A stretch of 64,000 nt of DNA, taken from positions 99,990-163,989 of the forward strand of contig JACPKL010000008.1 in the NCBI GenBank assembly GCA_016187035.1, in the 5' to 3' direction. This DNA comes from Candidatus Daviesbacteria bacterium (GTDB lineage Bacteria; Patescibacteriota; Microgenomatia; Daviesbacterales; UBA10151). Numbering within the stretch: position 1 is the stretch's first letter; every line of letters starts with the position of its first letter. Positions 1 through 64,000 of the stretch are shown piece after piece. The position numbers and the translations under genes are program-made. The notes beneath the pieces are model-generated. The model saw only the letters and a program-made list of their open reading frames with translations, was not told where the DNA came from and searched no databases.

Positions 1-1
1 A

Positions 2-178
2 GGTTTGGGGAATGGGATGGGGATTAGTGTGGGCAGACTTAGGGAGGATGGCAATAATGGTTTTAAGTTCATTGGATTGTCGCACAACACCATCAGGGGT
101 GCAGCTGGCGGGGCAATCTTAACTGCTGAACTATTAGTAAAAAAAGGATACTTACAAATGTCATCCCGAACAAAGTGA
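2..178 (+). CDS. asd: aspartate-semialdehyde dehydrogenase, 3' end (gene begins upstream of window)
   Basis: Frame-2 translation ..GISVGRLREDGNNGFKFIGLSHNTIRGAAGGAILTAELLVKKGYLQMSSRTK*. SHNTIRGAAGGAIL..AELL is the conserved ASD C-terminus. The last codons and TGA 176-178 lie inside repeat 159-245. Confidence 0.6.
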   Translation, partial: GLGNGMGISVGRLREDGNNGFKFIGLSHNTIRGAAGGAILTAELLVKKGYLQMSSRTK

Positions 179-245
179 GGGATCTTCCAAGTAGAGTGGT
201 AAATATCCTACCATGGAAGATTCCTCGCTAATGCTCGGAATGACA
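159..245. repeat. palindromic mini-element, type A (TGTCAT...ATGACA termini), full copy
   Basis: TGTCATCCCGAA at 159-170 pairs with CTCGGAATGACA at 234-245. An inner pair is GAGGGATCTTCC / GGAAGATTCCTC. Same termini and inner modules as copies at 13458, 32005 and 44969. Confidence 0.8.
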
Positions 246-257
246 ATAGTGGAAACT

Positions 258-1451
258 ATGGCAAAAATTAATTCAAATTATAATAAGCTGCCTCCCTCTT
301 ATTTCTTCTTGGAAATGGGCAAAAAAGTCAAAGCTTTTCAAGAGAAAAACCCTGAGGTAGAGATTTTAAGACTGGGTATTGGCAATACTACTGAGGCTCT
401 AACTTCCACAGTGATTAAAGGGTTAACAAAAGGGGTGCAGAAACTGGCTGATGTTAAAACATACACAGGTTATGGAGATGAGCAGGGTGACAGCAGACTC
501 AGAACAGCCTTAGCAGCATATTACCAAAAAAGCCATATTAATCTTGATCCCCAGGAAATTTTTATCAGTGATGGAGCCAAGCCGGACTGTGCCAATATAT
601 TATCTATTTTCAGTGACAGCAGTATAGTGGCAGTAGCTGATCCGGCCTATCCGGTTTATGTTGACAGCTCAATTATAGCCGGCAAAAAAGTTATTTATAT
701 GAGATGTAGTCAGGAGAATGGATTTATCTCTGATTTGCCATCAAAAAAGGCAGACTTGATTTTTCTTTGCAGCCCTAATAACCCGACAGGGGTGGTGTTA
801 ACAAAGAAGAAACTCCAGGTATTTGTTGAATATGCTAGGAAAACTGCGGCAGTGATTATTTTTGATGCTGCATATGCAGAGTATATTCAAGATCAAGATC
901 TGCCAAAAAGTATTTATGAAATCCCCGGGGCAAAAAGCTGCGCCATAGAAATAAACAGCTTTTCCAAATGGGCAGGATTTACCGGGGTGCGTTTAGGTTG
1001 GAGTGTGGTGCCGATGGATTTGATAGTTGAGGGGGAAAAGAAGGGGAAAATTAACAGTCTTTGGAACAGGCGGCAAACTACCATGTTTAATGGTGCCTCA
1101 AATATCGCCCAGGAAGGCGGTTTGGCAGTTCTGTCTCAGGCAGGACAAAAAGAGTGCAAAAAACTGGTTGATTATTATATGAGAAATAGTGAAATTATTA
1201 AAGAAGGTTTGGAAAGCATGGGGTTGAAAGTTTTTGGCGGAGTAAATGCCCCATACCTTTGGGTAAAATGTCCAAAAGGATTAACTTCCTGGGAATTTTT
1301 TGATAAATTGCTAAATGATGCTCATGTTGTGTCAACTCCTGGTTCAGGATTTGGGAGTATGGGTGAAGGGTATCTAAGATTATCTGCTTTTGGACATAGG
1401 GAGAATATTAAGAAAGCAGTGGAAAGCATTAAAAAGAATTTAGTTTTATGA
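258..1451 (+). CDS. dapL: LL-diaminopimelate aminotransferase
   Basis: ORF 213-1451. MAKINSNYNKLPPSYFF matches DapL N-termini, and NSFSKWAGFTGVRLGW is the PLP-lysine motif. Start moved to ATG 258 because 213-257 is repeat sequence. Flanked by asd and lysA. Confidence 0.8.
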   Translation: MAKINSNYNKLPPSYFFLEMGKKVKAFQEKNPEVEILRLGIGNTTEALTSTVIKGLTKGVQKLADVKTYTGYGDEQGDSRLRTALAAYYQKSHINLDPQEIFISDGAKPDCANILSIFSDSSIVAVADPAYPVYVDSSIIAGKKVIYMRCSQENGFISDLPSKKADLIFLCSPNNPTGVVLTKKKLQVFVEYARKTAAVIIFDAAYAEYIQDQDLPKSIYEIPGAKSCAIEINSFSKWAGFTGVRLGWSVVPMDLIVEGEKKGKINSLWNRRQTTMFNGASNIAQEGGLAVLSQAGQKECKKLVDYYMRNSEIIKEGLESMGLKVFGGVNAPYLWVKCPKGLTSWEFFDKLLNDAHVVSTPGSGFGSMGEGYLRLSAFGHRENIKKAVESIKKNLVL

Positions 1452-2692
1452 ATAAAACTTTGCCGTTTAATAAAGAACAAATAGAAGAAATTATTAAAAA
1501 GTATCCAACGCCTTTTCATATCTATGATGAGAAGGCAATCAGGGAAAACGCCAGAAGATTCTATGAAGCTTTTAATTGGATTTCTGATTTTAAAAACTAT
1601 TTTGCTGTTAAAGCTTGCCCTAATCCATATATTCTGAAGATTTTAAATGAGGAAGGAATGGGAGCGGATTGTTCTTCTTTAGCGGAATTAATTTTAGCAG
1701 AAAAAGTAGGAATTACAGGAGAAAATATTATGTTTTCTTCAAATAATACTCCCTCCGATGAATTCAGGAAAGCTAAACAATTAGGAGCAATTATAAATCT
1801 GGATGATATTAGTCATATTAAATTCTTAGAAGAGGCTGTAGGAATACCAGAGATTATCTGTTTCAGGTATAACCCGGGTCCTTTAAGGAAAAGTGGTGTA
1901 AATTCCATAATTGGCAAACCGGAGGAAGCAAAATATGGTTTAACAAAAAAACAATTATTTGAAGCTTATAAAATTATGAAACAAAAAGGGGTCAAAAGAT
2001 TTGGTCTGCATACCATGGTGGTATCAAATGAAATTGATATGAATGCTTTAGTGGCTACAGCAGAGATGCTTTTTGATATTACTATAGAGCTTTATAAAAA
2101 GCTGGATATAAACTTAGAGTTTATTAATTTAGGAGGCGGTATTGGAATTCCATATAGATTAGACCAAAAGGGGGTTGATTTAAATATACTCTCTCAAAAA
2201 ATAAAAAAAATTTACAAAGAAAGAATTATCAAAAATGGATTAGATTTTTTAAAAATTGTGTTTGAGTGTGGCCGGATAATTACCGGGCCTTATGGGTATT
2301 TGGTTACCAGGGTAATTCATCAAAAGCACATATATAAAGAATATGTTGGTGTTGATGCCTGTATGGCTAATTTAATGAGGCCTGCTTTATATGGGGCCTA
2401 TCATCATCAGACAGTTTTAGGAAAAGAAAAGAAACCTAAAACTCATACCTATGATGTGGTGGGGTCTTTATGTGAGAATAATGACAAGTTTGCAATTGAT
2501 CGGAAATTACCAGAAATAAAGATAGGGGATATTATTGTGATTCATGACACAGGTGCCCATGGCTATGCCATGGGATTTAACTATAATGGCAAATTACGCT
2601 CTGCAGAGCTGTTGTTAAAACCAAACGGTCAAGTTGTCCAAATCAGAAGAGCCGAAAACTTGGATGACTACTTTGCTACTTTAGATTTCTGA
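1448..2692 (+). CDS. lysA: diaminopimelate decarboxylase
   Basis: Orn/DAP/Arg decarboxylase family motifs (YFAVKACPNP, NLGGGIGIPY, GSLCENNDKF). ATGA overlap with dapL. Confidence 0.85.
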   Translation: MNKTLPFNKEQIEEIIKKYPTPFHIYDEKAIRENARRFYEAFNWISDFKNYFAVKACPNPYILKILNEEGMGADCSSLAELILAEKVGITGENIMFSSNNTPSDEFRKAKQLGAIINLDDISHIKFLEEAVGIPEIICFRYNPGPLRKSGVNSIIGKPEEAKYGLTKKQLFEAYKIMKQKGVKRFGLHTMVVSNEIDMNALVATAEMLFDITIELYKKLDINLEFINLGGGIGIPYRLDQKGVDLNILSQKIKKIYKERIIKNGLDFLKIVFECGRIITGPYGYLVTRVIHQKHIYKEYVGVDACMANLMRPALYGAYHHQTVLGKEKKPKTHTYDVVGSLCENNDKFAIDRKLPEIKIGDIIVIHDTGAHGYAMGFNYNGKLRSAELLLKPNGQVVQIRRAENLDDYFATLDF

Positions 2693-2710
2693 GATTGAAT
2701 GATCTGGAAA

Positions 2711-3109
2711 TTAATTAACTGCCAGTAATTTTAGATTAGCAACTCTTGAAAAATGTTTGGGATTAGCAGTGATTAGAATTGAGTTATTGGCTATGCAAGT
2801 TGCAGCTAATATTATATCCAAATCTTCTATTACAGCTCCTTTTTCTTTTAGATCTGCTCTAATTTGTCCGAAAGTTTTGGCTATGTCCTCATCAACACCA
2901 AAAACTTGGCTTAATCCGGCAAAAAAATTTAGAATTCCTTTTTCAGCTTTTTCTCTTTCGCGAACTCGCCAAATTCCCTCATAAAGTTCTGCCAAGCAAA
3001 TGTAAGATGAAGTAAGTTCACCATTTAAATTATTTACAGTTTCAACTGCAGATCCTTTATCTCTTAGGTAGTTAATAATTACTGAAGTATCAATTAAGTA
3101 TACATTCAT
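2711..3109 (-). CDS. vapC: PIN-domain toxin VapC
   Basis: MNVYLIDTSVIINYL.. PIN N-terminus with a C-terminal ..ILITANPKHF. ATG 3109 gives a 4-nt ATGA overlap with the upstream antitoxin ORF. Confidence 0.75.
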   Translation of the reverse strand: MNVYLIDTSVIINYLRDKGSAVETVNNLNGELTSSYICLAELYEGIWRVREREKAEKGILNFFAGLSQVFGVDEDIAKTFGQIRADLKEKGAVIEDLDIILAATCIANNSILITANPKHFSRVANLKLLAVN

Positions 3110-3369
3110 AAAGAAATAGGGGATTTTCTTGATTTTTTCTTTAACCCCTTTTTCCATAAAATATCATTATCCAGAGGACCTTCTTTCCATACTCCAGCAA
3201 CTTTTGCTAGAAGTTTTCTTTTCTCTTCAGGGGCCGCTTTTAAAAGTGCAAAAGGCTTGCCTCCTTTTGTCAGGATTACAGTATCAGTTTTAGCAAGGTT
3301 TTTAGAAATCTTGCCAAAGTTGCGACGAAGTTCGGTAATAGGTATTATTTTAGAGAGAGAGCCGTTCAT
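3106..3369 (-). CDS. Phd/YefM-like antitoxin
   Basis: Small ORF overlapping the vapC start. IPITELRRNFGKISKNL..VILTKGGKPFALL resembles the Phd/YefM N-terminal fold. ATG 3369 preferred over TTG 3387. Confidence 0.6.
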   Translation of the reverse strand: MNGSLSKIIPITELRRNFGKISKNLAKTDTVILTKGGKPFALLKAAPEEKRKLLAKVAGVWKEGPLDNDILWKKGLKKKSRKSPISL

Positions 3370-3504
3370 AATTGTATTATACCACAAATATAAAATTATC
3401 CATCACTTTTATGCTGATTATATTGATCATTATTCTGTATACTGCTTAATGGACGTAACTTCCTACTTGAAAAAAAGTAAAGGGCAAAGTAATGTATCCT
3501 AGTT

Positions 3505-4125
3505 ATGAAAGATATCTTGGGAACATTGCCTGATTGGGTTATTAAAGAACATATTAAAAAGGGAATAATTAAAATTGATCCTTTGCCAAAAGATTGGGAA
3601 GAAATGGTGGATGAGGTGACTATTGATTTTCATTTAGGAAGCAAACTCAGGGTTTTCTCTCATGAAGGTTTAAATACCATAGATACCAAATACACTACCA
3701 AAGAGGATATGGAGTCTTCAATGAGGCTGGTAGAATTAAAGAGTGGCCAGCCATTTATCTTAACTGAACATGATTTTGTGATTGCTACAACTAAGGAAAG
3801 ACTAACACTGCCTGATAATATTGTGGGGCATTTACATGGTAAATCTTCTTTAGCCAGACTGGGAGTGGTGGTTCATTCCACTGCTGCCAGGTTTGACCCG
3901 GGTTGGGATGGCCATCCTGTTTTGGAATTTGGAACTTTCCTAAAGGGGAAAAAACTGGTTATTTATGAAGGTTCTCCAATTTGCGCTTTTTCCTTTGAGA
4001 AACTGGCAGCGCCTGTGGAGAGGTCATACAAAATGAGCCCTAATAACAGGTATGGGGGATCAGACTTGCCTGAAGTGTCTAATATTACAGGGAGAAACAA
4101 ACATGTCAGTAATCGGCATAGATGA
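3505..4125 (+). CDS. dcd: dCTP deaminase
   Basis: GKSSLARLGVVVHSTAARFDPGWDGHPVLEF aligns with the Dcd core, including the catalytic Glu of the (I/V)LEF motif. Confidence 0.8.
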   Translation: MKDILGTLPDWVIKEHIKKGIIKIDPLPKDWEEMVDEVTIDFHLGSKLRVFSHEGLNTIDTKYTTKEDMESSMRLVELKSGQPFILTEHDFVIATTKERLTLPDNIVGHLHGKSSLARLGVVVHSTAARFDPGWDGHPVLEFGTFLKGKKLVIYEGSPICAFSFEKLAAPVERSYKMSPNNRYGGSDLPEVSNITGRNKHVSNRHR

Positions 4126-4657
4126 AATCCTGCTAAGAGTAAAAACAGAAAAACTAATAGAAAATCTTTCCAATAGAGAGTTGAAAAATCCTGAAGGAAT
4201 TGGAATTGATTTAAGATTAGGAGCTGTTTATAAAATAACAGCAGGGGGGGCATTTATAGAAGCGGGTTTGGGTAAAAGAAAAGGAGTAACAACAGAATTA
4301 GTTGCTCAGTTTAAAAAAAAAGGCAGGCAGAAAAAGATAACCATAAAGCCGGGTGATTATTATTTGGTTTCTACTTTGGAAACTATTAATACCCCAAAAG
4401 ATCTAATGCCTGTTATTTTTCCCAGAACTAGTTTATTTAGAGCAGGACTGTTTCTTTTAAATTCCAAAACAGACCCAGGTTATAAAGGTAGCTTAACAAT
4501 GGGTTTAAAAAATTTATCAGAATTTGAGGTTAAGCTGCAACTTGGGGCCAGAATCTGTAATGTGGTATTTTTTAAAATTGATGGGAAAACTAACCCCTAC
4601 AGGGGTCAGCATCAAGGTGGTAGAATAAGTCCTGAGAATGTCGAACAACAAGTCTAA
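4103..4657 (+). CDS. dCTP deaminase/dUTPase-family paralog, dUTPase-like
   Basis: PRTSLFRAGLFLLNSKTDPGYKGSLTMGLKNLS..GARICNVVFF. Same fold as dcd, but the deaminase Glu position reads TMGLKN, resembling the dUTPase motif. ATG 4103 is preceded by GGAGAAAC and overlaps dcd by 23 nt. Confidence 0.6.
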   Translation: MSVIGIDEILLRVKTEKLIENLSNRELKNPEGIGIDLRLGAVYKITAGGAFIEAGLGKRKGVTTELVAQFKKKGRQKKITIKPGDYYLVSTLETINTPKDLMPVIFPRTSLFRAGLFLLNSKTDPGYKGSLTMGLKNLSEFEVKLQLGARICNVVFFKIDGKTNPYRGQHQGGRISPENVEQQV

Positions 4658-5678
4658 ACCCCGATTAAATCGGGGTAAACACCCTGAATATCAATACCTG
4701 GATCTTTTAAAAGAAGTCTTGGAAACAGGGATCAGGAAAGTAGATAGAGGAACTAACATTGTTTTATATTCTCTTTTTGGCAGACAGACCAGGTATGATT
4801 TATCATATGGTTTTCCTCTTTTAACCACTAAAAAAGTCTACTGGAAAGGTGTCTTACATGAGCTGTATTGGTTTATGTCCGGCCAGACCAATATCAAATA
4901 TTTAGTAGATGAAGATGTGCATATTTGGGATGATTATCCATATAAAATATATAAATTCAAAAGTCAAAATATTTCGCAAAGCGAAACTTCCTTCGGAAGA
5001 GCAAAAGTCAAAAGTATTTTAAGCAAAGAGGAGTTTATAGAGAAGATTAAGACAGATAAAAGCTTTGCCAAAAAATGGGGGAATTTACCAAGGATTTATG
5101 GGGAGATGTGGAGAAAATGGCCTACAAGAGTAAAGGGTCGGACAATAGATCAATTAAAATGGGTTCTTCAGGAGATGGAAGATGATCCTGATGCCAAAAA
5201 CTTAATAGTGAATTCCTGGAATCCGGAATATCTTTATACCATGGCTACCAATAAAGACGCTTCCCGTTTCCCAATCTGCCACAACTCATATCAAATAAGT
5301 AATAGAAATGGAAAATTGTCACTTCAGCTATACCAAAGGTCCTCAGATCTTTTCTTAGGAGTACCGTTTAATATAGCCAGCTATGCTCTTTTAACCATGA
5401 TTCTAGCTCAGATAGCAGGATTAGAATCTGGAGAATTTATCCACACTTTTGGAGATGTGCATATTTATGAAAATCATATTCCGCAAGTTAAAGAGCAGCT
5501 GAAAAGAAAACCCAGGCCTTTTCCTAAAGTTAAAATCGATCCGTCTGTTAAAAATCTTGATGATTTTAAACCTGAACTGGTTACCTTGGAAGGATATGAT
5601 CCTTATCCGATGTTAAAAGCACAATTAACTGTGGCAGGGGGACTGTATGATCCTAAAACAGGCCAAATGGCTGGTTGA
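4638..5678 (+). CDS. thyA: thymidylate synthase ThyA (long form with large internal insert)
   Basis: YQYLDLL, FPLLTTKKVYWKGVLHELYWF, catalytic FPICH, SSDLFLGVPFNIASYALLT, HIYENH. Confidence 0.9.
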   Translation: MSNNKSKPRLNRGKHPEYQYLDLLKEVLETGIRKVDRGTNIVLYSLFGRQTRYDLSYGFPLLTTKKVYWKGVLHELYWFMSGQTNIKYLVDEDVHIWDDYPYKIYKFKSQNISQSETSFGRAKVKSILSKEEFIEKIKTDKSFAKKWGNLPRIYGEMWRKWPTRVKGRTIDQLKWVLQEMEDDPDAKNLIVNSWNPEYLYTMATNKDASRFPICHNSYQISNRNGKLSLQLYQRSSDLFLGVPFNIASYALLTMILAQIAGLESGEFIHTFGDVHIYENHIPQVKEQLKRKPRPFPKVKIDPSVKNLDDFKPELVTLEGYDPYPMLKAQLTVAGGLYDPKTGQMAG

Positions 5679-5729
5679 TATTGATAACATTACGTTGGAC
5701 GGCCGTACACTTGTTTGTTACAAGTAAAA

Positions 5730-6212
5730 ATGAATAAACCTAAAATAAGTTTAATAGCTGCTATTGCTTCTGGAAATAGAGCTTTAGGAAAGGGTGGTAA
5801 ATTAATCTATTATATCCCAGAAGACTTAAAAAGATTTAAGAAAATAACTTCAGGCTATCCTATTATTATGGGCAGAAAGACTTTTGAATCAATTGGGCAG
5901 CCGTTACCAAGCAGGACAAATATTGTTATTACCAGGGATCGCCAGTATTTTGCAGAAGGGATAATAGTAGTGCATTCTGTGGGAGAAGCCTTGAAAGAAG
6001 CAGAGGGAAGCGATGAAGTATTTGTTATTGGGGGAGGTCAAATCTATCAGGAAACCATTAGTATGGCCAGTAAACTTTATTTAACTGTGGTGGAGGGAAA
6101 TCCAGAAGCAGACACCTTTTTCCCAGATTTTCAAGATTTTAAAAAAGTAGTCTTTGACCAAAGCCATGAAAGTAATGGATTAAAGTATAAATTCTTGGAT
6201 CTTGAAAGATGA
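5730..6212 (+). CDS. folA: dihydrofolate reductase
   Basis: ISLIAAIA..LGKGGKL..IPEDLKRFKKIT.GYPIIMGRKTFESIG.PLPSRTNIVITR. ATG 5730 lies inside the TTG-initiated ORF 5715. Confidence 0.85.
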   Translation: MNKPKISLIAAIASGNRALGKGGKLIYYIPEDLKRFKKITSGYPIIMGRKTFESIGQPLPSRTNIVITRDRQYFAEGIIVVHSVGEALKEAEGSDEVFVIGGGQIYQETISMASKLYLTVVEGNPEADTFFPDFQDFKKVVFDQSHESNGLKYKFLDLER

Positions 6213-6299
6213 GTAGGAATGTTGTAAAATTTCAGCCATTAAACATCTATCAGTCTATTTTTCCTGAAACTATATTGCTGATAGAGAAGATCAAGGAAA

Positions 6300-7178
6300 A
6301 TGTATAAATTACCTACACTACAAGAATTATTAGAAGCAGGTGTTCATTTTGGGCATCAGGTTAGACGTGGTCATCCACGGATGAAGCCGTATATTTTTGG
6401 TGTTAGAGAAGGGGTTCATGTGATTGATTTAATTCAATCAGAAAGTTATCTTAAGCAAGCTTGTGAGTTTGTATACGAACTTGGAAAAAGTGGAAAAGTG
6501 TTGCTTTTTGTTGGAACTAAAAAACAAGCCAGACCTATTATTGAGGAATCAGCTAAAAAACTACAAGCTCCATACATGGCAGAAAGATGGATGGGAGGAT
6601 TTTTAACTAATTTTGAAGAAATTAAAAAAAGAATTAAACTGTTAAAAGATTTAAAAGAACAAAAAGCTAAAGGAGATTTGTCCAGATACACTAAAAAAGA
6701 GCAGCTTCTATTAGATAGAGAAATGGATAAACTCCATAAAGATTTTGTAGGTGTGATGGATTTAGCAACACTTCCTGATGCTATCTTTGTGGTTGATGCA
6801 GTCACAGATAATATTGCTATCAGGGAAGCAAATAGATTAGGCATTAAAGTTATAGCAATTGCAGATTCAAATTGTAATGTTTCAGAAATAGTTTATCCGA
6901 TTCCTGGTAATGACGATGCTATAAAATCAATTAAAATATTAGTAGAAGCTATAGCTAGTGCTTATGGAGAAGGCAAGGAGGAAGCAAGAAAAGCAGCAGA
7001 GAAAGAGGCCAAAAGAGTGCAAAAGGAAGCCCTTCGATCCCGAGGTCCTCAGGACCGAGGGGCTCAGGGTAAACAGGTTGAAGAAGATGTGGATAAAGAT
7101 TTAGCTGAGCAAGTAGCAGTTGTTGAAGAACAAGTGGAAAAGCAAGCAATTAAAGAAGCAGAAAGAATCGTTGAGTAA
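6300..7178 (+). CDS. rpsB: 30S ribosomal protein S2 with charged C-terminal extension
   Basis: LLEAGVHFGHQVRRGHPRMKPYIFG.. and an AIADSNC block. About 50 extra Glu/Lys/Ala-rich residues at the C-terminus. Confidence 0.95.
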   Translation: MYKLPTLQELLEAGVHFGHQVRRGHPRMKPYIFGVREGVHVIDLIQSESYLKQACEFVYELGKSGKVLLFVGTKKQARPIIEESAKKLQAPYMAERWMGGFLTNFEEIKKRIKLLKDLKEQKAKGDLSRYTKKEQLLLDREMDKLHKDFVGVMDLATLPDAIFVVDAVTDNIAIREANRLGIKVIAIADSNCNVSEIVYPIPGNDDAIKSIKILVEAIASAYGEGKEEARKAAEKEAKRVQKEALRSRGPQDRGAQGKQVEEDVDKDLAEQVAVVEEQVEKQAIKEAERIVE

Positions 7179-7186
7179 TTAGTATT

Positions 7187-7642
7187 ATGTCAACTAATCT
7201 TGATAGTATTAAGAAGTTAAGAGAAGAAACTGGGGCTGGAATTGCTGATTGTAAAGAGGCTTTAAAAGAATCTGATGGAGGTTTGGAAAAAGCAAAAGAA
7301 GTTTTAAAGAAAAAAGGTTTTGAAAAAGGGGCTTCTAAAGCAGCAAGAGAAGTTAAAGCAGGATTAATAGATGTGTATTCCCACTTTGGGAAAGTTGGAG
7401 TCATGGTTGAACTTTTATGTGAGACAGATTTTGTAGCCAGGACAGATGATTTTAAAAATCTGGCTCATGAACTATCTTTACAAGTTGCATCAATGAATCC
7501 TTCTTCTGTGGAAGAACTTTTAGAACAAGAATATATTAGAGATACAACCCTGACAGTAGACCTGTTGATAAAATCAGTAAGTGGTAAACTAGGGGAAAAT
7601 ATACAAGTAGGAAGATTTGAAAGGATCGCCTTAGGGGTATAA
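7187..7642 (+). CDS. tsf: elongation factor Ts (short 151-aa form)
   Basis: LREETGAGIADCKEAL UBA-like N-terminus and CETDFVARTDDF core. Follows rpsB. Confidence 0.85.
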   Translation: MSTNLDSIKKLREETGAGIADCKEALKESDGGLEKAKEVLKKKGFEKGASKAAREVKAGLIDVYSHFGKVGVMVELLCETDFVARTDDFKNLAHELSLQVASMNPSSVEELLEQEYIRDTTLTVDLLIKSVSGKLGENIQVGRFERIALGV

Positions 7643-8197
7643 ATGGATCCTATACTGACCAAAGCCACTGAAAAGATTGATGTTGCACTTCATCACTTTA
7701 AAGTGGAGATTGTTGGTATCAGAGCTGGCAGGGCTAATCCAGCACTAATAGAAAATATTTCTATTGAAGTATATGGTAGTAGAATGAAGTTAATGGAGGT
7801 AGGTAATATTTCCGCACCACAGCCAACTCTGCTAACAGTTCAGGTTTGGGACGCTTCAATCTTACAAAGCGTTTTAAAGGGGATTATGGAGGCAAACCTG
7901 GGTCTAAATCCTTCTAATGACGGGACGTTAGTCCGTTTGCCTATACCGCCATTAACTGCTGAGAGAAGAGAAGAGTTTATAAAGATATTGCATCACAAAA
8001 TAGAAGAAGCTAGAGTAGCTATTAGGCAAATCAGACAGGATTTTAGAAATGAGTGGAAAAAACAGTCTGAAGACGGACAAATTGGTGAAGATGAGTTTCA
8101 AAGAAGGGAAAAATTGCTTCAGGATTTGATAGATAGAAAGATTCTGGAAGTGGAAGACTTGGGAAAAGCTAAGAAAGAGGAACTAATAGAGATTTAA
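7643..8197 (+). CDS. frr: ribosome recycling factor
   Basis: IRAGRANPALIENISIEVYG.., LPIPPLTAERREE. Confidence 0.9.
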   Translation: MDPILTKATEKIDVALHHFKVEIVGIRAGRANPALIENISIEVYGSRMKLMEVGNISAPQPTLLTVQVWDASILQSVLKGIMEANLGLNPSNDGTLVRLPIPPLTAERREEFIKILHHKIEEARVAIRQIRQDFRNEWKKQSEDGQIGEDEFQRREKLLQDLIDRKILEVEDLGKAKKEELIEI

Positions 8198-8271
8198 GAT
8201 TTATGAATAACGATTTAAGAATGAAGGATCGTAAATCTTGAATCTTAAATCATAAATCACTTTTTACTACT

Positions 8272-9351
8272 ATGATAGTATCCATTCTTATCTTTATCTT
8301 TACACTACTAGTTTTAGTCCTCATCCATGAATTTGGACATTTTTTGATGGCTAAAAAATTTGGAGTTAAGGTGGAAGAATTTGGTTTTGGTATTCCTCCT
8401 AGAATTTTTGGCAAAAGGTTTGGAGAAACACTTTATTCTATAAATGCATTACCTGTGGGAGGATTTGTTAAATTATTAGGAGAAGATGAGGTTGGAAAAT
8501 CGCGAAGTGACCGTGATTTTAGGGCAAAGCATGTTGGACAAAGAATAATCATAGTAGTAGCTGGGGTGGTAATGAATTTAATTTTAGCCTGGATTATTTT
8601 TTACACAGTGATAATTTCCCAAAACTTTAAAGTTATTTATCCAACCTTAGAAGGAGGAGTGTATATTGGCTATTTAGAGAAAAACTTTCCTGCTGAGCAG
8701 GCTGGAATAAGGGTGGGAGAGAGAATATTAAAGGTTGATGAAAAAGAGGTTAAAACGCTTGAAGATCCCAGGAAATTTATTAAAGAGAAAAAAGATCAGT
8801 CAGTTAATTTAACCTTGTCTGATTTAGATGGAAAAAATGTCAGGACAATTACAGTTACTCCAAAAAGAATAGAGAAAGATTTCTTAATTGGAGTTGGATT
8901 TAGTCCAATTGCGCTTAAGCAGTATCAATCTACTCCTCAAAAAATATTTTCTGGTATCACTTATTCTTTTGATTTAACCAAATTAACATTTGTAGGATTT
9001 AATAAAACTATTCATGATTTAATATCAGGTAATTTTGGTTCTGTTTCCCAATCTGTTTCAGGACCAGTAGGTTTAGCTAATATCAGCAATGATATTTTGA
9101 GTGGCGGCAGAGAAGCTTTACCATTCTATTTTTGGTTTGTGGGAGTAATATCTTTAACTTTATCTATATTCAATGCTTTGCCTATACCTGCTTTAGATGG
9201 AGGGAGGCTGTTATTTCTAGTAATTGAAGCCGTGACTAGAAAAAAGGTTAAGGAAGATGTGGAAAAAATAGTCCATCAAATAGGCTTTGCTATCCTTCTC
9301 ACCTTGGCACTTCTAATCACTTATTCTGATATATCCAAACTAATCCGTTAA
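8272..9351 (+). CDS. rseP: RIP metalloprotease RseP (M50 site-2 protease with PDZ)
   Basis: HEFGHFLMAK zinc motif, a central PDZ-like segment, C-terminal NALPIPALDGG. Multiple TM helices. Confidence 0.85.
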   Translation: MIVSILIFIFTLLVLVLIHEFGHFLMAKKFGVKVEEFGFGIPPRIFGKRFGETLYSINALPVGGFVKLLGEDEVGKSRSDRDFRAKHVGQRIIIVVAGVVMNLILAWIIFYTVIISQNFKVIYPTLEGGVYIGYLEKNFPAEQAGIRVGERILKVDEKEVKTLEDPRKFIKEKKDQSVNLTLSDLDGKNVRTITVTPKRIEKDFLIGVGFSPIALKQYQSTPQKIFSGITYSFDLTKLTFVGFNKTIHDLISGNFGSVSQSVSGPVGLANISNDILSGGREALPFYFWFVGVISLTLSIFNALPIPALDGGRLLFLVIEAVTRKKVKEDVEKIVHQIGFAILLTLALLITYSDISKLIR

Positions 9352-9355
9352 GATA

Positions 9356-9913
9356 ATGAATGAAGCAAAGACAGTTTTCAAAGGTAGATCTGATAAAGGA
9401 AAAGAAATTATCATCAGGTATCCTGCTAAAAAAGATTTGAAAGCAATGCGGGAATATATCAACACCCTTTCTCAAGAGAGAACATATATCACTTTCCAAG
9501 GAGAACAACTTTCTTTAGAAGAAGAGAAAAAATTTTTAGATTCACATCTTGAGAAAATCTCCAAAAATCTGGCTGTGCTGCTTTTAGTATTTCATGAGGG
9601 AAAACTGATTGGTAATTCAGGCATAGATTTAAAGGAAAGAGTAGAAAAACATATTGGAGTTTTTGGAATAACAATAGCTAAAGGTTTTAGAGGTGAAGGA
9701 ATAGGTGTGAAGTTGATGGAGTTGGTAATCAGTGAAGCAGAGAAAAACTTGCCTAATCTGGAAATAATCACTTTAGGAGTTTTTGCAAGTAATGATGTGG
9801 CTAAAGAAATGTACAAGAAGTTTGGTTTTATAGAGTATGGTAATTTGTCTAAGGGTTTAAAATTAGAAAATGGGTATGTTGACCATATCTATATGCACAA
9901 GACAACAAAATAA
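9356..9913 (+). CDS. GNAT family N-acetyltransferase
   Basis: Acetyl-CoA binding segment ..AKGFRGEGIGVKLMELVISEA.. and C-terminal YKKFGFIEYG. Confidence 0.7.
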   Translation: MNEAKTVFKGRSDKGKEIIIRYPAKKDLKAMREYINTLSQERTYITFQGEQLSLEEEKKFLDSHLEKISKNLAVLLLVFHEGKLIGNSGIDLKERVEKHIGVFGITIAKGFRGEGIGVKLMELVISEAEKNLPNLEIITLGVFASNDVAKEMYKKFGFIEYGNLSKGLKLENGYVDHIYMHKTTK

Positions 9914-9961
9914 ACGATCGCTTAATTTGTTTCCTTTTTAATTTTGATGTAAGATTAATTT

Positions 9962-10462
9962 ATGAATGCCCTAACAGAAGAAATTTTGGAGACTTTATCA
10001 GATCTTGCTTTCCATCCTCACAGATTATTTTATGGACGTTTAATAAAAGAATACTCCAGGAAAAGTTTGGGAGTCACAGTTCGCAGATTAGAACAAAAAG
10101 GATATATTGAGAGAGGAGTTATGGAGGATGAAGTTTGTATAAAATTAACAGAATTAGGTACCAAAAAATTAACAGAAAAAAGAAACCTCAGAAAAGAGAA
10201 AGCATTACTGAATTTAAGTGTTAAAGATGAAAAGTGGGATGGAAAATGGAGAATAGTAATCTTCGACATACCTGAGGTTAATAAGAGGATTAGACAGGCA
10301 TTAAGAGAAACTCTAAAGGTCTTGGAATTTTGGCCGCTGCAAAAGAGTGTTTGGATTTCCAAGAAAAATTACACAAAAGAACTTCGTAAATGGATAACGG
10401 ATTTAGATTTATCCAAACATATTCTGACTTTTGAAACAAAGGATTTAGGTAATAACAATTAG
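9962..10462 (+). CDS. PaaX-family-like regulator (wHTH N-terminus, Cas2/VapD-like ferredoxin-fold C-terminus)
   Basis: LGVTVRRLEQKGYIER wHTH. WDGKWRIVIFDIPEVNKRIRQALRETLKVLEFWPLQKSVWIS is the PaaX C-terminal/Cas2-like pattern. Confidence 0.5.
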   Translation: MNALTEEILETLSDLAFHPHRLFYGRLIKEYSRKSLGVTVRRLEQKGYIERGVMEDEVCIKLTELGTKKLTEKRNLRKEKALLNLSVKDEKWDGKWRIVIFDIPEVNKRIRQALRETLKVLEFWPLQKSVWISKKNYTKELRKWITDLDLSKHILTFETKDLGNNN

Positions 10463-10495
10463 ACAACAAAAAATGCGATCGCATAAAATGTTGTC
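10462..10495. repeat. hairpin overlapping the stop codon, containing the 12-nt perfect palindrome ATGCGATCGCAT
   Basis: GACAAC 10462-10467 pairs with GTTGTC 10490-10495. ATGCGATCGCAT lies at 10473-10484. A T-run starts 6 nt downstream, so it may act as a terminator. Confidence 0.5.
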
Positions 10496-10505
10496 ATGGA
10501 ATTTT

Positions 10506-10534
10506 TTGACAAAGATAAGGATTCATGCTAAACT
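10506..10534 (+). promoter_or_regulatory. sigma70-type promoter of the T-box leader
   Basis: TTGACA 10506-10511, 17-nt spacer, TAAACT 10529-10534. A TATAAT also occurs at 10539-10544. Confidence 0.5.
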
Positions 10535-10540
10535 GAACTA

Positions 10541-10828
10541 TAATTAAATAAGCAAGCTTGTTGCTTGCGCAATAAAAGCGTTTGAGTTTGGTTTCCCGCC
10601 AAACAAGCTGAGTAGGGTGACTACTACAGAAGGACACTGTAAAAATAGCTCCAAAGTGTGTTGCTTCGTAAGCTCAGCATAAACTAGCTTAAAGAAGATA
10701 AAGCATTAAGAATCTTTTATTAGACACACCATAGGGTGTGTTTTTTTAAGGTTAAAGCAAGGTGGTACCACGAGTCTTTACCTCGTCTTTGCAATAGCTT
10801 AATGCTGTTGTAAAGAGGAGGTTTTTTA
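10541..10828 (+). promoter_or_regulatory. T-box riboswitch leader (probably tRNA-Pro responsive)
   Basis: T-box sequence AAGCAAGGUGGUACCACGAG at 10755-10774. Antiterminator: A1 10757-10760/10789-10792, a GGUGGUA bulge, A2 10770-10774/10782-10786. Mutually exclusive 18-bp helix 10781-10798/10804-10821. Stem III-like hairpin 10724-10741. Downstream operon ends in proS. Confidence 0.6.
10781..10827 (+). terminator. T-box expression platform: terminator helix that also sequesters the SD
   Basis: CCTCGTCTTTGCAATAGC / GCTGTTGTAAAGAGGAGG (18 bp, 1 mismatch, 2 G-U pairs), loop TTAAT, then TTTTTT 10822-10827. The 3' arm contains AGGAGG 10816-10821, 7 nt before ATG 10829. Confidence 0.6.
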
Positions 10829-11593
10829 ATGGAAAGACTAAAAAGAATATTAGTAAAAGTAGGCACAAGTGCAATTAAAAATGGCAGTGGAATAGACCAG
10901 GAGTTAGTTAATGATTATGCAAGGCAAATTGCTTGGTTAAGAAGAAACTATGGAATTGAGACTATTATTGTAAGCTCTGGAGCGATTGCCAGCGGAAGAG
11001 TGCTTGAGCCTAATTTAACCAGAAGTATTATTGATAAACAGGTTGCTGCCATGTTTGGACAGCCTGAGTTAATGACGGCCTGGCGGAGAGCATTTCAAAG
11101 ACAAGACATGATAGCAGGAGAAGCTTTGTTAAAAGATGATGATCTTGAGAACTTTCGATATCCTCTTTTAAGAGCATTACAGTTTGGGGTTGTGGTTATA
11201 AATGGTAATGATGTAACTTATAACCAAGACGCCGAAGAAGAAATAATCTCTGCAGATAATGATAGGCTCTCTAGAGTAGTAGCTAACAGATGCGGGGTTG
11301 GTCTGTTAATTATGTTAACTGAAGCTGAAGGTATTTTAGATGAAGATAGAAAGGTAATTTCAAATATAGCGAGCTATTCAGACCTACACAGGATTAGTTT
11401 TTTTGAGAGAACACAGGAAGGTATAGGTGGACCAGGTTCTAAACTTTTAGAAGCCAGAAAGTTTATTACTGATGCTACTAAAATAGCATATATTGCAGGA
11501 GCTAGGATGGAAAATGTAATATTGAGAATAGCAACTGGTGAGAGAGTAGGAACAAGAGTAACGTTGCCTTTACAAGGATTTTTAAATATATGA
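10829..11593 (+). CDS. proB: glutamate 5-kinase-like amino-acid kinase (no PUA domain)
   Basis: VKVGTSAI, IVSSGAIASGR, KQVAAMFGQ, VINGNDV, SADNDRLS and GGPGSKLLEA align with ProB motifs. Confidence 0.65.
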   Translation: MERLKRILVKVGTSAIKNGSGIDQELVNDYARQIAWLRRNYGIETIIVSSGAIASGRVLEPNLTRSIIDKQVAAMFGQPELMTAWRRAFQRQDMIAGEALLKDDDLENFRYPLLRALQFGVVVINGNDVTYNQDAEEEIISADNDRLSRVVANRCGVGLLIMLTEAEGILDEDRKVISNIASYSDLHRISFFERTQEGIGGPGSKLLEARKFITDATKIAYIAGARMENVILRIATGERVGTRVTLPLQGFLNI

Positions 11594-11943
11594 TTAAGCC
11601 GCAAATTACATATGAAGATTTTGATAAGGTGGATATTAGGGTAGGGGAAGTAATTAAAGTTGAGGATTTTCCCAAGGCTCACAAACCTGCATATAAATTG
11701 ACCATAGATTTTGGGAGAGAAATTGGAATTAAAAAATCCTCAGCACAGCTGGTTAAAAATCAGACAAAAGAAGAATTGCTAGGAAAACAAGTGGTTTGTG
11801 TTGTAAATTTTGCTCCCAGACAAATTGGCCCTTTTGTTTCTGAAGTTTTAACATTAGGACCTGATGATGGTACAAACGAAGAGAGCAACTGGGTTGTCTT
11901 AACTCCCTTAAAGATAGTACCATTAGGAAGAGGAGTTAAATAG
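11590..11943 (+). CDS. tRNA-binding OB-fold protein (CsaA/Trbp111-like)
   Basis: FDKVDIRVGEVIKVEDFPKAHKPAYKLTIDFG..VVCVVNFAPRQIG. ATGA overlap with proB. Confidence 0.7.
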   Translation: MIKPQITYEDFDKVDIRVGEVIKVEDFPKAHKPAYKLTIDFGREIGIKKSSAQLVKNQTKEELLGKQVVCVVNFAPRQIGPFVSEVLTLGPDDGTNEESNWVVLTPLKIVPLGRGVK

Positions 11944-11945
11944 AG

Positions 11946-13388
11946 GTGAATAACCAGGTAAAAAGTATTACTAAAAAAAGTGATGATATTTCCGGCTGGT
12001 ATAATGATGTGATTGAGAAAGCTCAGCTGGCTGAGCATGGACCGGTTAAAGGTACTATAATTTTTAGGCCTAAAGGTTATGCTTTATGGGAAGCAATTCA
12101 AAAGAATTTGGATATTAGAATCAAAGATTTAGGTGCTCAAAATGCCTATTTTCCTTTGTTTATCCCTTATTCTTACTTACAAAAAGAAAAAGCACATGTT
12201 AAAGGTTTCTCTCCTGAATTAGCAGTGGTAACTCATGGAGGCGGTGAAAAATTAAAAGAGCCAGTGGTGGTTCGGCCTACCTCTGAAACCATTATGTATG
12301 AGGCATATTCCAGATGGATTCAATCTTTTAGAGATTTACCTTTAATTATTAATCAGTGGAATAATGTAGTGAGGTGGGAAAAGCGTCCTTACTATTTTTT
12401 AAGAACAACTGAATTTTTGTGGCAAGAAGGTCATAGTGCTCATGAAAGTAATGAGGATGCTCAAAAAATGGTAGAAAATGCTCTTAAAATGTATGTAGAC
12501 TTTTACCAAAGTGTTTTAGGCATCTATGGTTATGCTGGCAAAAAATCAGAATCTGAAAAATTTGCTGGGGCAGATTCAACTTTAACTTATGAGATGCTGA
12601 TGCCAGATGGTAAAATAGTTCAAGGCTGTACTTCCCATAATTTAGGTCAAAACTTTGCCAAAGCTTTTAAAGTGCAGTACCAAGATAACAAAGGTCAGCA
12701 GCAATTTGTTTCTCAAACTTCCTGGGGGTTATCCACCCGTTCTATTGGAGCTTTAATTTTAACTCACGGAGATGATAACGGGTTAGTTTTGCCTCCTCAA
12801 ATTGCCCCAACTCAAGTAGTGATTATTCCCATAGTAACTAAATCATCTGATCACGTTTCAATTAACAGGTTAGCAAGACAAGCTTTTGAAATATTGGAAG
12901 GTAATAATATCAGGGTAAAATTAGATGATTCTGATCAATCAATTGGTTGGAAGTTTAACCAATATGATTTGGAAGGGGTACCTATCAGGATAGAAATTGG
13001 AGGAAGGGAAGCGCAAAATCAGGAAGTGAGTATTAAACTAAGAAGTGACAAAGGAAGAGTAATAACCTCAATACTGGAAAATGTGGCAGAAGATGTTCAA
13101 AACTTGCTTCACGAAATCCAAGTTATTATGTTTGAGAAATCAAAAAAGTTTACTTTGGAAAATACCAGGCAAGCTGATAATTATGATCAGTTTAAAGAGA
13201 TAATGGAAACCAGCAGAGGGTTTATAGAAGCTTTCTGGTGTGAAGATCCAAATTGTGAGGCAAAAATAAAAGAAGAGACTAAGGCTACTACCAGGTGTTT
13301 GCCTGTAAATTCAATAGAAGCAAATGGTGAGTGTATTTATTGTAAAAAAAGCGCTAAATTCCGCTGGCTTTTTGGCCAGTCTTATTAA
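11946..13388 (+). CDS. proS: prolyl-tRNA synthetase, archaeal/eukaryote-like type
   Basis: Class IIa core (RPTSET, FLRTTEFLWQEGH) and a C-terminal Cys-rich domain ending ..FGQSY. GTG start. Confidence 0.9.
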   Translation: MNNQVKSITKKSDDISGWYNDVIEKAQLAEHGPVKGTIIFRPKGYALWEAIQKNLDIRIKDLGAQNAYFPLFIPYSYLQKEKAHVKGFSPELAVVTHGGGEKLKEPVVVRPTSETIMYEAYSRWIQSFRDLPLIINQWNNVVRWEKRPYYFLRTTEFLWQEGHSAHESNEDAQKMVENALKMYVDFYQSVLGIYGYAGKKSESEKFAGADSTLTYEMLMPDGKIVQGCTSHNLGQNFAKAFKVQYQDNKGQQQFVSQTSWGLSTRSIGALILTHGDDNGLVLPPQIAPTQVVIIPIVTKSSDHVSINRLARQAFEILEGNNIRVKLDDSDQSIGWKFNQYDLEGVPIRIEIGGREAQNQEVSIKLRSDKGRVITSILENVAEDVQNLLHEIQVIMFEKSKKFTLENTRQADNYDQFKEIMETSRGFIEAFWCEDPNCEAKIKEETKATTRCLPVNSIEANGECIYCKKSAKFRWLFGQSY

Positions 13389-13393
13389 TAAAA

Positions 13394-13431
13394 CCCTAGG
13401 TGTCATCGTATTTCCACCTCCGAGGTAGGAT
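13394..13431. repeat. repeat type D (CCCTAsGTGTCATCGTATTTCyACCTCsGAGGTAGGAT)
   Basis: 35/38 nt identical to 43067-43104. Both copies start 4-5 nt after a stop codon (proS, purH). Confidence 0.8.
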
Positions 13432-13435
13432 GGCA

Positions 13436-13558
13436 CTTAATTAGTATTTCCCAGTAATGTCATTGCGAGCGAACACAGTGAGCGTGGCAATCTTCCCCGA
13501 TCATGGAAGATTCCTCGGATGCCTCGGAATGACAAATCGGCTGGGAAGAACTAATTAG
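13436..13558. repeat. outer palindrome whose centre is occupied by a type A element (nested insertion)
   Basis: CTTAATTAGTATTTCCCAG 13436-13454 against CTGGGAAGAACTAATTAG 13541-13558 (inverted, about 16/18). Confidence 0.6.
13458..13534. repeat. palindromic mini-element type A, full copy
   Basis: TGTCATTGCGAGCGAA..GTGGCAATCTTCC..GGAAGATTCCTCGG..CTCGGAATGACA. Termini and GGAAGATTCCTCG module shared with copy 159-245. Confidence 0.8.
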
Positions 13559-13573
13559 TTTCAAAGCAACTAC

Positions 13574-13600
13574 TTGAAATTTTAACCTCAAAGGTATAAT
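13574..13600 (+). promoter_or_regulatory. promoter-like element close to ATG 13610
   Basis: TTGAAA 13574-13579, 15-nt spacer (short), TATAAT 13595-13600. ATG follows 9 nt later with no SD. Confidence 0.35.
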
Positions 13601-13609
13601 ATCCAGACT

Positions 13610-13948
13610 ATGTCTACACCTGATATTCCTCAAGAAGGAAGGATAAATTTAGCGGAACAAAAAAGACAAAAGTTTATGTTTCCTGGAGAAGTTTTTTTGG
13701 GAGATTGGAAAAAAGGTCCAGAACGTCGTTATTCAGATTTAGTATACTATGATCAGAGATCTTGGGAGGCTCTAATACAGTCTTGGAACGATGAAAAAGC
13801 AAGACTATGCACGGCAGACTGGGCAAAGTATTATTTTGCAGAATCTGGCCTATTTAGATTAATAAGAGAGATACCAGCAATCTCGAGATTGGGTCGACTT
13901 ATATCCAGTAGGATGGGAATTGTAGCGATGCCTAAACTTGTGCCATAA
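13610..13948 (+). CDS. hypothetical protein (112 aa, Trp/Arg-rich, no recognisable motif)
   Basis: ORF only. Sits between the repeat cluster and tig. Confidence 0.4.
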   Translation: MSTPDIPQEGRINLAEQKRQKFMFPGEVFLGDWKKGPERRYSDLVYYDQRSWEALIQSWNDEKARLCTADWAKYYFAESGLFRLIREIPAISRLGRLISSRMGIVAMPKLVP

Positions 13949-13961
13949 TCTCTTGTCCTAA

Positions 13962-13990
13962 TTGATTTTAATCTTACTTTCCTCTACAAT
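13962..13990 (+). promoter_or_regulatory. promoter of tig
   Basis: TTGATT 13962-13967, 17-nt spacer, TACAAT 13985-13990. ATG 14002 is 11 nt downstream, with no SD. Confidence 0.45.
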
Positions 13991-14001
13991 ACCTGGCAGC
14001 A

Positions 14002-15111
14002 ATGATAACAAAAAATATTAATAAACTAGCTAAATCTTTGGTGGAAGTAAATATTACAGTGCCTTGGATTGATCTGCAACCTCAATGGGATCAGACTTTA
14101 CAAAAAATGGCAGCTGATGTAGAGATTGCAGGTTTTAGGAAAGGGCAAGCCCCCCTGAACTTGGTGGAAGGCCAGCTTGGCACCAGACTTCAGGATGAAG
14201 TTTTAAAAGTAGCCATGCCGAATTTTTTGATTGAGGCTCTTAAAGGTGCGGATATTGTCCCTATTGATTATCCTAAGTATAACTTGATCTCCTTTGTTCA
14301 GGGATCACAGCTTGAGTTTAAAGCTGCAGTTACCAACAGACCTTATGTAACAGTTGGTGATTATAAAGCTATAATAGCAGCAAGGCCTTCTATAAAACCA
14401 GCTACTGAAGAAGAAATACAAAAGGTTATAGACGATTTATTTAAAAAATGGAAAGTCAGAAATCCCATAGTCCAACAAAATCAGCAACAAGGAGGTTCGA
14501 TTAGTTTTCAAGGAGGACAAGCACAAAATGAGATTGCCACGTCGTCCCTCGATAAACTCGGGATTCCTCGCAATGACAATGTTGTAGACGCCCCGAATGA
14601 TGATTTTGCCAAGGCTATGGGAGCAACTTCTTTAATTAACTTAAGAGAGAAGGTCAGAAAAGATTTAGATGCTAATATTTCATATAACAATGAATTAGAT
14701 TATGAGGAAGCTATTCTACAGGAGGTTGAGAAAATTACTACAGTAGAGCTGCCAGACATTTTGATCCAGGATGAATTAAATAGAATGCTGGTTTCGCTGC
14801 AAAGAAGAGTGGCTGATATGGGGCTTTTGCTTGAGGATTATCTGAAAGGCCAGGGTAAAACTCTGGAGCAGTTAAAAAATGAATGGATGCCACAAGCAGA
14901 AAAAAATGTCAGGATGGAGTTAGGGCTTGCCGAGATTGCCAGAAAAGAAAATGTCACTATTTCAGATACTGAGCTTCAGGCCGAAGTTGATAAAATCCAG
15001 GATGGGCGGGTTAAGAAACAGTTTGAAGCACAAGAACCAAGGTTGCATCTTAGACATGCATTGAGACAGACTCGGACACTAGACTTACTAAAGAAAATGG
15101 TAGGAGGATAA
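14002..15111 (+). CDS. tig: trigger factor lacking the FKBP PPIase domain
   Basis: The N-terminal ribosome-binding domain has GFRKGQAP (the GFRxGxxP signature). The C-terminal arm domain aligns (..DDFAKAMGA..LREKVRKDL..). The middle is a roughly 40-aa Gln/Gly-rich linker instead of the roughly 100-aa PPIase domain. Confidence 0.8.
   Translation: MITKNINKLAKSLVEVNITVPWIDLQPQWDQTLQKMAADVEIAGFRKGQAPLNLVEGQLGTRLQDEVLKVAMPNFLIEALKGADIVPIDYPKYNLISFVQGSQLEFKAAVTNRPYVTVGDYKAIIAARPSIKPATEEEIQKVIDDLFKKWKVRNPIVQQNQQQGGSISFQGGQAQNEIATSSLDKLGIPRNDNVVDAPNDDFAKAMGATSLINLREKVRKDLDANISYNNELDYEEAILQEVEKITTVELPDILIQDELNRMLVSLQRRVADMGLLLEDYLKGQGKTLEQLKNEWMPQAEKNVRMELGLAEIARKENVTISDTELQAEVDKIQDGRVKKQFEAQEPRLHLRHALRQTRTLDLLKKMVGG
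14531..14578. repeat. type A half-element inside tig, in frame
   Basis: AGATTGCCACGTCG..GGATTCCTCGCAATGACA is the reverse complement of the left arm of the copy at 32005 (TGTCATTGCGAGGAATC..CGACGTGGCAATCT). Encodes (E)IATSSLDKLGIPRNDN. Confidence 0.7.
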
Positions 15112-15127
15112 TTAGATTTAAGAATTT

Positions 15128-15460
15128 ATGGAGAACTGTATTTTCTGTAAAATTATCAAAAAAGAAATACCTTCAAACATTGTATACGAGTCTGATTCTA
15201 TGGTTGCTTTTCCCGATATAAATCCTTCAGCAGAAACACATATATTAATAGTGCCAAAACAGCATATTGGCAGTATACAAGATATAAGTAAAGAAAATGG
15301 GCAGCTTTTAGCTGAAGTTTATTTAACTGCCAGCAAGTTAGTTTCTGATTATAATTTAACCAATAATTTTTATAAAGTAGTTGTTAATGGCGGTAAAGCC
15401 CAACATGTTCCGCATCTACACTTTCATCTGCTAGGTGGAAACTTGAAGAGAATGGTTTAA
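15128..15460 (+). CDS. HIT-family nucleotide hydrolase (HinT-like)
   Basis: CIFCKII N-terminus and histidine triad HVPHLHFHLLGG. Confidence 0.85.
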   Translation: MENCIFCKIIKKEIPSNIVYESDSMVAFPDINPSAETHILIVPKQHIGSIQDISKENGQLLAEVYLTASKLVSDYNLTNNFYKVVVNGGKAQHVPHLHFHLLGGNLKRMV

Positions 15461-15488
15461 AATATAGATTATAGGGAGGTGTTTTCTT

Positions 15489-15686
15489 TTGAGTATTATT
15501 GTTAAAGCAAATCCAGGTGATTCAACAGATTCAGTTATTAGAAAATTTCAAAAAAGAGTTGTTGCTGAAGGATTAGTGCAAGAAATTAGAGATAGATCGG
15601 TTTACAAAAAACCTTCACAACGCCGTCAAGAATATTTAGCGGAAAAAAGACGTAAAATCCTGAGGGCTCGACGCTATGATAGGTAA
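15489..15686 (+). CDS. rpsU: 30S ribosomal protein S21
   Basis: ..IRKFQKRV..EGLVQEIRDRSVYKKPSQRRQ..KRRK. TTG start, with GGGAGG 10 nt upstream. Confidence 0.85.
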   Translation: MSIIVKANPGDSTDSVIRKFQKRVVAEGLVQEIRDRSVYKKPSQRRQEYLAEKRRKILRARRYDR

Positions 15687-16122
15687 GATACAAAACGATT
15701 TAAAGAACGCACAGTTTGCCAGGGATGAGGTTAAAGTATCAACTTTAAGGTTACTTCTGTCTGAAGTTAGGAATGCTGAAATTAACAAAGGCGGCAGTCT
15801 TTCTGATGAAGATGTTATTTCTTTGGTGCAAAAAGAGGTTAAAAAAAGAAAAGAGGCTGCTTTAGGGTTTAGACAAGGAGGGAGAGAAGGATCGGCCAAG
15901 AGAGAAGAAGCAGAACTTAAAGTTTTAGAAAGTTACTTGCCGGCTCAGCTCTCAAATGAAGAGTTGACTAAAATAGTTGAAGAGACTATAAGTGAAGTAG
16001 GAGCAAGTTCAACTTTAGATATAGGGAAAGTGATGGGGATGGTTATGAGTAAGGTGGCTGGAAAGGCAGATGGAGGTTCAGTTAGTCAGATAGTTAAAGA
16101 GAAACTGTCTAATAAAAGTTAA
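15676..16122 (+). CDS. GatB/YqeY domain protein
   Basis: LKNAQFARDEVKVSTLRLLLSEV..VQKEVKKRKEA..YLPAQLSNEEL..GKVMGMVMSKVAGKADG. Confidence 0.75.
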   Translation: MIGKIQNDLKNAQFARDEVKVSTLRLLLSEVRNAEINKGGSLSDEDVISLVQKEVKKRKEAALGFRQGGREGSAKREEAELKVLESYLPAQLSNEELTKIVEETISEVGASSTLDIGKVMGMVMSKVAGKADGGSVSQIVKEKLSNKS

Positions 16123-16139
16123 AAGTCGAATTCTGAATT

Positions 16140-16550
16140 ATGATAAACATAATTGTTTCTTCAGATCCAAGATATCATGTTAACAAAATAGTTATTAAAT
16201 CAGCTGTGACTCAGGCTTTGTTAAAACACCGAGTCGGAGGAAGAGTAGAAGTTGGGGTGAATATTATTGGCGATCGGAAAATGCACGAACTCAATAAAAA
16301 ATTCCGCGGGATTGATTCCACGACTGATGTTTTATCATTTGCCCTAGAAGATCCACATGTGGATAACTTGCAGCATGTTCCAAGAATTGGTTTTGTAGCA
16401 TCTCCAGATAAATGGTTAAGATTAGGAGATATTGTGATTTCTTATCCTCAGGCTGTAGAAGATGCTTCTCTTGATGGAACTTCTGTTGACGAGGAGATTA
16501 AGATTCTAGTTGAACATGGGGTAAATCATCTATTGGGGATTCACCACTAA
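16140..16550 (+). CDS. ybeY: rRNA maturation endoribonuclease YbeY
   Basis: TDVLSF and zinc motif HGVNHLLGIHH. Confidence 0.85.
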   Translation: MINIIVSSDPRYHVNKIVIKSAVTQALLKHRVGGRVEVGVNIIGDRKMHELNKKFRGIDSTTDVLSFALEDPHVDNLQHVPRIGFVASPDKWLRLGDIVISYPQAVEDASLDGTSVDEEIKILVEHGVNHLLGIHH

Positions 16551-18094
16551 TGGCCGCTTTCTATTTAAAATATCGTCCTCAAAGCTTAAATGATTTAATT
16601 GGTCAGGATCATATAAAAAAAATTATTTTAGGAGCTTTTGCCAAACACCAACTTTCTCATGCTTATCTTTTTGTGGGGCCGAGAGGAACAGGTAAAACAT
16701 CAACAGCTAGAATATTGGCAAAGATGGTGAATTGCGAGAGTCAAATTAAAATGCCATGTAATAAATGTCCTGCATGTTTATCTATAACTGATGGTTCCAA
16801 TCTGGATTTAATTGAGATAGATGCTGCCTCCAACAGAGGTGTTGAGGATATTCGAACTCTGCGAGAAAAAATCAAACTTTCACCAAGTAATGCAAAAAAG
16901 AAGGTCTATATTGTAGATGAATGCCATATGTTAACAACTGAGGCTTTTAATGCTTTTTTAAAAACTCTAGAAGAACCCCCGTCTCACGCACTTTTTATAT
17001 TGGCCACCACAGATGCTGCAAAGTTGCCGCAAACAATTCTGTCTAGAGTCCAAAGATTGGATTTTAGGTTAGCTACACCAGAAGAATTATCACTTGCCTT
17101 AAAGAGGATTACCGCTAATGAAAAAATTGATATTGATGAAGAAGCTTTAAAACTCCTCGTAAAAAAATCAGAAGGTTCTTTTAGAGATGGTATTAAACTT
17201 TTAGATCAAATCTCTACATCTGATGGGAAAATAACGCTTGAGGTTTTAGAAGAGTCTTTAAAAACTTCTAATTTTGATAAGCTTTTGGAACTTATTAAAG
17301 TTTTCTCTGCAAAGGATACTGTTAAAGGATTAACAATAATTTTGCAGGCAACAAAAGAGGGAATAGATATTAAGGATTTAATTATTTCTTTGATGGATAG
17401 TTTGAGAAGTTTGGTCCTGATTACGAATGATTTAGGAGAACAGATGGTAAAGCCTAATATGATGGATGATAAGTACCAAGAATTAGTAAAAGTGTCTGGT
17501 CAATTTACCAATCACCAATTACTTAAAATATTAGATATTTTACAAAAAGCACTAGAGAAACTTAAATTTACTTCCATTCCTTCATTCCCGCTGGAATTAG
17601 CAGTAGTAGAAATTTGCGGGGAAGAAACAAATAAGACGATGGAAGATAGAAAATTGAAAATAGTGGTGGAAGATGGAGGATTGAAAGTTGAAAATAAGCA
17701 AATCGACCCTCTACCCTCTATCCTCAAAGATCCATCGTCTAATGATGATATCTCTAAGCTTAAAGAGAAATGGACTTTTGTTTTAGAAACAATTCGTCCA
17801 TATAATTTCTCTTTAGAAGCATTACTCCGTTCTGCCAGTATTAAAGAGTGTTCTGATGCAACAATCATTATGGAAGTGCCATATTCTTTTCATCAAAGAA
17901 TTTTAGAAGCCCCTAAAAACAGAGATCTTTTGGAAGGGATTTTGTCAGATATATTAGGAAGGGGTATTAGGGTTTCAACAGTGTTAGGAGTGCGTATTCC
18001 AAAAAGAGAAGATATTGCCAATATTGAGGTAGCAGCAGATGATGAAATAATCAGGGCAGCTGCAGAAATTTTTAATAGTGATAGCGTAAATTAA
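16550..18094 (+). CDS. dnaX: DNA polymerase III subunit gamma/tau
   Basis: YRPQ..L.GQ, GPRGTGKTS, Cys module CNKCPACL, DECHML, SRVQRLDF. Confidence 0.9.
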   Translation: MAAFYLKYRPQSLNDLIGQDHIKKIILGAFAKHQLSHAYLFVGPRGTGKTSTARILAKMVNCESQIKMPCNKCPACLSITDGSNLDLIEIDAASNRGVEDIRTLREKIKLSPSNAKKKVYIVDECHMLTTEAFNAFLKTLEEPPSHALFILATTDAAKLPQTILSRVQRLDFRLATPEELSLALKRITANEKIDIDEEALKLLVKKSEGSFRDGIKLLDQISTSDGKITLEVLEESLKTSNFDKLLELIKVFSAKDTVKGLTIILQATKEGIDIKDLIISLMDSLRSLVLITNDLGEQMVKPNMMDDKYQELVKVSGQFTNHQLLKILDILQKALEKLKFTSIPSFPLELAVVEICGEETNKTMEDRKLKIVVEDGGLKVENKQIDPLPSILKDPSSNDDISKLKEKWTFVLETIRPYNFSLEALLRSASIKECSDATIIMEVPYSFHQRILEAPKNRDLLEGILSDILGRGIRVSTVLGVRIPKREDIANIEVAADDEIIRAAAEIFNSDSVN

Positions 18095-18122
18095 AATTCT
18101 GTTATATAATTTCCCCACTACA

Positions 18123-19415
18123 GTGGCATCTAAGATTTTTAAATTAATAGAAGAAGAAGCTCACAGGCAAAAGTATGGTCTGGAGATGATTCCCTCAGAA
18201 AATTATGTTTCAGATGCAGTATTAAAAGCTCTGGGGTCAATTTTAACTAATAAATATTCAGAAGGTTTTCCGCTCAGAAGATATTATGGGGGAAATGAAG
18301 TCATAGATAAAATAGAAACTTATGCTTGTGATTTAGCTAAAAAATTATTTAAAGTTCCACAAGCTTATGTTCAATCTTATTCCGGGTCACCGGCAAACAT
18401 GGCTGTAACTATGGCTGTTTGTGAGCCGGGTGATGTAGTAATGGGGTTATCTTTAGCATCAGGTGGACATTTAACCCATGGTGCTAAGTTAAGTTTTTCC
18501 AGCATTTTCTATAAAGCAGTTAACTATAATGTTAGAGGAGATGACTGGAAAATAGATTTTGATGAGCTTGAGGCTTTAGCCAAAAAACATAAACCAAAAT
18601 TAATTTGGGCCGGTACTACTGCTTATCCTTTTAAATTAGATTATAGAAGATTTAGAAAAATTGCAGATATGGTTGGGGCGACTTTGGTGGCAGATTGTTC
18701 TCACATCACAGGACTGATTATTGCAGGTGTTCATGAGTCCCCAGTTCCATATTGTGATTTAATCATGACAACAACTCATAAAACTTTAAGAGGCCCCAGA
18801 GGAGCCATGATTTTAGTAACTGAGCGGGGTTTTAAAAAAGACCCCGAGATAAAAGGCAAAATAGAACGGGCTATAATTCCTGGTATCCAGGGAGGGCCAC
18901 ATAATCACCAGACAGCAGCTATTGCAGTATCATTAGAAGAGGCTTTAAAACCCTCCTTTAAAAAATACGGTGCACAAATTGCCAAAAATGCTAAGGTTTT
19001 AGCCCAAAGTTTGGGCACTGTTTCAGAAACCCACTTGGTGCTTTTGAGCTTAACTGGTTATGGATATGGTTTGGGATACCAGGCCCAATACGGTTTGGAA
19101 GAGGCAGGTATAACTGTGAATAAAAATACTATTCCCGGGGAGCCGGCTTCTCCTTTCTACCCTTCAGGTATTAGGCTTGGCACTCCTGCTTTAACTTCCA
19201 GAGGAATGAAGGAAAAAGATATGGTCAAAATTGCCTCCTGGATTAAAAGAGTATTGGAAGAAATTCGCGGTTTGGATCTGCCAAAGATGCAGGACATGCG
19301 AAAAGACTTCCTAAGAGAGGTCAAATTAAAGCTTAGAAAGAATAAGAATTTAAAACAAATCAGAAGAGAAGTAGAAAGCTTTGCTGGAAAATTCCCCGTC
19401 CCTGGTATATCATAG
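18123..19415 (+). CDS. glyA: serine hydroxymethyltransferase
   Basis: LEMIPSENY, YSEGFP..RYYGG, PLP-Lys TTTHKTLRGPRG. GTG start. Confidence 0.9.
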   Translation: MASKIFKLIEEEAHRQKYGLEMIPSENYVSDAVLKALGSILTNKYSEGFPLRRYYGGNEVIDKIETYACDLAKKLFKVPQAYVQSYSGSPANMAVTMAVCEPGDVVMGLSLASGGHLTHGAKLSFSSIFYKAVNYNVRGDDWKIDFDELEALAKKHKPKLIWAGTTAYPFKLDYRRFRKIADMVGATLVADCSHITGLIIAGVHESPVPYCDLIMTTTHKTLRGPRGAMILVTERGFKKDPEIKGKIERAIIPGIQGGPHNHQTAAIAVSLEEALKPSFKKYGAQIAKNAKVLAQSLGTVSETHLVLLSLTGYGYGLGYQAQYGLEEAGITVNKNTIPGEPASPFYPSGIRLGTPALTSRGMKEKDMVKIASWIKRVLEEIRGLDLPKMQDMRKDFLREVKLKLRKNKNLKQIRREVESFAGKFPVPGIS

Positions 19416-19419
19416 CTTA

Positions 19420-20220
19420 ATGAAAGTATCTGGTAGAGTAGCAGCAGAGGCAATTTTAAAAAAGTTAGAAAAAGAAATTAAAGAAAAAAATCTTCATCCT
19501 TCTCTGGCTATTATTTTGGCTGGTAATGATTCTTCCTCAAGGATCTATATTAAAAATAAAATTAAATCTGCTGAGAGAATAGGGATAATTGCCAAACTAT
19601 TTGAGTTTTCAGAGAGTCAACTGGAAAAATGTATAGAGACTATTAAAAAATTAAATGAGGATTCTTTGATTTCTGGGATCATTATTCAATATCCAGTTTA
19701 TCCTTCCTGGAATTTTGATGAACTGGAGCAAGCTATAAATCCTCAAAAAGATGTGGATGGATTTAGGGAGGATTCACCATATGCTGGGGCTACTGCTTTG
19801 GCTGTCTGGGAAATGTTAACAGCATTTTCTTTAATTGAGGGTTTTAAAAGAGTAGAAGACTTTTTGAAAGGTAAAAAGATTGTTTTAATCGGGAAGGGTA
19901 AAGCAGCAGGAGGCCCTATTTTTAAACTGCTCACACAAAAAGGATTTACTCCTGAAGTGATAGTAAAAGAAACAGAAAATCCTACACCAATTATTAAGAG
20001 TGGAGATTTAATTATATCTGCAACAGGAGCAAAAAATATTATTAATAAAACTAATTTAAAACCAGGAGCTTATGTGGTAGGGATAGGAACTGGTGATCTT
20101 AATGAAGAAGAAGTTTGCAAAATTGCAAAACTTTATAATCCTAATATTGGAGGCATAGGGCCATTAACAATTGTTTCTCTGCTAAAGAATGTGGTAAAAG
20201 CCTCAGAAAATAAGCTATAA
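19420..20220 (+). CDS. folD: bifunctional methylene-THF dehydrogenase/methenyl-THF cyclohydrolase
   Basis: LAIILAGNDSSSRIYIKNK, KDVDGF, GIGPLTI. ATG 19420 lies just after the glyA stop. Confidence 0.85.
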   Translation: MKVSGRVAAEAILKKLEKEIKEKNLHPSLAIILAGNDSSSRIYIKNKIKSAERIGIIAKLFEFSESQLEKCIETIKKLNEDSLISGIIIQYPVYPSWNFDELEQAINPQKDVDGFREDSPYAGATALAVWEMLTAFSLIEGFKRVEDFLKGKKIVLIGKGKAAGGPIFKLLTQKGFTPEVIVKETENPTPIIKSGDLIISATGAKNIINKTNLKPGAYVVGIGTGDLNEEEVCKIAKLYNPNIGGIGPLTIVSLLKNVVKASENKL

Positions 20221-20244
20221 TATTTTTATTAATAGGAGTGAAAT

Positions 20245-21876
20245 ATGCCTATAGAACAAGAAGCAAACGGATCAGCTGCTAATGATGCAACAAGCTTTCT
20301 TTTAGATGGGGGTGAACCTCAGTCTCCGGGGTTAGGTTTTCAAATTAAAGCTGTAGATAAAATTTGGCAACTGATTGGAAATGGAACCGCGAGTCTTGTC
20401 AGCGTTAGATCTGGTTTTGTTTCTGTTGGTCCTGAATTAGGTAATTTAGGAGGAAGCCCGGCAGTGAGATTTATAGATCACCATCTTACTCTAAAGCTTG
20501 ATATGTACAAACAGGGAAGCGGAGGTTTCTATCAGGCTATACCAGATACAGTTATTCAAAGAAGACTTAGTCAAGTGTCTCCTAATTTGGTTGCTGATGG
20601 AGTAAATATATACTTGGTAACTAAAGCTGGGAGAGAAAGAATTGCTTTTAAGAATACAAATAATGAGTTCATTTATGATCCTGCTTCAAGAGTGGTAACA
20701 AATGCAGAAGAGTTACAAAGACATTTAGATTTAGCAGCCGGAATTTATAAAGCATACGCAACAGCATATTATGAGGTAAATGATTTGAGTGTTCCATCAG
20801 ATCAGCTAATTTTTGATGGGAAATTTTTAGAAGAACAAGAAGCACTTCGAAATAGTGAATCTAATAGTGTTAGACAAGGGGAGTTACCACAGGGAGTTAT
20901 AGTTGCAGAAAAGCCAGATGCTACTTTTGAAGATATTGGGGGTCAAGAAAAAGCAACTGCCATTTGCAAAAGGTTTGCTGAACAATTGCGATATCCGGAG
21001 GTGTTTGCTCTTCAGGGTTCTGAACCTCCCCGAGGAATTTTACTATTTGGTCCTCCTGGTACTGGAAAAACCTTACTTGCTAAAGCAATCGCTAATGGAG
21101 CAGAGGCCAATTTTCTACATGTTGATGCTTCAGATGTAGCCGGGCAAGGACTATATGGACAATCAGAAAGAGATGTAAGAGGAATATTTGATCTGGCTAA
21201 AAAACTTTCAGAAGCTGATGGCAAGCATGTTGTAATTTTTATTGATGAAGGAGACTTACTCTTACCTAGGGCTGGAGGAACAGGAGGAGGGCAACGTCAT
21301 GAAGCTACAGGGAAAACTGTGAGCATTTTTGCCCAGGAAATGGATGGATTAGTATCTTCACGAAAGATTACAGTAATCATATCAACAAATGAGCCACAAA
21401 ATTTAGATCCCAGGATTTTATCAAGAATGGAAGAAAGTGAAGAAGTCCCTTTACCGGATCAAAATGGTTTACAGCAAATATTGCGAATTCACCTTGCTAA
21501 ATTTAATAGAAAAGCGCATAGTGAAATTTTTGACGATGATATTAATCTAGATATACTATCCGAAAAAGCTCGTAGACAAGGATTAAGTGGAAGGGATATT
21601 GCAGATGTTGTTGCCCTACTTGCTCGTCAAAGAGGACAAAGACAACTAACACTTATAGAAGAGGCGATACGACAGGGAAGATTACAGTTACCCCCAGATG
21701 GAGATGAAAAAGCCTTTATAAACGGTATTGCAATTAGTATAGCTAAAGGGGATATAACAGAGGGAGAAGGGTTTATATTACCGCGTGCGACTACAGAAGA
21801 GCTTGGTGCAGTAATAGATAATGCTAAAAGTTTACTAAAAGCTAGACCTGAACGAAATATAGGTTTTAGACAATAA
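20245..21876 (+). CDS. orphan classic-clade AAA ATPase with an unrecognised 230-aa N-terminal domain
   Basis: FEDIGGQEKA, Walker A GPPGTGKT, Walker B VIFIDEGD, second region of homology ..STNEPQNLDPRILSRMEE..PLPD. No TM, protease or second ATPase domain. Confidence 0.7.
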   Translation: MPIEQEANGSAANDATSFLLDGGEPQSPGLGFQIKAVDKIWQLIGNGTASLVSVRSGFVSVGPELGNLGGSPAVRFIDHHLTLKLDMYKQGSGGFYQAIPDTVIQRRLSQVSPNLVADGVNIYLVTKAGRERIAFKNTNNEFIYDPASRVVTNAEELQRHLDLAAGIYKAYATAYYEVNDLSVPSDQLIFDGKFLEEQEALRNSESNSVRQGELPQGVIVAEKPDATFEDIGGQEKATAICKRFAEQLRYPEVFALQGSEPPRGILLFGPPGTGKTLLAKAIANGAEANFLHVDASDVAGQGLYGQSERDVRGIFDLAKKLSEADGKHVVIFIDEGDLLLPRAGGTGGGQRHEATGKTVSIFAQEMDGLVSSRKITVIISTNEPQNLDPRILSRMEESEEVPLPDQNGLQQILRIHLAKFNRKAHSEIFDDDINLDILSEKARRQGLSGRDIADVVALLARQRGQRQLTLIEEAIRQGRLQLPPDGDEKAFINGIAISIAKGDITEGEGFILPRATTEELGAVIDNAKSLLKARPERNIGFRQ

Positions 21877-21918
21877 ATGATAAGCATGATAAAATCTTAC
21901 AAAAGAGGCAAATAGTAT

Positions 21919-22197
21919 ATGGGTTTCATGGATAATTTAAAACAGCTTGGTGATCTTAAGAAAATGAGAGATCAGGCTATGGAAGTGCAAAAAAGACTGG
22001 CTGGTATCAAAATTACCATAGAACATAAAGGAGTGGTGATAGTGATGACAGCAGACCAGAAAGTCCAGTCAATATCAGGCGAGATGGATCCTCAAAAAGT
22101 AACTGAGGCTGTTAATGAAGCATTAAAACAATCCCAAAAAGTAGCAGCTGATGAAATGAAACCACTTATGGGTGGTTTAGGTATGCCGGGGATGTGA
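21919..22197 (+). CDS. ybaB: nucleoid-associated protein YbaB/EbfC
   Basis: ..LKKMRDQAMEVQKRL..GVVIVMTADQKV..I. Precedes recR. Confidence 0.8.
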   Translation: MGFMDNLKQLGDLKKMRDQAMEVQKRLAGIKITIEHKGVVIVMTADQKVQSISGEMDPQKVTEAVNEALKQSQKVAADEMKPLMGGLGMPGM

Positions 22198-22237
22198 CCG
22201 AGTCTTCGAGGTCATCCTGAGCTTGTCGAAGGATCTG
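22198..22237. repeat. repeat type B (GTCATCCTGAGCTTGTCGAAGGATC core)
   Basis: CTTCGA / TCGAAG arms flank GGTCATCCTGAGCTTG. Positions 22214-22230 are the exact reverse complement of 23955-23971 in cysS. Confidence 0.75.
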
Positions 22238-22262
22238 TTTTAATGGTAATATCTGCTTTACC

Positions 22263-22862
22263 ATGGCAGCACAGATTCCCAAATCTATCCAGAATTTAAT
22301 TGAGGCTTTTGAGAGGTTACCTGGGATAGGTCCCAAGACTGCCCAGAGGTTAACTTTTTATTTACTCCATGCTCCAATTGAAGAAGCCAGAAACTTAGCT
22401 CAGGCTGCTACTGCGATGAAAGAAAAAACCATACTTTGTTCTATTTGCTTTAATATTGGAGAGCAGGACCCTTGTAATATTTGTGCAGATTACAGTCGCG
22501 ACAAAACAATTATCATGGTGGTAGAAAACCCGCTTGATGTTCTAGCTTTGGAAAAAGCTAATTTTAAGGGTTTATATCATGTATTGCATGGAGTAATTTC
22601 CCCTTTAGAGAATATCGGCCCTGATGAAATTCATATCAGAGAGCTTTTACCCAGGCTTAAAGATGGGGTGGTTAAAGAGCTTATTTTAGCTACCAACCCT
22701 ACTATGGAAGGGGAAGCAACAGCCATGTATATGCAAAGGTTAATTTCTCCTTTGGGAGTTAAAGTAACTAGAATTGCCAGAGGATTGCCTGTTGGATCTG
22801 ATATAGAGTATGCTGATGAGACAACCTTATCCAGGGCACTTGAAGGAAGAAAGGAATTTTAG
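22263..22862 (+). CDS. recR: recombination protein RecR
   Basis: LPGIGPKTAQRLTFYLL HhH, a Cys4 zinc finger, and a Toprim segment. Confidence 0.9.
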   Translation: MAAQIPKSIQNLIEAFERLPGIGPKTAQRLTFYLLHAPIEEARNLAQAATAMKEKTILCSICFNIGEQDPCNICADYSRDKTIIMVVENPLDVLALEKANFKGLYHVLHGVISPLENIGPDEIHIRELLPRLKDGVVKELILATNPTMEGEATAMYMQRLISPLGVKVTRIARGLPVGSDIEYADETTLSRALEGRKEF

Positions 22863-22875
22863 CTAAGATAATTAC

Positions 22876-23247
22876 ATGAAGAGTACTCTTTTAGAAGTTG
22901 CTAAAGATGTTAAAGATGCAGTAGGAGAAATGATCGAGCAGGGAGTTCAAAGTGTCGCTGCACCGCAGCTTACTCCCAAGCAAATCCAGCAAAAGCAAGG
23001 AGAAGATCAAAAACAAATATTAGAGGCCAGAAGAAAAATAGCCTGGTATCAAAAAATAGATGAAGAGCAAAAAAAGGTGAGAGCCCAAAGTCAACAAAAA
23101 GAAGCTCAAAGGTTGCAGTCTGAGCAGCGTCAAGAACAGGCAGAGGTACAACAAACTCAAATCAAACAAGTCCAAAAACAAGCTACTCCTGAGGAAGTTT
23201 TAAGAACCCAGATTGAACGCAAAGCTGGTAAAGGATTAGGCGGATGA
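22876..23247 (+). CDS. hypothetical Gln/Glu/Lys-rich coiled-coil protein
   Basis: ORF only. Low-complexity Q-rich sequence. ATGA overlap with cysS. Confidence 0.4.
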   Translation: MKSTLLEVAKDVKDAVGEMIEQGVQSVAAPQLTPKQIQQKQGEDQKQILEARRKIAWYQKIDEEQKKVRAQSQQKEAQRLQSEQRQEQAEVQQTQIKQVQKQATPEEVLRTQIERKAGKGLGG

Positions 23248-24698
23248 AACTGTATAATACCTTGACTCGAAAAATAGAAAATTTTACTCCCATAAAACCG
23301 TCTTATGTAGGCATGTATACCTGTGGGCCTACAGTATATGACTATACCCATATTGGTCATCTTCGAAAGTATGTTGGTGATGATATTTTAAGAAGGATTT
23401 TAGAAGCCAATGGATATTCAGTTAAACATGTGATGAATATTACAGATGTGGGACATCTTGTTTCAGATCAGGACCAGGGAGATGATAAATTGGAGAAAGG
23501 TGCCAAGGAAAGAGGCCAGACTGTTTGGGAAGTTGCTAAATATTTTGAGGATTATTTTTTTAGATCAACTAAACTTGTAAATATTGAAAGGCCATCAGTT
23601 GTATGTCGTGCTACAGAGCATATAGGAGAACAGATTAAATTAATTCAAAAATTAGAAGAAAAAGGTTTTACTTACCAAACTGAAGAAGCTATTTATTTTG
23701 ATATTTCTAAATTCCCACATTACGGAAAATTGTCTGGGCAAGATTTGAAAGAGAAACAAACTGGGGTTAGAGGAGATGTAGTAGTGGATCCTAACAAGAA
23801 AAACCCTCAAGACTTTGCTTTGTGGTTTTTTGTGGTAGGAAGGTTTGTAACGCATAGTATGAGATGGGCTTCTCCTTGGGGTGAGGGGTTTCCCGGCTGG
23901 CATATTGAGTGTTCTGCCATGTCAATGGAATATTTAGGGAATAGTTTTGATCCATTCGACAAGCTCAGGATCAATGGTGAGCAAACCCGTACTGAGCGAA
24001 GTCGAAGTAGTCGAACCATTGATATACATACAGGAGGAATAGATCATATTCCGGTTCACCATACTAATGAGATTGCCCAGTCAGAGGCAGCTTCCGGAAA
24101 AATGTTTGTTAGAGTTTGGGTGCACCATAATTTTTTAATAGTAGATGGAGAGAAGATGTCTAAATCAAAAAAGAACTTTTATAGAATTGATGAAATTTTA
24201 TCCAAAGGCTTTGATCCTTTAGCCTTGAGGTATCTGTTTTTAACAGCTCACTATAGGGATAGCTTAAATTTTACCTGGAAATCTTTAGAAAGCACTCAGA
24301 ATGCTTTAAACAATTTGAGAGAAGAGATTAGGTTGTGGGAGCAGCCTAAAGGGAGTGTCGGACAATATTGGCAGAAGTTTGCCGAGGCTGCTAATAATGA
24401 CCTGAATACCCCTCAGGCAGTGGCAATTATGTGGGAGATGGTTAAATCAGATATCCCAACGTTTCAAAAGAGCAAAGATCTTGCAAAGATGGATGAAATA
24501 TTAGGGTTAGGGCTGCAGGATTTTATTGGCCAAAAGATTGAAGTGCCAAAGGAAGTTATGGAACTGGTGAATATTAGAGAAACTGTAAGGAAAAAAGGAG
24601 ATTATAAAGAGTCGGATAAACTGCGCCATCAGATTAAAAAGTTAGGCTTTGAAGTAGAAGATACCCCATCTGGTCCAAAAGTCAAACAAAGTGTATAA
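23244..24698 (+). CDS. cysS: cysteinyl-tRNA synthetase carrying a 24-codon in-frame insertion
   Basis: HIGH region (YDYTHIGHLR), WHIECSAMS, HHTNEIAQSEA, KMSKS. The canonical LG..FDIHGGG block is split as LGNSFD[24 aa]IHTGG. Confidence 0.9.
   Translation: MKLYNTLTRKIENFTPIKPSYVGMYTCGPTVYDYTHIGHLRKYVGDDILRRILEANGYSVKHVMNITDVGHLVSDQDQGDDKLEKGAKERGQTVWEVAKYFEDYFFRSTKLVNIERPSVVCRATEHIGEQIKLIQKLEEKGFTYQTEEAIYFDISKFPHYGKLSGQDLKEKQTGVRGDVVVDPNKKNPQDFALWFFVVGRFVTHSMRWASPWGEGFPGWHIECSAMSMEYLGNSFDPFDKLRINGEQTRTERSRSSRTIDIHTGGIDHIPVHHTNEIAQSEAASGKMFVRVWVHHNFLIVDGEKMSKSKKNFYRIDEILSKGFDPLALRYLFLTAHYRDSLNFTWKSLESTQNALNNLREEIRLWEQPKGSVGQYWQKFAEAANNDLNTPQAVAIMWEMVKSDIPTFQKSKDLAKMDEILGLGLQDFIGQKIEVPKEVMELVNIRETVRKKGDYKESDKLRHQIKKLGFEVEDTPSGPKVKQSV
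23952..24023. repeat. 72-nt palindromic mini-element (type B-related) inserted in frame in cysS
   Basis: Flanked by TTGAT at 23947-23951 and 24019-24023. Internal inverted repeat TTCGACAAGCTCAGGA / TACTGAGCGAAGTCGAA. 17-nt exact match (reverse complement) to 22214-22230. Confidence 0.8.
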
Positions 24699-24712
24699 TT
24701 ACGTTTTAGTTA

Positions 24713-25375
24713 ATGAATACAAATATCATTACCATTGATGGTCCGACATCTAGCGGCAAAAATAGTGTCGGATTTTTACTTTCTCAAAAATTAGGCTACC
24801 AATATATTGATACAGGTATGATTTATCGGGTAGGTACTTATTTAGTGCTAAAACAGAATATAAATCTTAATGATGTTTTACAAATAACTGGTATATTTAA
24901 AGATCTAAACTTAGAAATCAAAAAGAGCAATGGAGGTTTAATAATCCTTAATAATGGGGCAGATTTGACAAGCCAGTTACACTCTAAAGAAGTGACTGAT
25001 GCAGTATCTAAGGTGGCAGCTTACAAAGAAGTCAGGGAAGTGACTAAGCTGATCCAAAGAAAATTAGGTGTTTTAGAAAACACAGTCATGACAGGAAGGG
25101 ATATTGGTTCAGAGATTTTTCCGGAAGCTAAGCATAAATTTTACCTGACAGCTGATGTAAAGGTAAGGGCAAAGAGAAGGTTTGACCAGCTAGTAAAATT
25201 AGATTCTACTGTGCAATATGAAGATGTATTAAACTCCATGATTGAACGGGATAAAAAAGATTCTATCAGAGAGGTTTCTCCTTTAAGGATTCCGGAGGGA
25301 GCAGTAGTGATAGATAATACTAGTTTAAATATTGAGCAGACTGTTTCAGAGGTGTTAAAACACATTCATGTTTAA
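24713..25375 (+). CDS. cmk: cytidylate kinase
   Basis: ITIDGPTSSGKNSVG..LGYQYIDTGMIYR. Confidence 0.85.
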   Translation: MNTNIITIDGPTSSGKNSVGFLLSQKLGYQYIDTGMIYRVGTYLVLKQNINLNDVLQITGIFKDLNLEIKKSNGGLIILNNGADLTSQLHSKEVTDAVSKVAAYKEVREVTKLIQRKLGVLENTVMTGRDIGSEIFPEAKHKFYLTADVKVRAKRRFDQLVKLDSTVQYEDVLNSMIERDKKDSIREVSPLRIPEGAVVIDNTSLNIEQTVSEVLKHIHV

Positions 25376-26627
25376 CCAAAGAAGTTTAAGTAACGGATTA
25401 ACTTTAATAACTATTAATCAGCCTCATTTGGATTCTGTCACCACCTTGGTGGCGGTAGGAGCAGGATCAAGATACGAAACCAAAAAAATCTCCGGCATTT
25501 CCCATTTTTTAGAGCACATGTTTTTTAAAGGCTCCAAAAAATATCCTACTGCTATAGAAATTGCCAATTTAGTAGATGGCATAGGGGCAATTAATAATGC
25601 AGCTACAGATAAAGAAGTAACTTATTACTGGATTAAATCTGATAGTAAACATCTGGAGCTTTCTTCCGATATTTTATCTTCAATGATTAGCCAGTCGCTT
25701 TTGGCAGAGTCAGAAATCGAAAGAGAAAAAGGAGTCATTATTGAAGAGCTGAGAATGTATCGGGATGATCCAAGCCGTTATGTCTGGAATTTATATGAGA
25801 GGCTCCAATTTGGAGATCAGCCTTTGGGTTGGGATATTGGCGGAGATGAAAAAACTGTCACCTCCTTAATTAGGGAAGACTTTATAAAGTATATGAATGG
25901 CTTATATTCCCCAAAGAATATGGCTTTAGTATATGTTGGTAATTTGCCAAAAGATATTGAAAAAATTGCTGCTGATTATTTTAGTGATTTATTAGAAAAG
26001 CCTTATGGAAAATTCATACCATATAAGTCAAATGTGCAAACCAAACCTTGTCTTAATATATTCTACAAAAAAACAGACCAGGTTAATTTAATATTAGGTG
26101 TTCAGGCTTACAACCGTAATGACCCCAAAAAATATATTTTAAAAATATTAACAGCTATTTTGGGAGAAGGTATGTCTTCCAGGTTATTTATACAGCTTAG
26201 GGAACGAAGGGGTTTGGCCTATCATGTGGGCGCTGCGTTTACCCCGTATCAAGACAGCGGCGCCTTTACAGTTTATGCCGGCGTCAAGCTTGAGAAAGTT
26301 TATGAAAGCTTGGAAGTAATTAAAGCAGAGCTGGAAAAAGCCAAAGGTAAAGTGGGAGAAGATGAGTTAAAAAAGGCTAAAGAGATGATTAGGGGAAGAA
26401 TAGCTATTAAGAGTGAATCAACAAATTTCCTGGCAGAATACTTTGGAACCAATTTTGTGCTGGATAGGAAAATAGAAACTTTTGATGAGGTTTTAGAAAA
26501 AGTTGATAAAATATCTTTGGATGATGTTCAGTTAGTAGCCAATGAATTATTGCAAAACGAAAAGTATAACTTGCAGCTAATTGGACCCTTTAAGGATACT
26601 AATAAATTTGTTAAAGTTTTAGGATGA
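25368..26627 (+). CDS. M16 family zinc peptidase (insulinase-like)
   Basis: Inverted zinc motif HFLEHMFFKGS, plus EREKGVIIEE. Confidence 0.8.
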   Translation: MFNQRSLSNGLTLITINQPHLDSVTTLVAVGAGSRYETKKISGISHFLEHMFFKGSKKYPTAIEIANLVDGIGAINNAATDKEVTYYWIKSDSKHLELSSDILSSMISQSLLAESEIEREKGVIIEELRMYRDDPSRYVWNLYERLQFGDQPLGWDIGGDEKTVTSLIREDFIKYMNGLYSPKNMALVYVGNLPKDIEKIAADYFSDLLEKPYGKFIPYKSNVQTKPCLNIFYKKTDQVNLILGVQAYNRNDPKKYILKILTAILGEGMSSRLFIQLRERRGLAYHVGAAFTPYQDSGAFTVYAGVKLEKVYESLEVIKAELEKAKGKVGEDELKKAKEMIRGRIAIKSESTNFLAEYFGTNFVLDRKIETFDEVLEKVDKISLDDVQLVANELLQNEKYNLQLIGPFKDTNKFVKVLG

Positions 26628-27877
26628 ATATTTTTGACGGAGCAAAACACCAGCTAAATTTAGCAGCTAAACATCTTGAATTATCTAAAGGATTACTTGA
26701 GAGACTACAAACTCCTGACAGAACAATCCAGGTTAATTTGTTCGTTAAAAGAGATAACGGGCGAACGCAAATGTTTAAAGGTTATAGAGTTCAATATAAT
26801 AATTTCCTGGGTCCCTTTAAAGGGGGTTTGAGATTTCATCCTGCAGTGAATATGGATGAAGTTTCTGCATTAGCTTTTTGGATGATGATCAAAAATGCTG
26901 TTTCAGACGTGCCTTTTGGCGGGGGTAAAGGAGGGATACAAGTTGACCCTAAGAATTTATCAGAATCAGAACTGGAAAATTTAACCAGGGCTTTGGCTAA
27001 AGCACTTAGTCCTAATGTTGGTCCTAACCTGGATGTGCCAGCCCCTGATGTTAACACTAATTCTAAAATAATGGATTGGTTTGAATCGGAGTATTCCAAA
27101 ACTACAGGAGAGAAGAGTAAAGCTGTGGTAACTGGAAAATCAATCAAAAATGGTGGTTCTCAGGGCAGGGAACAAGCAACAGGTTTAGGGGGCTTTTTTG
27201 TTTTGGAGAAACTGGTAGAAAAGTTAGGTTTTAAAAAACCTTTAACAGCAGCAGTTCAGGGATTTGGCAATGTTGGTTCTAATATTGCCAAGATTTTGCA
27301 TGACAATGGTTATAAGGTGATAGCGCTATCAGATATAAAAGGTGGAATATGCAATACTACCGGAGAAGATTTTAATGTAGATTTGGTGAAAAAGTGCAGA
27401 GAAGAGAAAGGGTTTTTAGCAGGATGTTATTGTGTGGGATCTGTTTGTGATTTAGCAAAGAAATATGACGGGGTTATTTCCAATGAGGAACTGCTTGAGC
27501 TGCCGGTTGATATTTTAATTCCGGCAGCAGTAGAAAACGTGATTACAAAAAATAATGCAAATAAAATAAAAGCTAAAGTAGTTTTTGAAATGGCAAATGG
27601 TCCAACCTCCCCGGAAGCGGATCAGATTTTAAACAGAAAGAAAATTTTAGTTGTTCCAGATGTACTGGCAAACTGCGGAGGGGTAACTGTTTCATATTTT
27701 GAATGGTATCAGAATATGCACAGGGAAGTCTGGCAAGAGGATAAAGTAAACGGGAGATTGAAAGATCAAATGGAAAAAGCCTTTAATAGTGTTTGGGAGA
27801 TTCACCAAAGCAAAAAAGTTAATCTAAGAACAGCAGCTTATATATTAGCCTTGCAAAGGTTAGCCCAAAAAATATAG
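26624..27877 (+). CDS. gdhA: glutamate dehydrogenase
   Basis: FKGGLRFHP, PFGGGKGG, GFGNVG Rossmann motif, ANGPT. Confidence 0.9.
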   Translation: MNIFDGAKHQLNLAAKHLELSKGLLERLQTPDRTIQVNLFVKRDNGRTQMFKGYRVQYNNFLGPFKGGLRFHPAVNMDEVSALAFWMMIKNAVSDVPFGGGKGGIQVDPKNLSESELENLTRALAKALSPNVGPNLDVPAPDVNTNSKIMDWFESEYSKTTGEKSKAVVTGKSIKNGGSQGREQATGLGGFFVLEKLVEKLGFKKPLTAAVQGFGNVGSNIAKILHDNGYKVIALSDIKGGICNTTGEDFNVDLVKKCREEKGFLAGCYCVGSVCDLAKKYDGVISNEELLELPVDILIPAAVENVITKNNANKIKAKVVFEMANGPTSPEADQILNRKKILVVPDVLANCGGVTVSYFEWYQNMHREVWQEDKVNGRLKDQMEKAFNSVWEIHQSKKVNLRTAAYILALQRLAQKI

Positions 27878-28286
27878 CAACTATTGCTACTGCAATGCCT
27901 CCTAAAATATCCAAAGGATAATGGACTCCAACATAGACTCTTGATATGCCAACTAAAATTGCAAGTACTACAAAAAGATAAGACCATTTAGACCTAAAAT
28001 ATATATAGGCAAAAGCAATTGTTGCCATGATAGTTGCGTGCCTTGAAGGAAACGAAGCATCAGTTTTGCTGTCTACTAAAGGTGAGAAATTAAGAGTAAC
28101 AAAAGGCCTTGGTTCAAAATAAAGTAAGTGAATAATTTTAATTAAGAGTATGGCAATTGGGATAGCCAGGATGATAAGCAGAAGAGCTTTTTTCTCTTGC
28201 ACCTCGGCTTTAAAGGCTAAAATCAGCATCAAAAAAAATGTCAAATAAATCCCATACTGAGTAGTAAAAATCATTAAGCTGTCCAT
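27819..28286 (-). CDS. PAP2-family phosphatase (undecaprenyl-diphosphatase-like)
   Basis: PSRH and SRVYVGVHYPLD phosphatase motifs. Polytopic. 3' end overlaps gdhA by 59 nt. Confidence 0.7.
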   Translation of the reverse strand: MDSLMIFTTQYGIYLTFFLMLILAFKAEVQEKKALLLIILAIPIAILLIKIIHLLYFEPRPFVTLNFSPLVDSKTDASFPSRHATIMATIAFAYIYFRSKWSYLFVVLAILVGISRVYVGVHYPLDILGGIAVAIVAIFFGLTFARLIYKLLFLD

Positions 28287-28636
28287 GGAATAAAGGGAAG
28301 GAAAATAATAATTCCTAAAACAGCTGCAGTGACGGCAGCAACCAAAACTGCCCCAGCTGAAATGTCTTTAGCTAATTTAGCTCCAGGGTGCTCTTTATCT
28401 GTAAATGCATCAACCACTGCTTCGATTGCCGTATTTGTCAGTTCAATAGATATGACAAATCCAATTAAGATAATCAAAAAGATCCAATCATTTTTAGATA
28501 CTTTAAAATAAAAAGCAGCAAGAACAACAATTAATCCAGCAAGCAGATGAAATTTTAAATTTGGCTCCTCTTTTAAAGCAGCAATAAAACCTTCTAAAGC
28601 TAATTTGAAAGATAAAATACTAAATTTCTTGGTCAC
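28274..28636 (-). CDS. dgkA: diacylglycerol/undecaprenol kinase DgkA family
   Basis: IELTNTAIEAVVD.., AKDISAGAVL. 3 TM helices. GTG start. Confidence 0.75.
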   Translation of the reverse strand: MTKKFSILSFKLALEGFIAALKEEPNLKFHLLAGLIVVLAAFYFKVSKNDWIFLIILIGFVISIELTNTAIEAVVDAFTDKEHPGAKLAKDISAGAVLVAAVTAAVLGIIIFLPFIPWTA

Positions 28637-28653
28637 TCTTTTAGTATATATAC

Positions 28654-28682
28654 TTGACTTTAGGATTACAAATAGTTATATT
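28654..28682 (+). promoter_or_regulatory. purF operon promoter, leaderless configuration
   Basis: TTGACT 28654-28659, 17-nt spacer, TATATT 28677-28682. ATG 28688 follows after only 5 nt. Confidence 0.5.
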
Positions 28683-28687
28683 AGGCT

Positions 28688-30100
28688 ATGAGAGAGTTGA
28701 AAGAGAAATGTGGAATATTTGGAGTTTATGGCAAGGGATTTGAAGCAGCCCGTTTAGTTCATCCAGGATTGTGGGCCCTCCAGCATAGAGGCCAGGAATC
28801 TTCAGGAATAGCATCCTCAGATGGTAAACAAATTTTCATTCATAAAGGAATGGGTTTAGTAGCCCATGTTTTTGCAGAAAAGGACTTGCAAAAATTAAAA
28901 GGTTTTCTGGCAATTGGCCATAACCGTTATTCAACTTCTGGTGATTCAATTGAGTCTCATGCCCAACCAATTTTAGAAAAAGCAGGCGCTGGTAAATTTA
29001 TTGCTTTGGTACATAATGGTAATCTTCCTTCCACCAAAAAACTAGAACAATTCTTAAAAGAAAATAAGATTTTAACTTCCGGATTAAATGATTCAGAAAT
29101 GATCACCAAAGCCATAGCTTGTGATATGAAAGAAGATTTGTCTTTGGAAGATGCAATTAAAAAAGCTTACTCATTATTTACAGGAGTATTTTGCCTGTTA
29201 GTAATGGATGAGAAAAAATTGGTGGCATTAAGAGATAGTTTCGGAATCAGACCGCTTTGTATAGGTAAATTAAATGGAGGTTTTATAGTTGCCTCGGAAT
29301 CTTGCGCATTGGATATCATCGGCGCCAAATTCTTAAGGGAAGTAAAACCAGGTGAGATGATTGTTATTGATAAGAGGGGTTTGAAAAGTTATCAAATAGA
29401 AAAAGGCAATCAAAAATTAGATGTTTTTGAATATGTTTATTTTGCCAGACCGGATAGTATTCTTTTGGGAAAAAGTGTGGATCAAGTCAGGCAAAGTTTA
29501 GGAAAAGAACTGGCAAAAGAAAATCAGATTAAAGCTGATATAGTAATTCCTGTACCTGATTCTGCTATTCCTGCTGCAATTGGTTTTTCCCGCCAGTCTG
29601 GTATACCATTTGAAATGGGTCTTATAAAGAACCGTTATATTCATAGGACTTTTATTTCACCTGAGGAGCATACCCGTCATAAAGTAGTCCAACTGAAACT
29701 TAATCCAATGAGGCATATCTTAGAAGGTAAAAGAGTAGTTGTTATTGATGACTCAATTGTTAGGGGTACTACTTCCAAGGAAATTATTAAGATGATTAGA
29801 AATGCAGGGGCAAAAGAAATTCATCTGCTGATTTCCTCACCCCCTGTCAGATTTCCGGACTTTTATGGAATAGATACTCCTAATCAAAAAGATTTAATAG
29901 CTGCTGTTAAAAGAACAGATGAAATAGAACAATTTTTGGGTGTGGATTCTTTAAATTATTTATCTTATAAAGGATTAATAAAAGCAGTAGGTTTGCCTGA
30001 GGATGTTTTGTGCACGTCTTGTTTTACTGGAATATATCCTGTTGATATTGGAGAAAGGAGCAAAGAGGTAGATTATAGCTTGATTAAATATTTAACATGA
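28688..30100 (+). CDS. purF: amidophosphoribosyltransferase
   Basis: N-terminal nucleophile context KCGIFGV, PRTase motif VVVIDDSIVRGTT. Confidence 0.9.
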   Translation: MRELKEKCGIFGVYGKGFEAARLVHPGLWALQHRGQESSGIASSDGKQIFIHKGMGLVAHVFAEKDLQKLKGFLAIGHNRYSTSGDSIESHAQPILEKAGAGKFIALVHNGNLPSTKKLEQFLKENKILTSGLNDSEMITKAIACDMKEDLSLEDAIKKAYSLFTGVFCLLVMDEKKLVALRDSFGIRPLCIGKLNGGFIVASESCALDIIGAKFLREVKPGEMIVIDKRGLKSYQIEKGNQKLDVFEYVYFARPDSILLGKSVDQVRQSLGKELAKENQIKADIVIPVPDSAIPAAIGFSRQSGIPFEMGLIKNRYIHRTFISPEEHTRHKVVQLKLNPMRHILEGKRVVVIDDSIVRGTTSKEIIKMIRNAGAKEIHLLISSPPVRFPDFYGIDTPNQKDLIAAVKRTDEIEQFLGVDSLNYLSYKGLIKAVGLPEDVLCTSCFTGIYPVDIGERSKEVDYSLIKYLT

Positions 30101-30708
30101 CAAAGAGGATTGCGGTATTGGTTTCTAATATAGGAACAGGAACTAATTTACAAGCAATTATTGATGGAGTTAATTCAGGAAAAATAAATGCAGAGATTGT
30201 AGCAGTTATTTCTGATGTAGATAATAGTCCTGTCCTGCAACGGGTTAAAGAACATAAACTACCAATAATAATTTGCCCAAAAAAAGAAGATCTTTTAGAA
30301 ATTCTAAAAAATTTAAAAACAGACTATATTTGTCTGGCTGGGTGGAAACAAATCATTACTAATGAAGTGCTTGATACCTTTCCCAACAAAATATTAAACA
30401 CCCATCCAGGACTCATTCCAGATACACTTGATGGAGTTGTTAAAAATCCAGACGGAACAGAAGCTTTATGGAATAGGGGCAAAATGACCAATGCAGCTAT
30501 TCAAAACTTTTTAGACAGTAGAGTCACTTATGCTGGATGTACCAACCATCTTTTATCACATGAATTTGATTTTGGTCCAGTTTTAGGAAGGTGCTTTGAA
30601 AAAATTCAGCCTAAGGATACTATTGACTCACTTTATACGCGACTCAAGGTTAAAGAGAATCAATTATATGTTGATGTGTTAGCAAAATTATGCAAGGAGG
30701 ATCTATGA
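30097..30708 (+). CDS. purN: phosphoribosylglycinamide formyltransferase
   Basis: IAVLVSN.GTNLQAIID.., LAGW.., LNTHPGLIP. Confidence 0.8.
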   Translation: MTKRIAVLVSNIGTGTNLQAIIDGVNSGKINAEIVAVISDVDNSPVLQRVKEHKLPIIICPKKEDLLEILKNLKTDYICLAGWKQIITNEVLDTFPNKILNTHPGLIPDTLDGVVKNPDGTEALWNRGKMTNAAIQNFLDSRVTYAGCTNHLLSHEFDFGPVLGRCFEKIQPKDTIDSLYTRLKVKENQLYVDVLAKLCKEDL

Positions 30709-32051
30709 ACATATTGGTTATTGGACAAAATGGCAGAGAACATGCATTAGCAGAGAGTTATGCTAAAAGTAAAAAAGTAAAGAAAGTAATTATGACTCCT
30801 GGAAATGGTTTAACTGATTTTCAAAATCCCAAAATAAAAAATTATCCAGAGGTTGAGATGATGAATTTTGAAGGGATTGTTAAGATTTGTAAAAAAGAAA
30901 AAATAGATTTAGTGGATGTTCCTCAAGAGAATATTATCGAAGCAGCTTATGTTGATAGATTAGCTGATTTGGGATTCAAAGTATTTGGTCCCACCAAAGC
31001 AGCTTCACAATTAGAATGGGATAAGGAATGGTCCAGAAACTTTATGGTTAAATATAATCTTCCCATACCAAAGTTTAAATCATTTACCAATAGAAAAGAA
31101 GCAATTAAATATGTCAATAAGTTAAATGATAAGCTTTTGTTTATTAAGGCAACTGGTTTAGCTTATGGTAAAGGAGTAATTAGGGCTGAAAATAAAAAAC
31201 AGGCCATGGAGGCAATCAAAGGAATGAGCGAATTTGGAAAATCTGGAGAAACCTTTCTTATAGAAGAAGGATTAGTTGGGGAGGAGTTTTCTCTTTTTGC
31301 TTTGTGTGATGGAAAAAATTTACAGATAGTAAGTTTTGCTCAAGATTATAAAACAGCCTTTGATGGAGATATGGGGCCCAATACTGGGGGGATGGGAAGT
31401 GTAGCACCAGCAGGAGTTGTTACTGATACGATGATACGTATCATCAAAGCAGAGATTTTTGAACCGCTGATGCAGGGGATGCAAAAAGAGGGAAGGCCGT
31501 ATAGAGGAATTTTATATCTTGGAGGTATTCTGACTAAAGGTGGCGTGAGAGTCATAGAGTTTAATGCCCGGTGGGGCGATCCTGAAGCAGAAGTAATTTT
31601 ACCTGCTATTAAAACAGATTATCTAAAAATTGTTGAAGCAGTTTTAGCTGGTCAGTTGAAAACTTTAAAAGTTGAGATGGACAATAAAGTCAGAATTAGT
31701 GTGGCAGGTTGTTCTAAAGGATATCCACGAGATTATTCAAAAGCTAAAGGGAAAGAGGTAATCGGGTTAGATGAGGTAATCAAACTGCCAGGGATTACTA
31801 TCTTTGGCGCGGGGATTAAAAAAGCAGACAAAAAGTTTTTGGTAAGCGGCGGACGCGTCTTTTATTTAGTAGCGGACGGAAAAAATGTGATAGAGGCAAG
31901 ACAAAAGGCATATCAGGCAATGGCCTTGATAAATATAGAAGGAGATAATTTGCATTATAGAACAGATATTGGATGGAGGGATGTTGAAAGACTTAAGAAT
32001 CAGTTGTCATTGCGAGGAATCGGACTGAGCGAAGCGACGTGGCAATCTTGA
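30705..32051 (+). CDS. purD: phosphoribosylamine-glycine ligase
   Basis: MNILVIGQNGREHALA, ATP-grasp core, GGMGS. ATG 30705 is preceded by AAGGAGG. The last roughly 15 codons and the stop lie in repeat 32005-32098. Confidence 0.9.
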   Translation: MNILVIGQNGREHALAESYAKSKKVKKVIMTPGNGLTDFQNPKIKNYPEVEMMNFEGIVKICKKEKIDLVDVPQENIIEAAYVDRLADLGFKVFGPTKAASQLEWDKEWSRNFMVKYNLPIPKFKSFTNRKEAIKYVNKLNDKLLFIKATGLAYGKGVIRAENKKQAMEAIKGMSEFGKSGETFLIEEGLVGEEFSLFALCDGKNLQIVSFAQDYKTAFDGDMGPNTGGMGSVAPAGVVTDTMIRIIKAEIFEPLMQGMQKEGRPYRGILYLGGILTKGGVRVIEFNARWGDPEAEVILPAIKTDYLKIVEAVLAGQLKTLKVEMDNKVRISVAGCSKGYPRDYSKAKGKEVIGLDEVIKLPGITIFGAGIKKADKKFLVSGGRVFYLVADGKNVIEARQKAYQAMALINIEGDNLHYRTDIGWRDVERLKNQLSLRGIGLSEATWQS

Positions 32052-32098
32052 TTGAAGAAAGATTCCCACGCCCCGCCGTGGCGGGGCTCGGAATGACA
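32005..32098. repeat. palindromic mini-element type A, full copy with GC-rich inner hairpin
   Basis: TGTCATTGCGAGGAATCGGACTGAGCGAAGCGACGTGGCAATCTT .. GCCCCGC-CGTG-GCGGGGC .. CTCGGAATGACA. Confidence 0.8.
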
Positions 32099-32109
32099 GA
32101 AAGGAAACT

Positions 32110-34971
32110 ATGATCCAAAAGGTTAGAGTTATTACAAAAGTAGGACCAGATTTAAAAGGGATAGACATATTATCTGATATCCATAAAATGCTGGGTCTAA
32201 AAAAAGTCGACAAAGTAATTAGCATTAAAGTTTATAGGTTAGAAGGAGCAACAGAAAAACAAGCAAAGATTTTAGCAAAGCAACTCCTCTGTGAACAAAT
32301 TAATCAATCTTATTCAATTAACAAACCATTCTCTCACCTTCCAGGTTCTCACCTCGGAGGTGTAGCCATAGACTCGGCAGGTGTGACTATAGAAATTGCT
32401 TATAAGCCTGGTGTGATGAACCCGGAAGCTGCCTCGGTTTTAAAAGCTGCTAAGGATTTAGGGATCAAACTTCTTGCTGCCGATTCTTCTTACGAGTATG
32501 CATTTTTTGGAAGCATTACTAAAGAAGAGATAATAAAAATCGTTGAGAAGCTTAAACTTTATAATCCTTTAATAGAACATATTGTTATAGAGGAATCTAA
32601 AACCCTGCTTATCAAGGGGCAACCCGGTAAAACAAACATTATTCATATCAGGGATTGCAGTGACAAGCAGCTAATGGAGTTTTCAAAAGACAAACTGTTT
32701 CTTAATTTGGAGGAAATGAAGACAATTCAAAAATATTTTCAAAAAATTAAAAGAGACCCGACAGATGTGGAGTTGGAGACTTTGGCCCAAACCTGGAGTG
32801 AACATTCCGGCCATAAAACTTTTAAAGCCGACTTAATAGTAGACGGAAAACAGAAAGCGCCCTTGATATATAGGATTAAAACAGAAGCCCTAAAACATAA
32901 AAAGAACATAGTATCAGCTTTTGAAGATAACTCAGGGGTGATGGATTTTTATGATGGATGGGCAATTAATGGAAAAGGAGAAACTCATAATGCTCCCTCC
33001 AGTATAGAACCATATGGAGGGGCAATGACCGGCTCAGGGGGAGTTTTTAGAGATGTTTTAGCCACCGGCCAAGGAGCAAAAAATGTTATCTCAACAGATG
33101 TGTTTTGTTTTGCTCCACCTGAATATCCTAGTAAAAATTTACCTGCCGGCACTTTACCGCCTTTATATCTTTTAAAAAGAGTAGTGGCAGGAGTAAGGGA
33201 TTATGGTAACAGGGTAGGTATCCCTACCAGTAATGGTTCTGTCCACTTTCATCAAGATTTTAGGGCCAGGCCAACAGTTTTGGTAGGAGCATATGGGATT
33301 ATTCCCAAAAAATATGCCCAAAAAGGCAAACCAGAATTAGGAGATTTAATTGTGGTAATAGGAGGAAAAACAGGCAGGGATGGGATTCATGGGGCAACCT
33401 TTTCCTCAGGGGAGATGACAGAACGGACTATTAATGTTAATTCTACTGCTGTCCAAATTGGTAATGCCATTGAAGAAAAAAGAGTCTTTGATGCAATTTT
33501 AGAAGCCAGGGATAATGATTTAATAAGAGCTTTACAAGATTGTGGAGGCGGAGGATTTTCTTCAAGTATAGGAGAGATAGGTGAAAGTTTAGGGGTAACA
33601 ATTAATTTAGAAAAAGCTCCTTTAAAATATCCGGGGCTGTCTCCTTGGGAAATGTGGGTATCAGAATCACAGGAAAGAATGATTATAGTTTTGCAAAAGA
33701 AGAATTTAAGAAGATTCTTAAGAATTTGTGAAAAATACAATGTGGAAGCGTCAGTGATTGGTAAGTTTGATGGAAGCAAAAAGTTAAATATCTACCTTGA
33801 AAGAGAGAAAGTTTGTGACCTTTCTATGGAATTTTTGCATAAAGGGCTGCCTAAAAAAGTGTTAGTAGCAAGGCAGGAAACAGGTAACAGAAAGAAAAGT
33901 GATACTCCACCCATACCTAAAAATGAAGGGGAATGGATTCATGTTTTAGAAAAAGTTTTGTCCCATGGTAATGTTTGTTCCAAGGAATCAATTGTCAGAC
34001 TTTATGATCATACTGTCCAGGGGACGTCTGCTCTTCCTCCATTTACAGGGATAAAACAGGATAGTCCAAATGATGCAGTAGTTATCAGGCCTATCTTAGA
34101 CAAACCATATGGAATGATAGTATCTCATGGGTTAAATCCTGTTTTAAATAACATTGATCCATACTGGGGGAGTCTTTGGGCAGCTACAGAAGCTGTGGCA
34201 AATTATGCGGCTGTTGGAGGAGATTACCAGGAAGCATCTTTGATAGAAAACTTTATCTGGCCATTTCCTGATGAGCAGTCTCTTTGGTCTTTGGATCAGT
34301 CAGTAGATGCAGTAGTAGATTTTATGAAAGTTTTAAAAATTCCTGTGATTTCTGGTAAGGATAGTTTATCTTCCACTTACAGAGGTTCTGCCGGAGTAAT
34401 TAAAATTCCTCCAGTTTTATGTATCTCTGTTTTTGGCAAATTAGCTGATGTTACAAAAACTATATCTTTAGATTTTAAAAAAGTCGGGTCTACAATTGTT
34501 CTTTTAGGAAAACAGGATTTAGAAATGGGAGGATCTACCTATTTTGATGTTAATGGTGTATTAGGAGATCAGGTGCCTAAAGTAGATTTAAAACTTTTAC
34601 CAGAAGTTTTATCAACACTGCACAAAGCCATTAAACTTAGGAGTATTTTGGCAGCTCATGATATTTCCGAAGGAGGTTTGATTACTGCAATCTTTGAAAT
34701 GTGTTTGGGAGGCAGAATGGGAGCGGAGCTGCACCTCGAAGGAGTCAAAGCCCACCTTCGAGGTAACTTTCTTTTTAATGAAACAGCAGGCTGTTTTATT
34801 GTGGAAGTTAAGAATGAAAAAATGGCAGAAAAATTATTTAGAAATCTTCCATATAAAATTATTGGAAAAACAACATCACAATTTTCTATTAGTGCAAACG
34901 GATTATTTGAAGCAGATATTAAAAAATTAGAAAAGAAATGGAAAAAACCAATGGAGGAGATATTTTCTTGA
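32110..34971 (+). CDS. purL: FGAM synthase: PurS-PurS-PurL fusion (no glutaminase domain)
   Basis: Two roughly 80-aa PurS-like repeats (residues about 1-75 and 92-165). These are followed by a PurL core with SEHSGHKTF, ETHNAPS.IEPYGGA.TG and GRDGIHGATFSS. Confidence 0.9.
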   Translation: MIQKVRVITKVGPDLKGIDILSDIHKMLGLKKVDKVISIKVYRLEGATEKQAKILAKQLLCEQINQSYSINKPFSHLPGSHLGGVAIDSAGVTIEIAYKPGVMNPEAASVLKAAKDLGIKLLAADSSYEYAFFGSITKEEIIKIVEKLKLYNPLIEHIVIEESKTLLIKGQPGKTNIIHIRDCSDKQLMEFSKDKLFLNLEEMKTIQKYFQKIKRDPTDVELETLAQTWSEHSGHKTFKADLIVDGKQKAPLIYRIKTEALKHKKNIVSAFEDNSGVMDFYDGWAINGKGETHNAPSSIEPYGGAMTGSGGVFRDVLATGQGAKNVISTDVFCFAPPEYPSKNLPAGTLPPLYLLKRVVAGVRDYGNRVGIPTSNGSVHFHQDFRARPTVLVGAYGIIPKKYAQKGKPELGDLIVVIGGKTGRDGIHGATFSSGEMTERTINVNSTAVQIGNAIEEKRVFDAILEARDNDLIRALQDCGGGGFSSSIGEIGESLGVTINLEKAPLKYPGLSPWEMWVSESQERMIIVLQKKNLRRFLRICEKYNVEASVIGKFDGSKKLNIYLEREKVCDLSMEFLHKGLPKKVLVARQETGNRKKSDTPPIPKNEGEWIHVLEKVLSHGNVCSKESIVRLYDHTVQGTSALPPFTGIKQDSPNDAVVIRPILDKPYGMIVSHGLNPVLNNIDPYWGSLWAATEAVANYAAVGGDYQEASLIENFIWPFPDEQSLWSLDQSVDAVVDFMKVLKIPVISGKDSLSSTYRGSAGVIKIPPVLCISVFGKLADVTKTISLDFKKVGSTIVLLGKQDLEMGGSTYFDVNGVLGDQVPKVDLKLLPEVLSTLHKAIKLRSILAAHDISEGGLITAIFEMCLGGRMGAELHLEGVKAHLRGNFLFNETAGCFIVEVKNEKMAEKLFRNLPYKIIGKTTSQFSISANGLFEADIKKLEKKWKKPMEEIFS
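32350..32362. repeat. CACCTCGGAGGTG core (type C/D-like) in the linker between the two PurS-like repeats
   Basis: Same core as 13417-13427, 43089-43099 and the arms of 38541-38595. Preceded by a CTCACCT direct repeat. Encodes ..SHLPGSHLGGV.. Confidence 0.4.
34732..34764. repeat. type C element (short form), 33 nt, exactly 11 codons, in frame in purL
   Basis: CACCTCGAAGG-AGTC-AAAGCCCACCTTCGAGGT. Same arms and AAAGCCCA module as 38541-38595, but lacks its inner hairpin. Encodes HLEGVKAHLRG. Confidence 0.75.
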
Positions 34972-35747
34972 AACCTAAAATTTGTGTTTTAAAATCTGAC
35001 GGGACTAATTGTGATGAGGAGCTTTATTATGCTTTTGAAAAGGTTGGAGGAGATCCAGAGTTGGTTCATATTAATGAAGTAAGAAATAAAAATGTCAGGT
35101 TTAAGGATTTTCAGGTGATTGCTTTTCCGGGCGGATTTTCTTATGGGGATGATATTGCATCAGGAAAAATTTTGGCTGTAGAGATGGTGAGTTTTTTAAA
35201 AGAAGAACTGGAAAATTTTCGAGCCAAGAATGGGGTAATAATTGGAATTTGTAATGGATTCCAAACATTAATCAGGACAGGGCTTTTGCCTTTTGGAAGT
35301 TTAGGCAAGATGGATGCAACCTTAGCCCCAAATGACAGCGGTCACTTCGAATGCAGGTGGGTTAGACTGAAAAAAGAAAAAGTTAACAAATGTAAATTCT
35401 TGCAAGGGGATGAAAATATTGGTTGGTTTGCCGTTAATCACGGAGAAGGAAAACTCTTCGCCGGTAATGAGACAATAAAAACAATTGAGCAATCCGGCCT
35501 GGTTGTTTTTAGATATGTTGATGAAAATAACAGGCCAACTCAAAAATACCCTAATAATCCCAATGGTTCAATTAATGCCATAGCTGGAATTTGTGATCCA
35601 AAAGGATTAGTATTTGGGATGATGCCTCATCCTGAGAAATTTGTAGATTTAACCCAATATCCAAACTGGAGAAGGGAAAAGATTGAAAAACCTCATGGAC
35701 TGTTTATTTTTGAAAATATAGTTAAATTTGCAAGGGTGGCAAAATGA
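34968..35747 (+). CDS. purQ: FGAM synthase glutaminase subunit
   Basis: Class I GATase: GGFSYGDD, GICNGFQ, HPE. TTG 34968 (TTGA overlap with the purL stop, GGAGGAG 8 nt upstream) is preferred to ATG 34938. Confidence 0.85.
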   Translation: MKPKICVLKSDGTNCDEELYYAFEKVGGDPELVHINEVRNKNVRFKDFQVIAFPGGFSYGDDIASGKILAVEMVSFLKEELENFRAKNGVIIGICNGFQTLIRTGLLPFGSLGKMDATLAPNDSGHFECRWVRLKKEKVNKCKFLQGDENIGWFAVNHGEGKLFAGNETIKTIEQSGLVVFRYVDENNRPTQKYPNNPNGSINAIAGICDPKGLVFGMMPHPEKFVDLTQYPNWRREKIEKPHGLFIFENIVKFARVAK

Positions 35748-37231
35748 TAATTTTAGTTGATTTTGGCGGACAAACAGCACATCTGATTTCCAGAAGAATC
35801 AGGGAGCTGGGAATAGAATGTACAGCTTTAGATCCAGAAGAATCTTTACAAAAAATTAAGGAGTTAAAACCTAAAGGAATAATTTTCTCAGGTGGGCCAG
35901 CATCTGTTTATGAAAAAAGTTCACCAACTGTTGATAAAAAGACTTTTGATTTACAAGTTCCAATTTTAGGAATTTGTTATGGAGAACAGCTAATAACGTA
36001 TCTTTTGGGTGGTAAAGTAAAACCCGGCAAAAAAGAATATGGTCCGGCTACACTGATAATAAATAAATCTTCAAAATTATTAAAAGGAATTCCAGAAAAT
36101 TCCAAAGTTTGGATGTCACATGGAGATGAAGTAGAGGGGCTTCCAAAAGGATTTGTAAATAATGGGAAAACCCAAACCATTCCTCATGCTGCTATATCAA
36201 ATGAAAAGAAAAAAATATATGCAATTCAATTTCATCCGGAAGTTATACATACAGAATTTGGTATGGAAATCTTAGAAAATTTTATTAAGATTTGCGGATT
36301 AAAGATTAAAAAAAGAATTATCAACAGGGAATTCATAGAAAATATCATTCAAGATATTAAGGATTCGATTGGGGGAGATAAAGCAATTTGTGCATTATCA
36401 GGAGGAGTTGACTCTGCTGTTGCAGCAGCTTTAGTGCGTGAAGCAATTGGTGAGAATCTCCAATCTATTTATATTGATTCAGGTTTAATGAGAGATGGAG
36501 ATGCTGTAAACATGAGGAATGTAAAAATTATAGATGCTGGCAATCAATTTTTAAAAGCACTCAAAGGAGTCTCAGATCCAGAAGAAAAAAGAAAGATTAT
36601 TGGCAAAGCATTTATAGAAGTTTTTGAAACTGTTGCTAAAAAATCAGGAGCTAAATTTTTAGTCCAAGGAACAATTTATCCAGATGTGATTGAATCAGCA
36701 GGTAGTAAACATTCTCAGGTTATTAAATCCCATCATAATGTTGGAGGATTACCTAAAGAAATGAGTTTGACTTTGGTTGAACCATTGAGAAACTTTTATA
36801 AAGATGAGGTAAGACAAATAGGAAAAATTTTAGGATTGCCGGAAAGTATTACTCAAAGGCAGCCTTTTCCAGGGCCAGGTTTGGCAGTTAGAATTATCGG
36901 AGAAGTTACAGAAAGAAAGCTGGAGATTTTAAGAAAGGCAGATAAAATATTACAGGAAGAACTAAGGGATTATCAGGATAGTCTTTGGCAGGCATTTACT
37001 GTTTTTACATCAATAAAAACAACAGGAATTAGGGGAGACAACAGGGCTTATGGGGAAACAATTGCTATCAGGGCGATTGAGGCAAAAGATGCCATGAGTG
37101 CCAATTTTGCCAAGCTTTCATATACAATTTTAGACAAAATTTCCACCAGAATTGTTAATGAAGTACCTCAAGTTAACAGAGTAGTCTATGATATCACCAA
37201 CAAACCCCCAGCTACTATGGAATGGGAATAG
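35744..37231 (+). CDS. guaA: GMP synthase (glutamine-hydrolysing)
   Basis: GICYGEQL, HPEV, SGGVDS PP-loop, C-terminal ..PPATMEWE. Confidence 0.9.
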   Translation: MIILVDFGGQTAHLISRRIRELGIECTALDPEESLQKIKELKPKGIIFSGGPASVYEKSSPTVDKKTFDLQVPILGICYGEQLITYLLGGKVKPGKKEYGPATLIINKSSKLLKGIPENSKVWMSHGDEVEGLPKGFVNNGKTQTIPHAAISNEKKKIYAIQFHPEVIHTEFGMEILENFIKICGLKIKKRIINREFIENIIQDIKDSIGGDKAICALSGGVDSAVAAALVREAIGENLQSIYIDSGLMRDGDAVNMRNVKIIDAGNQFLKALKGVSDPEEKRKIIGKAFIEVFETVAKKSGAKFLVQGTIYPDVIESAGSKHSQVIKSHHNVGGLPKEMSLTLVEPLRNFYKDEVRQIGKILGLPESITQRQPFPGPGLAVRIIGEVTERKLEILRKADKILQEELRDYQDSLWQAFTVFTSIKTTGIRGDNRAYGETIAIRAIEAKDAMSANFAKLSYTILDKISTRIVNEVPQVNRVVYDITNKPPATMEWE

Positions 37232-38539
<1,308 letters not shown>

Positions 38540-38540
38540 T

Positions 38541-38595
38541 CACCTCGAAGGGGAGAGAGTCCGGTGGACTCTTGAGAAAGCCCACCTTCGAGGTG
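38541..38595. repeat. type C palindromic element, full form
   Basis: Perfect 11-bp arms CACCTCGAAGG 38541-38551 / CCTTCGAGGTG 38585-38595. Inner hairpin AGAGTCC-GGTG-GGACTCT. On the minus strand the arm reads GAGGTG, 7 nt before the purA ATG. Confidence 0.85.
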
Positions 38596-38633
38596 TTTTG
38601 CTTGCTACGATGACAAGAGTGTAGCATAAGTCT

Positions 38634-38662
38634 TTGACATTTGGTAGTCTATTTAATATACT
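38634..38662 (+). promoter_or_regulatory. purP operon promoter, leaderless configuration
   Basis: TTGACA 38634-38639, 17-nt spacer, TATACT 38657-38662. ATG 38668 follows after 5 nt. Confidence 0.55.
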
Positions 38663-38667
38663 AAGAT

Positions 38668-39687
38668 ATGGGAATAAAGAAACATACAATTGTAACATTA
38701 GGTTCTCATTCTGCGTTGCAGATCCTCAAAGGTGCAAAAGATGAGGGATTTAAAACTGCTGTCATAGCAACCCCAGATAGAATTGCTCTTTATACCAGCT
38801 ACAAAAATTTCATTGATGAAATAATGGAAGTGAAAACCTGGAAAGATTTTCCAAGTTTAGAAAAAGACCTATTGGAAAGAAATGCCATTATTATTCCCCA
38901 TGGTTCATTTGTGGCATATTTAGGAATGGCAGAAAACAAACAAATGCAAGTTTCCTATTTTGGCAATAAGTTAGTTTTAGATTGGGAAGAAAATAGAAAG
39001 ATGCAAAGGTTGTGGCTTGAAGAGGCGCAAATAAAAGTACCACACAAGTTTAAAAGAGGGGATAGAATTGACAGGCCAGTAATAGTTAAATCATACGGAG
39101 CCGCCGGGGGTAAAGGGTATTTTGTCTCCCGGAATCAAAAAGAATTTGATGAAAAACTAAAAAGCTTTAGTGAAGAAAGATTTATTGTTCAGGAGTATGT
39201 AATTGGAGTACCAGTCTACTTTCACTTTTTCTATTCACCCCTAACTTCCAAGGTTGAAGTAATGAGTATTGATAAAAGATATGAGACTAATGTTGATTCC
39301 TTGGGTAGAATTCCTGCCAAAAACCAAAGAGGGTTAAACATTGACCCTTCTTTTGAAGTAGTTGCCAATATCCCTATGGCGATCAGGGAATCACTTTTAG
39401 CAGAGGCTGTTTCAATGGCAGAAAGGGTAATACAAGCTTCGCAAAAGCTGATATCTCCCAAAGGGCTTTTTGGACCATTTTGTCTGGAAACAATTATTAC
39501 TTCAACTGAAGAAATTTATGCAATTGAGATATCTGCCAGGATTGTTGCCGGTACTAATTGTTTTATTAATGGCTCACCCTATACATATTTAAACTATAAT
39601 GAACCTATGTCAACAGGAAGAAGAATTGCCAGGGAAATTAAAAATGCTATTAAGTTAAATAAATTAAAAGAGGTGCTGGATGGATAA
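38668..39687 (+). CDS. purP: archaeal-type FAICAR synthetase PurP (ATP-grasp), paralog 1
   Basis: TLGSHSALQILKGAKDEGFKT.., IIPHGSFVAY, YFHFFYSPL, GPFCLETI. This is the pattern I recall from PurP (M. jannaschii MJ0136 family). Confidence 0.75.
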   Translation: MGIKKHTIVTLGSHSALQILKGAKDEGFKTAVIATPDRIALYTSYKNFIDEIMEVKTWKDFPSLEKDLLERNAIIIPHGSFVAYLGMAENKQMQVSYFGNKLVLDWEENRKMQRLWLEEAQIKVPHKFKRGDRIDRPVIVKSYGAAGGKGYFVSRNQKEFDEKLKSFSEERFIVQEYVIGVPVYFHFFYSPLTSKVEVMSIDKRYETNVDSLGRIPAKNQRGLNIDPSFEVVANIPMAIRESLLAEAVSMAERVIQASQKLISPKGLFGPFCLETIITSTEEIYAIEISARIVAGTNCFINGSPYTYLNYNEPMSTGRRIAREIKNAIKLNKLKEVLDG

Positions 39688-40753
39688 ACAATATACCATT
39701 GCTGTTTTAGGGTCTCACTGCGCTCTTGATGTTTGCAGAGGGGTAAAAGATGAGGGTTTTAAAACATTGGTTATTTCCCAAAGGGGTAGAGAAAAAACTT
39801 ATCAAAAGTATTACAAAAATATCGTTGATGAATGTCTGGTTTTAGATAAGTTTAAAGATATTCTAAAGCGGGAAATTCAGAAAATTTTAAGAGATAGAAA
39901 CGCTATTTTTATTCCCCACAGGTCTTTTGAGGTTTATATAAATGATTATGATGCTATTGAGAAAAAATTTAGGGTACCAATATTTGGTAATAGATTTCTT
40001 TTGCGGTATGAAGAAAGAAATCAAAAACCTAATCAATATGATTTGCTTACTAAAGCAAATATCAGATACCCCAAACAATTTAAAGATCCTAAGGATATAG
40101 ATAGGCTTTGTATTGTTAAGGTTTTAGAAAAGGAAAGGGGATATGAGCGAGCATTCTTTTTGGTAGAAAATTATGAGCAATATAAATTGGAGTCTGAAGA
40201 TAAAATATTAAAAGGACAAATTACAAAAGAACAATTAGAAAATGCTGTTATAGAAGAATTTATAATTGGTGTGCAAGTTAATTTTAATTTTTTCTATTCT
40301 CCAATTTTAAAAAGATTAGAATTAATTGGTACTGATACCAGAAGGCAAACTAATATTGAAGGTTTGGTGAGAATTCCTGCCTTATATCAACAATCTATTT
40401 TGGAAAAAGTATCTATTAAATATGAAGAAGCAGGACATATTGCAGTAACTGTTTTGGAATCTCTTTTGGAAGAGGTTTTTGCAGTAGGAGAGAAATTTGT
40501 AAAAGCATCCCAGGATTTAATACCGCCAGGTGTGATTGGGCCATTTGGGTTGCAAACAGTCATCACTGCAGGTCCTCCTAAAAAAGAAATTATTGTTTTT
40601 GATGTTTCACCAAGGATGCCGGGAAGTCCAGGGATATTTGCAACACCATATAGCGGATATTTATATGGACAAAATATTTCGATGGGAAAAAGAGTGGCAA
40701 TGGAAATTAAAGATGCGATAGAGAGTAGAAAGTTAGATGGGATAGTAACTTGA
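39680..40753 (+). CDS. PurP-family ATP-grasp protein, paralog 2
   Basis: VLGSHCALDVCRGVKDEGFKT, FIPHRSFEVY, NFNFFYSPI, GPFGLQTVI. Collinear with paralog 1 and overlaps it by 8 nt. Confidence 0.7.
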   Translation: MDKQYTIAVLGSHCALDVCRGVKDEGFKTLVISQRGREKTYQKYYKNIVDECLVLDKFKDILKREIQKILRDRNAIFIPHRSFEVYINDYDAIEKKFRVPIFGNRFLLRYEERNQKPNQYDLLTKANIRYPKQFKDPKDIDRLCIVKVLEKERGYERAFFLVENYEQYKLESEDKILKGQITKEQLENAVIEEFIIGVQVNFNFFYSPILKRLELIGTDTRRQTNIEGLVRIPALYQQSILEKVSIKYEEAGHIAVTVLESLLEEVFAVGEKFVKASQDLIPPGVIGPFGLQTVITAGPPKKEIIVFDVSPRMPGSPGIFATPYSGYLYGQNISMGKRVAMEIKDAIESRKLDGIVT

Positions 40754-40789
40754 TCCAATTACATGTGCGATCGTACACCAAAATGGTAT

Positions 40790-41545
40790 ATGAAAAAATT
40801 TAAAGCTTTAATAATGGATTGCGATGGAACATTAATTTTACCTCAAAGAGATGCAATGCCAACACCTAAAGTAACTAAGGCAATAAAACAAGCTTCTAAA
40901 AAACTGCATGTGGGAATTGCTACTCAGCGTGCTACTCCTAACACTATTCCAATAATTAAACATCTAGATTTAATTGGTCCCTCAATTGTAGCTGGAGGGT
41001 CATTAATTATAGACAGTAAATCTCTTAAAGTTATAAAAGAAGAAATAATTGATTTTGACTCAATATATCAAGTTATAAAGATTGCCAAAGATTACAAAAA
41101 GTATGGAGGTCCTTTTTTAATTCAAGATAGTGAAAAAGGTGATGAAGAATGGGCTGAAAGTTACGTTATAGGAAAGCCAATTGGTTTATTTATTGGCAGT
41201 CTAAGCTATGATTTGGCGATTGAATTAGAGGATAAATTGTCAAAAATTCCTAATATTGCAGTACACAAAGTAATTCCCTGGGCAGGTCAGTTTGGCTTGG
41301 CAGTAAATGCAGCTTTAGCAACTAAGCAACATGGTATATTTGAAGTGGCAAAGATTTTGGGTATTAATACTCACGAGATAATAGGTATTGGGGATAGTTA
41401 TAATGATTTTCCTTTGCTGATGGCCTGTGGATTAAAGGTGGCTATGGGAAATGCAGTGGAGGAGTTAAAAGCGATTGCAGATTATATTGCACCATCTGTA
41501 GAGGAAGATGGGATAGTGGATGTGATTAATAAATTCGTACTATGA
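40790..41545 (+). CDS. HAD-superfamily (Cof-type, IIB) phosphatase
   Basis: LIMDCDGTL motif I and GDSYNDFPLL..AMGNA motif IV. ATG 40790 preferred to 40763. Confidence 0.7.
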   Translation: MKKFKALIMDCDGTLILPQRDAMPTPKVTKAIKQASKKLHVGIATQRATPNTIPIIKHLDLIGPSIVAGGSLIIDSKSLKVIKEEIIDFDSIYQVIKIAKDYKKYGGPFLIQDSEKGDEEWAESYVIGKPIGLFIGSLSYDLAIELEDKLSKIPNIAVHKVIPWAGQFGLAVNAALATKQHGIFEVAKILGINTHEIIGIGDSYNDFPLLMACGLKVAMGNAVEELKAIADYIAPSVEEDGIVDVINKFVL

Positions 41546-43062
41546 TAAAGAAGTTTGCCTTACTAAGTGTTTATGATAAAACCGGGATTTCTGATTTAGC
41601 TAAGATTTTAAGAGAGCTTGGATATGAAATTATTTCCACCGGCGGAACTTTTGAAGTTTTGAAAAATGACGGGATAAAAGTTATTCCAATTGAAGAGATC
41701 ACCGGAAATCCTAGGGATTCATTTGATGGCAGGATGAAAACTATCAGTTTTCAGATTGAGTCAGGAATTTTGTTTGACAGGGAAAATCCCAAGCATCTGG
41801 AGCAGGTTCAAAAATTAAATATTCCCCAAATAGATATTGTTGTTTGCAATCTTTATCCATTTGAAGAAAAACCTTCTATTGAAACAATTGATGTTGGTGG
41901 TCCCACTATGATTAGGGCAGCTGCTAAAAATTACCAAAATTGTGTAGTAATTGTTGACCCAAAAGATTATGGTCAAGTTAAAAATGTTTTGGATAATAAG
42001 CAATTAAGAAAACAATTGGCTTCTAAGGCTTTTTATCATTTGTCTTTTTATGACAGCCAGATTGGTAAGTTTTTTAATGAAGAAAAGTTTCCCAAAGAGG
42101 TGACAATTCCCCTCAGGAAAACTAATGTCTTAAGGTATGGAGAAAATCCGCATCAAGATGGAACTTTATATTTAACTGCGAATACTAATTCGCCACTTAG
42201 CAAATTAAACCATCTTTGGGGAAGGCAGTTATCTGGTACAAATATCGGTGACATCTATGCAGGAGTGGAGACTGTCAGACAATTTCAAGAAGCTGCAGCT
42301 TGTGTGGTCAAACATTTAAGCCCTTGTGGTATTGCGACAGGAACTGATGCAAAAGAAGCTTTAGATAGGGCAGTTGAAGCAGATCCTGTTTCTGCATTTG
42401 GTGGTGTAATAGTCTTAAATAGAAAAATGGATCTTGAGGCTGCAAAAATCGTAGCCACTTTTAAAAATGAAAAAGAGGGTAATATTGATATAGTGGCTGT
42501 TCCAGAGATTTCTGATCAGGCTTGTAAGCTACTAAGGGAAGTCAGAAAAAGTATGGGAATTTATACATTCGGCAATATACCTGATTACCGTACTGAAAAA
42601 TGGGATATAAAATATTTTGCAGGAGGAATGCTTTTACAGGATTTTGATGACAATGTGGAAAATAGCTTTAAAGATTGGGAAGTGGTGACAAAAACTAAAC
42701 CAATTGAAAAACAGTATAGATTAATGCAGTTTGGTTTTAAGGCAGTGAAAGCAGTCAGGTCAAATGCTGTTTTAGTAGTTGATAAAGATATGCCAATGAC
42801 CAGGGGAATTGGTTCCGGACAAACATCAAGGGTGGGTGCTGCTAAGATTGCCCTAGAGCAGGCAGGTGATTTTGCCAAAGGCGGTATATTAATCAGTGAT
42901 AGTTTTTTCCCTTTTGATGATTGTGTCAAGCTTGCGGCAAAATTTGGAATTAGTGCTATAGTAGAGCAAGGGGGATCTGTTAATGATGCAGCGTCAGTGG
43001 CAGCTGCAAATGAGGTAGGCATTTCAATGGTGTTTACAGAAAGGAGAGCATTTAGGCACTAG
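41542..43062 (+). CDS. purH: bifunctional AICAR transformylase/IMP cyclohydrolase
   Basis: LLSVYDKTG..STGGT, VCNLYPFE, RYGENPHQ, VKHLSPCG, GSGQTSRV, SDSFFPF, C-terminal ..FTERRAFRH. Confidence 0.9.
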   Translation: MIKKFALLSVYDKTGISDLAKILRELGYEIISTGGTFEVLKNDGIKVIPIEEITGNPRDSFDGRMKTISFQIESGILFDRENPKHLEQVQKLNIPQIDIVVCNLYPFEEKPSIETIDVGGPTMIRAAAKNYQNCVVIVDPKDYGQVKNVLDNKQLRKQLASKAFYHLSFYDSQIGKFFNEEKFPKEVTIPLRKTNVLRYGENPHQDGTLYLTANTNSPLSKLNHLWGRQLSGTNIGDIYAGVETVRQFQEAAACVVKHLSPCGIATGTDAKEALDRAVEADPVSAFGGVIVLNRKMDLEAAKIVATFKNEKEGNIDIVAVPEISDQACKLLREVRKSMGIYTFGNIPDYRTEKWDIKYFAGGMLLQDFDDNVENSFKDWEVVTKTKPIEKQYRLMQFGFKAVKAVRSNAVLVVDKDMPMTRGIGSGQTSRVGAAKIALEQAGDFAKGGILISDSFFPFDDCVKLAAKFGISAIVEQGGSVNDAASVAAANEVGISMVFTERRAFRH

Positions 43063-43066
43063 AAGA

Positions 43067-43104
43067 CCCTACGTGTCATCGTATTTCTACCTCGGAGGTA
43101 GGAT
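43067..43104. repeat. repeat type D
   Basis: 35/38 identical to 13394-13431. Begins 4 nt after the purH stop. Confidence 0.8.
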
Positions 43105-43114
43105 ATAGGATATC

Positions 43115-44488
43115 ATGATTATGAAAGATATTTTTAAAAATTATTCAAGTCCGTTTTCTTGGAGGTATGGGTCTGAGGAGATGAGACAGATCTTTTCCGA
43201 GGAAAATAAATATAAATTATGGAGAAAAATTTGGGTGGAGTTGGCTAGAGCACAAAACAAAGAGGGATTAGTGGGAAAAGAAGAATTAGAAGATTTAGAG
43301 AAAAATCAGAACAATATTAATATAGAAAGAATTTGGGAAATTGAAAAAGAGACAAGACATGATGTGGTAGCAGCAATTAAAGAATTTGGCGAGATTGCCA
43401 AAATTGGCGGTGGGAAAATACACCTTGGCGCTACTTCAATGGATATTAATGACAATACGGAAACCGTAAGAATGTACGAAGCGCTCGATATAATAGAAAA
43501 TCAATTAATAAAATTAATTAAAACCTTTGGTGAAAAAATTAATAAGTATGCTGACTTTGTTTGTATGGGTTACACCCATTTACAACCGGCAGAACCCACT
43601 ACTTTAGGATATAGATTTGCCTTTTATGCACAAGATCTATTAATGGATTTAGAGTTACTTCGATTTGTTAAAAAGAACTTAAAGAGTAAAGGATTAAAAG
43701 GGGCTGTTGGAACATCTGCCAGTTATGTCAGTTTATTAAATTTAGAAAAGGCCCAGCAGATGGAAAAAGAGGTATTAGAAGGATTAGGGGGATTAGAAGC
43801 CTATGAAATAACCAACCAGACTTCACCAAGAAAAATAGAAGTCTGGTTAGGGAATTTATTATCATCTATTGCTCAAAGTTTATATAAATTTGCTTTTGAT
43901 TTAAGAATTATGCAGTCTCCGCAGTTTGGCCAGTGGCAGGAGCCTTTTTCTAAATCCCAGGTTGGTTCATCAGCTATGCCTTTTAAGAAAAATCCAATTA
44001 AAGCTGAGCAAATCTGTTCTTTATCAAGACTCACGGTAAGTTTGTCAAGGGTGCTTTGGGATAATGCTTCGCATATGTTACTGGAAAGGACTCTTGATGA
44101 TTCAGCAAACAGAAGAATCGTCATCCCTGAGATGTTTTTGGCAATTGATGAAATGTTAACCAGTGCAGATAATATTGTTGCCGGGTTAATGATAAACGAT
44201 AAACAAGTAACGAAAAACCTTGAAACCTATTGGCCTTTTTCAGCATCAGAAGGAATAATTATTGAAGCAGTGAAAAAAGGTGCAGACAGGCAAAGAATAC
44301 ATGAAGTCTTAAGAGAAATTTCCACGGAAGCTGAACTAAAGCCTATGGTAGAATTATTTCTTAAGTCTCAAGAAATAAACAAATATTTAAGTTCTGAGGA
44401 AATTAAAAAATTACTGGATGCTAAAAATCATATTGGAAATGCCAAAGAAAAAGCTTTAGAATTGGTTAGTAAGATTAATAAAATATGA
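43115..44488 (+). CDS. purB: adenylosuccinate lyase
   Basis: Fumarate-lyase signature GSSAMPFKKNP, YTHLQPAEPTTLG. Confidence 0.9.
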   Translation: MIMKDIFKNYSSPFSWRYGSEEMRQIFSEENKYKLWRKIWVELARAQNKEGLVGKEELEDLEKNQNNINIERIWEIEKETRHDVVAAIKEFGEIAKIGGGKIHLGATSMDINDNTETVRMYEALDIIENQLIKLIKTFGEKINKYADFVCMGYTHLQPAEPTTLGYRFAFYAQDLLMDLELLRFVKKNLKSKGLKGAVGTSASYVSLLNLEKAQQMEKEVLEGLGGLEAYEITNQTSPRKIEVWLGNLLSSIAQSLYKFAFDLRIMQSPQFGQWQEPFSKSQVGSSAMPFKKNPIKAEQICSLSRLTVSLSRVLWDNASHMLLERTLDDSANRRIVIPEMFLAIDEMLTSADNIVAGLMINDKQVTKNLETYWPFSASEGIIIEAVKKGADRQRIHEVLREISTEAELKPMVELFLKSQEINKYLSSEEIKKLLDAKNHIGNAKEKALELVSKINKI

Positions 44489-44985
44489 CTAGGGTTCTTA
44501 TAATATCTGCATCTGAGTCTGATTTGATAGTGATGAGAGAGGCTGCAAAAGTTTTGGATGAATTTGGGGTTGAATATGAATTAACAATTTCTTCAGCCCA
44601 TAGATCACCTGATAGATCGGTAAAGTTAGTCAAAAATTTTTATGGCAGTGATGGAAAAGTAATTATTTGCGGAGCAGGGTTGGCCGCGCATTTGGCAGGG
44701 GTGGTGGCAGCACATTTTCCTTTGCCAGTGATAGGGGTTCCTTTAAAAAACAAAGGAGGATTAGAAGGGTTAGAGGGATTAGATGCATTGCTTTCTACAA
44801 TGCAGATGCCCTCAGGTATTCCAGTTGCTACTGTTGGAATAGATAATGCCAAGAATGCAGGAATCTTAGCAGTACAAATTTTAGCTACCTCAGATAAAAA
44901 CTTAGAAAGAAAATTGGTAGATTATAAGAAAAAGTTAGCAAGAATTGTGGAAGAAAAGGCAAAACAATTGTCATCCCGTACTTGA
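44485..44985 (+). CDS. purE: N5-CAIR mutase (class I PurE-like)
   Basis: SAHRSP, GAGLAAHLAGVVAA..PVIGVP, MPSGIPVATV. The AAHL loop resembles class I enzymes. The last 5 codons and the stop lie in repeat 44969-45039. Confidence 0.85.
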   Translation: MTRVLIISASESDLIVMREAAKVLDEFGVEYELTISSAHRSPDRSVKLVKNFYGSDGKVIICGAGLAAHLAGVVAAHFPLPVIGVPLKNKGGLEGLEGLDALLSTMQMPSGIPVATVGIDNAKNAGILAVQILATSDKNLERKLVDYKKKLARIVEEKAKQLSSRT

Positions 44986-45039
44986 TATGGGATCTATATA
45001 AATAATATTTTATGGATTCTCGCTTTCGCGGGGATGACA
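44969..45039. repeat. palindromic mini-element type A (AT-rich centre)
   Basis: TGTCATCCCGTA .. CGCGGGGATGACA termini, and GGATTCTCG is related to the GGAAGATTCCTCG module. Confidence 0.7.
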
Positions 45040-45046
45040 AGGATAT

Positions 45047-45985
45047 ATGGTACCAACTAAAAAGATTTTAGACAGTATTCCTCTTGTCCTCAAAACTATT
45101 AATATTCCCCGCCTTGGAGAAAAAAGCAGCGGCAAAGTCAGAGACTATTTTTTACTTGATGGAAAAAGAGTATTAGTAACTACTGACAGGTTATCTGCTT
45201 TTGACAGAGTATTAGGCTGTTTTCCTTATAAAGGACAGGTCTTGAACCAGTTGAGTGAGTTTTGGTTTGAAAAGACCAAGGATATCATTTTTAACCACAT
45301 GATTTCTGTGCCGGATCCAAATGTGATGATTGTTAAAAATTGTAAAACTATCCCGATAGAAATGGTAGTCCGCGGATTTATTACAGGTGTGACTGATACT
45401 TCCATTTGGGGATTTTACCAGGCAGGAGAAAGAGTGATTTATGGGATTAAATTTCCAGATGGATTAAAAAAGAATCAAAAACTGCCAGATCCGCTGATTA
45501 CTCCTACCACTAAAGCAGAACAGGGGCATGATGAGAGATTAACTGAAAAAGAAATATTAAAAAGAAAAATAGTTACCCCAAAAATCTGGAATCAAATGAA
45601 AACATCTAGCTTGGCACTTTTCAAAAGAGGGCAAAAAATTTGTGACAAAGGAGGAATAATTTTAGTTGATACCAAATATGAATTTGGGTTGGATGAAAAA
45701 AATAAATTAATTTTAATTGATGAAATACATACTCCTGATTCTTCCAGATTTTGGCTAAAGGGCACCCATAAAAATTTTGACAAAGAATTTTTAAGAATTT
45801 GGTTTGCCCAAAGGGGATATAAAGGAGAGGGTCAACCGCCAAAAATGCCAACTGAATTCATGGCTCAAGTTAGTGCCAGATACATAAAAATATATGAGAA
45901 GATTACCGGCAAAAAATTCCAAGCATTTAATTATCCAATAGACAAAAGAATCAAGAATAATTTAAAATATATATATGCCAAATAG
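45047..45985 (+). CDS. purC: SAICAR synthetase (long form)
   Basis: GKVRD.Y, TDRLSAFD, LVDTKYEFG, DEIHTPDSSRFW. Confidence 0.85.
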   Translation: MVPTKKILDSIPLVLKTINIPRLGEKSSGKVRDYFLLDGKRVLVTTDRLSAFDRVLGCFPYKGQVLNQLSEFWFEKTKDIIFNHMISVPDPNVMIVKNCKTIPIEMVVRGFITGVTDTSIWGFYQAGERVIYGIKFPDGLKKNQKLPDPLITPTTKAEQGHDERLTEKEILKRKIVTPKIWNQMKTSSLALFKRGQKICDKGGIILVDTKYEFGLDEKNKLILIDEIHTPDSSRFWLKGTHKNFDKEFLRIWFAQRGYKGEGQPPKMPTEFMAQVSARYIKIYEKITGKKFQAFNYPIDKRIKNNLKYIYAK

Positions 45986-46961
45986 TAATGGCTTTGTGCT
46001 AATAACCGGGACAGCTAATTTAAAATTAGCAAAAGATGTTGCTAAAATTTTAGGACAAAGAGTTTGGGAGACAGTTACAACGTTTGCGGATGGTGAAAAG
46101 AGGATTATCATTCCTGAAAATCTTAGAAAAAGAGAGGTATTTATTATTCAACCGACTTGTCCGCCTGTTGATTCGAGTATCATAGAGTTGTTTTTGATTA
46201 TTGATGCAGCAAAAAGATCCTCTGCCTCTGAAGTTACTGCTATAATTCCTTATTTTGGTTATTCGCGGCAGGACAGAAAAGACAGACCCAGAGTACCAAT
46301 ATCCGCATCGATTATGGCTAGGTTAATAGAATATGCAGGAGCAGATAGAATTCTGACTATTGACATTCATTCAGAACAGGAACCGGGTTTTGTGGAGATT
46401 CCCTGGGACAATTTATATAGCAGCTATTCGTTACTGCCAGTTCTCAAGGAAAGATTTCCTAGGAATCTAGTTGTGGCATCTCCTGATAAAAATGGGGTTG
46501 CAAGAGCAACTTTTTATGCAGAGCTATTAAAGGCAGACGGTATTGCAATCGGTTTTAAAGAAAGAGATACTAGTCAAAGAAATAAGAGTAAAGTTATGGA
46601 CATGATTGGAAACGTTAAGGATAAGGATGTGCTTTTAGTTGATGACATGATAGATACAGGAGGAACAATTGTTGATGCAGCAGATTTGATACAAAGTCGC
46701 GGGGCAAAAAGTATTTCTGTGGCAGCCACACATGGGATTTTTTCTGACCCTGCACCACAAAGAATTAAAGTTGCCCCGATTGATAAAATTTTTATCACGG
46801 ATACTATACCAATAAGACAGGATTTGTTAAGAAGTGGTAAAGTCGTGATAATTTCTGTTGCCAAACTTTTAGCAGAGGCAATAGGCTGTATTTACAATGG
46901 AGATTCAATGAGTGAAAAACTGATTCCCAAAGCACATAGAACATATGAAGAAAGAGATTAA
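45975..46961 (+). CDS. prs: ribose-phosphate pyrophosphokinase
   Basis: FADGE, YFGYSRQDRKDRPRVPISA, VDDMIDTGGT. Confidence 0.9.
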   Translation: MPNSNGFVLITGTANLKLAKDVAKILGQRVWETVTTFADGEKRIIIPENLRKREVFIIQPTCPPVDSSIIELFLIIDAAKRSSASEVTAIIPYFGYSRQDRKDRPRVPISASIMARLIEYAGADRILTIDIHSEQEPGFVEIPWDNLYSSYSLLPVLKERFPRNLVVASPDKNGVARATFYAELLKADGIAIGFKERDTSQRNKSKVMDMIGNVKDKDVLLVDDMIDTGGTIVDAADLIQSRGAKSISVAATHGIFSDPAPQRIKVAPIDKIFITDTIPIRQDLLRSGKVVIISVAKLLAEAIGCIYNGDSMSEKLIPKAHRTYEERD

Positions 46962-48070
46962 CGAAGATCCAAAGTCTTATCTTCAAATGTAATATTTTTT
47001 GGTTTGATAACTACCTGTTTTTCACCCTGGCAAACTTCCCCTGCATAAATGGATTTTAGATTAAGGTTACTGGCAATGCTTTGAGCTTTTTCCAGCTGAT
47101 CTTTTGGCAGGTAAATAGCATATCCTGCCCCCATATTAAAGTTTCCATACATTTCTTCATCACTATTGCCGGAGTGTTCCTTTATAAAATCAAAAATAGG
47201 AGGGACTTCGGGAATTTGGGAAATCACATAGCTCAAATTTTTATCAGCCCTCATCAATTTTCTCCAGCCATGCCCGGTGATATTAACCATATAATGGATA
47301 TCAATTCCGGCTTCAAATAATTCCTTGATTAAATTCACATATATATGGGCAGGTGTTAAAAGGGCAGTTCCAAACATTGTTCCGTCAGCCAGTTTGCTGA
47401 TATATCTTTCCGGCAAATTCTCAGCTACTGCTCTGGCTAAAGATAAACCATTAGCATGAATACCACTGCTTTCAATCAGCATAATAGCATCTCCGGCTTG
47501 TAATTTGTCACTAACAGTTAACCTACTCTTGGGTTTAATAATTCCAATACAAGAGCCTACTAAATCAATAGTTTCAGGGTAAATAATACCTTTGAGTCCT
47601 GGTGTTTCTCCGCCGCCCCAGGTAGCTCCTGCCATCTCACAAGCTTTTGCCCATCCTTCGACTAATGCAGTTGAACGTTCATCATCAGAAAACCAATCAG
47701 GACCACCTGTTCCAAAATAGGCATTTATAACTTGCGGCAGGGCGCCAACTGTTAAAATATCATTAACAATAGCAGCTATGCTGTCTTGTGCAATAGCATC
47801 GTAATAGGATTCCTTGCCGATTTTGGCCATTTCATCAGCCACTAAATTTTTAGTGCCTAAGCCTTCGATTACAAATGCCCTGTAGCAATTTTCTTCTTCC
47901 CAAACATAGGCAGATTCACCCCGGCTTTCTGAGACTTCTTTTAAGTTAAATTGTTGTAAGTTTTTAGAAGTTTGTTGGCCCATTTTTTGAGCAAGGCGTT
48001 TGAGAGGATCCATCAAATTATAATTAACACCAGTAGCACAGTAGGTAATTTTTGACTTATTCACCTTCAT
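46958..48070 (-). CDS. purM: AIR synthetase (divergent PurM-family)
   Basis: PurM/AIR-synthase fold: EGLGTKNLVA, AIVNDILTVGA, GGGETPGL, NMGAGY. It is the only PurM candidate in the pur cluster. Confidence 0.7.
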   Translation of the reverse strand: MKVNKSKITYCATGVNYNLMDPLKRLAQKMGQQTSKNLQQFNLKEVSESRGESAYVWEEENCYRAFVIEGLGTKNLVADEMAKIGKESYYDAIAQDSIAAIVNDILTVGALPQVINAYFGTGGPDWFSDDERSTALVEGWAKACEMAGATWGGGETPGLKGIIYPETIDLVGSCIGIIKPKSRLTVSDKLQAGDAIMLIESSGIHANGLSLARAVAENLPERYISKLADGTMFGTALLTPAHIYVNLIKELFEAGIDIHYMVNITGHGWRKLMRADKNLSYVISQIPEVPPIFDFIKEHSGNSDEEMYGNFNMGAGYAIYLPKDQLEKAQSIASNLNLKSIYAGEVCQGEKQVVIKPKNITFEDKTLDLR

Positions 48071-48080
48071 AATATATCAT
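48052..48080 (+). promoter_or_regulatory. suf operon promoter embedded in the purM 5' coding region, leaderless configuration
   Basis: TTGACT 48052-48057, 17-nt spacer, TATCAT 48075-48080. ATG 48088 is 7 nt downstream, with no SD. Confidence 0.45.
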
Positions 48081-48087
48081 CCTGCGT

Positions 48088-48318
48088 ATGCAAATGAAAG
48101 ATGCCACCAGACTCAAGAAAGATATGCCTATCTTAGAAATTGCAGAAAAATCCCCAAAAGCTGTAGAGTTATTAGCTATGTATGGCCTGCATTGCACTAA
48201 TTGTTTTTTTAATAATTCAGAAACTTTGGAAGATGGGGCAAGATTGCATGGTATGACTGATAAGGAGACAGACTTAATGGTTGAGGAGATTAACAGGGAA
48301 CTGGAGAAAGATACATGA
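48088..48318 (+). CDS. DUF1858-type small redox/disulfide domain protein
   Basis: DMPILEIAEKSPKAVELLAMYGLHCTNC..ETLEDGARLHG resembles the hybrid-cluster-protein-associated DUF1858 pattern. Confidence 0.55.
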   Translation: MQMKDATRLKKDMPILEIAEKSPKAVELLAMYGLHCTNCFFNNSETLEDGARLHGMTDKETDLMVEEINRELEKDT

Positions 48319-49049
48319 AAAACCAATTAATCATTCAGGATTTATTTGTATCTACAAAGACGGGTAAACAAATTGTTGATGGGGTCAACCTAAAAATTAA
48401 AACAGGCGAGATACATATTTTAATGGGTCCAAATGGATCAGGCAAATCTACCTTAACAGATGCATTAATGGGGCATCCGGAGTATAAAATAACCTCCGGG
48501 AAGTTAATTTTAAACGGGCAGGATATCACAAATTTTCCTATTGATAAAAAAGCCAAGCTGGGACTGTTTTTAGGATTCCAGTATCCTATTGAAGTAGCTG
48601 GAGTAAACTTTGCGCAGTTTTTGAGAATGGCTGTTAATGAGCAGTCTTCTAAAAGGGTCTCTCCTGTTGCGTTTAGAAATATTTTAAAGAGTCAGGCCAA
48701 AAAATTATCTTTAAAAGATGAAATTATTGAACGCTGCCTTAATGAAGGTTTTTCCGGGGGAGAGAAGAAAAAGGCAGAGATTTTGCAGCTTAGTTTATTA
48801 AAACCCAAATTTGCCATACTGGATGAACCTGATTCCGGACTTGATGCGGATGCCTTAAAGTACTTATTTAACTTTATAAATAATTTAGATTTTCCGCTGG
48901 GAATGCTGCTGATTACACATAACCAAAGAATACTTCACTTTGTCAAAGCGGACTTTGTCCATATTATGATAAAGGGAGAAATTGTTAAATCAGGTGATTT
49001 TAATCTGGTGGAAGAAATTGAAAGGTCAGGCTATGCTGAATTTGCCTAA
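48315..49049 (+). CDS. sufC: Fe-S cluster assembly ATPase SufC
   Basis: [27 protein letters not shown]. Confidence 0.9.
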
Positions 49050-50367
49050 AGGTTTAAATTCAAAAACAGTTGAGGCGATTTCTCATTACAAGAATGAACC
49101 GGATTGGATGAGGCGGTTTAGGTTAAAAGCATTAGGTTTATTTTTAAAAAAATCTATGCCTTTGTGGGGCGCTGATTTATCAGGTATTAATCTTGATGAT
49201 ATCTATTATTATATCTCTCCAACTGATAAAAAATTTAAAAGCTGGGATGAAGTGCCAAAACAGATCAAAGATACTTATGACAAAATTGGCATACCTGAGG
49301 CAGAAAAGAAGTTTTTGGCAGGTGTTGGAGCAATGTATGATTCAGAAGTTATTTATCATAATTTAAAAAAGCAATGGGAAGATAAAGGAGTTATCTTTGT
49401 CAGTATAGATACTGCCCTGAAAATTTATCCGGATATTTTCAAACAATATTTCAGCACTGTGATTTCGCCTGATGATAATAAATTTGCAAGCTTAAACAGT
49501 GCAGTGTGGAGCGGGGGAAGCTTTGTTTATATACCAAAAGGAGTACATGTGGATATTCCTTTGCAAGCCTATTTTAGGATTAATGCTGTCAGCATGGGAC
49601 AATTTGAAAGGACTTTAATTATTGCTGAAGAAGGAAGTTACCTTACTTATATTGAGGGTTGCAGCGCGCCAATTTACTCTAAGGACTCTTTGCATGCAGC
49701 AGTGGTAGAAATAATTGTTAAAAAAGGCGCCAGGGTTAGATATACAACTATACAAAATTGGTCCAGTAATGTTTATAACTTAGTTACCAAAAGGGCTATT
49801 GTAGAGGAAGAAGGAATCTGCGAATGGGTGGACGGCAACTTGGGTTCTAAAGTAACCATGAAATACCCCTCTGTTTACTTAAAAGGGAAAGGAAGTAAAG
49901 GTGAGATTTTATCCCTAGCTTTTGCCTCGCGGAATCAGATACAGGATGCCGGAGGAAAAGCTGTGCATTTAGCCCCATATACTTCAAGCACTATTACCTC
50001 AAAATCAGTCAGTGTACATGGGGGCAGAACCAGTTACAGAGGATTTGTGAAAATTAATCATGGCGCAAAAGGATCCAAATCTCTTGTCCGTTGTAGCGCT
50101 TTAATATTAGACTCAGTTTCCCGTTCTGATACTTATCCCACTAATGTGATAGAAGAGGAAGATGTTACTTTGGGGCATGAAGCAACTGTTTCTAAAATAG
50201 GAGAGCAGCAAATTTTTTATTTAATGTCACGCGGATTAAATGAGACTCAGGCATCTTCAATGATAGTTAATGGGTTTATCGAGCCGGTAATTAAACAGCT
50301 GCCTTTGGAGTATGCTGTAGAGCTTAATAAATTGATAGATTTATCAATGGAAGGTAGCTTAGGTTGA
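49033..50367 (+). CDS. sufB: Fe-S cluster assembly scaffold SufB
   Basis: [53 protein letters not shown] 49033. Confidence 0.9.
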
Positions 50368-50879
50368 GCCAGCAACTGGTTCCAATTCTTTGGACAGGTT
50401 TGGAAAAAAATCTGTCGTATGATTTTACTCTCTCAAAAAGAGGATCTAGTATATCTATATTAGGACTGTTATTAGGTAAAGGGGGAAAGAGATTAAATAT
50501 TACAATTAATGTTGTACATAAAGCGCCTGATACTAAAAGCGAGATCATTTTAAAAGGAGTATTAAAAGGTAATTCAGAAGTTAATTTTAAAGGTCTGGTA
50601 AAAATAAATAAAGGAGCTAAAGGCACAGAAACCTGGCAAGCTGTACATCTTTTAATTTTGTCTGACCAGGCAAAAGGTACAGCAATACCGTCTTTAGAGA
50701 TTTTAGAAAATGATGTTAAAGCAGGTCATGAGATTACTGTGGGGAAAATTTCAGATATGGAAATGTTTTATTTACAAAGCAGAGGTCTATCCAAACAACA
50801 GGCAAAAAAATTAATTGTCCAGGGATTTTTATCAGAAGTTTATGAAAAGAGACAAATTTATGAAAGTAAGCTTAGTTAA
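50364..50879 (+). CDS. sufD: truncated SufD-like protein (171 aa, C-terminal half of the SufBD fold)
   Basis: ..[33 protein letters not shown].. , [25 protein letters not shown] start overlapping the sufB stop. Confidence 0.6.
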
Positions 50880-52086
50880 ATCTGATTTTCCAATTTTTGA
50901 TGAGTACCCAAATTTAGTGTATTTGGATAATGCTGCAACTTCCCAGAAACCTCATACAGTCATAGATGCAGTGAAGCAATTTTACGTTAAATACAATGCA
51001 AATATTCACAGGGGAATTTATAAATTATCAGAAAATGCGACTCAAAAATACGAAAATGTAAGAAGTAAAGTTGCCGGATTTATTGGTTGTGATGATCCAA
51101 AAGAAATTATTTTTACCAAAAATACAAATGAAGCTATCAATCTAATAGTTTATGGTTGGGCAAGAGTGAATCTTAAAAAAGGGGATATAGTAGTCTTATC
51201 TGAAATGGAACATCATGCTAATATTGTTCCCTGGATCAGGTTGAAACAGGAGTTAGGTATTAATTTATACTTTGTTCCCCTAACTTCTGACTATGGATTG
51301 GACTACAAAAAAATATTAGCCCAAGGGTTTGATTTATCAAAAATTAAATTAGTTTCTATAGCTCATGTGTCAAATGTTTTGGGAACAATTAATCCAGTCA
51401 GTGAAATTGTAAAATTTTTAAAAGAAAATAAATTATCAGTAAAAGTATGCATAGATGCTGCCCAGTCTGTTCCTCATTTACCTATAGATATTAGGGATTT
51501 AGATTGTGATTTTTTAACCTTTTCTGCTCATAAAATGTTAGGGCCTTCCGGGGTGGGAGTGCTTTGGGCAAGACTTAAGCTTTTAGAAAGTATGGAACCG
51601 TTTTTAGCAGGAAGCCATATGATTTTAAAAGTCTTCAGGGATAATGTAATTTTTGCTGATTTTCCGGATAAATTTGAAGCAGGTACAGCTAACTTGGAAG
51701 GAGTTGTTGGGTTTGGAGCTGCAATTGATTATCTTAATAAATTAGGAATGCAAAATGTTTTTGAACATGACCAAACTTTGATGAAATATGGATTGCAAGA
51801 GCTGTCTGGTATAGATGGCTTAAAACTTTTCGGGCTCAAAGAAGCTAAAAACAGGATAGCTATTTTTTCTTTTGGATTTGAGGGAATTCATCCTCATGAT
51901 ATTGCTCAGATTTTAGATGAGGATAATATTGCTATCCGCTCCGGCCATCATTGCGCCCAACCTTTAATGGATTCAATTAAGCAGTCAGCAACTGCCCGAG
52001 CCTCCTGTTATATTTATAACAGTAAGGAGGATTTGGATAAATTAGTCATGGGTTTAAAAAAAGTTAAGCAAACATTAGGAATATAA
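50860..52086 (+). CDS. sufS: cysteine desulfurase SufS
   Basis: YLDNAATSQKP, SAHKMLGPSGVG PLP-Lys, RSGHHCAQP active-site Cys. Confidence 0.9.
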   Translation: MKVSLVKSDFPIFDEYPNLVYLDNAATSQKPHTVIDAVKQFYVKYNANIHRGIYKLSENATQKYENVRSKVAGFIGCDDPKEIIFTKNTNEAINLIVYGWARVNLKKGDIVVLSEMEHHANIVPWIRLKQELGINLYFVPLTSDYGLDYKKILAQGFDLSKIKLVSIAHVSNVLGTINPVSEIVKFLKENKLSVKVCIDAAQSVPHLPIDIRDLDCDFLTFSAHKMLGPSGVGVLWARLKLLESMEPFLAGSHMILKVFRDNVIFADFPDKFEAGTANLEGVVGFGAAIDYLNKLGMQNVFEHDQTLMKYGLQELSGIDGLKLFGLKEAKNRIAIFSFGFEGIHPHDIAQILDEDNIAIRSGHHCAQPLMDSIKQSATARASCYIYNSKEDLDKLVMGLKKVKQTLGI

Positions 52087-52091
52087 TGAGA

Positions 52092-52121
52092 CATACATTG
52101 ATACGATCGTATATATGTATG
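52092..52121. repeat. 30-nt near-perfect palindrome centred on ATACGATCGTAT
   Basis: CATACAT-TG-ATACGATCGTAT-AT-ATGTATG, between the sufS stop and the sufU start. Confidence 0.6.
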
Positions 52122-52137
52122 GGATTAGTTAATCAGA

Positions 52138-52500
52138 ATGAATAAGACTTTATATAGGGAAATAATATTGGAACACTTTAGAAATCCTTTAAACTTTGGA
52201 GAAATTTTAGATGCAGATTTTATAGTTGATGAGGATAATCCGCTTTGTGGAGATTCAGTTCACTTAACCGGTAAAGTTAATAAGGGAAAATTAACTGATA
52301 TTAAATTTAAGGGAGAAGGATGTGTGATCTCCAGGGCAGCCGGATCAATAATGACTGAGTATATTAAAAATAAAACCATCAAGGAAATTAGAAACTTTAA
52401 TCAAAAAGATTTTTTATCCCTTATAGAAATTCCTTTAACTGTAACCAGATTAAAATGTGCCCTGCTGCCTTTCTCTGCTTTACAAAAAGCTTTAAAATAA
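52138..52500 (+). CDS. sufU: SufU/IscU-like Fe-S scaffold
   Basis: HFRNP.NFG, NPLCGD, GEGCVIS, RLKCALLP. Confidence 0.8.
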   Translation: MNKTLYREIILEHFRNPLNFGEILDADFIVDEDNPLCGDSVHLTGKVNKGKLTDIKFKGEGCVISRAAGSIMTEYIKNKTIKEIRNFNQKDFLSLIEIPLTVTRLKCALLPFSALQKALK

Positions 52501-54099
52501 AGGTGGTTGGGTATCGCGATCTAGTCGAATCCTCCCTCTAGTTGTATCTGATATCTTGCTATCAATTGTGTCAATTTGCTCTATAAAAAATTGTAGCTTA
52601 CCAAATTCTTGTTTATGTTGGTTAATATATTGATAAGCTAAAAACTCTGATAGTCTAAATGATTGCCAATCTTTATATGAAGTATATTTCTCATTCAAAT
52701 ATTGTAAACGGCGAGATAATTGCATGAGAGAGGTACGGAGCCAATAGATTTTTCTTCCATCTTCTGCAGTTAAATCTTCTACTTTTATTTGATACATAAT
52801 CGGTATTTGGATTTGGGCTTCATTTAAAACTTGCTTCCAGGCAGGGTAAGCATCAGAAGATAGATTGGTTAGATAATAATAATCAACCTCTTTATTAACA
52901 GTAGGTTTGAAGCGGGTAGCTATTAAACCATCAACGTCAATGATGTTAAAAAGCAGCATCGCTAAAATTGTAACTGTGCCGGCTGCAATAAAAATATTTC
53001 TTTCTGTTTGCTTCTTAATAACTTCTATCAATAAAATTATTAGTATTAAGCAAAGCCAGACAAAAAAGATCATTCCAAAACCCCTAGCTCTAGTTAAACC
53101 ATGGGTTTGTATATAAAGGTTTACTCTTTGAAAAGCTGAAAGCAAAATTAGTACGGTTTCTAAAATTAAAAGAATAGATAAAGCTTGAGTGATATTTTTT
53201 TGCTTAATTTGTAACCGATGCATGAATTTTAAAATGTAAATCACTATTAATGAGGCAATTACTGAAACAATTAATAGTTCAAAAAACCCTTTTCTAACAT
53301 ACTCTGAATACGTTTGAGAATTTATCCCAATAGATCCAAGATTTGATTCTGATGCTTTATAAAATAAATATTGAAACTGAACAAAAATAAATGCAGCAAA
53401 AAGAATTGTGACACTGCCTGAAATTATTAATAATTCGTAGAATTTACCCAAAGCTAATTTTGAAGTATTAGCAGAGTCCGTAAAGGCCTTTTTAATTTGA
53501 GTGATTGAAGCAACAAAAAGAAATATAAAAAGAATTAATGAAATAAACAATCTTTCTTTAATATCTTTAAATAATAGATTGGCTAGTTTTCCAAAAACCG
53601 GATCGGCATTTGTTAGCAAAAGAAAAAGTATAAATACTAAAGGAATTGTGATTAATACCCCTTTTGTAATTGAAGAAAAATTATCTGATTTAAAATCATC
53701 GGTATTTATATCTTTGGAGTTAAGAATTTTTAAGCTACTAGTTAAATAACTGATTGTTGAATAAAATGGTATTAAAAGTGCATTAATTATTTTAAGGAAA
53801 AAAGCTTCTTCTGTTTTGTAAAGATAAAAAGCTAATATCAAGAAAAAAGAAACTGCAATAAAATTTGAGATTTGAACTACTCCCGAGTCTCTCCATCCAA
53901 ACATGGATCCAAAAATTACTGAAATAGCAGAAAAAACTAATGCCAGTTTAATATTTTTAGTTTTAGGATTTCTAGTTAAGAAATAAAAAAAATTTAAACC
54001 AAAAACCAAAACCCCTATTCCAATACCAGGTTGGACATGATAAAAAAATAGGTTATAAAGGAGGACAAAAACTAAAATAAGTAAAAGATTTTTTACCAT
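52492..54099 (-). CDS. polytopic membrane protein of unknown function (possibly DUF4153/DUF4173-like)
   Basis: Roughly 12 predicted hydrophobic helices followed by a roughly 130-aa soluble C-terminal region. No catalytic motif recognised. Confidence 0.55.
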   Translation of the reverse strand: MVKNLLLILVFVLLYNLFFYHVQPGIGIGVLVFGLNFFYFLTRNPKTKNIKLALVFSAISVIFGSMFGWRDSGVVQISNFIAVSFFLILAFYLYKTEEAFFLKIINALLIPFYSTISYLTSSLKILNSKDINTDDFKSDNFSSITKGVLITIPLVFILFLLLTNADPVFGKLANLLFKDIKERLFISLILFIFLFVASITQIKKAFTDSANTSKLALGKFYELLIISGSVTILFAAFIFVQFQYLFYKASESNLGSIGINSQTYSEYVRKGFFELLIVSVIASLIVIYILKFMHRLQIKQKNITQALSILLILETVLILLSAFQRVNLYIQTHGLTRARGFGMIFFVWLCLILIILLIEVIKKQTERNIFIAAGTVTILAMLLFNIIDVDGLIATRFKPTVNKEVDYYYLTNLSSDAYPAWKQVLNEAQIQIPIMYQIKVEDLTAEDGRKIYWLRTSLMQLSRRLQYLNEKYTSYKDWQSFRLSEFLAYQYINQHKQEFGKLQFFIEQIDTIDSKISDTTRGRIRLDRDTQPPLF

Positions 54100-54207
54100 T
54101 GTAGTTTTATACAGTCAGAGCATTATATCATATATGAATTGTATCATCGTAGTTGATAATACAAAAAGATTATGGTACGATTGGATTGTAACTAACGTTA
54201 TAGGATT

Positions 54208-54273
54208 ATGATTAATATTGTTATGTTAAGAAAATCTTTAATTCTCCTTGCTGTCCTTATAAGCCAAGTTTAA
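54208..54273 (+). promoter_or_regulatory. ilv leader peptide ORF (21 codons, 12 Ile/Leu/Val)
   Basis: MINIVMLRKSLILLAVLISQV*. AGGA lies just upstream. The stop codon abuts attenuator region 2. Confidence 0.5.
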
Positions 54274-54305
54274 CTTGGAGGGAGACTAAAGATTTAAATT
54301 TTAAG

Positions 54306-54332
54306 ATCTCCCTAAGCAGGGAGATTTTTTTT
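54306..54332 (+). terminator. attenuator terminator (regions 3:4)
   Basis: ATCTCCCT 54306-54313, loop AAGC, AGGGAGAT 54318-54325, with the stem running into an 8-T run at 54325-54332. The competing antiterminator is AGGGAGA 54279-54285 with TCTCCCT 54307-54313. Confidence 0.65.
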
Positions 54333-54387
54333 GGAGAAAAAAATTATCTACCTACAGCTATCAGCTGTCAGATAAAAAATAAAAAAT

Positions 54388-54416
54388 TTGACGGCTGATG
54401 ACTAAAGGTTGATAAT
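54388..54416 (+). promoter_or_regulatory. promoter-like element immediately upstream of ilvE
   Basis: TTGACG 54388-54393, 17-nt spacer, GATAAT 54411-54416. ATG 54425 is 8 nt downstream, with no SD. Confidence 0.4.
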
Positions 54417-54424
54417 TACATTGT

Positions 54425-55366
54425 ATGTCAAATCAAAAGCAGAAAGCAGAATATTTTCCCTATGCCTTTTTCCAAGAAAAAATAGTTCGTGTGGAAGATG
54501 CCAAAATATCTATTATGACTAATGCTTTACAATATGGCACTGGGATCTTTGCCGGTATCAGGGGTTATTATAATGAAAACAACGGTAAACCTTTTTTATC
54601 TGTTTTCAGGATAGAAGATCATTACACCAGGTTTTTGAATTCTTTAAAAATTATTGGAGTAAGTTTGGGTTACAATAAAGAGCAACTGATTGATATTACA
54701 CTAAACTTACTTAAGAAAAATAACCCCCACAAAGATACTTATGTCAGGCCTTTGGCTTACGCAGGAAGCGTTAATTTATCACCAAATTTAACCCGTGATA
54801 ACAAGTTTGACCTGGCCATTTATACCATTCCTTTGGGTGATTATTTACCAACAAATAAAGGTCTTTCTGCTAAAGTCTCTTCTTTTAGAAGAATATCTGA
54901 TAATGCTATTCCTGCCAGGGCAAAAATTTCAGGAGCATATATTAACTCAGCCTTAGCCAGAAAAGAAGCAGCAGATGCCGGTTTTGATGAAGCGATCTTT
55001 TTAACAGAAGACGGTCATGTAGCAGAAGGTTCTGCTGAAAATATATTTATTGTTAGAAATGGGATTTTAATTACCCCCCCAGTTTCTGATGAAGTTTTGG
55101 AAGGAGTTACCAGAAGAACTGTGATGGAGATTGCCAAGGAGGAAGATATCCCGGTTTTGGAAAGAAGCATTGACAGGTCTGAAATTTATATTGCTGATGA
55201 GGCTTTCTTCTGTGGTACCGGCGTGCAAGTTGTCTGGATTAATAATGTTGACGGAAGACAATTAGGCAATGGCAAGCGCGGACTGATTACTGCCAAAATT
55301 CAAGATAAATACTTCGGAATCGTCAGAGCCGGTGAGAGGCAGTGTACCAGGCTTAACCTTGTCTAA
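54425..55366 (+). CDS. ilvE: branched-chain amino acid aminotransferase
   Basis: Class IV aminotransferase: ALQYGTGIFAGIRGY, AKISGAYINS, EGSAENIF, LEGVTR. Confidence 0.9.
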   Translation: MSNQKQKAEYFPYAFFQEKIVRVEDAKISIMTNALQYGTGIFAGIRGYYNENNGKPFLSVFRIEDHYTRFLNSLKIIGVSLGYNKEQLIDITLNLLKKNNPHKDTYVRPLAYAGSVNLSPNLTRDNKFDLAIYTIPLGDYLPTNKGLSAKVSSFRRISDNAIPARAKISGAYINSALARKEAADAGFDEAIFLTEDGHVAEGSAENIFIVRNGILITPPVSDEVLEGVTRRTVMEIAKEEDIPVLERSIDRSEIYIADEAFFCGTGVQVVWINNVDGRQLGNGKRGLITAKIQDKYFGIVRAGERQCTRLNLV

Positions 55367-55378
55367 ACTACAAAACCT

Positions 55379-57064
55379 ATGAAACTTTCCGGCGGCCGCA
55401 TTTTAATGGAGTCTTTGCTAGAAAACCAAACTGATCTGATTTTTGGTTACCCTGGCGGGGCCATCATGCCAATTTATGATGCCCTTTATGATTATAAAGA
55501 TAAACTAAAGCATGTTTTAGTGCGTCACGAGCAAGGGGCAGCGCATGCTGCCGAAGGTTATGCCAGATTAAGCGGAAAAGTCGGGGTCTGTTTTGCCACC
55601 TCCGGCCCGGGAGCCACCAATCTGGTAACAGGAATTGCTGATGCCATGATGGACTCAGTGCCGCTGGTTTGTATCACAGGCCAGGTTTATGCAAATTTAC
55701 TGGGTACAGATGCTTTTCAGGAAACAGACATGATTGGTGTGACCACCCCTATTACTAAATGGAATTATCAAATTACAAAGCCTGATGAGGTGGCTGAAAC
55801 TATTGCCAAAGCTTTTTATATTGCCCGGACCGGCAGACCAGGGCCTGTATTAATAGATATTACCAAAAATGCTCAGATTGAAAAAGCAGACTTTAAATAC
55901 CCTCAAAAAATCTCTATTCCTTCATTTAAACTGCCTGGTAAACCAAATGATAATTTAGTAAAACAGGCTGCCAAATTAATCAATAATGCCCAAAAACCAT
56001 TTTTAATAGCAGGACATGGAGTAATTATTTCTAAAGCTTTTAATCAGCTAAAAACTTTAGCCCAAAAGGCGGATATTCCTGTTGCTTCAACTTTATTGGG
56101 TTTATCTGCCATACCTTCAAGCCACCCTTTAAGTATGGGTATTTTGGGTATGCATGGCAAGTATTCTACTAATGTCTTAACTAATCAGGCAGATGTAATT
56201 ATCGCAGTTGGAATGAGGTTTGATGACCGGGTGACTGGCCGGCTTAGTGAATATGCCAAACAGGCCAAGATTATCCATATAGATATTGACGCATCAGAAA
56301 TAAACAAAAATACCATTGCCAATGTAGCTATTAACGCTGATGCAAAATCAGCGCTAGAAGCTTTGATTCCTAAAATTAGCAAAAATGAACACACATCATG
56401 GCTGTCTGAGTTTAACAGGCTGGACCAGATTGAATTTGAAAAAGTCACCACTAAAGAGTTAACACCTCAAAATAACAAAATTAAAATGGCTCAGGTGGTA
56501 AATATGCTGTCAGATAAGACCAAAGGAAGGGCGGTTGTGGTGGCTGATGTAGGACAGCACCAGATGGTGACAGCCCGCTATTTTAAGTTTCAAAAAAATA
56601 ATTCATTTTTAACCTCAGGAGGAGCAGGTACCATGGGTTATGCTTTGCCAGCTGCTATTGGAGCAAAAATGGCCCAGCCCCAGACAGAGGTAATTGCCAT
56701 TATTGGTGATGGTTCTTTCCAAATGACAATCCAGGAATTGGCCACCATTGCCCAGGAAGGGATAGCCATCAAAATAATTATCCTGAACAATAAATTTTTA
56801 GGAATGGTCAGGCAATGGCAAGATTTATTTTTTGATAAAAGATATTCTTTTGTGGATTTAAAAAACCCTGATTTTGTAGCTGTTGCTAAAGGATTTTATA
56901 TTTATGGGGAAAAAGTAACCAGCTATTCGGATTTGGAAAAAGCAATTGAAAGACTTTTGAAAGCTAAAAAATCCTATCTGTTGGAAGTGGAAGTGGAAAA
57001 AGAAACCAATGTTTTTCCCATGGTGCCTGCCGGAGCATCTGTCGAAGAAGTGAGGTTAGAATGA
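55379..57064 (+). CDS. ilvB: acetolactate synthase large subunit
   Basis: ThDP enzyme: GYPGGAIMPIYDAL, TSGPGATNLVTGIADA, GDGSFQMTIQEL. Confidence 0.9.
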   Translation: MKLSGGRILMESLLENQTDLIFGYPGGAIMPIYDALYDYKDKLKHVLVRHEQGAAHAAEGYARLSGKVGVCFATSGPGATNLVTGIADAMMDSVPLVCITGQVYANLLGTDAFQETDMIGVTTPITKWNYQITKPDEVAETIAKAFYIARTGRPGPVLIDITKNAQIEKADFKYPQKISIPSFKLPGKPNDNLVKQAAKLINNAQKPFLIAGHGVIISKAFNQLKTLAQKADIPVASTLLGLSAIPSSHPLSMGILGMHGKYSTNVLTNQADVIIAVGMRFDDRVTGRLSEYAKQAKIIHIDIDASEINKNTIANVAINADAKSALEALIPKISKNEHTSWLSEFNRLDQIEFEKVTTKELTPQNNKIKMAQVVNMLSDKTKGRAVVVADVGQHQMVTARYFKFQKNNSFLTSGGAGTMGYALPAAIGAKMAQPQTEVIAIIGDGSFQMTIQELATIAQEGIAIKIIILNNKFLGMVRQWQDLFFDKRYSFVDLKNPDFVAVAKGFYIYGEKVTSYSDLEKAIERLLKAKKSYLLEVEVEKETNVFPMVPAGASVEEVRLE

Positions 57065-57537
57065 ACATCACTATTACCATTTACTCAGAAAACAAACCAG
57101 GAGTTCTTTACAGGATTGCCAATTTGTTTTTAAGAAGAAAAGTCAATATTGAATCCTTGACTGTGTCAGAAATTAAAAGCGAAGACAGATCCCGTTTTAC
57201 CATTGTAGTTAAAGAGGATTTGTCACTGGTTGCAAAAATTGCCAAACAGTTGGAAAGGATTATTGAAGTAAGCAGCGTAGAAATTCATACTGATAATGAG
57301 TTGATTTTTAAAGATGCAGCGTTAATTAAAATAAGTAAAAATCCAAAGGTGGTAAAGAAATTAGATAGTATTATTAGTCTGCTTAAAGCAAGTATAGCTT
57401 ATCAAAACGATAAATATATCATCATTGAGAAATTGGGGACAGAGGAAGATATAGATTTGTTAGTATCAACCTTAGAACCTTTTGTTAAAGAAACAGTGAA
57501 ATCAGGACGTATTGCTTTGCCAAAAAACGGACAGTAA
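57061..57537 (+). CDS. ilvN: acetolactate synthase small (regulatory) subunit
   Basis: ACT domain ..ENKPGVLYRIANLF.RR..NIESL.V. Confidence 0.85.
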   Translation: MNITITIYSENKPGVLYRIANLFLRRKVNIESLTVSEIKSEDRSRFTIVVKEDLSLVAKIAKQLERIIEVSSVEIHTDNELIFKDAALIKISKNPKVVKKLDSIISLLKASIAYQNDKYIIIEKLGTEEDIDLLVSTLEPFVKETVKSGRIALPKNGQ

Positions 57538-57556
57538 GATATACTTAGTCAAATTT

Positions 57557-58549
57557 ATGAAAAAGATTTATTACGATCAGGATACAGATTTGAAAGTATT
57601 AAGGAATAAAACCGTAGCTGTTTTTGGGTATGGCAGCCAGGGTTCTGCCCAGGCTCAAAACATGAGAGACTCAGGGGTTTCAGTTATTTTGGGTTTAAGA
57701 AGAGATGGCAGCTCCTGGTCTCAAGCTATGGAGGATGGTTTTCAGGTTTTTGAATTTAAGGAAGCTGCCAAACGGGCAGATATTTTGCATTTCCTGCTGC
57801 CTGATGAAAGGCATTTAGAAGTGTTTGAAGAAATTAAAGAGTTTATTACACCCGGTAAAACAATTGTTTGCAGCCATGGGTTTAATTTCCATTTTCAGGT
57901 GATTAATCCGCCAAAAGAAGTAGATGTAATTATGGTTGCTCCCAAAGCTCCGGGTCCGACTGTCAGGAGAGAATATGTTAATGGTTTTGGAGTGCCTGCT
58001 TTAATTGCTGTTTTTAAAAATGCTTCAGGAAAAGCCAAGGAAACTGCCCTGGCCCTGGCTAAGGCTAACGGCCATACGCGGGTGGGGGTTTTTGAAACAA
58101 CATTTAAATTTGAAACAGAAACAGATCTTTTTGGGGAGCAGACAGTGCTTTGCGGGGGAGTGGTGGAGTTGATGAGAATGGGTTTTGACACACTGACAGC
58201 AAATGGTTATCCGCCGGAAATTGCTTATTTTGAGTGTGTCCATGAGATGAAATTAATTGTCGATTTGATCTATCAGGGCGGTATGCTGGGCATGTATAAA
58301 AAAGTCTCAAACACTGCTAAGTTTGGAGGACTGACTGTTGGCCCGAAAGTTATTCCAGCCCAAACTAAAAAAGTAATGCAAAAAGCCTTAGATAAAATTA
58401 AATCAGGACAATTTAAAGCTAGTTGGATAGATAAAGAATTTAAAAAAGATAAATTAAAAAATTTAGATAAGATGTTGGATATGGTGTCAAAATGGCAGGT
58501 TGAGAAAGTAGGCAAGATTATCCGTCAGTTTGCAGGACTATCGGACTGA
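57557..58549 (+). CDS. ilvC: ketol-acid reductoisomerase
   Basis: VAVFGYGSQGSAQAQNMRDSG, GFNFHF, LFGEQTVLCGG. ATG 57557. The stop region overlaps repeat fragment 58535-58566. Confidence 0.9.
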   Translation: MKKIYYDQDTDLKVLRNKTVAVFGYGSQGSAQAQNMRDSGVSVILGLRRDGSSWSQAMEDGFQVFEFKEAAKRADILHFLLPDERHLEVFEEIKEFITPGKTIVCSHGFNFHFQVINPPKEVDVIMVAPKAPGPTVRREYVNGFGVPALIAVFKNASGKAKETALALAKANGHTRVGVFETTFKFETETDLFGEQTVLCGGVVELMRMGFDTLTANGYPPEIAYFECVHEMKLIVDLIYQGGMLGMYKKVSNTAKFGGLTVGPKVIPAQTKKVMQKALDKIKSGQFKASWIDKEFKKDKLKNLDKMLDMVSKWQVEKVGKIIRQFAGLSD

Positions 58550-58566
58550 ACGAAGCGAAGGAGATC
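58535..58566. repeat. type A internal fragment
   Basis: GGACTATCGGACTGAACGAAGCGAAGGAGATC against GGAATCGGACTGAGCGAAGCGACGTGGCAATC (32016-32047), about 26/32 by eye. Contains the ilvC stop codon. Confidence 0.55.
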
Positions 58567-58614
58567 GTTTGCAAACAAGTCTCCAGTGGAGAGTTTTTTG
58601 ACAAGGGGAGAGAA

Positions 58615-59331
58615 ATGATTAAACTGACTGGTGTAAGTCTGGCCCGGAATAAAAGGGTGATATTAGAGGATTTGAATTGGGAAGTAAAAAAAGGTGAGCA
58701 TTGGGCGGTTCTCGGTGGCAATGGCGCCGGTAAAACTATGCTTTTGAAAATGCTCTCGGGTTACCTTTGGCCAAGTAAAGGTGAGATTTTTGTATTGGGT
58801 AAAAAGTTTGGGGAAGTGGATTTATCTGCTCTACGCCAGACTATTGGCTGGGTTAGTTTTGACTTGCAGAAAGTGGTGGGGGAGGTTAGCGCATGTGAAG
58901 TTGTTTTGTCAGGGTATTTTGCTTCAATTGGTTTATATAAAAAACCAACTGAACAAATTTTGAAAAGAGCAGATAAACTTTTAAAATTTGTCGGACTTAA
59001 AGAGCATAAAGACAATTTGTTCTCCCACTTGTCTTATGGAGAGCAGAAAAAGATTTTAATAGCCAGAAGTTTGATAAGCAAACCAAAGCTTTTGCTTTTG
59101 GATGAGCCATGTTCCGGATTGGATATGAAAGCAAGAGAAGAATTTTTGCTCTTTGTGGATAAGGTGGCAAAACAAAAAAATGGTCCAACCATTATTTTAG
59201 TGACTCATCACCTTGAAGAAATTATACCAGGTATGACTCATGTTTTGGCTTTAAAACAAGGGCAGATAGTGGGTAAAGGTGAAAAGAGAGAAATATTAAC
59301 TGAAGCATTAATAAAGAAAGTATTTGCATGA
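58615..59331 (+). CDS. stand-alone ABC-type ATPase (no permease partner in the window)
   Basis: GGNGAGKT Walker A, LSYGEQKK signature, LLLLDEP Walker B, VTHH switch. Confidence 0.8.
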
Positions 59332-60818
59332 AGAAAAAAATTATTGTCTTTGATACAACTTTAAGAGATGGTGAGCAGGTGCCGGGTTGCCAGCTGAATA
59401 CTGTTGAGAAAATTGAAGTAGCAGAAAACTTGGAAGATATGGGTGTGGATGTGATAGAGGCAGGTTTTCCCATTTCTTCTCCAGGGGATTTTAATTCTGT
59501 TTCAGAAATTGCTAAAGTAATTAAAAAATCAACAGTCTGCGCTCTGTCACGGGCTGTTGCCAAAGACATTGAAGCAGCCTGGGAAAGTATTAAAAAGGCA
59601 AGAAATCCAAGGATCCATACTTTTATTTCCAGCTCAGATATACATATTAAATACCAGTTTAAATCAACCAGGGAAAAAATATTAGCCCAAGGAGTTGAAG
59701 CAGTGAAACTAGCTAAAAGCTTTTGTGAAGATGTGGAGTTCTCTGCCATGGATGCAGGCAGAACTGGGAATGGGTTTTTAGCCAAATTTATTGAAAGCGT
59801 GATTACAGCAGGAGCGACTACTGTTAACATCCCGGACACAACTGGTTATTGTTTGCCTGATGAGTTTGGCCAAAAAATTAAATTTTTATTTGAAAACGTT
59901 AAAAACATTCATAAAGCTATAGTCTCAGTGCATTGCCATAATGATTTAGGTATGGCTACAGCCAATACCATTTCTGCAGTCCAAAACGGAGCAAGGCAAA
60001 TAGAAGTGACAGTTAATGGTGTCGGAGAAAGGGCAGGCAATACTTCTTTAGAAGAAGCAGTAATGATTATTAAAACAAGACAGCAGTTACACAAGTTTAC
60101 CAATATTGACACTAAAAAGATCTATCCAATCAGCAGATTAGTTTCCCGTTTGATGAGGATGCCGGTGCAGCCAAATAAAGCCATAGTTGGCAGAAATGCT
60201 TTTGCCCATTCATCCGGTATCCATCAGGATGGAGTTTTAAAAAATAAATTTACTTATGAGTTAATAAACCCTTGTGAAGTAGGATTGTCTGAGTCCAGTT
60301 TGGCATTAACAGCCCGCTCCGGACGTTCTGCTTTGAAGCATCATCTGGAAAGGTTAGGATTTAGTATTACTGCTGAAGAGTTGGACGATGTTTATCAGCA
60401 GTTTGTTAGATTAGCTGATCAGAAAAAAGATATTAGCGATGATGACTTAAGGCAAATCATGGGACAAAAACCAAAAGGAGACGGTGCCAGCCTGGAGCTT
60501 TTAGAGGTAGTTTGCGGTAGACCTCTTACTCCAAAGGCAACTGTCAAGCTTTTGATAGAAGGTAAAGAGTATACTGCTACTGCCATAGGTAATGGTCCGG
60601 TTGACGCCACTTTCAAAGCAATTAATAATATTGTCAGGAAAAAAGTGCTGCTTGAGGAATTTTTAATCCAGGCAATTACCAAAGGGTCTGATGATATAGG
60701 GAAAGTGCATATTCAGGTTTCTTACAAGGGGAATTATTATTATGGTTTTGGCACAGATACTGATATTGTGGTTGCTTCGGCCAAAGCTTATTTAAATGTG
60801 TTAAACAAGGTAATATGA
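59328..60818 (+). CDS. leuA: 2-isopropylmalate synthase (or citramalate synthase)
   Basis: [41 protein letters not shown], and a C-terminal LeuA dimerisation/regulatory domain. Confidence 0.85.
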
Positions 60819-62536
60819 ATTGTTGCAGGAAATTGAAAATCAGAAGCGGAGAATTGACTGGTACACCTTGTTCTGATAATTGGGTTAAAAGAGCTCCGGC
60901 CCGCTCCATGTTTAGGGCAGTAGGTTTTAAAGATGAAGATTTTAAAAAACCTTTAATTACTGTTGCTTGCCCATACACAAATGCCACTCCCTGCAATGCC
61001 CATATTGAAAGTTTAGGAAAAATAGTTTGTGATGAGGTGGAAAAAACAGGAGGTAAGCCAATTATTTTTGGCACACCTGTGGTAACTGATGGTGAAACAA
61101 TGGGAACCGAAGGAATGAAGTATTCTCTGGTATCAAGGGATTTGATTGCAGACAGCATTGAAATGATGCATGAAGCATATCTGGCTGATGGGATATTAAC
61201 TTTATCCGGATGTGATAAAACAATCCCGGCCAGCTTAATGCCGATTGCCAGGAATAATTCTATTGGCCTGACTTTATACGGGGGAACAATTTTAGCCGGG
61301 TCGTACAAAGGTGAAAGTTTAACTATTGTTTCAACTTTTGAAGCAGTCGGAGCATATTCTGCCGGCAAATTTGATGAGAAAGACTTGTATGAAATAGAAT
61401 GCAGGGCTTGTCCTGGTAATGGGGCATGCGGGGGAATGTATACAGCCAACACCATGGCTTCAGCAATTGAAGCTTTGGGAATGAGTATTCCTTATTCTTC
61501 TTCCCATCCGGCAGTTGATGCAAATAATCAAATCTCGAAGGAAAAAAGAAAAGACTGTGAGCAGTCGGTTAAAACTCTTTTTAATCTTTTAAAAAAAAGA
61601 ATCAGGGCCCGCCAGATCATGACTTTTGAAGCCTTTGAAAATGCAATTACTTTGGTGATGGCTTTAGGCGGTTCAACTAATGCTGTTTTGCATCTCTTGG
61701 CTTTAGCTCATGAAGCAGGTGTGAAATTGAATCTTTCAGATTTTGACAGGATTGCCCAAAAAGTGCCATTAATTGGAGATTTTAAACCTTTTGGTAAATA
61801 TGTGATGGCAGACTTAGATAAAATTGGCGGAGTGCCCGTGGTAATGAAACACCTGTTAGATAATGGGTTAATTAATGGAGATTGTTTGACAGTAACAGGT
61901 AAAACCATAACCGAGAATCTGCAGGATGCTCCTGATTTTCCAAAAGACCAGAAAGTAATTTACTCTTTGGAAAAACCTTTATCAGAAGCAGGCCATCATA
62001 TTAGAATTCTGCATGGTAATTTAGCTAAAGACGGAGCAGTTATAAAATTATCCGGAAAAGAGTTAAAAAGGTTTTCCGGTCCTGCCCGTGTTTTTGAAAG
62101 TGAAGAAAGTGCTTTAGATGCAATCTTGCAGGATAAGATTAAAAAAGGAGATGTAATGATTATAAGATCTGAGGGTCCAAAAGGCGGGCCAGGGATGAGG
62201 GAGATGCTGTCTCCATCAGCTGCTTTGATGGGAAAAGGTTTAGGCAAAGATGTGGTTTTAATTACTGATGGCAGGTTTTCCGGAGGGTCACATGGAATTA
62301 TGATAGGGCATGTTGCGCCGGAAAGTTTTGAAGGGGGTAATATTGCCTTGATAGAAGAAGGAGATAAAATTACCATTAATCTTGATAAATTAACTCTAGA
62401 TTTAGAAGTAGATGAAAAGATACTTCAGCAAAGAAGAAAAAAATGGTCTGCTCCTAAACCCAGATATCAACGGGGCGTCTTGGCAAAATACGCCAGGTTG
62501 GTTTCTTCCGCTTCAAAAGGGGCAGTAACATCCTGA
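60815..62536 (+). CDS. ilvD: dihydroxy-acid dehydratase
   Basis: [58 protein letters not shown]. Confidence 0.9.
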
Positions 62537-62588
62537 AACAGCCAAAGAACTTTACTAATTAGAACTCGCACAAAGCCCTTTCGATTCA

Positions 62589-63515
62589 TTAAAATGTTCC
62601 TTCTTTATTCTCAGTTATTGGAGTTGGAAAGTCTTCTTTATTGCATCCTGTTACCTTTTGGTAGCCGAATGTCTTGTTTGACAACCATTTAGCGCTTCGT
62701 ACCAGCACATGATTTATAAATAACTTTTGCTCTCCGGTTAAAGTATAAATATGAAAGGTCATCGATTCACACTCGCTACCTTCAGCCGGAACTGAATAAG
62801 CCATGATTGCATCTTTAGCAGAATTTGTTTTTAGATGGAAAATCCCTTTAGGTAAAGCGGATGATATTATAGCTTTTGTTGTAACATCTAGTATCGAGGG
62901 GGGAACATCCAAGGTCGTTATAAACAATAAAGCATTATCTCCAATCCATGCTGCGTGACCTAAGTCCTTTTGTGATTCTAGTATTTTCTCTCCAGTTACC
63001 TTAAAGACCATAAATGAGGGGACAAAGGTGCCTGTCTTATTAATATAAAATGCTTCGCCAGAAGGAGAAAATTCCATATCCCAGTTATCAAGATAATAAC
63101 CACCCCGCCCGCCTAAAGCTTTATTTAGGAACCATATTTTCTGAATCTCTTTTTCGTCTCTCTTATAAGTATAAACCCCATAATTATCTCTATCATATGA
63201 AGCAGAGAATGCAATGACATTTTGATTAATAGGAGAGATTGTCAGTAATTCTACTTCATTTATCGTATTATCAAGTTCTTTTATTGCAGAGCTTAAATCT
63301 GATTTACTAAAATTATCTATTAGTGTTGTGATGGGTGGAGATTGCAGCGGCATAGGTTGATGGGTAGGGGTAGGATTTGGGGTGGTCTGATTTTGTGCGA
63401 TTTTTGGAGAAGTATTTAAGGTTAAATATCCTTTGTAAAATCCAAAAGCTAAGCTTCCAAAAAACAGACCGAAAAGTAAAATTGCAATAATACTTGAAAA
63501 GCCCTTGTGGTTCAT
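62589..63515 (-). CDS. hypothetical membrane-anchored/exported protein
   Basis: N-terminal TM helix (SSIIAILLFGLFFGSLAFGF), a Pro/Thr/Gln-rich linker, then a roughly 230-aa beta-rich region. No motif recognised. Confidence 0.5.
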   Translation of the reverse strand: MNHKGFSSIIAILLFGLFFGSLAFGFYKGYLTLNTSPKIAQNQTTPNPTPTHQPMPLQSPPITTLIDNFSKSDLSSAIKELDNTINEVELLTISPINQNVIAFSASYDRDNYGVYTYKRDEKEIQKIWFLNKALGGRGGYYLDNWDMEFSPSGEAFYINKTGTFVPSFMVFKVTGEKILESQKDLGHAAWIGDNALLFITTLDVPPSILDVTTKAIISSALPKGIFHLKTNSAKDAIMAYSVPAEGSECESMTFHIYTLTGEQKLFINHVLVRSAKWLSNKTFGYQKVTGCNKEDFPTPITENKEGTF

Positions 63516-63559
63516 ATAATTATTGTTTCAGATATATAATCCAATTGCAAATGATAGTA

Positions 63560-63586
63560 TTGACTTCGGGTTAAATTAGGTATAGT
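63560..63586 (+). promoter_or_regulatory. promoter-like element upstream of the Bro-N-like ORF
   Basis: TTGACT 63560-63565, 15-nt spacer, TATAGT 63581-63586. GTG 63595 is 8 nt downstream. Confidence 0.3.
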
Positions 63587-63594
63587 GTAAATAT

Positions 63595-63951
63595 GTGAAT
63601 ATAGAAGTCGCTATTTTTGAAGGTAAGAAAATACGAAGACACTGGGATGACAAACTCGAGAAATGGTATTTTTCAGTAGTTGATATTGTCCAAGTGTTAA
63701 TCGACCAACCAAATTTCACTAAAGCGAGAAAATATTGGAACAAACTGGCTGAAAGACTTCGTAAAGAAGGAAGTGAGGTGGTGACAAAATGTCACCAACT
63801 GAAATTGCAGGCCGCCGATGGAAAACACTACCTTACTGATGTAGCAGATGTAGAAACAATGCTTAGGATTATTCAATCAATTCTCTCTCCAAATGCCGAG
63901 CCATTTAAATTATGGTTAGCACGTATTGGTAAAGAACAGGGAAGAAGGTAA
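63595..63951 (+). CDS. Bro-N/antirepressor-like domain protein, apparently truncated
   Basis: IFEGKKIRRHWDDKLEKWYFSVVDIVQVL..ARKYWNKL..LKLQAADGK..TDVADVETMLRIIQSI.SPNAEPFKLWLARIG matches the Bro-N family pattern as I recall it. It ends shortly after the domain. Confidence 0.5.
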   Translation: MNIEVAIFEGKKIRRHWDDKLEKWYFSVVDIVQVLIDQPNFTKARKYWNKLAERLRKEGSEVVTKCHQLKLQAADGKHYLTDVADVETMLRIIQSILSPNAEPFKLWLARIGKEQGRR

Positions 63952-64000
63952 CGAGTAAACTTAATGCTAAGAACTTAGGACTTTTATCCGAAAAATCAGA

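What the first reader, a model, noticed from the sequence alone, without database searches (positions are those of the whole stretch)
38668..43062. Two tandem archaeal-type PurP (FAICAR synthetase) paralogs plus a HAD phosphatase sit immediately upstream of an intact bacterial purH
Seen: two collinear ATP-grasp proteins (339 and 357 aa) share the blocks LGSH.AL....G.KDEGFKT, IPH.SF..Y, F.FFYSP and GPF.L.T. They overlap by 8 nt and are followed by a Cof-type HAD hydrolase and then a full-length purH that has both the IMP cyclohydrolase and AICAR transformylase motifs (VKHLSPCG, GSGQTSRV). Established knowledge: PurP, characterised in Methanocaldococcus jannaschii, uses formate and ATP to make FAICAR and is regarded as an archaeal signature replacing folate-dependent AICAR transformylase. 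Inference: there may be redundant folate-dependent and formate-dependent routes for step 9, analogous to PurN/PurT for step 3. Alternatively, one paralog may have a different, unassigned ATP-grasp function in purine synthesis. The embedded HAD phosphatase has no assigned role and might dephosphorylate ZMP/AICAR or IMP.
Basis: partly seen in the sequence, partly recalled or inferred. Interest (0 to 1): 0.55.

Follow-up and report, generated by a model that had tools for sequence, protein, structure and literature searches.

The report
Archaeal PurP II/III pair in CPR bacterium
A candidate-phyla-radiation bacterium (Candidatus Daviesbacteria) carries, inside a complete purine-synthesis operon and next to a normal purH, the two ancient "archaea-only" PurP paralogues (types II and III) that always travel as a pair, so this module also exists in bacteria, where its unsolved function could be tested more easily.

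Summary
ORFs 38668-39687 (339 aa) and 39680-40753 (357 aa, 8-nt overlap) both carry the PurP domains DUF1246+DUF1297. A Cof-type HAD and a full-length purH follow.

They are not a recent tandem duplication (37% identity). ORF1 is a PurP II (cluster Ib, PF1517-type). ORF2 is a PurP III (cluster II), with His at Mj-Asn258 and a longer, glycine-poor "ERAFF" loop.

The host is bacterial: Ca. Daviesbacteria, Microgenomates. The published surveys I found call PurP archaea-only. Yet the pair sits in the purine operon in 78 of 80 Microgenomates species loci, and a second bacterial phylum (Vulcanimicrobiota) has it too.

purH is variable: 43 of 80 loci, two lineages, two insertion points. The HAD is sporadic (5 of 80). 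Both PurPs are as conserved as, or more conserved than, purB/purE/purC even where purH is present.

Best reading (inferred, about 0.5): a two-subunit, formate- and ATP-dependent AICAR-formylating module acquired from archaea. It would run beside a folate-dependent PurH, and thyA, folA, glyA, folD and purN are all in the window.

No activity has ever been shown for PurP II or III. The case is a new member of a known kind, of moderate interest.

The parts
38634..38662 (+). Sigma-70-like promoter candidate (TTGACA-17-TATACT, 11 of 12), ending 5 nt before the PurP-A start codon. It may drive a leaderless or near-leaderless operon transcript.
   Evidence: best-scoring site in 37000-48500; the overall number of sites is not above shuffles; sequence. 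This is a consensus match only.
38668..39687 (+). PurP-A: PurP II / cluster Ib-type ATP-grasp protein (339 aa). It has Asn at Mj-258, the P-loop AGGKG, and His27, Ser94, Lys156 and Arg314.
   Evidence: (best PDB match PF1517/2r84, E 3e-101).
39670..39675 (+). GAGGTG Shine-Dalgarno-like sequence inside the 3' end of PurP-A, 4 nt before the PurP-B ATG. This suggests translational coupling.
   Evidence: sequence read directly.
39680..40753 (+). PurP-B: PurP III / cluster II-type ATP-grasp protein (357 aa). It has His at Mj-258, a loop two residues longer (LEKERGYERAFF), and the class-specific residues R93, E163, R164, N208, Q230, E255, Q297, D310 and G317.
   Evidence: AlphaFold model pLDDT 85; TM 0.80 to MjPurP 2r7l.
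40763..41545 (+). Cof-type HAD-IIB phosphatase (260 aa; DxDGT and GDxxND motifs intact). Accessory gene; substrate unknown.
   Evidence: Present after PurP-B in only 5 of 80 related loci.
41542..43062 (+). Bifunctional purH (IMP cyclohydrolase + AICAR transformylase, 506 aa). All checked motifs of both domains are conserved.
   Evidence: (NF002049, 521 bits, above cut-off).
43115..46961 (+). Downstream genes on the same strand: purB (43115-44488), purE class I (44485-44985), purC (45047-45985), prs (45975-46961).
46958..48070 (-). purM (convergent with the operon).
28688..37231 (+). Upstream purine genes: purF, purN, purD, purS-purL fusion, purQ, guaA.
37232..38533 (-). purA, divergent from PurP-A.

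Best explanation
The two ORFs are the bacterial orthologues of the two ancient archaeal PurP paralogues that always occur together. ORF 38668-39687 is PurP II (cluster Ib, PF1517 type). ORF 39680-40753 is PurP III (cluster II, PF0421 type). They sit in the de novo purine operon of a Candidatus Daviesbacteria (CPR/Microgenomates) genome and were most likely acquired as a two-gene block from archaea long ago.

Proposed mechanism:
- The pair works together as a folate-independent enzyme that formylates AICAR to FAICAR using formate and ATP, through a formyl-phosphate intermediate as in M. jannaschii PurP.
- PurP II supplies the canonical ATP/AICAR site.
- PurP III is an obligate partner subunit with a remodelled but strictly conserved pocket.
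- FAICAR is then closed to IMP by the IMP-cyclohydrolase domain of the adjacent PurH.
- The transformylase domain of PurH provides a parallel 10-formyl-THF route fed by GlyA and FolD.
- The HAD phosphatase is a lineage-specific accessory gene.

Shown here: family and subgroup membership, operon context, co-occurrence, purifying selection, bacterial host.
Inferred: the catalytic activity, the A/B partnership, and the direction of transfer.
For: Family:
- Both proteins have DUF1246+DUF1297.
- They match only PurP structures strongly.
- The PurP-B model has TM 0.80 to MjPurP. The next fold is PurK at TM 0.51.

Subgroups:
- PurP-A has Asn258, a GGxG loop and PF1517 as best PDB match.
- PurP-B has His258 and a loop two residues longer. 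These are the markers Brown 2011 (PMC3261824) gives for cluster II.
- PurP-B also carries ten further class-invariant residues.
- Residues reported to contact the formyl group (His27, Arg314) and the ATP-grasp Lys156 are kept in both.

Pairing:
- PurP-A and PurP-B occur together in 78 of 80 species-level Microgenomates loci, usually adjacent or overlapping.
- In the window they overlap by 8 nt, with an SD inside PurP-A.
- Bacterial sequences of both paralogues group together in the tree, near PF1517 and near an archaeal PurP III respectively.
- In archaea PurP II and III co-occur in 61 of 61 OTUs, and a heterohexamer was proposed (PMC6486802).

Purine role:
- In 24 loci with at least 4 kb held on both sides, the operon encodes the other steps with the pair in between and no purH. 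An example is L079: purF purN purD purSL purQ PurPA PurPB purB purE purC purM.
- According to Brown 2011, S. solfataricus, which has only PurP II/III, incorporates formate when converting ZMP to IMP.

Non-redundancy:
- PurP-A (dN 0.11-0.15) and PurP-B (dN 0.13-0.20) are as constrained as purH and purB.
- The PurPB/purB divergence ratio is 0.86 with purH and 0.74 without. For PurPA/purB it is 0.58 and 0.77.

Bacterial host:
- Trigger factor, DnaX, RecR and ribosomal protein S2 are in the window.
- The 100%-identical database protein is named Candidatus Daviesbacteria (lineage).
- GC content is uniform: 0.32-0.37 in these genes against 0.36 for the window.
Against: - No PurP II or PurP III has a demonstrated activity. 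PF1517 and PF0421 tested singly were inactive, as reported by Brown 2011 and Cruz 2019.
- A physical A/B complex was not tested here and has not been shown anywhere. No natural II-III fusion appeared among the 150 listed representatives.
- PurH here looks fully functional, and the window encodes a complete THF one-carbon set. The cell therefore does not obviously need a formate route.
- Both proteins fall below every NCBIfam PurP equivalog cut-off (396 against 580 bits; 307 against 556 bits).
- No formate source or transporter was identified.
- PurP III keeps Lys156, Asp310 and Gln297. I take these, from general ATP-grasp knowledge, to be ATP/Mg-site residues. It also has its own invariant pocket residues. 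This fits an independent catalyst as well as it fits a partner subunit.
Confidence: 0.5

Rival explanations
1. The two proteins are independent enzymes. PurP-A alone is a homomeric formate-dependent FAICAR synthetase like MJ0136. PurP-B catalyses a different step, most attractively closure of FAICAR to IMP, with His258 replacing the carboxamide-binding Asn and acting as a base. On this reading the pair covers steps 9 and 10 without PurH.
For: - PurP III has its own invariant active-site set (R51, R93, R124, E163, R164, N208, Q230, E255, H258, Q297, D310, G317) and keeps Lys156, Arg228, Glu265 and Arg314. That is the signature of a distinct catalyst, not a decaying copy.
- 37 of 80 Microgenomates loci have no purH in the held stretch. 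24 of these have at least 4 kb on both sides, and their operons are otherwise complete.
- purH appears as two lineages only 40% identical to each other, at two different positions. This fits later additions.
- Brown 2011 noted a partial correspondence between duplicate PurPs and a missing IMP cyclohydrolase in archaea.
Against: - In Daviesbacteria a complete PurH supplies IMP cyclohydrolase under all conditions, yet PurP-B shows no relaxed constraint.
- Brown 2011 calls the archaeal phyletic pattern imperfect, and Methanosarcinales have PurH plus both PurPs.
- PF1517 alone was inactive in vitro.
Confidence: 0.22
2. Plain redundancy. Each PurP is a stand-alone FAICAR synthetase isozyme backing up the PurH transformylase, analogous to PurT/PurN, with no special relationship between the two copies.
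For: - Both keep His27, Arg314, Ser94 and Lys156.
- Both lie in the purine operon next to purH.
- The THF pathway is present, so two formyl sources are conceivable.
Against: - The two differ at about ten class-invariant active-site positions, including the AICAR carboxamide contact and the P-loop.
- They are 37% identical and belong to paralogue groups that, per the literature, diverged before the archaeal phyla did.
- Two isozymes would not be expected to co-occur in 78 of 80 loci and in 61 of 61 archaeal OTUs.
Confidence: 0.12
3. One paralogue, PurP-B, replaces the missing PurK. It would be an ATP-grasp enzyme carboxylating AIR to N5-CAIR for the class I PurE encoded three genes downstream.
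For: - The chemistry is nearly identical: ATP-activated one-carbon acid transferred to the exocyclic amine of an aminoimidazole ribonucleotide.
- PurK is the closest non-PurP fold (TM 0.51).
- The window's purE is class I (TIGR01162, 177 bits against a cut-off of 150), and none of the window ORFs I annotated is a purK.
- His replaces the Asn that binds the carboxamide, a group that AIR lacks.
Against: - Most Crenarchaeota have a validated PurK as well as PurP II and III (Brown 2011).
- According to the same paper, PurK is dispensable at high CO2.
- The formyl-contact residues His27 and Arg314 are retained.
Confidence: 0.05

Closest known systems
P. furiosus PF1517 (PurP II / cluster Ib; PDB 2r84-2r87)
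   Same: - Best solved-structure match of PurP-A (E 3e-101, end-to-end).
- Same length class.
- Asn258, GGxG loop, His27, Ser94 and Arg314.
- Groups beside the PF1517 branch in the NJ tree; that grouping was not bootstrapped and CPR PurP-A monophyly was 29/100.
- Always accompanied by a PurP III.
   Different: - Bacterial, mesophile-like, low-GC host.
- The first basic residue of the (K/R)GG(K/R)G loop is Ala in all eight CPR copies tabulated.
- Embedded in a bacterial-style pur operon with purN and purH.
PurP III / cluster II proteins (e.g. P. furiosus PF0421; no solved structure)
   Same: - His at Mj-258 and a loop two residues longer with few glycines, exactly as Brown 2011 describes.
- Shares all class-invariant residues with 43 representatives.
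- Closest identified archaeal relative is P0121 (53% identity), in a locus with PolB, Pus10 and a split GuaA.
   Different: - Found in bacteria.
- Gene order is II then III, overlapping. In the archaeal locus L086 it is III then II-like.
M. jannaschii PurP (MJ0136, PurP I; PDB 2r7k-2r7n), the only PurP with demonstrated FAICAR synthetase activity
   Same: - Same fold and domains.
- Conserved formyl, phosphate and ATP contact residues.
   Different: - Neither window protein falls in the PurP I clade.
- According to the literature, PurP I organisms have a single PurP plus PurO and no PurH.
- Activity cannot simply be transferred.
Methanosarcinales gene set purP II + purP III + full-length purH (10 archaeal OTUs in Cruz 2019)
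   Same: Same three-gene combination and the same apparent redundancy at step 9.
   Different: Archaeal. There the role of the PurPs is equally unresolved, and labelling data cited by Brown 2011 favour the folate route.
PurT/PurN duality at step 3, and PurK
   Same: ATP-grasp, formate- or bicarbonate-activating enzymes acting on purine intermediates. PurK and PurT are the nearest non-PurP folds.
   Different: About 12-15% identity and TM about 0.5. These operons use purN, not purT, for step 3.

Membership tests
PurP family (ATP-grasp, Pfam DUF1246 + DUF1297) | Both Pfam domains present over full length | tested here: met
   PurP-A scores 137 and 223 bits; PurP-B scores 152 and 214 bits. Cut-offs are 25 and 23.8 bits.
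PurP family (ATP-grasp, Pfam DUF1246 + DUF1297) | PurP three-dimensional fold | tested here: met
   For PurP-B: AlphaFold model pLDDT 85.4; Foldseek TM 0.80 to 2r7l and 0.75 to 2r84; next family is PurK at TM 0.51. PurP-A was not modelled, but its sequence match to 2r84 is E 3e-101.
PurP family (ATP-grasp, Pfam DUF1246 + DUF1297) | Formyl-contact residues His27 and Arg314 (Mj numbering), reported as 100% conserved in archaeal PurPs | tested here: met
   Both residues are present in PurP-A and PurP-B. The criterion comes from PMC3261824.
Formate--phosphoribosylaminoimidazolecarboxamide ligase (EC 6.3.4.23) as curated NCBIfam equivalogs NF009778-NF009783 | Score above the curated equivalog cut-off | tested here: not met
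   PurP-A's best score is 395.8 bits against a cut-off of 580. PurP-B's best is 307.1 bits against 556.
Formate--phosphoribosylaminoimidazolecarboxamide ligase (EC 6.3.4.23) | AICAR + formate + ATP -> FAICAR activity | not testable with these tools
   Needs an enzyme assay. Archaeal PurP II and III tested singly were inactive according to PMC3261824 and PMC6486802.
PurP II / cluster Ib | Asn at Mj-258 (AICAR carboxamide contact) and a (K/R)GG(K/R)G P-loop | tested here: met
   PurP-A has Asn258 and the loop YGAAGGKGYF. The GG and G are kept, but the first basic residue is Ala.
PurP II / cluster Ib | Groups with PF1517-type sequences rather than MJ0136-type | tested here: met
   PDB ranking: 2r84 at 3e-101 against 2r7k at 1e-85. 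NJ trees agree, but bootstrap for CPR PurP-A monophyly is only 29/100.
PurP III / cluster II | His replaces Asn258 | tested here: met
   PurP-B has AGHIAV. His is found in 43 of 43 class members.
PurP III / cluster II | P-loop region two residues longer, glycines lost, several basic residues | tested here: met
   PurP-B has LEKERGYERAFFL (13 residues) against PGARGGRGYFI (11) in Mj. The ER(A/G)FF motif is conserved across the class.
PurP III / cluster II | Exactly one copy per genome, always with a PurP II | tested here: met
   78 of 80 loci hold both. The two exceptions are contigs cut at the gene. Whole genomes were not examined.
'Archaeal signature' gene (PurP restricted to Archaea) | Found only in archaeal genomes | tested here: not met
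   - The window is bacterial.
- 212 relatives were found in GTDB species genomes, and the best 80 are Microgenomates.
- Close relatives also occur in Vulcanimicrobiaceae.
- Cruz 2019 found 0 of 1,266 complete bacterial genomes with PurP.
Bifunctional PurH (AICARFT/IMPCH) | Both domains with catalytic motifs: SV(S/Y)DK, GR(x)KT, NLYPF, AAKN for IMPCH; KH pair, GxGQ, FFPF for AICARFT | tested here: met
   The KHLSPCG Ser variant also occurs in T. maritima PurH, 1zcz.
Cof-type HAD-IIB phosphatase | HAD motifs I (DxDGT) and IV (GDxxND) with a type IIB cap; family score | tested here: inconclusive
   The motifs are present and conserved in 6 orthologues. Pfam Hydrolase_3 scores 119 bits, above its cut-off. 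TIGR00099 Cof scores 106 bits, below its cut-off of 137. The substrate cannot be predicted.

The most novel reading that the evidence does not exclude
In Microgenomates the PurP II/III pair is the original and complete route for both last steps of IMP synthesis, and purH is a later add-on acquired at least twice. On this reading PurP III would be the long-missing 'third' IMP cyclohydrolase or cyclase of Crenarchaeota and Pyrococcus: an ATP-grasp derivative in which His258 replaces the carboxamide-binding Asn.
Probability: 0.15. Interest if true: 0.8.

Novelty: new member of a known kind. Interest (0 to 1): 0.5.

Why it matters
- The two published surveys I could read (Brown 2011; Cruz 2019, 1,403 complete genomes) treat PurP as exclusive to Archaea. 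Here the PurP II/III pair is a conserved core of purine operons across a whole bacterial superphylum branch (Microgenomates) and also occurs in Vulcanimicrobiota. That revises the distribution and implies an inter-domain transfer of the pair as a unit.
- The function of PurP II and III, and the identity of the IMP cyclohydrolase in archaea that have only these two genes, have been open since 2008-2011.
- Co-transfer, translational coupling and undiminished constraint in the presence of PurH are new comparative evidence that the two proteins need each other.
- Low-GC orthologues from groundwater-type MAGs should be easier to express and to test by complementation in E. coli than hyperthermophile proteins.
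- These CPR genomes also encode a complete de novo purine pathway, which is unusual for a group generally described as unable to make nucleotides.

Tried and rejected
- PurK-replacement idea for PurP-B. It is chemically attractive, but Brown 2011 reports that most Crenarchaeota have a validated PurK together with PurP II/III. I kept it only as a low-probability rival.
- Riboswitch or leader RNA, including ZTP. There were no Rfam hits at gathering thresholds in the window, and only chance-level hits at E<=1 in 37000-44000.
- Inactivation of PurH. The N->S change in KHxNPCG looked suspicious, but it is fixed in all Daviesbacteria purH and also occurs in T. maritima PurH. Rejected.
- Recent tandem duplication or a contaminating archaeal contig. 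Rejected on 37% identity, class-specific residues, uniform GC and conservation in 80 genomes.
- Finding out whether 'purH-less' lineages have purH elsewhere. The third protein search, with the Levyibacteria-type purH, returned names truncated before the organism. This remains unresolved.
- Organism names for representative proteins through the listing of cluster members gave almost none. Neighbourhoods were used instead.
- Zhang, White & Ealick 2008 (PMC2597449) is not held. Its content is cited only through Brown 2011 and Cruz 2019.
- A word-start search for 'purP' matched 'purpose' and was useless. Whole-word searches found no paper linking PurP to CPR or other bacteria.
- dN/dS: dS is saturated (>1.5), so only dN comparisons are used.

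Full report
**Observation.**
- 38668-39687, 339 aa
- 39680-40753, 357 aa, overlapping the first by 8 nt
- 40763-41545, 260 aa
- 41542-43062, 506 aa, overlapping the third as ATGA

Both of the first two proteins carry the two PurP domains DUF1246 and DUF1297 at E 1e-40 to 1e-66. The third is a Cof-type HAD (Hydrolase_3, 3e-34). The fourth is a bifunctional purH. NCBIfam NF002049 scores 521 bits for purH, above its cut-off of 402.

**Host and neighbourhood.**
- The PurP-A sequence is 100% identical to a database protein named Candidatus Daviesbacteria bacterium, held on a 183-kb contig. Its lineage is Patescibacteria group, Microgenomates.
- The window itself is bacterial. It encodes trigger factor, DnaX, RecR, ribosomal protein S2 and an RseP-like M50 protease.
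- The genes lie inside a complete de novo purine cluster: purF, purN, purD, purS-L fusion, purQ, guaA, purA (minus strand), PurP-A, PurP-B, HAD, purH, purB, purE, purC, prs, purM (minus strand).
- purE is class I: TIGR01162 scores 177 bits against a cut-off of 150. None of the ORFs I annotated is a purK or purT, though not every small ORF in the window was scanned.
- The window also encodes thyA, folA, glyA and folD. A tetrahydrofolate one-carbon pathway able to make 10-formyl-THF is therefore present.
- GC content of the PurP genes (0.36 and 0.32) matches the window (0.36). They are not recent imports or assembly contaminants.
- A near-consensus sigma-70-like promoter (TTGACA-17-TATACT) ends 5 nt before the PurP-A ATG.
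- A GAGG Shine-Dalgarno sequence for PurP-B lies inside the 3' end of PurP-A.
- No riboswitch or other Rfam family was found.

**What the two PurPs are.** They are only 37% identical to each other, so they are not a recent tandem duplication.

The literature divides archaeal PurPs into four groups: PurP I (MJ0136, the only one with demonstrated FAICAR synthetase activity), PurP II (cluster Ib, PF1517), PurP III (cluster II, PF0421) and PurP IV (TK0431). PurP II and III co-occur in every genome that has either (PMC3261824; PMC6486802). Brown et al. give two markers for cluster II: His replaces Asn258 (Mj numbering, the AICAR carboxamide contact), and the (K/R)GG(K/R)G P-loop is replaced by a loop two residues longer with few glycines.

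I aligned the window proteins with MJ0136, PF1517, 70 family representatives and 14 CPR sequences.
- PurP-A has Asn258 and YGAAGGKGYF.
- PurP-B has His258 and LEKERGYERAFF.
- His27, Ser94, Lys156 and Arg314 are kept in both.

A class comparison of 43 His258 sequences against 32 Asn258 sequences shows that PurP III has its own invariant or near-invariant set: R51, R93 (Gly in I/II), R124, E163, R164, N208 (Tyr), Q230 (Glu), E255 (Val), H258, Q297 (Glu), D310 (Glu) and G317 (Ala). PurP-B has every one of them, and PurP-A has every I/II residue.

Further support:
- PurP-A's best solved relative is PF1517 (E 3e-101), ahead of MJ0136 (1e-85).
- An AlphaFold model of PurP-B (pLDDT 85) superposes on MjPurP at TM 0.80. 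The next family is PurK at TM 0.51.
- Both proteins fall below all six NCBIfam PurP equivalog cut-offs. They are family members, not curated equivalogs of the characterised enzyme.

**Distribution.** A scan of one genome per GTDB species with PurP-B found 212 relatives. The best 80 are all Microgenomates: Davies-, Curtiss-, Levyi-, Woese-, Roizman- and Gottesmanbacteria. Several carry placeholder 'uncultured Gammaproteobacteria' titles.

I annotated the loci against the window's genes.
- PurP-A and PurP-B are both present in 78 of 80 loci. The two exceptions are contigs cut at the gene.
- Gene orders found:
  - purA< PurPA PurPB purH: 32 loci, plus 3 with the HAD in between
  - purQ PurPA PurPB purB: 12 loci
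  - PurPA purA PurPB purB: 14 loci (Curtissbacteria type)
  - PurPA purH PurPB: 7 loci
- purH is present in 43 loci, as two lineages that are only about 40% identical to each other. One has KHLSPCG and follows PurP-B. The other has the canonical KHTNPCG and lies between the PurPs.
- 37 loci have no purH in the held stretch, and 24 of these have at least 4 kb on both sides. L079 reads purF purN purD purSL purQ PurPA PurPB purB purE purC purM. Every step is encoded, with the pair where steps 9 and 10 belong.
- The HAD occurs in only 5 of 80 loci, always directly after PurP-B.

The whole family is small: 634 representatives at 50% identity in 1.8 billion proteins. The closest non-CPR relatives of PurP-B are:
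- A clade named Vulcanimicrobiaceae, phylum Vulcanimicrobiota, which I take to be the former Eremiobacterota/WPS-2. Its locus reads purB purC purL purQ orf154 PurP orf383 PurP.
- A bacterial-looking Logan contig that also has purH.
- An archaeal protein, P0121, at 53% identity. Its locus has PolB, Pus10, SRP54 and a split GuaA.

In NJ trees the CPR PurP-B sequences are monophyletic (97/100). They sit with the other bacterial PurP III sequences next to the archaeal P0121. The CPR, Vulcanimicrobiota and L087 PurP II-like sequences group together next to the PF1517 branch. Deeper nodes are weakly supported (25-29/100). The simplest reading is that the two-gene block crossed from Archaea into Bacteria and then spread. 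This is an inference.

Whole-word literature searches found no paper linking PurP to CPR or other bacteria. Cruz et al. explicitly report 0 of 1,266 complete bacterial genomes with PurP. Database annotation pipelines do already name these proteins.

**Is PurH intact, and is anything decaying?**
- All IMPCH motifs (SVYDK, STGGT, GRMKT, NLYPF, GGPTMIRAAAKN) and AICARFT motifs (KH pair, SAFGG, GSGQTSR, SDSFFPF) are conserved across Daviesbacteria.
- The Ser in KHLSPCG also occurs in T. maritima PurH, 1zcz.
- Against five close relatives, dN values are (dS is saturated):

| Gene | dN |
|---|---|
| PurP-A | 0.11-0.15 |
| PurP-B | 0.13-0.20 |
| purH | 0.14-0.19 |
| purB | 0.15-0.19 |
| HAD | 0.33-0.44 |

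- Mean pairwise divergence relative to purB is 0.58 (PurP-A) and 0.86 (PurP-B) in the 29 purH-containing genomes. In the 25 purH-less ones it is 0.77 and 0.74.
- So neither PurP is relaxed when a complete PurH is present. PurP-A is the most conserved protein of the Daviesbacteria operon.

**Mechanism.** The best-supported explanation (confidence about 0.5) is that the pair is a two-component, formate- and ATP-dependent AICAR-formylating enzyme. PurP II carries the canonical ATP/AICAR site. PurP III is an obligate partner. PurH closes FAICAR to IMP and also offers the folate-dependent route.

Shown here:
- family and subgroup membership
- operon embedding
- near-universal co-occurrence and translational coupling
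- grouping of the bacterial sequences of both paralogues in the tree
- strong constraint on both

Taken from the literature:
- the 61/61 co-occurrence in archaea and the heterohexamer speculation
- formate incorporation into IMP by S. solfataricus extracts

Inferred: the activity and the complex.

The constraint result gives one argument for the partnership. PurH's cyclohydrolase is available whatever the folate status. If PurP-B were only an IMP cyclohydrolase it would be unconditionally redundant in Daviesbacteria, yet it is fully conserved. A subunit needed for a conditionally useful formate route fits better.

Against the best explanation:
- PF1517 and PF0421 were inactive when tested singly.
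- No complex has been shown.
- PurP III's own invariant pocket, with extra arginines and His258 and with Lys156, Asp310 and Gln297 retained, looks like an independent catalyst.

Rivals:
- Independent enzymes, with PurP-B as an IMP-forming cyclase: 0.22.
- Plain isozyme redundancy: 0.12.
- A PurK substitute: 0.05, weakened because Crenarchaeota have both PurK and PurP III.

**The HAD.** Its catalytic motifs are intact. Its closest solved relatives are sugar-phosphate phosphatases such as BT4131 and YidA. It is sporadic and evolves faster than its neighbours. It is an accessory gene, and a role in dephosphorylating ZMP or IMP is pure speculation.

**Verdict.** The interpretation needs refinement: this is the PurP II/III pair, not two copies of the characterised enzyme, and the pair, not purH, is the conserved element.

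This is a new member of a known kind. The same purP II + purP III + purH combination is known in Methanosarcinales. Two points are new relative to the literature I could search: the bacterial host range, and the comparative evidence that the two proteins are functionally coupled.

Interest is 0.5. A purine-pathway specialist would be moderately surprised. These bacterial orthologues, from low-GC groundwater-type MAGs, also give a practical handle on what PurP II and III do, a question open since 2008-2011.

Noticed in passing
window 38634-38667: The best promoter-like site in the region (TTGACA-17-TATACT) ends only 5 nt before the PurP-A ATG, and no Shine-Dalgarno sequence lies between them. 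The operon mRNA may be leaderless.
   Followed up: partly
window 4638-6212, 18123-20220, 30097-30708: A full set of folate-using enzymes is present: thyA, folA (DHFR), glyA, folD and purN. Together with a complete de novo purine pathway and the branched-chain amino-acid genes ilvB-like, ilvC and leuA (55379-60818), this is unusually rich biosynthesis for a CPR genome.
   Followed up: partly
window 44485-44985: purE is class I (N5-CAIR mutase), but none of the window ORFs I annotated is a purK. My reference set had no purK, so the related loci were not explicitly screened for it.
   Followed up: partly
L084 7332-7796 and 8853-10004 (JGI 3300050265, Vulcanimicrobiaceae-type contig, GC 0.67): Two orphan ORFs (154 aa and 383 aa) have no Pfam or NCBIfam hit, and the 383-aa one has no PDB sequence hit either. 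They flank the PurP II-like gene; the 383-aa ORF lies between the two PurPs, where other lineages have purH or purA. No purH lies within 10 kb. The 383-aa ORF is a candidate for an unknown purine-pathway protein.
   Followed up: partly
L038, L050, L051, L058, L060, L070, L080: A second purH lineage is only about 40% identical to the Daviesbacteria purH and carries the canonical KHTNPCG. It is inserted between PurP-A and PurP-B, which suggests independent recruitment of purH into the operon.
   Followed up: partly
loci L003-L082 (record titles): Many of the MAGs are titled 'uncultured Gammaproteobacteria bacterium' (binchicken TPA assemblies), and one is titled 'Candidatus Limnocylindrales' (L060). 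Their purine operons are typical Microgenomates, so the titles look like placeholders or mis-binning.
   Followed up: no
window 3505-4125 and 4052-4657: Two adjacent ORFs overlap by 74 nt and both hit the dCTP deaminase-like Pfam family (the second also hits dUTPase). They show no pairwise similarity to each other. They sit just upstream of thyA and folA.
   Followed up: partly
window 1-64000: GC skew is positive in every 2-kb bin, and nearly all genes are on the + strand. No tRNA or Rfam RNA gene occurs in 64 kb.
   Followed up: no
window 52001-54000 (ORF 52492-54099, minus strand): This is the lowest-GC stretch of the window (0.29). It holds a DUF4153 membrane-type protein on the minus strand and may be a foreign insertion.
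   Followed up: no
window 32110-34971: purL carries an N-terminal PurS domain. The purS-purL fusion is 953 aa.
   Followed up: partly
L087 10001-12411 (ENA ERZ25039587): The closest relative of CPR PurP-A outside the CPR lies in a contig where the second PurP and several pur genes are broken into fragments. These are probably long-read frameshift errors rather than pseudogenes.
   Followed up: no

What the first reader, a model, noticed from the sequence alone, without database searches (positions are those of the whole stretch)
54208..54332. Leader-peptide transcription attenuator upstream of the ilv/leu cluster
Seen: a 21-codon ORF, MINIVMLRKSLILLAVLISQV, has 12 Ile/Leu/Val codons, and 7 of the 8 codons at positions 11-18 are Ile/Leu/Val. 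It ends at TAA 54271-54273. Four segments follow. Segment 1 is CCAAG 54264-54268, inside the ORF. Segment 2 is CTTGG 54274-54278 plus AGGGAGA 54279-54285. Segment 3 is ATCTCCCT 54306-54313. Segment 4 is AGGGAGAT 54318-54325 running into an 8-T run. The 3:4 pairing is an intrinsic terminator, and 2:3 (AGGGAGA/TCTCCCT) is mutually exclusive with it. A ribosome reaching the stop would cover segment 2 and favour termination. Stalling at the BCAA codons would free segment 2 and favour read-through. Established knowledge: this is the logic of the ilvGMEDA, ilvBN and leu attenuators of Proteobacteria, whereas Firmicutes use T-boxes for ilv-leu. Inference: this is a classical ribosome-mediated attenuator, in the same genome that uses a T-box for proS.
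Basis: partly seen in the sequence, partly recalled or inferred. Interest (0 to 1): 0.65.

Follow-up and report, generated by a model that had tools for sequence, protein, structure and literature searches.

The report
Leader-peptide attenuator before ilv operon

Summary

At least 34 related leaders have the same layout. They come from loci whose ilvE is 55-81% identical to the window's, and labelled genomes are Daviesbacteria, Levybacteria, Woesebacteria and Roizmanbacteria. The layout has four parts:
- a sigma-70 promoter;
- a 15-27-codon ORF that is 47% Ile/Leu/Val;
- a stop codon in the loop of a small hairpin;
- a segment just after the stop that pairs with the 5' arm of an intrinsic terminator lying 25-41 nt downstream.

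That segment changes together with the terminator sequence across 13 terminator classes (permutation p about 5e-5). In close relatives ilvE starts 4-14 nt after the T-run, so ilvE can only be expressed by read-through.

Three corrections are needed:
The conserved ORF starts at 54223 (MLRKSLILLAVLISQV) and is probably translated with little or no 5' leader, as in Corynebacterium IlvL.
- The genome is CPR, not Firmicutes.
- This genome has lost the -35 box and gained a 76-nt palindrome between the terminator and ilvE.

No Rfam family matches. The verdict is a new member of a known kind, of moderate interest.

The parts
54153..54181 (+). Promoter-like site TTGATA-17-TACGAT with TG before the -10. 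It is a candidate replacement promoter in this genome.
   Evidence: 9 of 12 matches, TG present. Weak evidence: matches of this quality occur at the chance rate in this AT-rich DNA.
54207..54212 (+). TATGAT, the conserved -10 hexamer of the leader promoter. The TTGACA -35 of the relatives is missing here.
   Evidence: In 25 of 26 relatives a 9.5-11.5 of 12 promoter has its -10 ending 6-13 nt before the leader start codon. The window scores only 7.5 of 12.
54223..54273 (+). Conserved leader ORF MLRKSLILLAVLISQV plus TAA. An in-frame extension back to ATG 54208 is possible only if transcription starts further upstream.
   Evidence: An ORF of 15-27 codons lies at the same place in 34 leaders, with I+L+V = 47%.
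54238..54261 (+). Regulatory codon run TTA ATT CTC CTT GCT GTC CTT ATA (L I L L A V L I).
   Evidence: The equivalent runs in relatives are ILVLLI, ILVILI, IIVLLI, LVLLV and LVVLLVII.
54243..54252 (+). Outer part of segment 1, UCUCCUUGCU, inside the regulatory codons. It pairs with segment 2 (7 bp) or with segment 4 (10 bp).
54264..54278 (+). Stop-centred hairpin CCAAG-UUUAA-CUUGG (inner 1:2 pairing). The TAA lies in the loop.
   Evidence: A hairpin centred on the stop codon is folded for most of the 26 leaders, with compensatory changes (CCAGA/TCTGG, CACG/CGTG, CCGC/GCGG, GCCC/GGGC). Own versus swapped halves gives permutation p = 2e-4.
54279..54313 (+). Antiterminator: AGGGAGA(CU) 54279-87 pairs with (AG)AUCUCCCU 54304-13 and encloses a small hairpin.
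   Evidence: -15.3 kcal/mol including the stop hairpin, z = -3.1; inverted repeat I16. Co-variation with the terminator arm is shown.
54303..54332 (+). Intrinsic terminator AAGAUCUCCCU-AAGC-AGGGAGAUUUU with an 8-T run at 54325-32.
   Evidence: -12.9 kcal/mol; inverted repeat I6.
54342..54417 (.). 76-nt near-perfect palindrome inserted between the terminator and ilvE. It contains the promoter-like site TTGACG-17-GATAAT (54388-54416), which ends 8 nt before the ilvE ATG.
   Evidence: -31.8 kcal/mol, z = -5.9; unique in the window. It is absent from the closest relatives.
54425..62536 (+). Regulated cluster ilvE, ilvB, ilvN, ilvC, an ABC ATPase gene, leuA and ilvD.
   Evidence: (NCBIfam equivalog matches above the curated cut-offs).

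Best explanation
This is a classical ribosome-mediated (leader-peptide) transcription attenuator that couples expression of ilvE-ilvBN-ilvC-leuA-ilvD to the supply of charged Ile, Leu and Val tRNAs.

Proposed mechanism:
1. Transcription starts just upstream of a 16-codon ORF (54223-54273). The ORF has no Shine-Dalgarno sequence and is probably translated from a leaderless or nearly leaderless 5' end.
2. When BCAA-tRNAs are plentiful, the ribosome runs to the TAA. The TAA sits in the loop of the CCAAG/CUUGG hairpin. A ribosome there covers segment 2 (CUUGG AGGGAGA, 54274-85). Segment 3 then pairs with segment 4, and RNA polymerase terminates at the 8-U tract (54325-32).
3. When the ribosome stalls in the L-I-L-L-A-V-L-I run, it covers segment 1 but leaves segment 2 free. 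Segment 2 pairs with segment 3 as soon as segment 3 is made. The terminator cannot form, and transcription reads into ilvE.

What is shown: the sequence elements, their complementarity, their conservation and co-variation, and the fact that close relatives have no room for a separate ilvE promoter.

What is inferred: translation of the ORF, stalling, the timing of folding, and the actual termination and read-through.
For: Anatomy is confirmed.

Context: the element lies upstream of an operon of BCAA enzymes.

Conservation: 26 distinct relatives found by script, and more found with the covariance model, share a promoter, an I/L/V-rich ORF, a stop codon in a hairpin loop, and a terminator 25-41 nt after the stop. 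They include genomes labelled Levybacteria, Woesebacteria and Roizmanbacteria.

Peptides: 34 leader peptides are 47% I+L+V, against 25% in the window's long ORFs. Ile, Leu and Val interchange at the run positions.

Antiterminator: segment 2 begins 2-11 nt after the first base of the stop codon in 25 of 26 loci and pairs with the terminator 5' arm. Across 13 different terminator sequences, each locus's own segment 2 fits its own arm better than in any of 20,000 permutations (p = 5e-5).

Stop hairpin: it co-varies (p = 2e-4).

Formal pair count: on the model-fitted alignment the covariation score is 0.222 against 0.087 in shuffles (0 of 500 reach it), and 6 of 10 pairs show changes on both sides.

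Ribosome-mask folding: in many of the main-group relatives (L055, L057, L062, L074 and L077 are the clearest), an equilibrium model gives terminator probability about 1 with no ribosome, about 0 with the A site in the BCAA run, and about 1 at the stop.

Obligatory read-through: in L043, L044, L047, L048, L052 and L083 the ilvE ATG lies 4-14 nt after the T-run.

Specificity: the model gives no hit at E <= 1 in 189 kb of non-CPR ilvE loci.

Precedent: C. glutamicum IlvL (MTIIRLVVVTARRLP) is translated from a start codon 1 nt from the transcription start, without a ribosome-binding site, and controls ilvBNC through three hairpins (PMC11857589; PMC10272879).
Against: There are no expression, Term-seq or ribosome data for any member.

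In this window the conserved TTGACA -35 is missing, and the best local promoter scores 7.5 of 12. The upstream alternative (54153-81) is no better than chance-level matches.

A 76-nt palindrome with a promoter-like site now separates the terminator from ilvE. It could let ilvE escape the attenuator.

The equilibrium ribosome-mask model is not clean for the window's subgroup. Terminator probability is 0.14 with no ribosome and 0.5-0.9 at the BCAA codons, because segment 1 can also pair with segment 4. The mechanism must therefore rely on co-transcriptional kinetics. From my own knowledge, the same holds for trp.

Within the closely related main group, the antiterminator columns are 83% paired but show no covariation beyond shuffles. 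The support comes from comparison between classes.

One family member (L085) precedes an FTR1-like permease rather than a BCAA gene.
Confidence: 0.85

Rival explanations
1. The attenuator is real as a family, but in this genome it is a bypassed or decaying relic. The native promoter has lost its -35. The inserted palindrome supplies a new promoter (TTGACG-17-GATAAT, ending 8 nt before the ilvE ATG) that transcribes ilvE as a leaderless mRNA independently of the leader.
For: The -35 is lost relative to the four closest relatives, and the promoter score is 7.5 of 12 against 9.5-11.5 elsewhere. The palindrome is absent from close relatives. The distance from the -10 to the ATG (8 nt) falls within the 6-13 nt seen for the leaderless leader ORFs.
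Against: The leader ORF, all four segments and the T-run are intact, and they are identical in five independent samples. Promoter-like 10 of 12 matches occur at the chance rate in this DNA: 22 found against 22.5 expected. An extended -10 candidate exists upstream at 54153-81. Several relatives also carry long structured spacers after an intact leader.
Confidence: 0.2
2. The main regulatory output is translational rather than, or in addition to, transcriptional. Segment 4 doubles as the ilvE Shine-Dalgarno sequence, so the 3:4 hairpin hides the ribosome-binding site and the 2:3 pairing frees it.
For: By my reading of the sequences, GGAGG or GGGAG of segment 4 lies 8-11 nt before the ilvE ATG in L043, L044, L052 and L083.
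Against: Nearly every member has a strong U-tract of 6-9 U directly after the hairpin, which is the mark of intrinsic termination. Most members, including the window, have 20-180 nt between the hairpin and ilvE, so segment 4 cannot be the ribosome-binding site there.
Confidence: 0.1
3. The RNA switch is operated by a protein, a tRNA or a metabolite (in the manner of a T-box, a riboswitch or an RNA-binding protein), and the ORF is incidental.
For: The alternative terminator and antiterminator pairing alone would be compatible with such a switch. The same genome appears to have a divergent T-box elsewhere.
Against: No Rfam family reaches its threshold in the window or in 16 relatives. The only near hit is to a leader-peptide family, Phe_leader. 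The ORF, its length, its I/L/V run and the placement of the stop in the hairpin loop are conserved while the nucleotide sequence changes. No conserved unpaired ligand-pocket-like core is shared between subgroups.
Confidence: 0.05
4. It is an independent small gene for a hydrophobic peptide (a membrane peptide or type I toxin) with its own promoter and terminator.
For: The peptide is hydrophobic, and the unit has its own promoter and terminator.
Against: The peptides are only 15-22 aa, with a 6-9-residue hydrophobic run, which is too short to span a membrane. The position is always directly upstream of ilv genes. In close relatives ilvE has no other possible promoter. Segment 2 co-varies with the terminator arm, which a simple gene terminator would not require.
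Confidence: 0.03

Closest known systems
Corynebacterium glutamicum ilvBNC attenuator (leader peptide IlvL; ilvB-II motif)
   Same: Both have a 15-16-aa leader peptide that mixes Ile, Leu and Val codons. Both have a start codon at or next to the transcription start and no ribosome-binding site. Both use a three-hairpin logic (anti-antiterminator, antiterminator, terminator) and control acetolactate synthase and isomeroreductase genes (PMC11857589; PMC10272879).
   Different: No sequence similarity is evident by eye between the two leaders. The Corynebacterium motif is GC-rich, and its transcript starts 292 bp upstream of ilvB. Here the whole unit is about 110 nt, AT-rich, usually precedes ilvE, and often ends within a few nt of the ilvE start codon. 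The phylum is also different (CPR Microgenomates).
E. coli/Salmonella ilvGMEDA (ilvL), ilvBN (ivbL) and leu (leuL) leaders
   Same: The mechanism class is the same, and control is multivalent through codons for more than one BCAA. The stop codon lies just before segment 2 (general knowledge, not tested here).
   Different: The enterobacterial leaders have a Shine-Dalgarno sequence, 28-32 codons and longer RNA. No Rfam leader family for these matched the window, even at E <= 10.
Rfam RF01859 Phe_leader
   Same: It gives a full-length, structure-consistent alignment at 38.7 bits in the window and 45.8 bits in L086. This reflects the shared layout of ORF, antiterminator and terminator.
   Different: Both scores are below the gathering score of 55. 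The regulatory codons are I/L/V rather than Phe, and the downstream genes are ilv rather than pheA. It is not a member.
ilvB-OMG and Leptospira ilvB motifs (uORF candidates, Narunsky et al. 2023)
   Same: Both are predicted BCAA-rich uORF attenuators upstream of ilvB, found by comparative genomics.
   Different: The ilvB-OMG representatives are about 205-nt, GC-rich sequences, many of them from marine metagenome reads, and they share no sequence with this leader. No Rfam hit of that kind was obtained.
Staphylococcus aureus ilv-leu leucine-rich attenuator peptide
   Same: It is a leader-peptide attenuator of BCAA synthesis outside Proteobacteria and Actinobacteria (PMC5794164, title and abstract).
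   Different: It is leucine-specific and acts together with CodY. I did not compare it further.

Membership tests
Ribosome-mediated leader-peptide transcription attenuators of amino-acid operons | Short ORF in the 5' leader with a cluster of codons for the regulated amino acid(s) | tested here: met
   MLRKSLILLAVLISQV has 9 of 16 I/L/V codons and 7 of 8 in the run. The 34 family peptides are 47% I/L/V.
Ribosome-mediated leader-peptide transcription attenuators of amino-acid operons | Intrinsic terminator between the leader ORF and the first structural gene | tested here: met
   The hairpin at 54303-54328 is -12.9 kcal/mol and is followed by 8 U. The feature is present in all 26 scripted relatives.
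Ribosome-mediated leader-peptide transcription attenuators of amino-acid operons | Antiterminator pairing (2:3) that is mutually exclusive with the terminator (3:4) | tested here: met
   AGGGAGA 54279-85 pairs with UCUCCCU 54307-13. It forms in 25 of 26 relatives. It co-varies between terminator classes, p = 5e-5. Within the main group there is no covariation beyond shuffles.
Ribosome-mediated leader-peptide transcription attenuators of amino-acid operons | Geometry: a ribosome at the stop codon masks segment 2, and a ribosome on the regulatory codons masks segment 1 only | tested here: met
   Segment 2 starts 2-11 nt after the first base of the stop codon. The stop lies in the hairpin loop in most of the 26 leaders. 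The mask model behaves as expected in many main-group members and less cleanly in the window.
Ribosome-mediated leader-peptide transcription attenuators of amino-acid operons | Located upstream of biosynthetic genes for the same amino acids | tested here: met
   ilvE, ilvB, ilvN, ilvC, leuA and ilvD lie downstream. The relatives have ilvE followed by ilvB.
Ribosome-mediated leader-peptide transcription attenuators of amino-acid operons | A promoter upstream, so that the leader is the 5' end of the operon transcript | tested here: inconclusive
   This is met in 25 of 26 relatives, where the -10 ends 6-13 nt before the start codon. In the window the -35 is missing, and the alternative promoter is only a chance-level match.
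Ribosome-mediated leader-peptide transcription attenuators of amino-acid operons | Short terminated transcript, leader translation, and BCAA-dependent read-through shown experimentally | not testable with these tools
   No transcriptome or ribosome data are available here.
Rfam RF01859 Phe_leader | Score at or above the gathering threshold (55 bits) and a run of Phe codons upstream of pheA or pheST | tested here: not met
   The score is 38.7 bits. The codons are I/L/V and the genes are ilv.
T-box leader (RF00230) | Specifier loop and the conserved T-box sequence that pairs with the tRNA acceptor end | tested here: not met
   There is no T-box match in 54050-54500, even at E <= 10. The only T-box-like match in the window is at 10601-10793.
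Corynebacterium ilvB-II motif (IlvL uORF) | Leader start codon at or next to the transcription start, with no ribosome-binding site | tested here: inconclusive
   Promoter geometry in the relatives implies a 5' UTR of about 0-6 nt, and no SD-like 4-mer lies in -16 to -4. No 5'-end data exist, and the window's promoter is altered.
Corynebacterium ilvB-II motif (IlvL uORF) | Sequence and structure homology to the motif alignment | not tested
   The motif alignment was seen but was not searched against the window. The sequences are GC-rich and look unrelated by eye.
Small hydrophobic membrane peptide or type I toxin | A hydrophobic stretch long enough to span a membrane (about 18-20 residues), and genomic context independent of ilv | tested here: not met
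   The peptides are 15-22 aa with a 6-9-residue hydrophobic run. They always lie next to ilv genes.

The most novel reading that the evidence does not exclude
A previously uncatalogued family of leaderless-translated Ile/Leu/Val leader-peptide attenuators is ancestral and widespread in the Microgenomates branch of the CPR. If so, these reduced-genome, uncultured bacteria would couple transcription to translation tightly and regulate their own BCAA synthesis by tRNA charging.

In a subset, the terminator's 3' arm also serves as the ilvE ribosome-binding site, giving dual transcriptional and translational control.

In this Daviesbacteria genome the unit is being rewired by loss of the -35 box and by insertion of a palindrome that carries an outward-facing promoter.
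Probability: 0.3. Interest if true: 0.55.

Novelty: new member of a known kind. Interest (0 to 1): 0.42.

Why it matters
Very little is known about gene regulation in CPR/Patescibacteria. They are uncultured and are usually described as metabolically minimal.

This element has several consequences:
- It gives a concrete, testable cis-regulatory system for one CPR superphylum.
- It indicates that the BCAA pathway in these genomes is regulated rather than a passive remnant.
- It extends leader-peptide attenuation to a lineage beyond Proteobacteria, Actinobacteria and Firmicutes. As late as 2010 the first two were the only groups in which it had been shown (PMC2965389).
- It offers a compact attenuator of about 110 nt with a leaderless uORF, suitable for in-vitro dissection.
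- It supplies a seed alignment for an Rfam-type family that would improve the annotation of hundreds of CPR metagenome bins.

The mechanism itself is textbook, so the gain is in phylogenetic reach and annotation, not in a new principle.

Tried and rejected
1. The genome-contig scan with the ilvE protein returned only relatives of 49% identity or less from other phyla, and none had the leader.
2. A MAFFT alignment of all 26 leaders followed by RNAalifold gave no consensus structure. The stems shift register between subgroups and the structures compete. I replaced it with per-locus folding and permutation tests and with a model-fitted alignment.
3. Column-wise covariation of the antiterminator within the main group was not significant.
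4. Equilibrium ribosome-mask modelling does not reproduce the expected switch cleanly for the window's own subgroup. I use it only as support from the main group.
5. The consensus terminator scan missed the terminator.
6. I considered whether the ilvB-OMG motif might be this element. Its alignment shows a GC-rich sequence of about 205 nt, many copies from marine metagenome reads, that is unrelated.
7. I looked for other copies of the 76-nt palindrome in the window and found none.
8. Literature searches for leader-peptide attenuation in CPR, Patescibacteria or Microgenomates returned nothing relevant. The library covers open-access papers only.

Full report
**Observation.**
- The ORF runs from ATG 54208 to TAA 54271-73 and encodes MINIVMLRKSLILLAVLISQV. 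It has 12 I/L/V codons, and 7 of the 8 codons at positions 11-18 are I/L/V.
- The segments are CCAAG 54264-68, CTTGG+AGGGAGA 54274-85, ATCTCCCT 54306-13 and AGGGAGAT 54318-25.
- Eight T follow at 54325-32.

The 153-nt leader folds with z = -4.3 against dinucleotide shuffles. The terminator hairpin is -12.9 kcal/mol. The simple terminator scan missed it, probably because the stem extends into the T-run. I/L/V-rich mini-ORFs are uncommon but not rare in this 36%-GC DNA: 6 of 386 small ORFs reach 7 of 8. The ORF alone would therefore not be convincing.

**Context.** The flanking genes are as follows.
- Upstream, on the minus strand, lies a gene for a 535-aa protein that matched no NCBIfam family here. 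An identical protein on contig L038 is recorded as DUF4153.
- Downstream, on the plus strand, lie ilvE (54425), ilvB, ilvN, ilvC, an ABC ATPase gene, leuA and ilvD.

The ilvE protein is 100% identical to one named Candidatus Daviesbacteria. Its nearest homologues are named Levybacteria, Woesebacteria, Roizmanbacteria and Patescibacteria. The genome therefore belongs to the CPR Microgenomates, not to Firmicutes or Proteobacteria.

**Known RNA families.** No Rfam family reaches its gathering score in the window, and none matched at E <= 0.05 in 16 related loci. The only near hit is Phe_leader RF01859, which is itself a leader-peptide attenuator. It scores 38.7 bits in the window and 45.8 bits in L086, against a gathering score of 55. 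This reflects a shared layout, not membership.

**Relatives.** I fetched the region upstream of ilvE for homologues of 52-81% identity. The element is conserved well beyond the window.

A script found 26 distinct leaders with three shared features:
- an I/L/V-rich ORF of 15-20 codons, once over-extended upstream starts are trimmed;
- a stop codon in the loop of a small hairpin;
- an intrinsic terminator beginning 25-41 nt after the stop.

A covariance model seeded only from the distant main group, without the window or its close relatives, recovered further members. In the window its best hit is 54259-54331, at 21.3 bits and E 0.03-0.06. It found nothing at E <= 1 in 189 kb of non-CPR ilvE loci.

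Example peptides are MKNHTSYILVLLINR, MKNNSSYILVILINHA, MKRNSLVLLVAEIISQR, MNKNSLLLVVDLLILVEK (Levybacteria) and MKTFLSAEIIVLLINR (Woesebacteria). Over 34 peptides I+L+V is 47%, against 25% in the window's long ORFs, and the three residues interchange at the run positions.

**Which start codon.** In 25 of 26 relatives a strong sigma-70 promoter (9.5-11.5 of 12 matches) has its -10 ending 6-13 nt before the leader start codon. No SD-like motif lies in between.

It is not conserved as a start: L047 has TAAAAT there, and in L043 and L048 that frame stops after a few codons. The conserved start is ATG 54223, giving MLRKSLILLAVLISQV.

The implied 5' UTR of about 0-6 nt means leaderless or near-leaderless translation. 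Corynebacterium glutamicum IlvL works this way (PMC11857589). The two ATGs are in frame, so the downstream logic does not depend on which is used.

**Alternative structures.**
- Per-locus folding shows that segment 2, starting 2-11 nt after the first base of the stop codon, pairs with the terminator's 5' arm in 25 of 26 loci. The antiterminator energies are -7.5 to -17.8 kcal/mol, against -7.7 to -14.8 for the terminators.
- The terminator sequence differs between lineages (GGGAGA, GAGGGA, GGGAGG, GGCGG, GCGGGG, GGCGGC and others), and segment 2 changes with it. Among 13 classes, own pairings beat all 20,000 permutations (p = 5e-5).
- The stop-centred hairpin also co-varies: CCAAG/CTTGG, CCAGA/TCTGG, CACG/CGTG, CCGC/GCGG and GCCC/GGGC (p = 2e-4).
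- On the model-fitted alignment the formal covariation score is 0.222, against 0.087 for shuffles (0 of 500 reach it). Six of 10 pairs show changes on both sides.
- On an unfitted MAFFT alignment of the main group, the terminator state scores 0.108 against 0.049 (2 of 500).
- On the same alignment, the antiterminator is 83% paired but shows no within-group covariation.

**Mechanistic test in silico.** I masked a ribosome footprint codon by codon and computed the terminator probability. Many main-group members behave as the classical model predicts, most clearly L055, L057, L062, L074 and L077: about 1 with no ribosome, about 0 with the A site in the I/L/V run, and about 1 at the last codons and the stop.

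The window's own subgroup is less clean: 0.14 with no ribosome, 0.5-0.9 in the run, and 0.9-1.0 at the stop. The reason is that UCUCCUUGCU (54243-52) can pair with segment 4 as well as with segment 2. As in trp (my own knowledge), the decision must be kinetic.

In L043, L044, L047, L048, L052 and L083 the ilvE ATG is 4-14 nt after the T-run. There ilvE can only be expressed by read-through, which argues strongly that the terminator is regulatory. By my reading of the sequences, segment 4 (GGAGG or GGGAG) lies 8-11 nt before the ATG in four of these. It could double as the ribosome-binding site.

**Peculiarities of this genome.**
- Alignment with the four closest relatives shows that the TTGACA -35 is missing, although the spacer GTTATAGGAT and the -10 are retained.
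- An alternative site, TTGATA-17-TACGAT with an extended -10 TG, lies at 54153-81.
- A 76-nt near-perfect palindrome (54342-54417; -31.8 kcal/mol, z = -5.9) separates the terminator from ilvE. It contains TTGACG-17-GATAAT, ending 8 nt before the ilvE ATG.
- Promoter-like matches of this quality occur at the chance rate here, so a bypass promoter is only a hypothesis.
- The intergenic region is identical in five samples.

**Comparison with known systems.** The closest functional analogue is the Corynebacterium ilvBNC attenuator, the IlvL or ilvB-II motif. The ilvB-OMG motif is an unrelated GC-rich sequence of about 205 nt, with many copies from marine metagenome reads. Full-text searches found no report of leader-peptide attenuation in CPR, Patescibacteria or Microgenomates.

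**Verdict.** This is a genuine, conserved Ile/Leu/Val leader-peptide attenuator. It is a new member of a well-known kind, found in a lineage where cis-regulation is essentially undescribed. Interest is moderate.

Noticed in passing
window 54342-54417: A 76-nt near-perfect palindrome (RNA hairpin -31.8 kcal/mol, z = -5.9) is inserted between the attenuator T-run and the ilvE ATG. It is absent from the closest relatives and occurs only once in the window. It carries promoter-like hexamers on both strands. A GGAG at 54333-36 and the ATG at 54425 flank its base, so the hairpin could bring a Shine-Dalgarno-like motif close to the start codon.
   Followed up: partly
window 10601-10793 (+): A sub-threshold T-box match (35.1 bits against a gathering score of 93) retains the signature AAGGUGGUACCACGAG. 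It lies upstream of an ORF starting at 10829. It is probably a divergent T-box, so the genome would use both tRNA-sensing and ribosome-sensing attenuation.
   Followed up: partly
window 58549-59331: An ABC-transporter ATPase gene without an adjacent permease gene is embedded between ilvC and leuA and overlaps the leuA start. The ilvC-ABC gap holds a weak hairpin plus T-run (58580-58598) and a promoter-like site (58598-58625).
   Followed up: no
L043 5150-5963; L044 5153-5957: In the closest relatives the acetolactate synthase small subunit (ACT domains) is fused to an aminotransferase domain, giving a 558-559-aa product. In the window ilvN is a 158-aa protein.
   Followed up: no
window 54197-54206 and the equivalent positions in L043, L044, L047, L048: The promoter spacer sequence GTTATAGGAT is invariant in all five Daviesbacteria-like loci, even though the window has lost the -35. 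It may be a binding site for an additional regulator.
   Followed up: no
L049 2513-2583; L085 2492-2575: Members of the same leader family lie downstream of ilvE rather than upstream. In L085 the leader (MKITFVKILNLALLTV) directly precedes an ORF that I judge, by its REFLEAFLIVG motif only, to be an FTR1-like permease. That is not an obvious BCAA gene.
   Followed up: partly
L053, L054, L066, L129 (spacer between the terminator and ilvE): Several relatives carry GC-rich REP-like palindromes (for example GATTCCCGCCTTCGCGGGAATGAC) in the same spacer. This spot appears to be a hotspot for insertion of palindromic elements.
   Followed up: no
whole window: Only 15 of 59 ORFs of at least 150 aa have an SD-like 4-mer in -18 to -4 of their first ATG. 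ilvE, ilvB, leuA and ilvD are among those without one. This suggests weak Shine-Dalgarno use in this genome. The estimate is crude because the start codons were not curated.
   Followed up: partly
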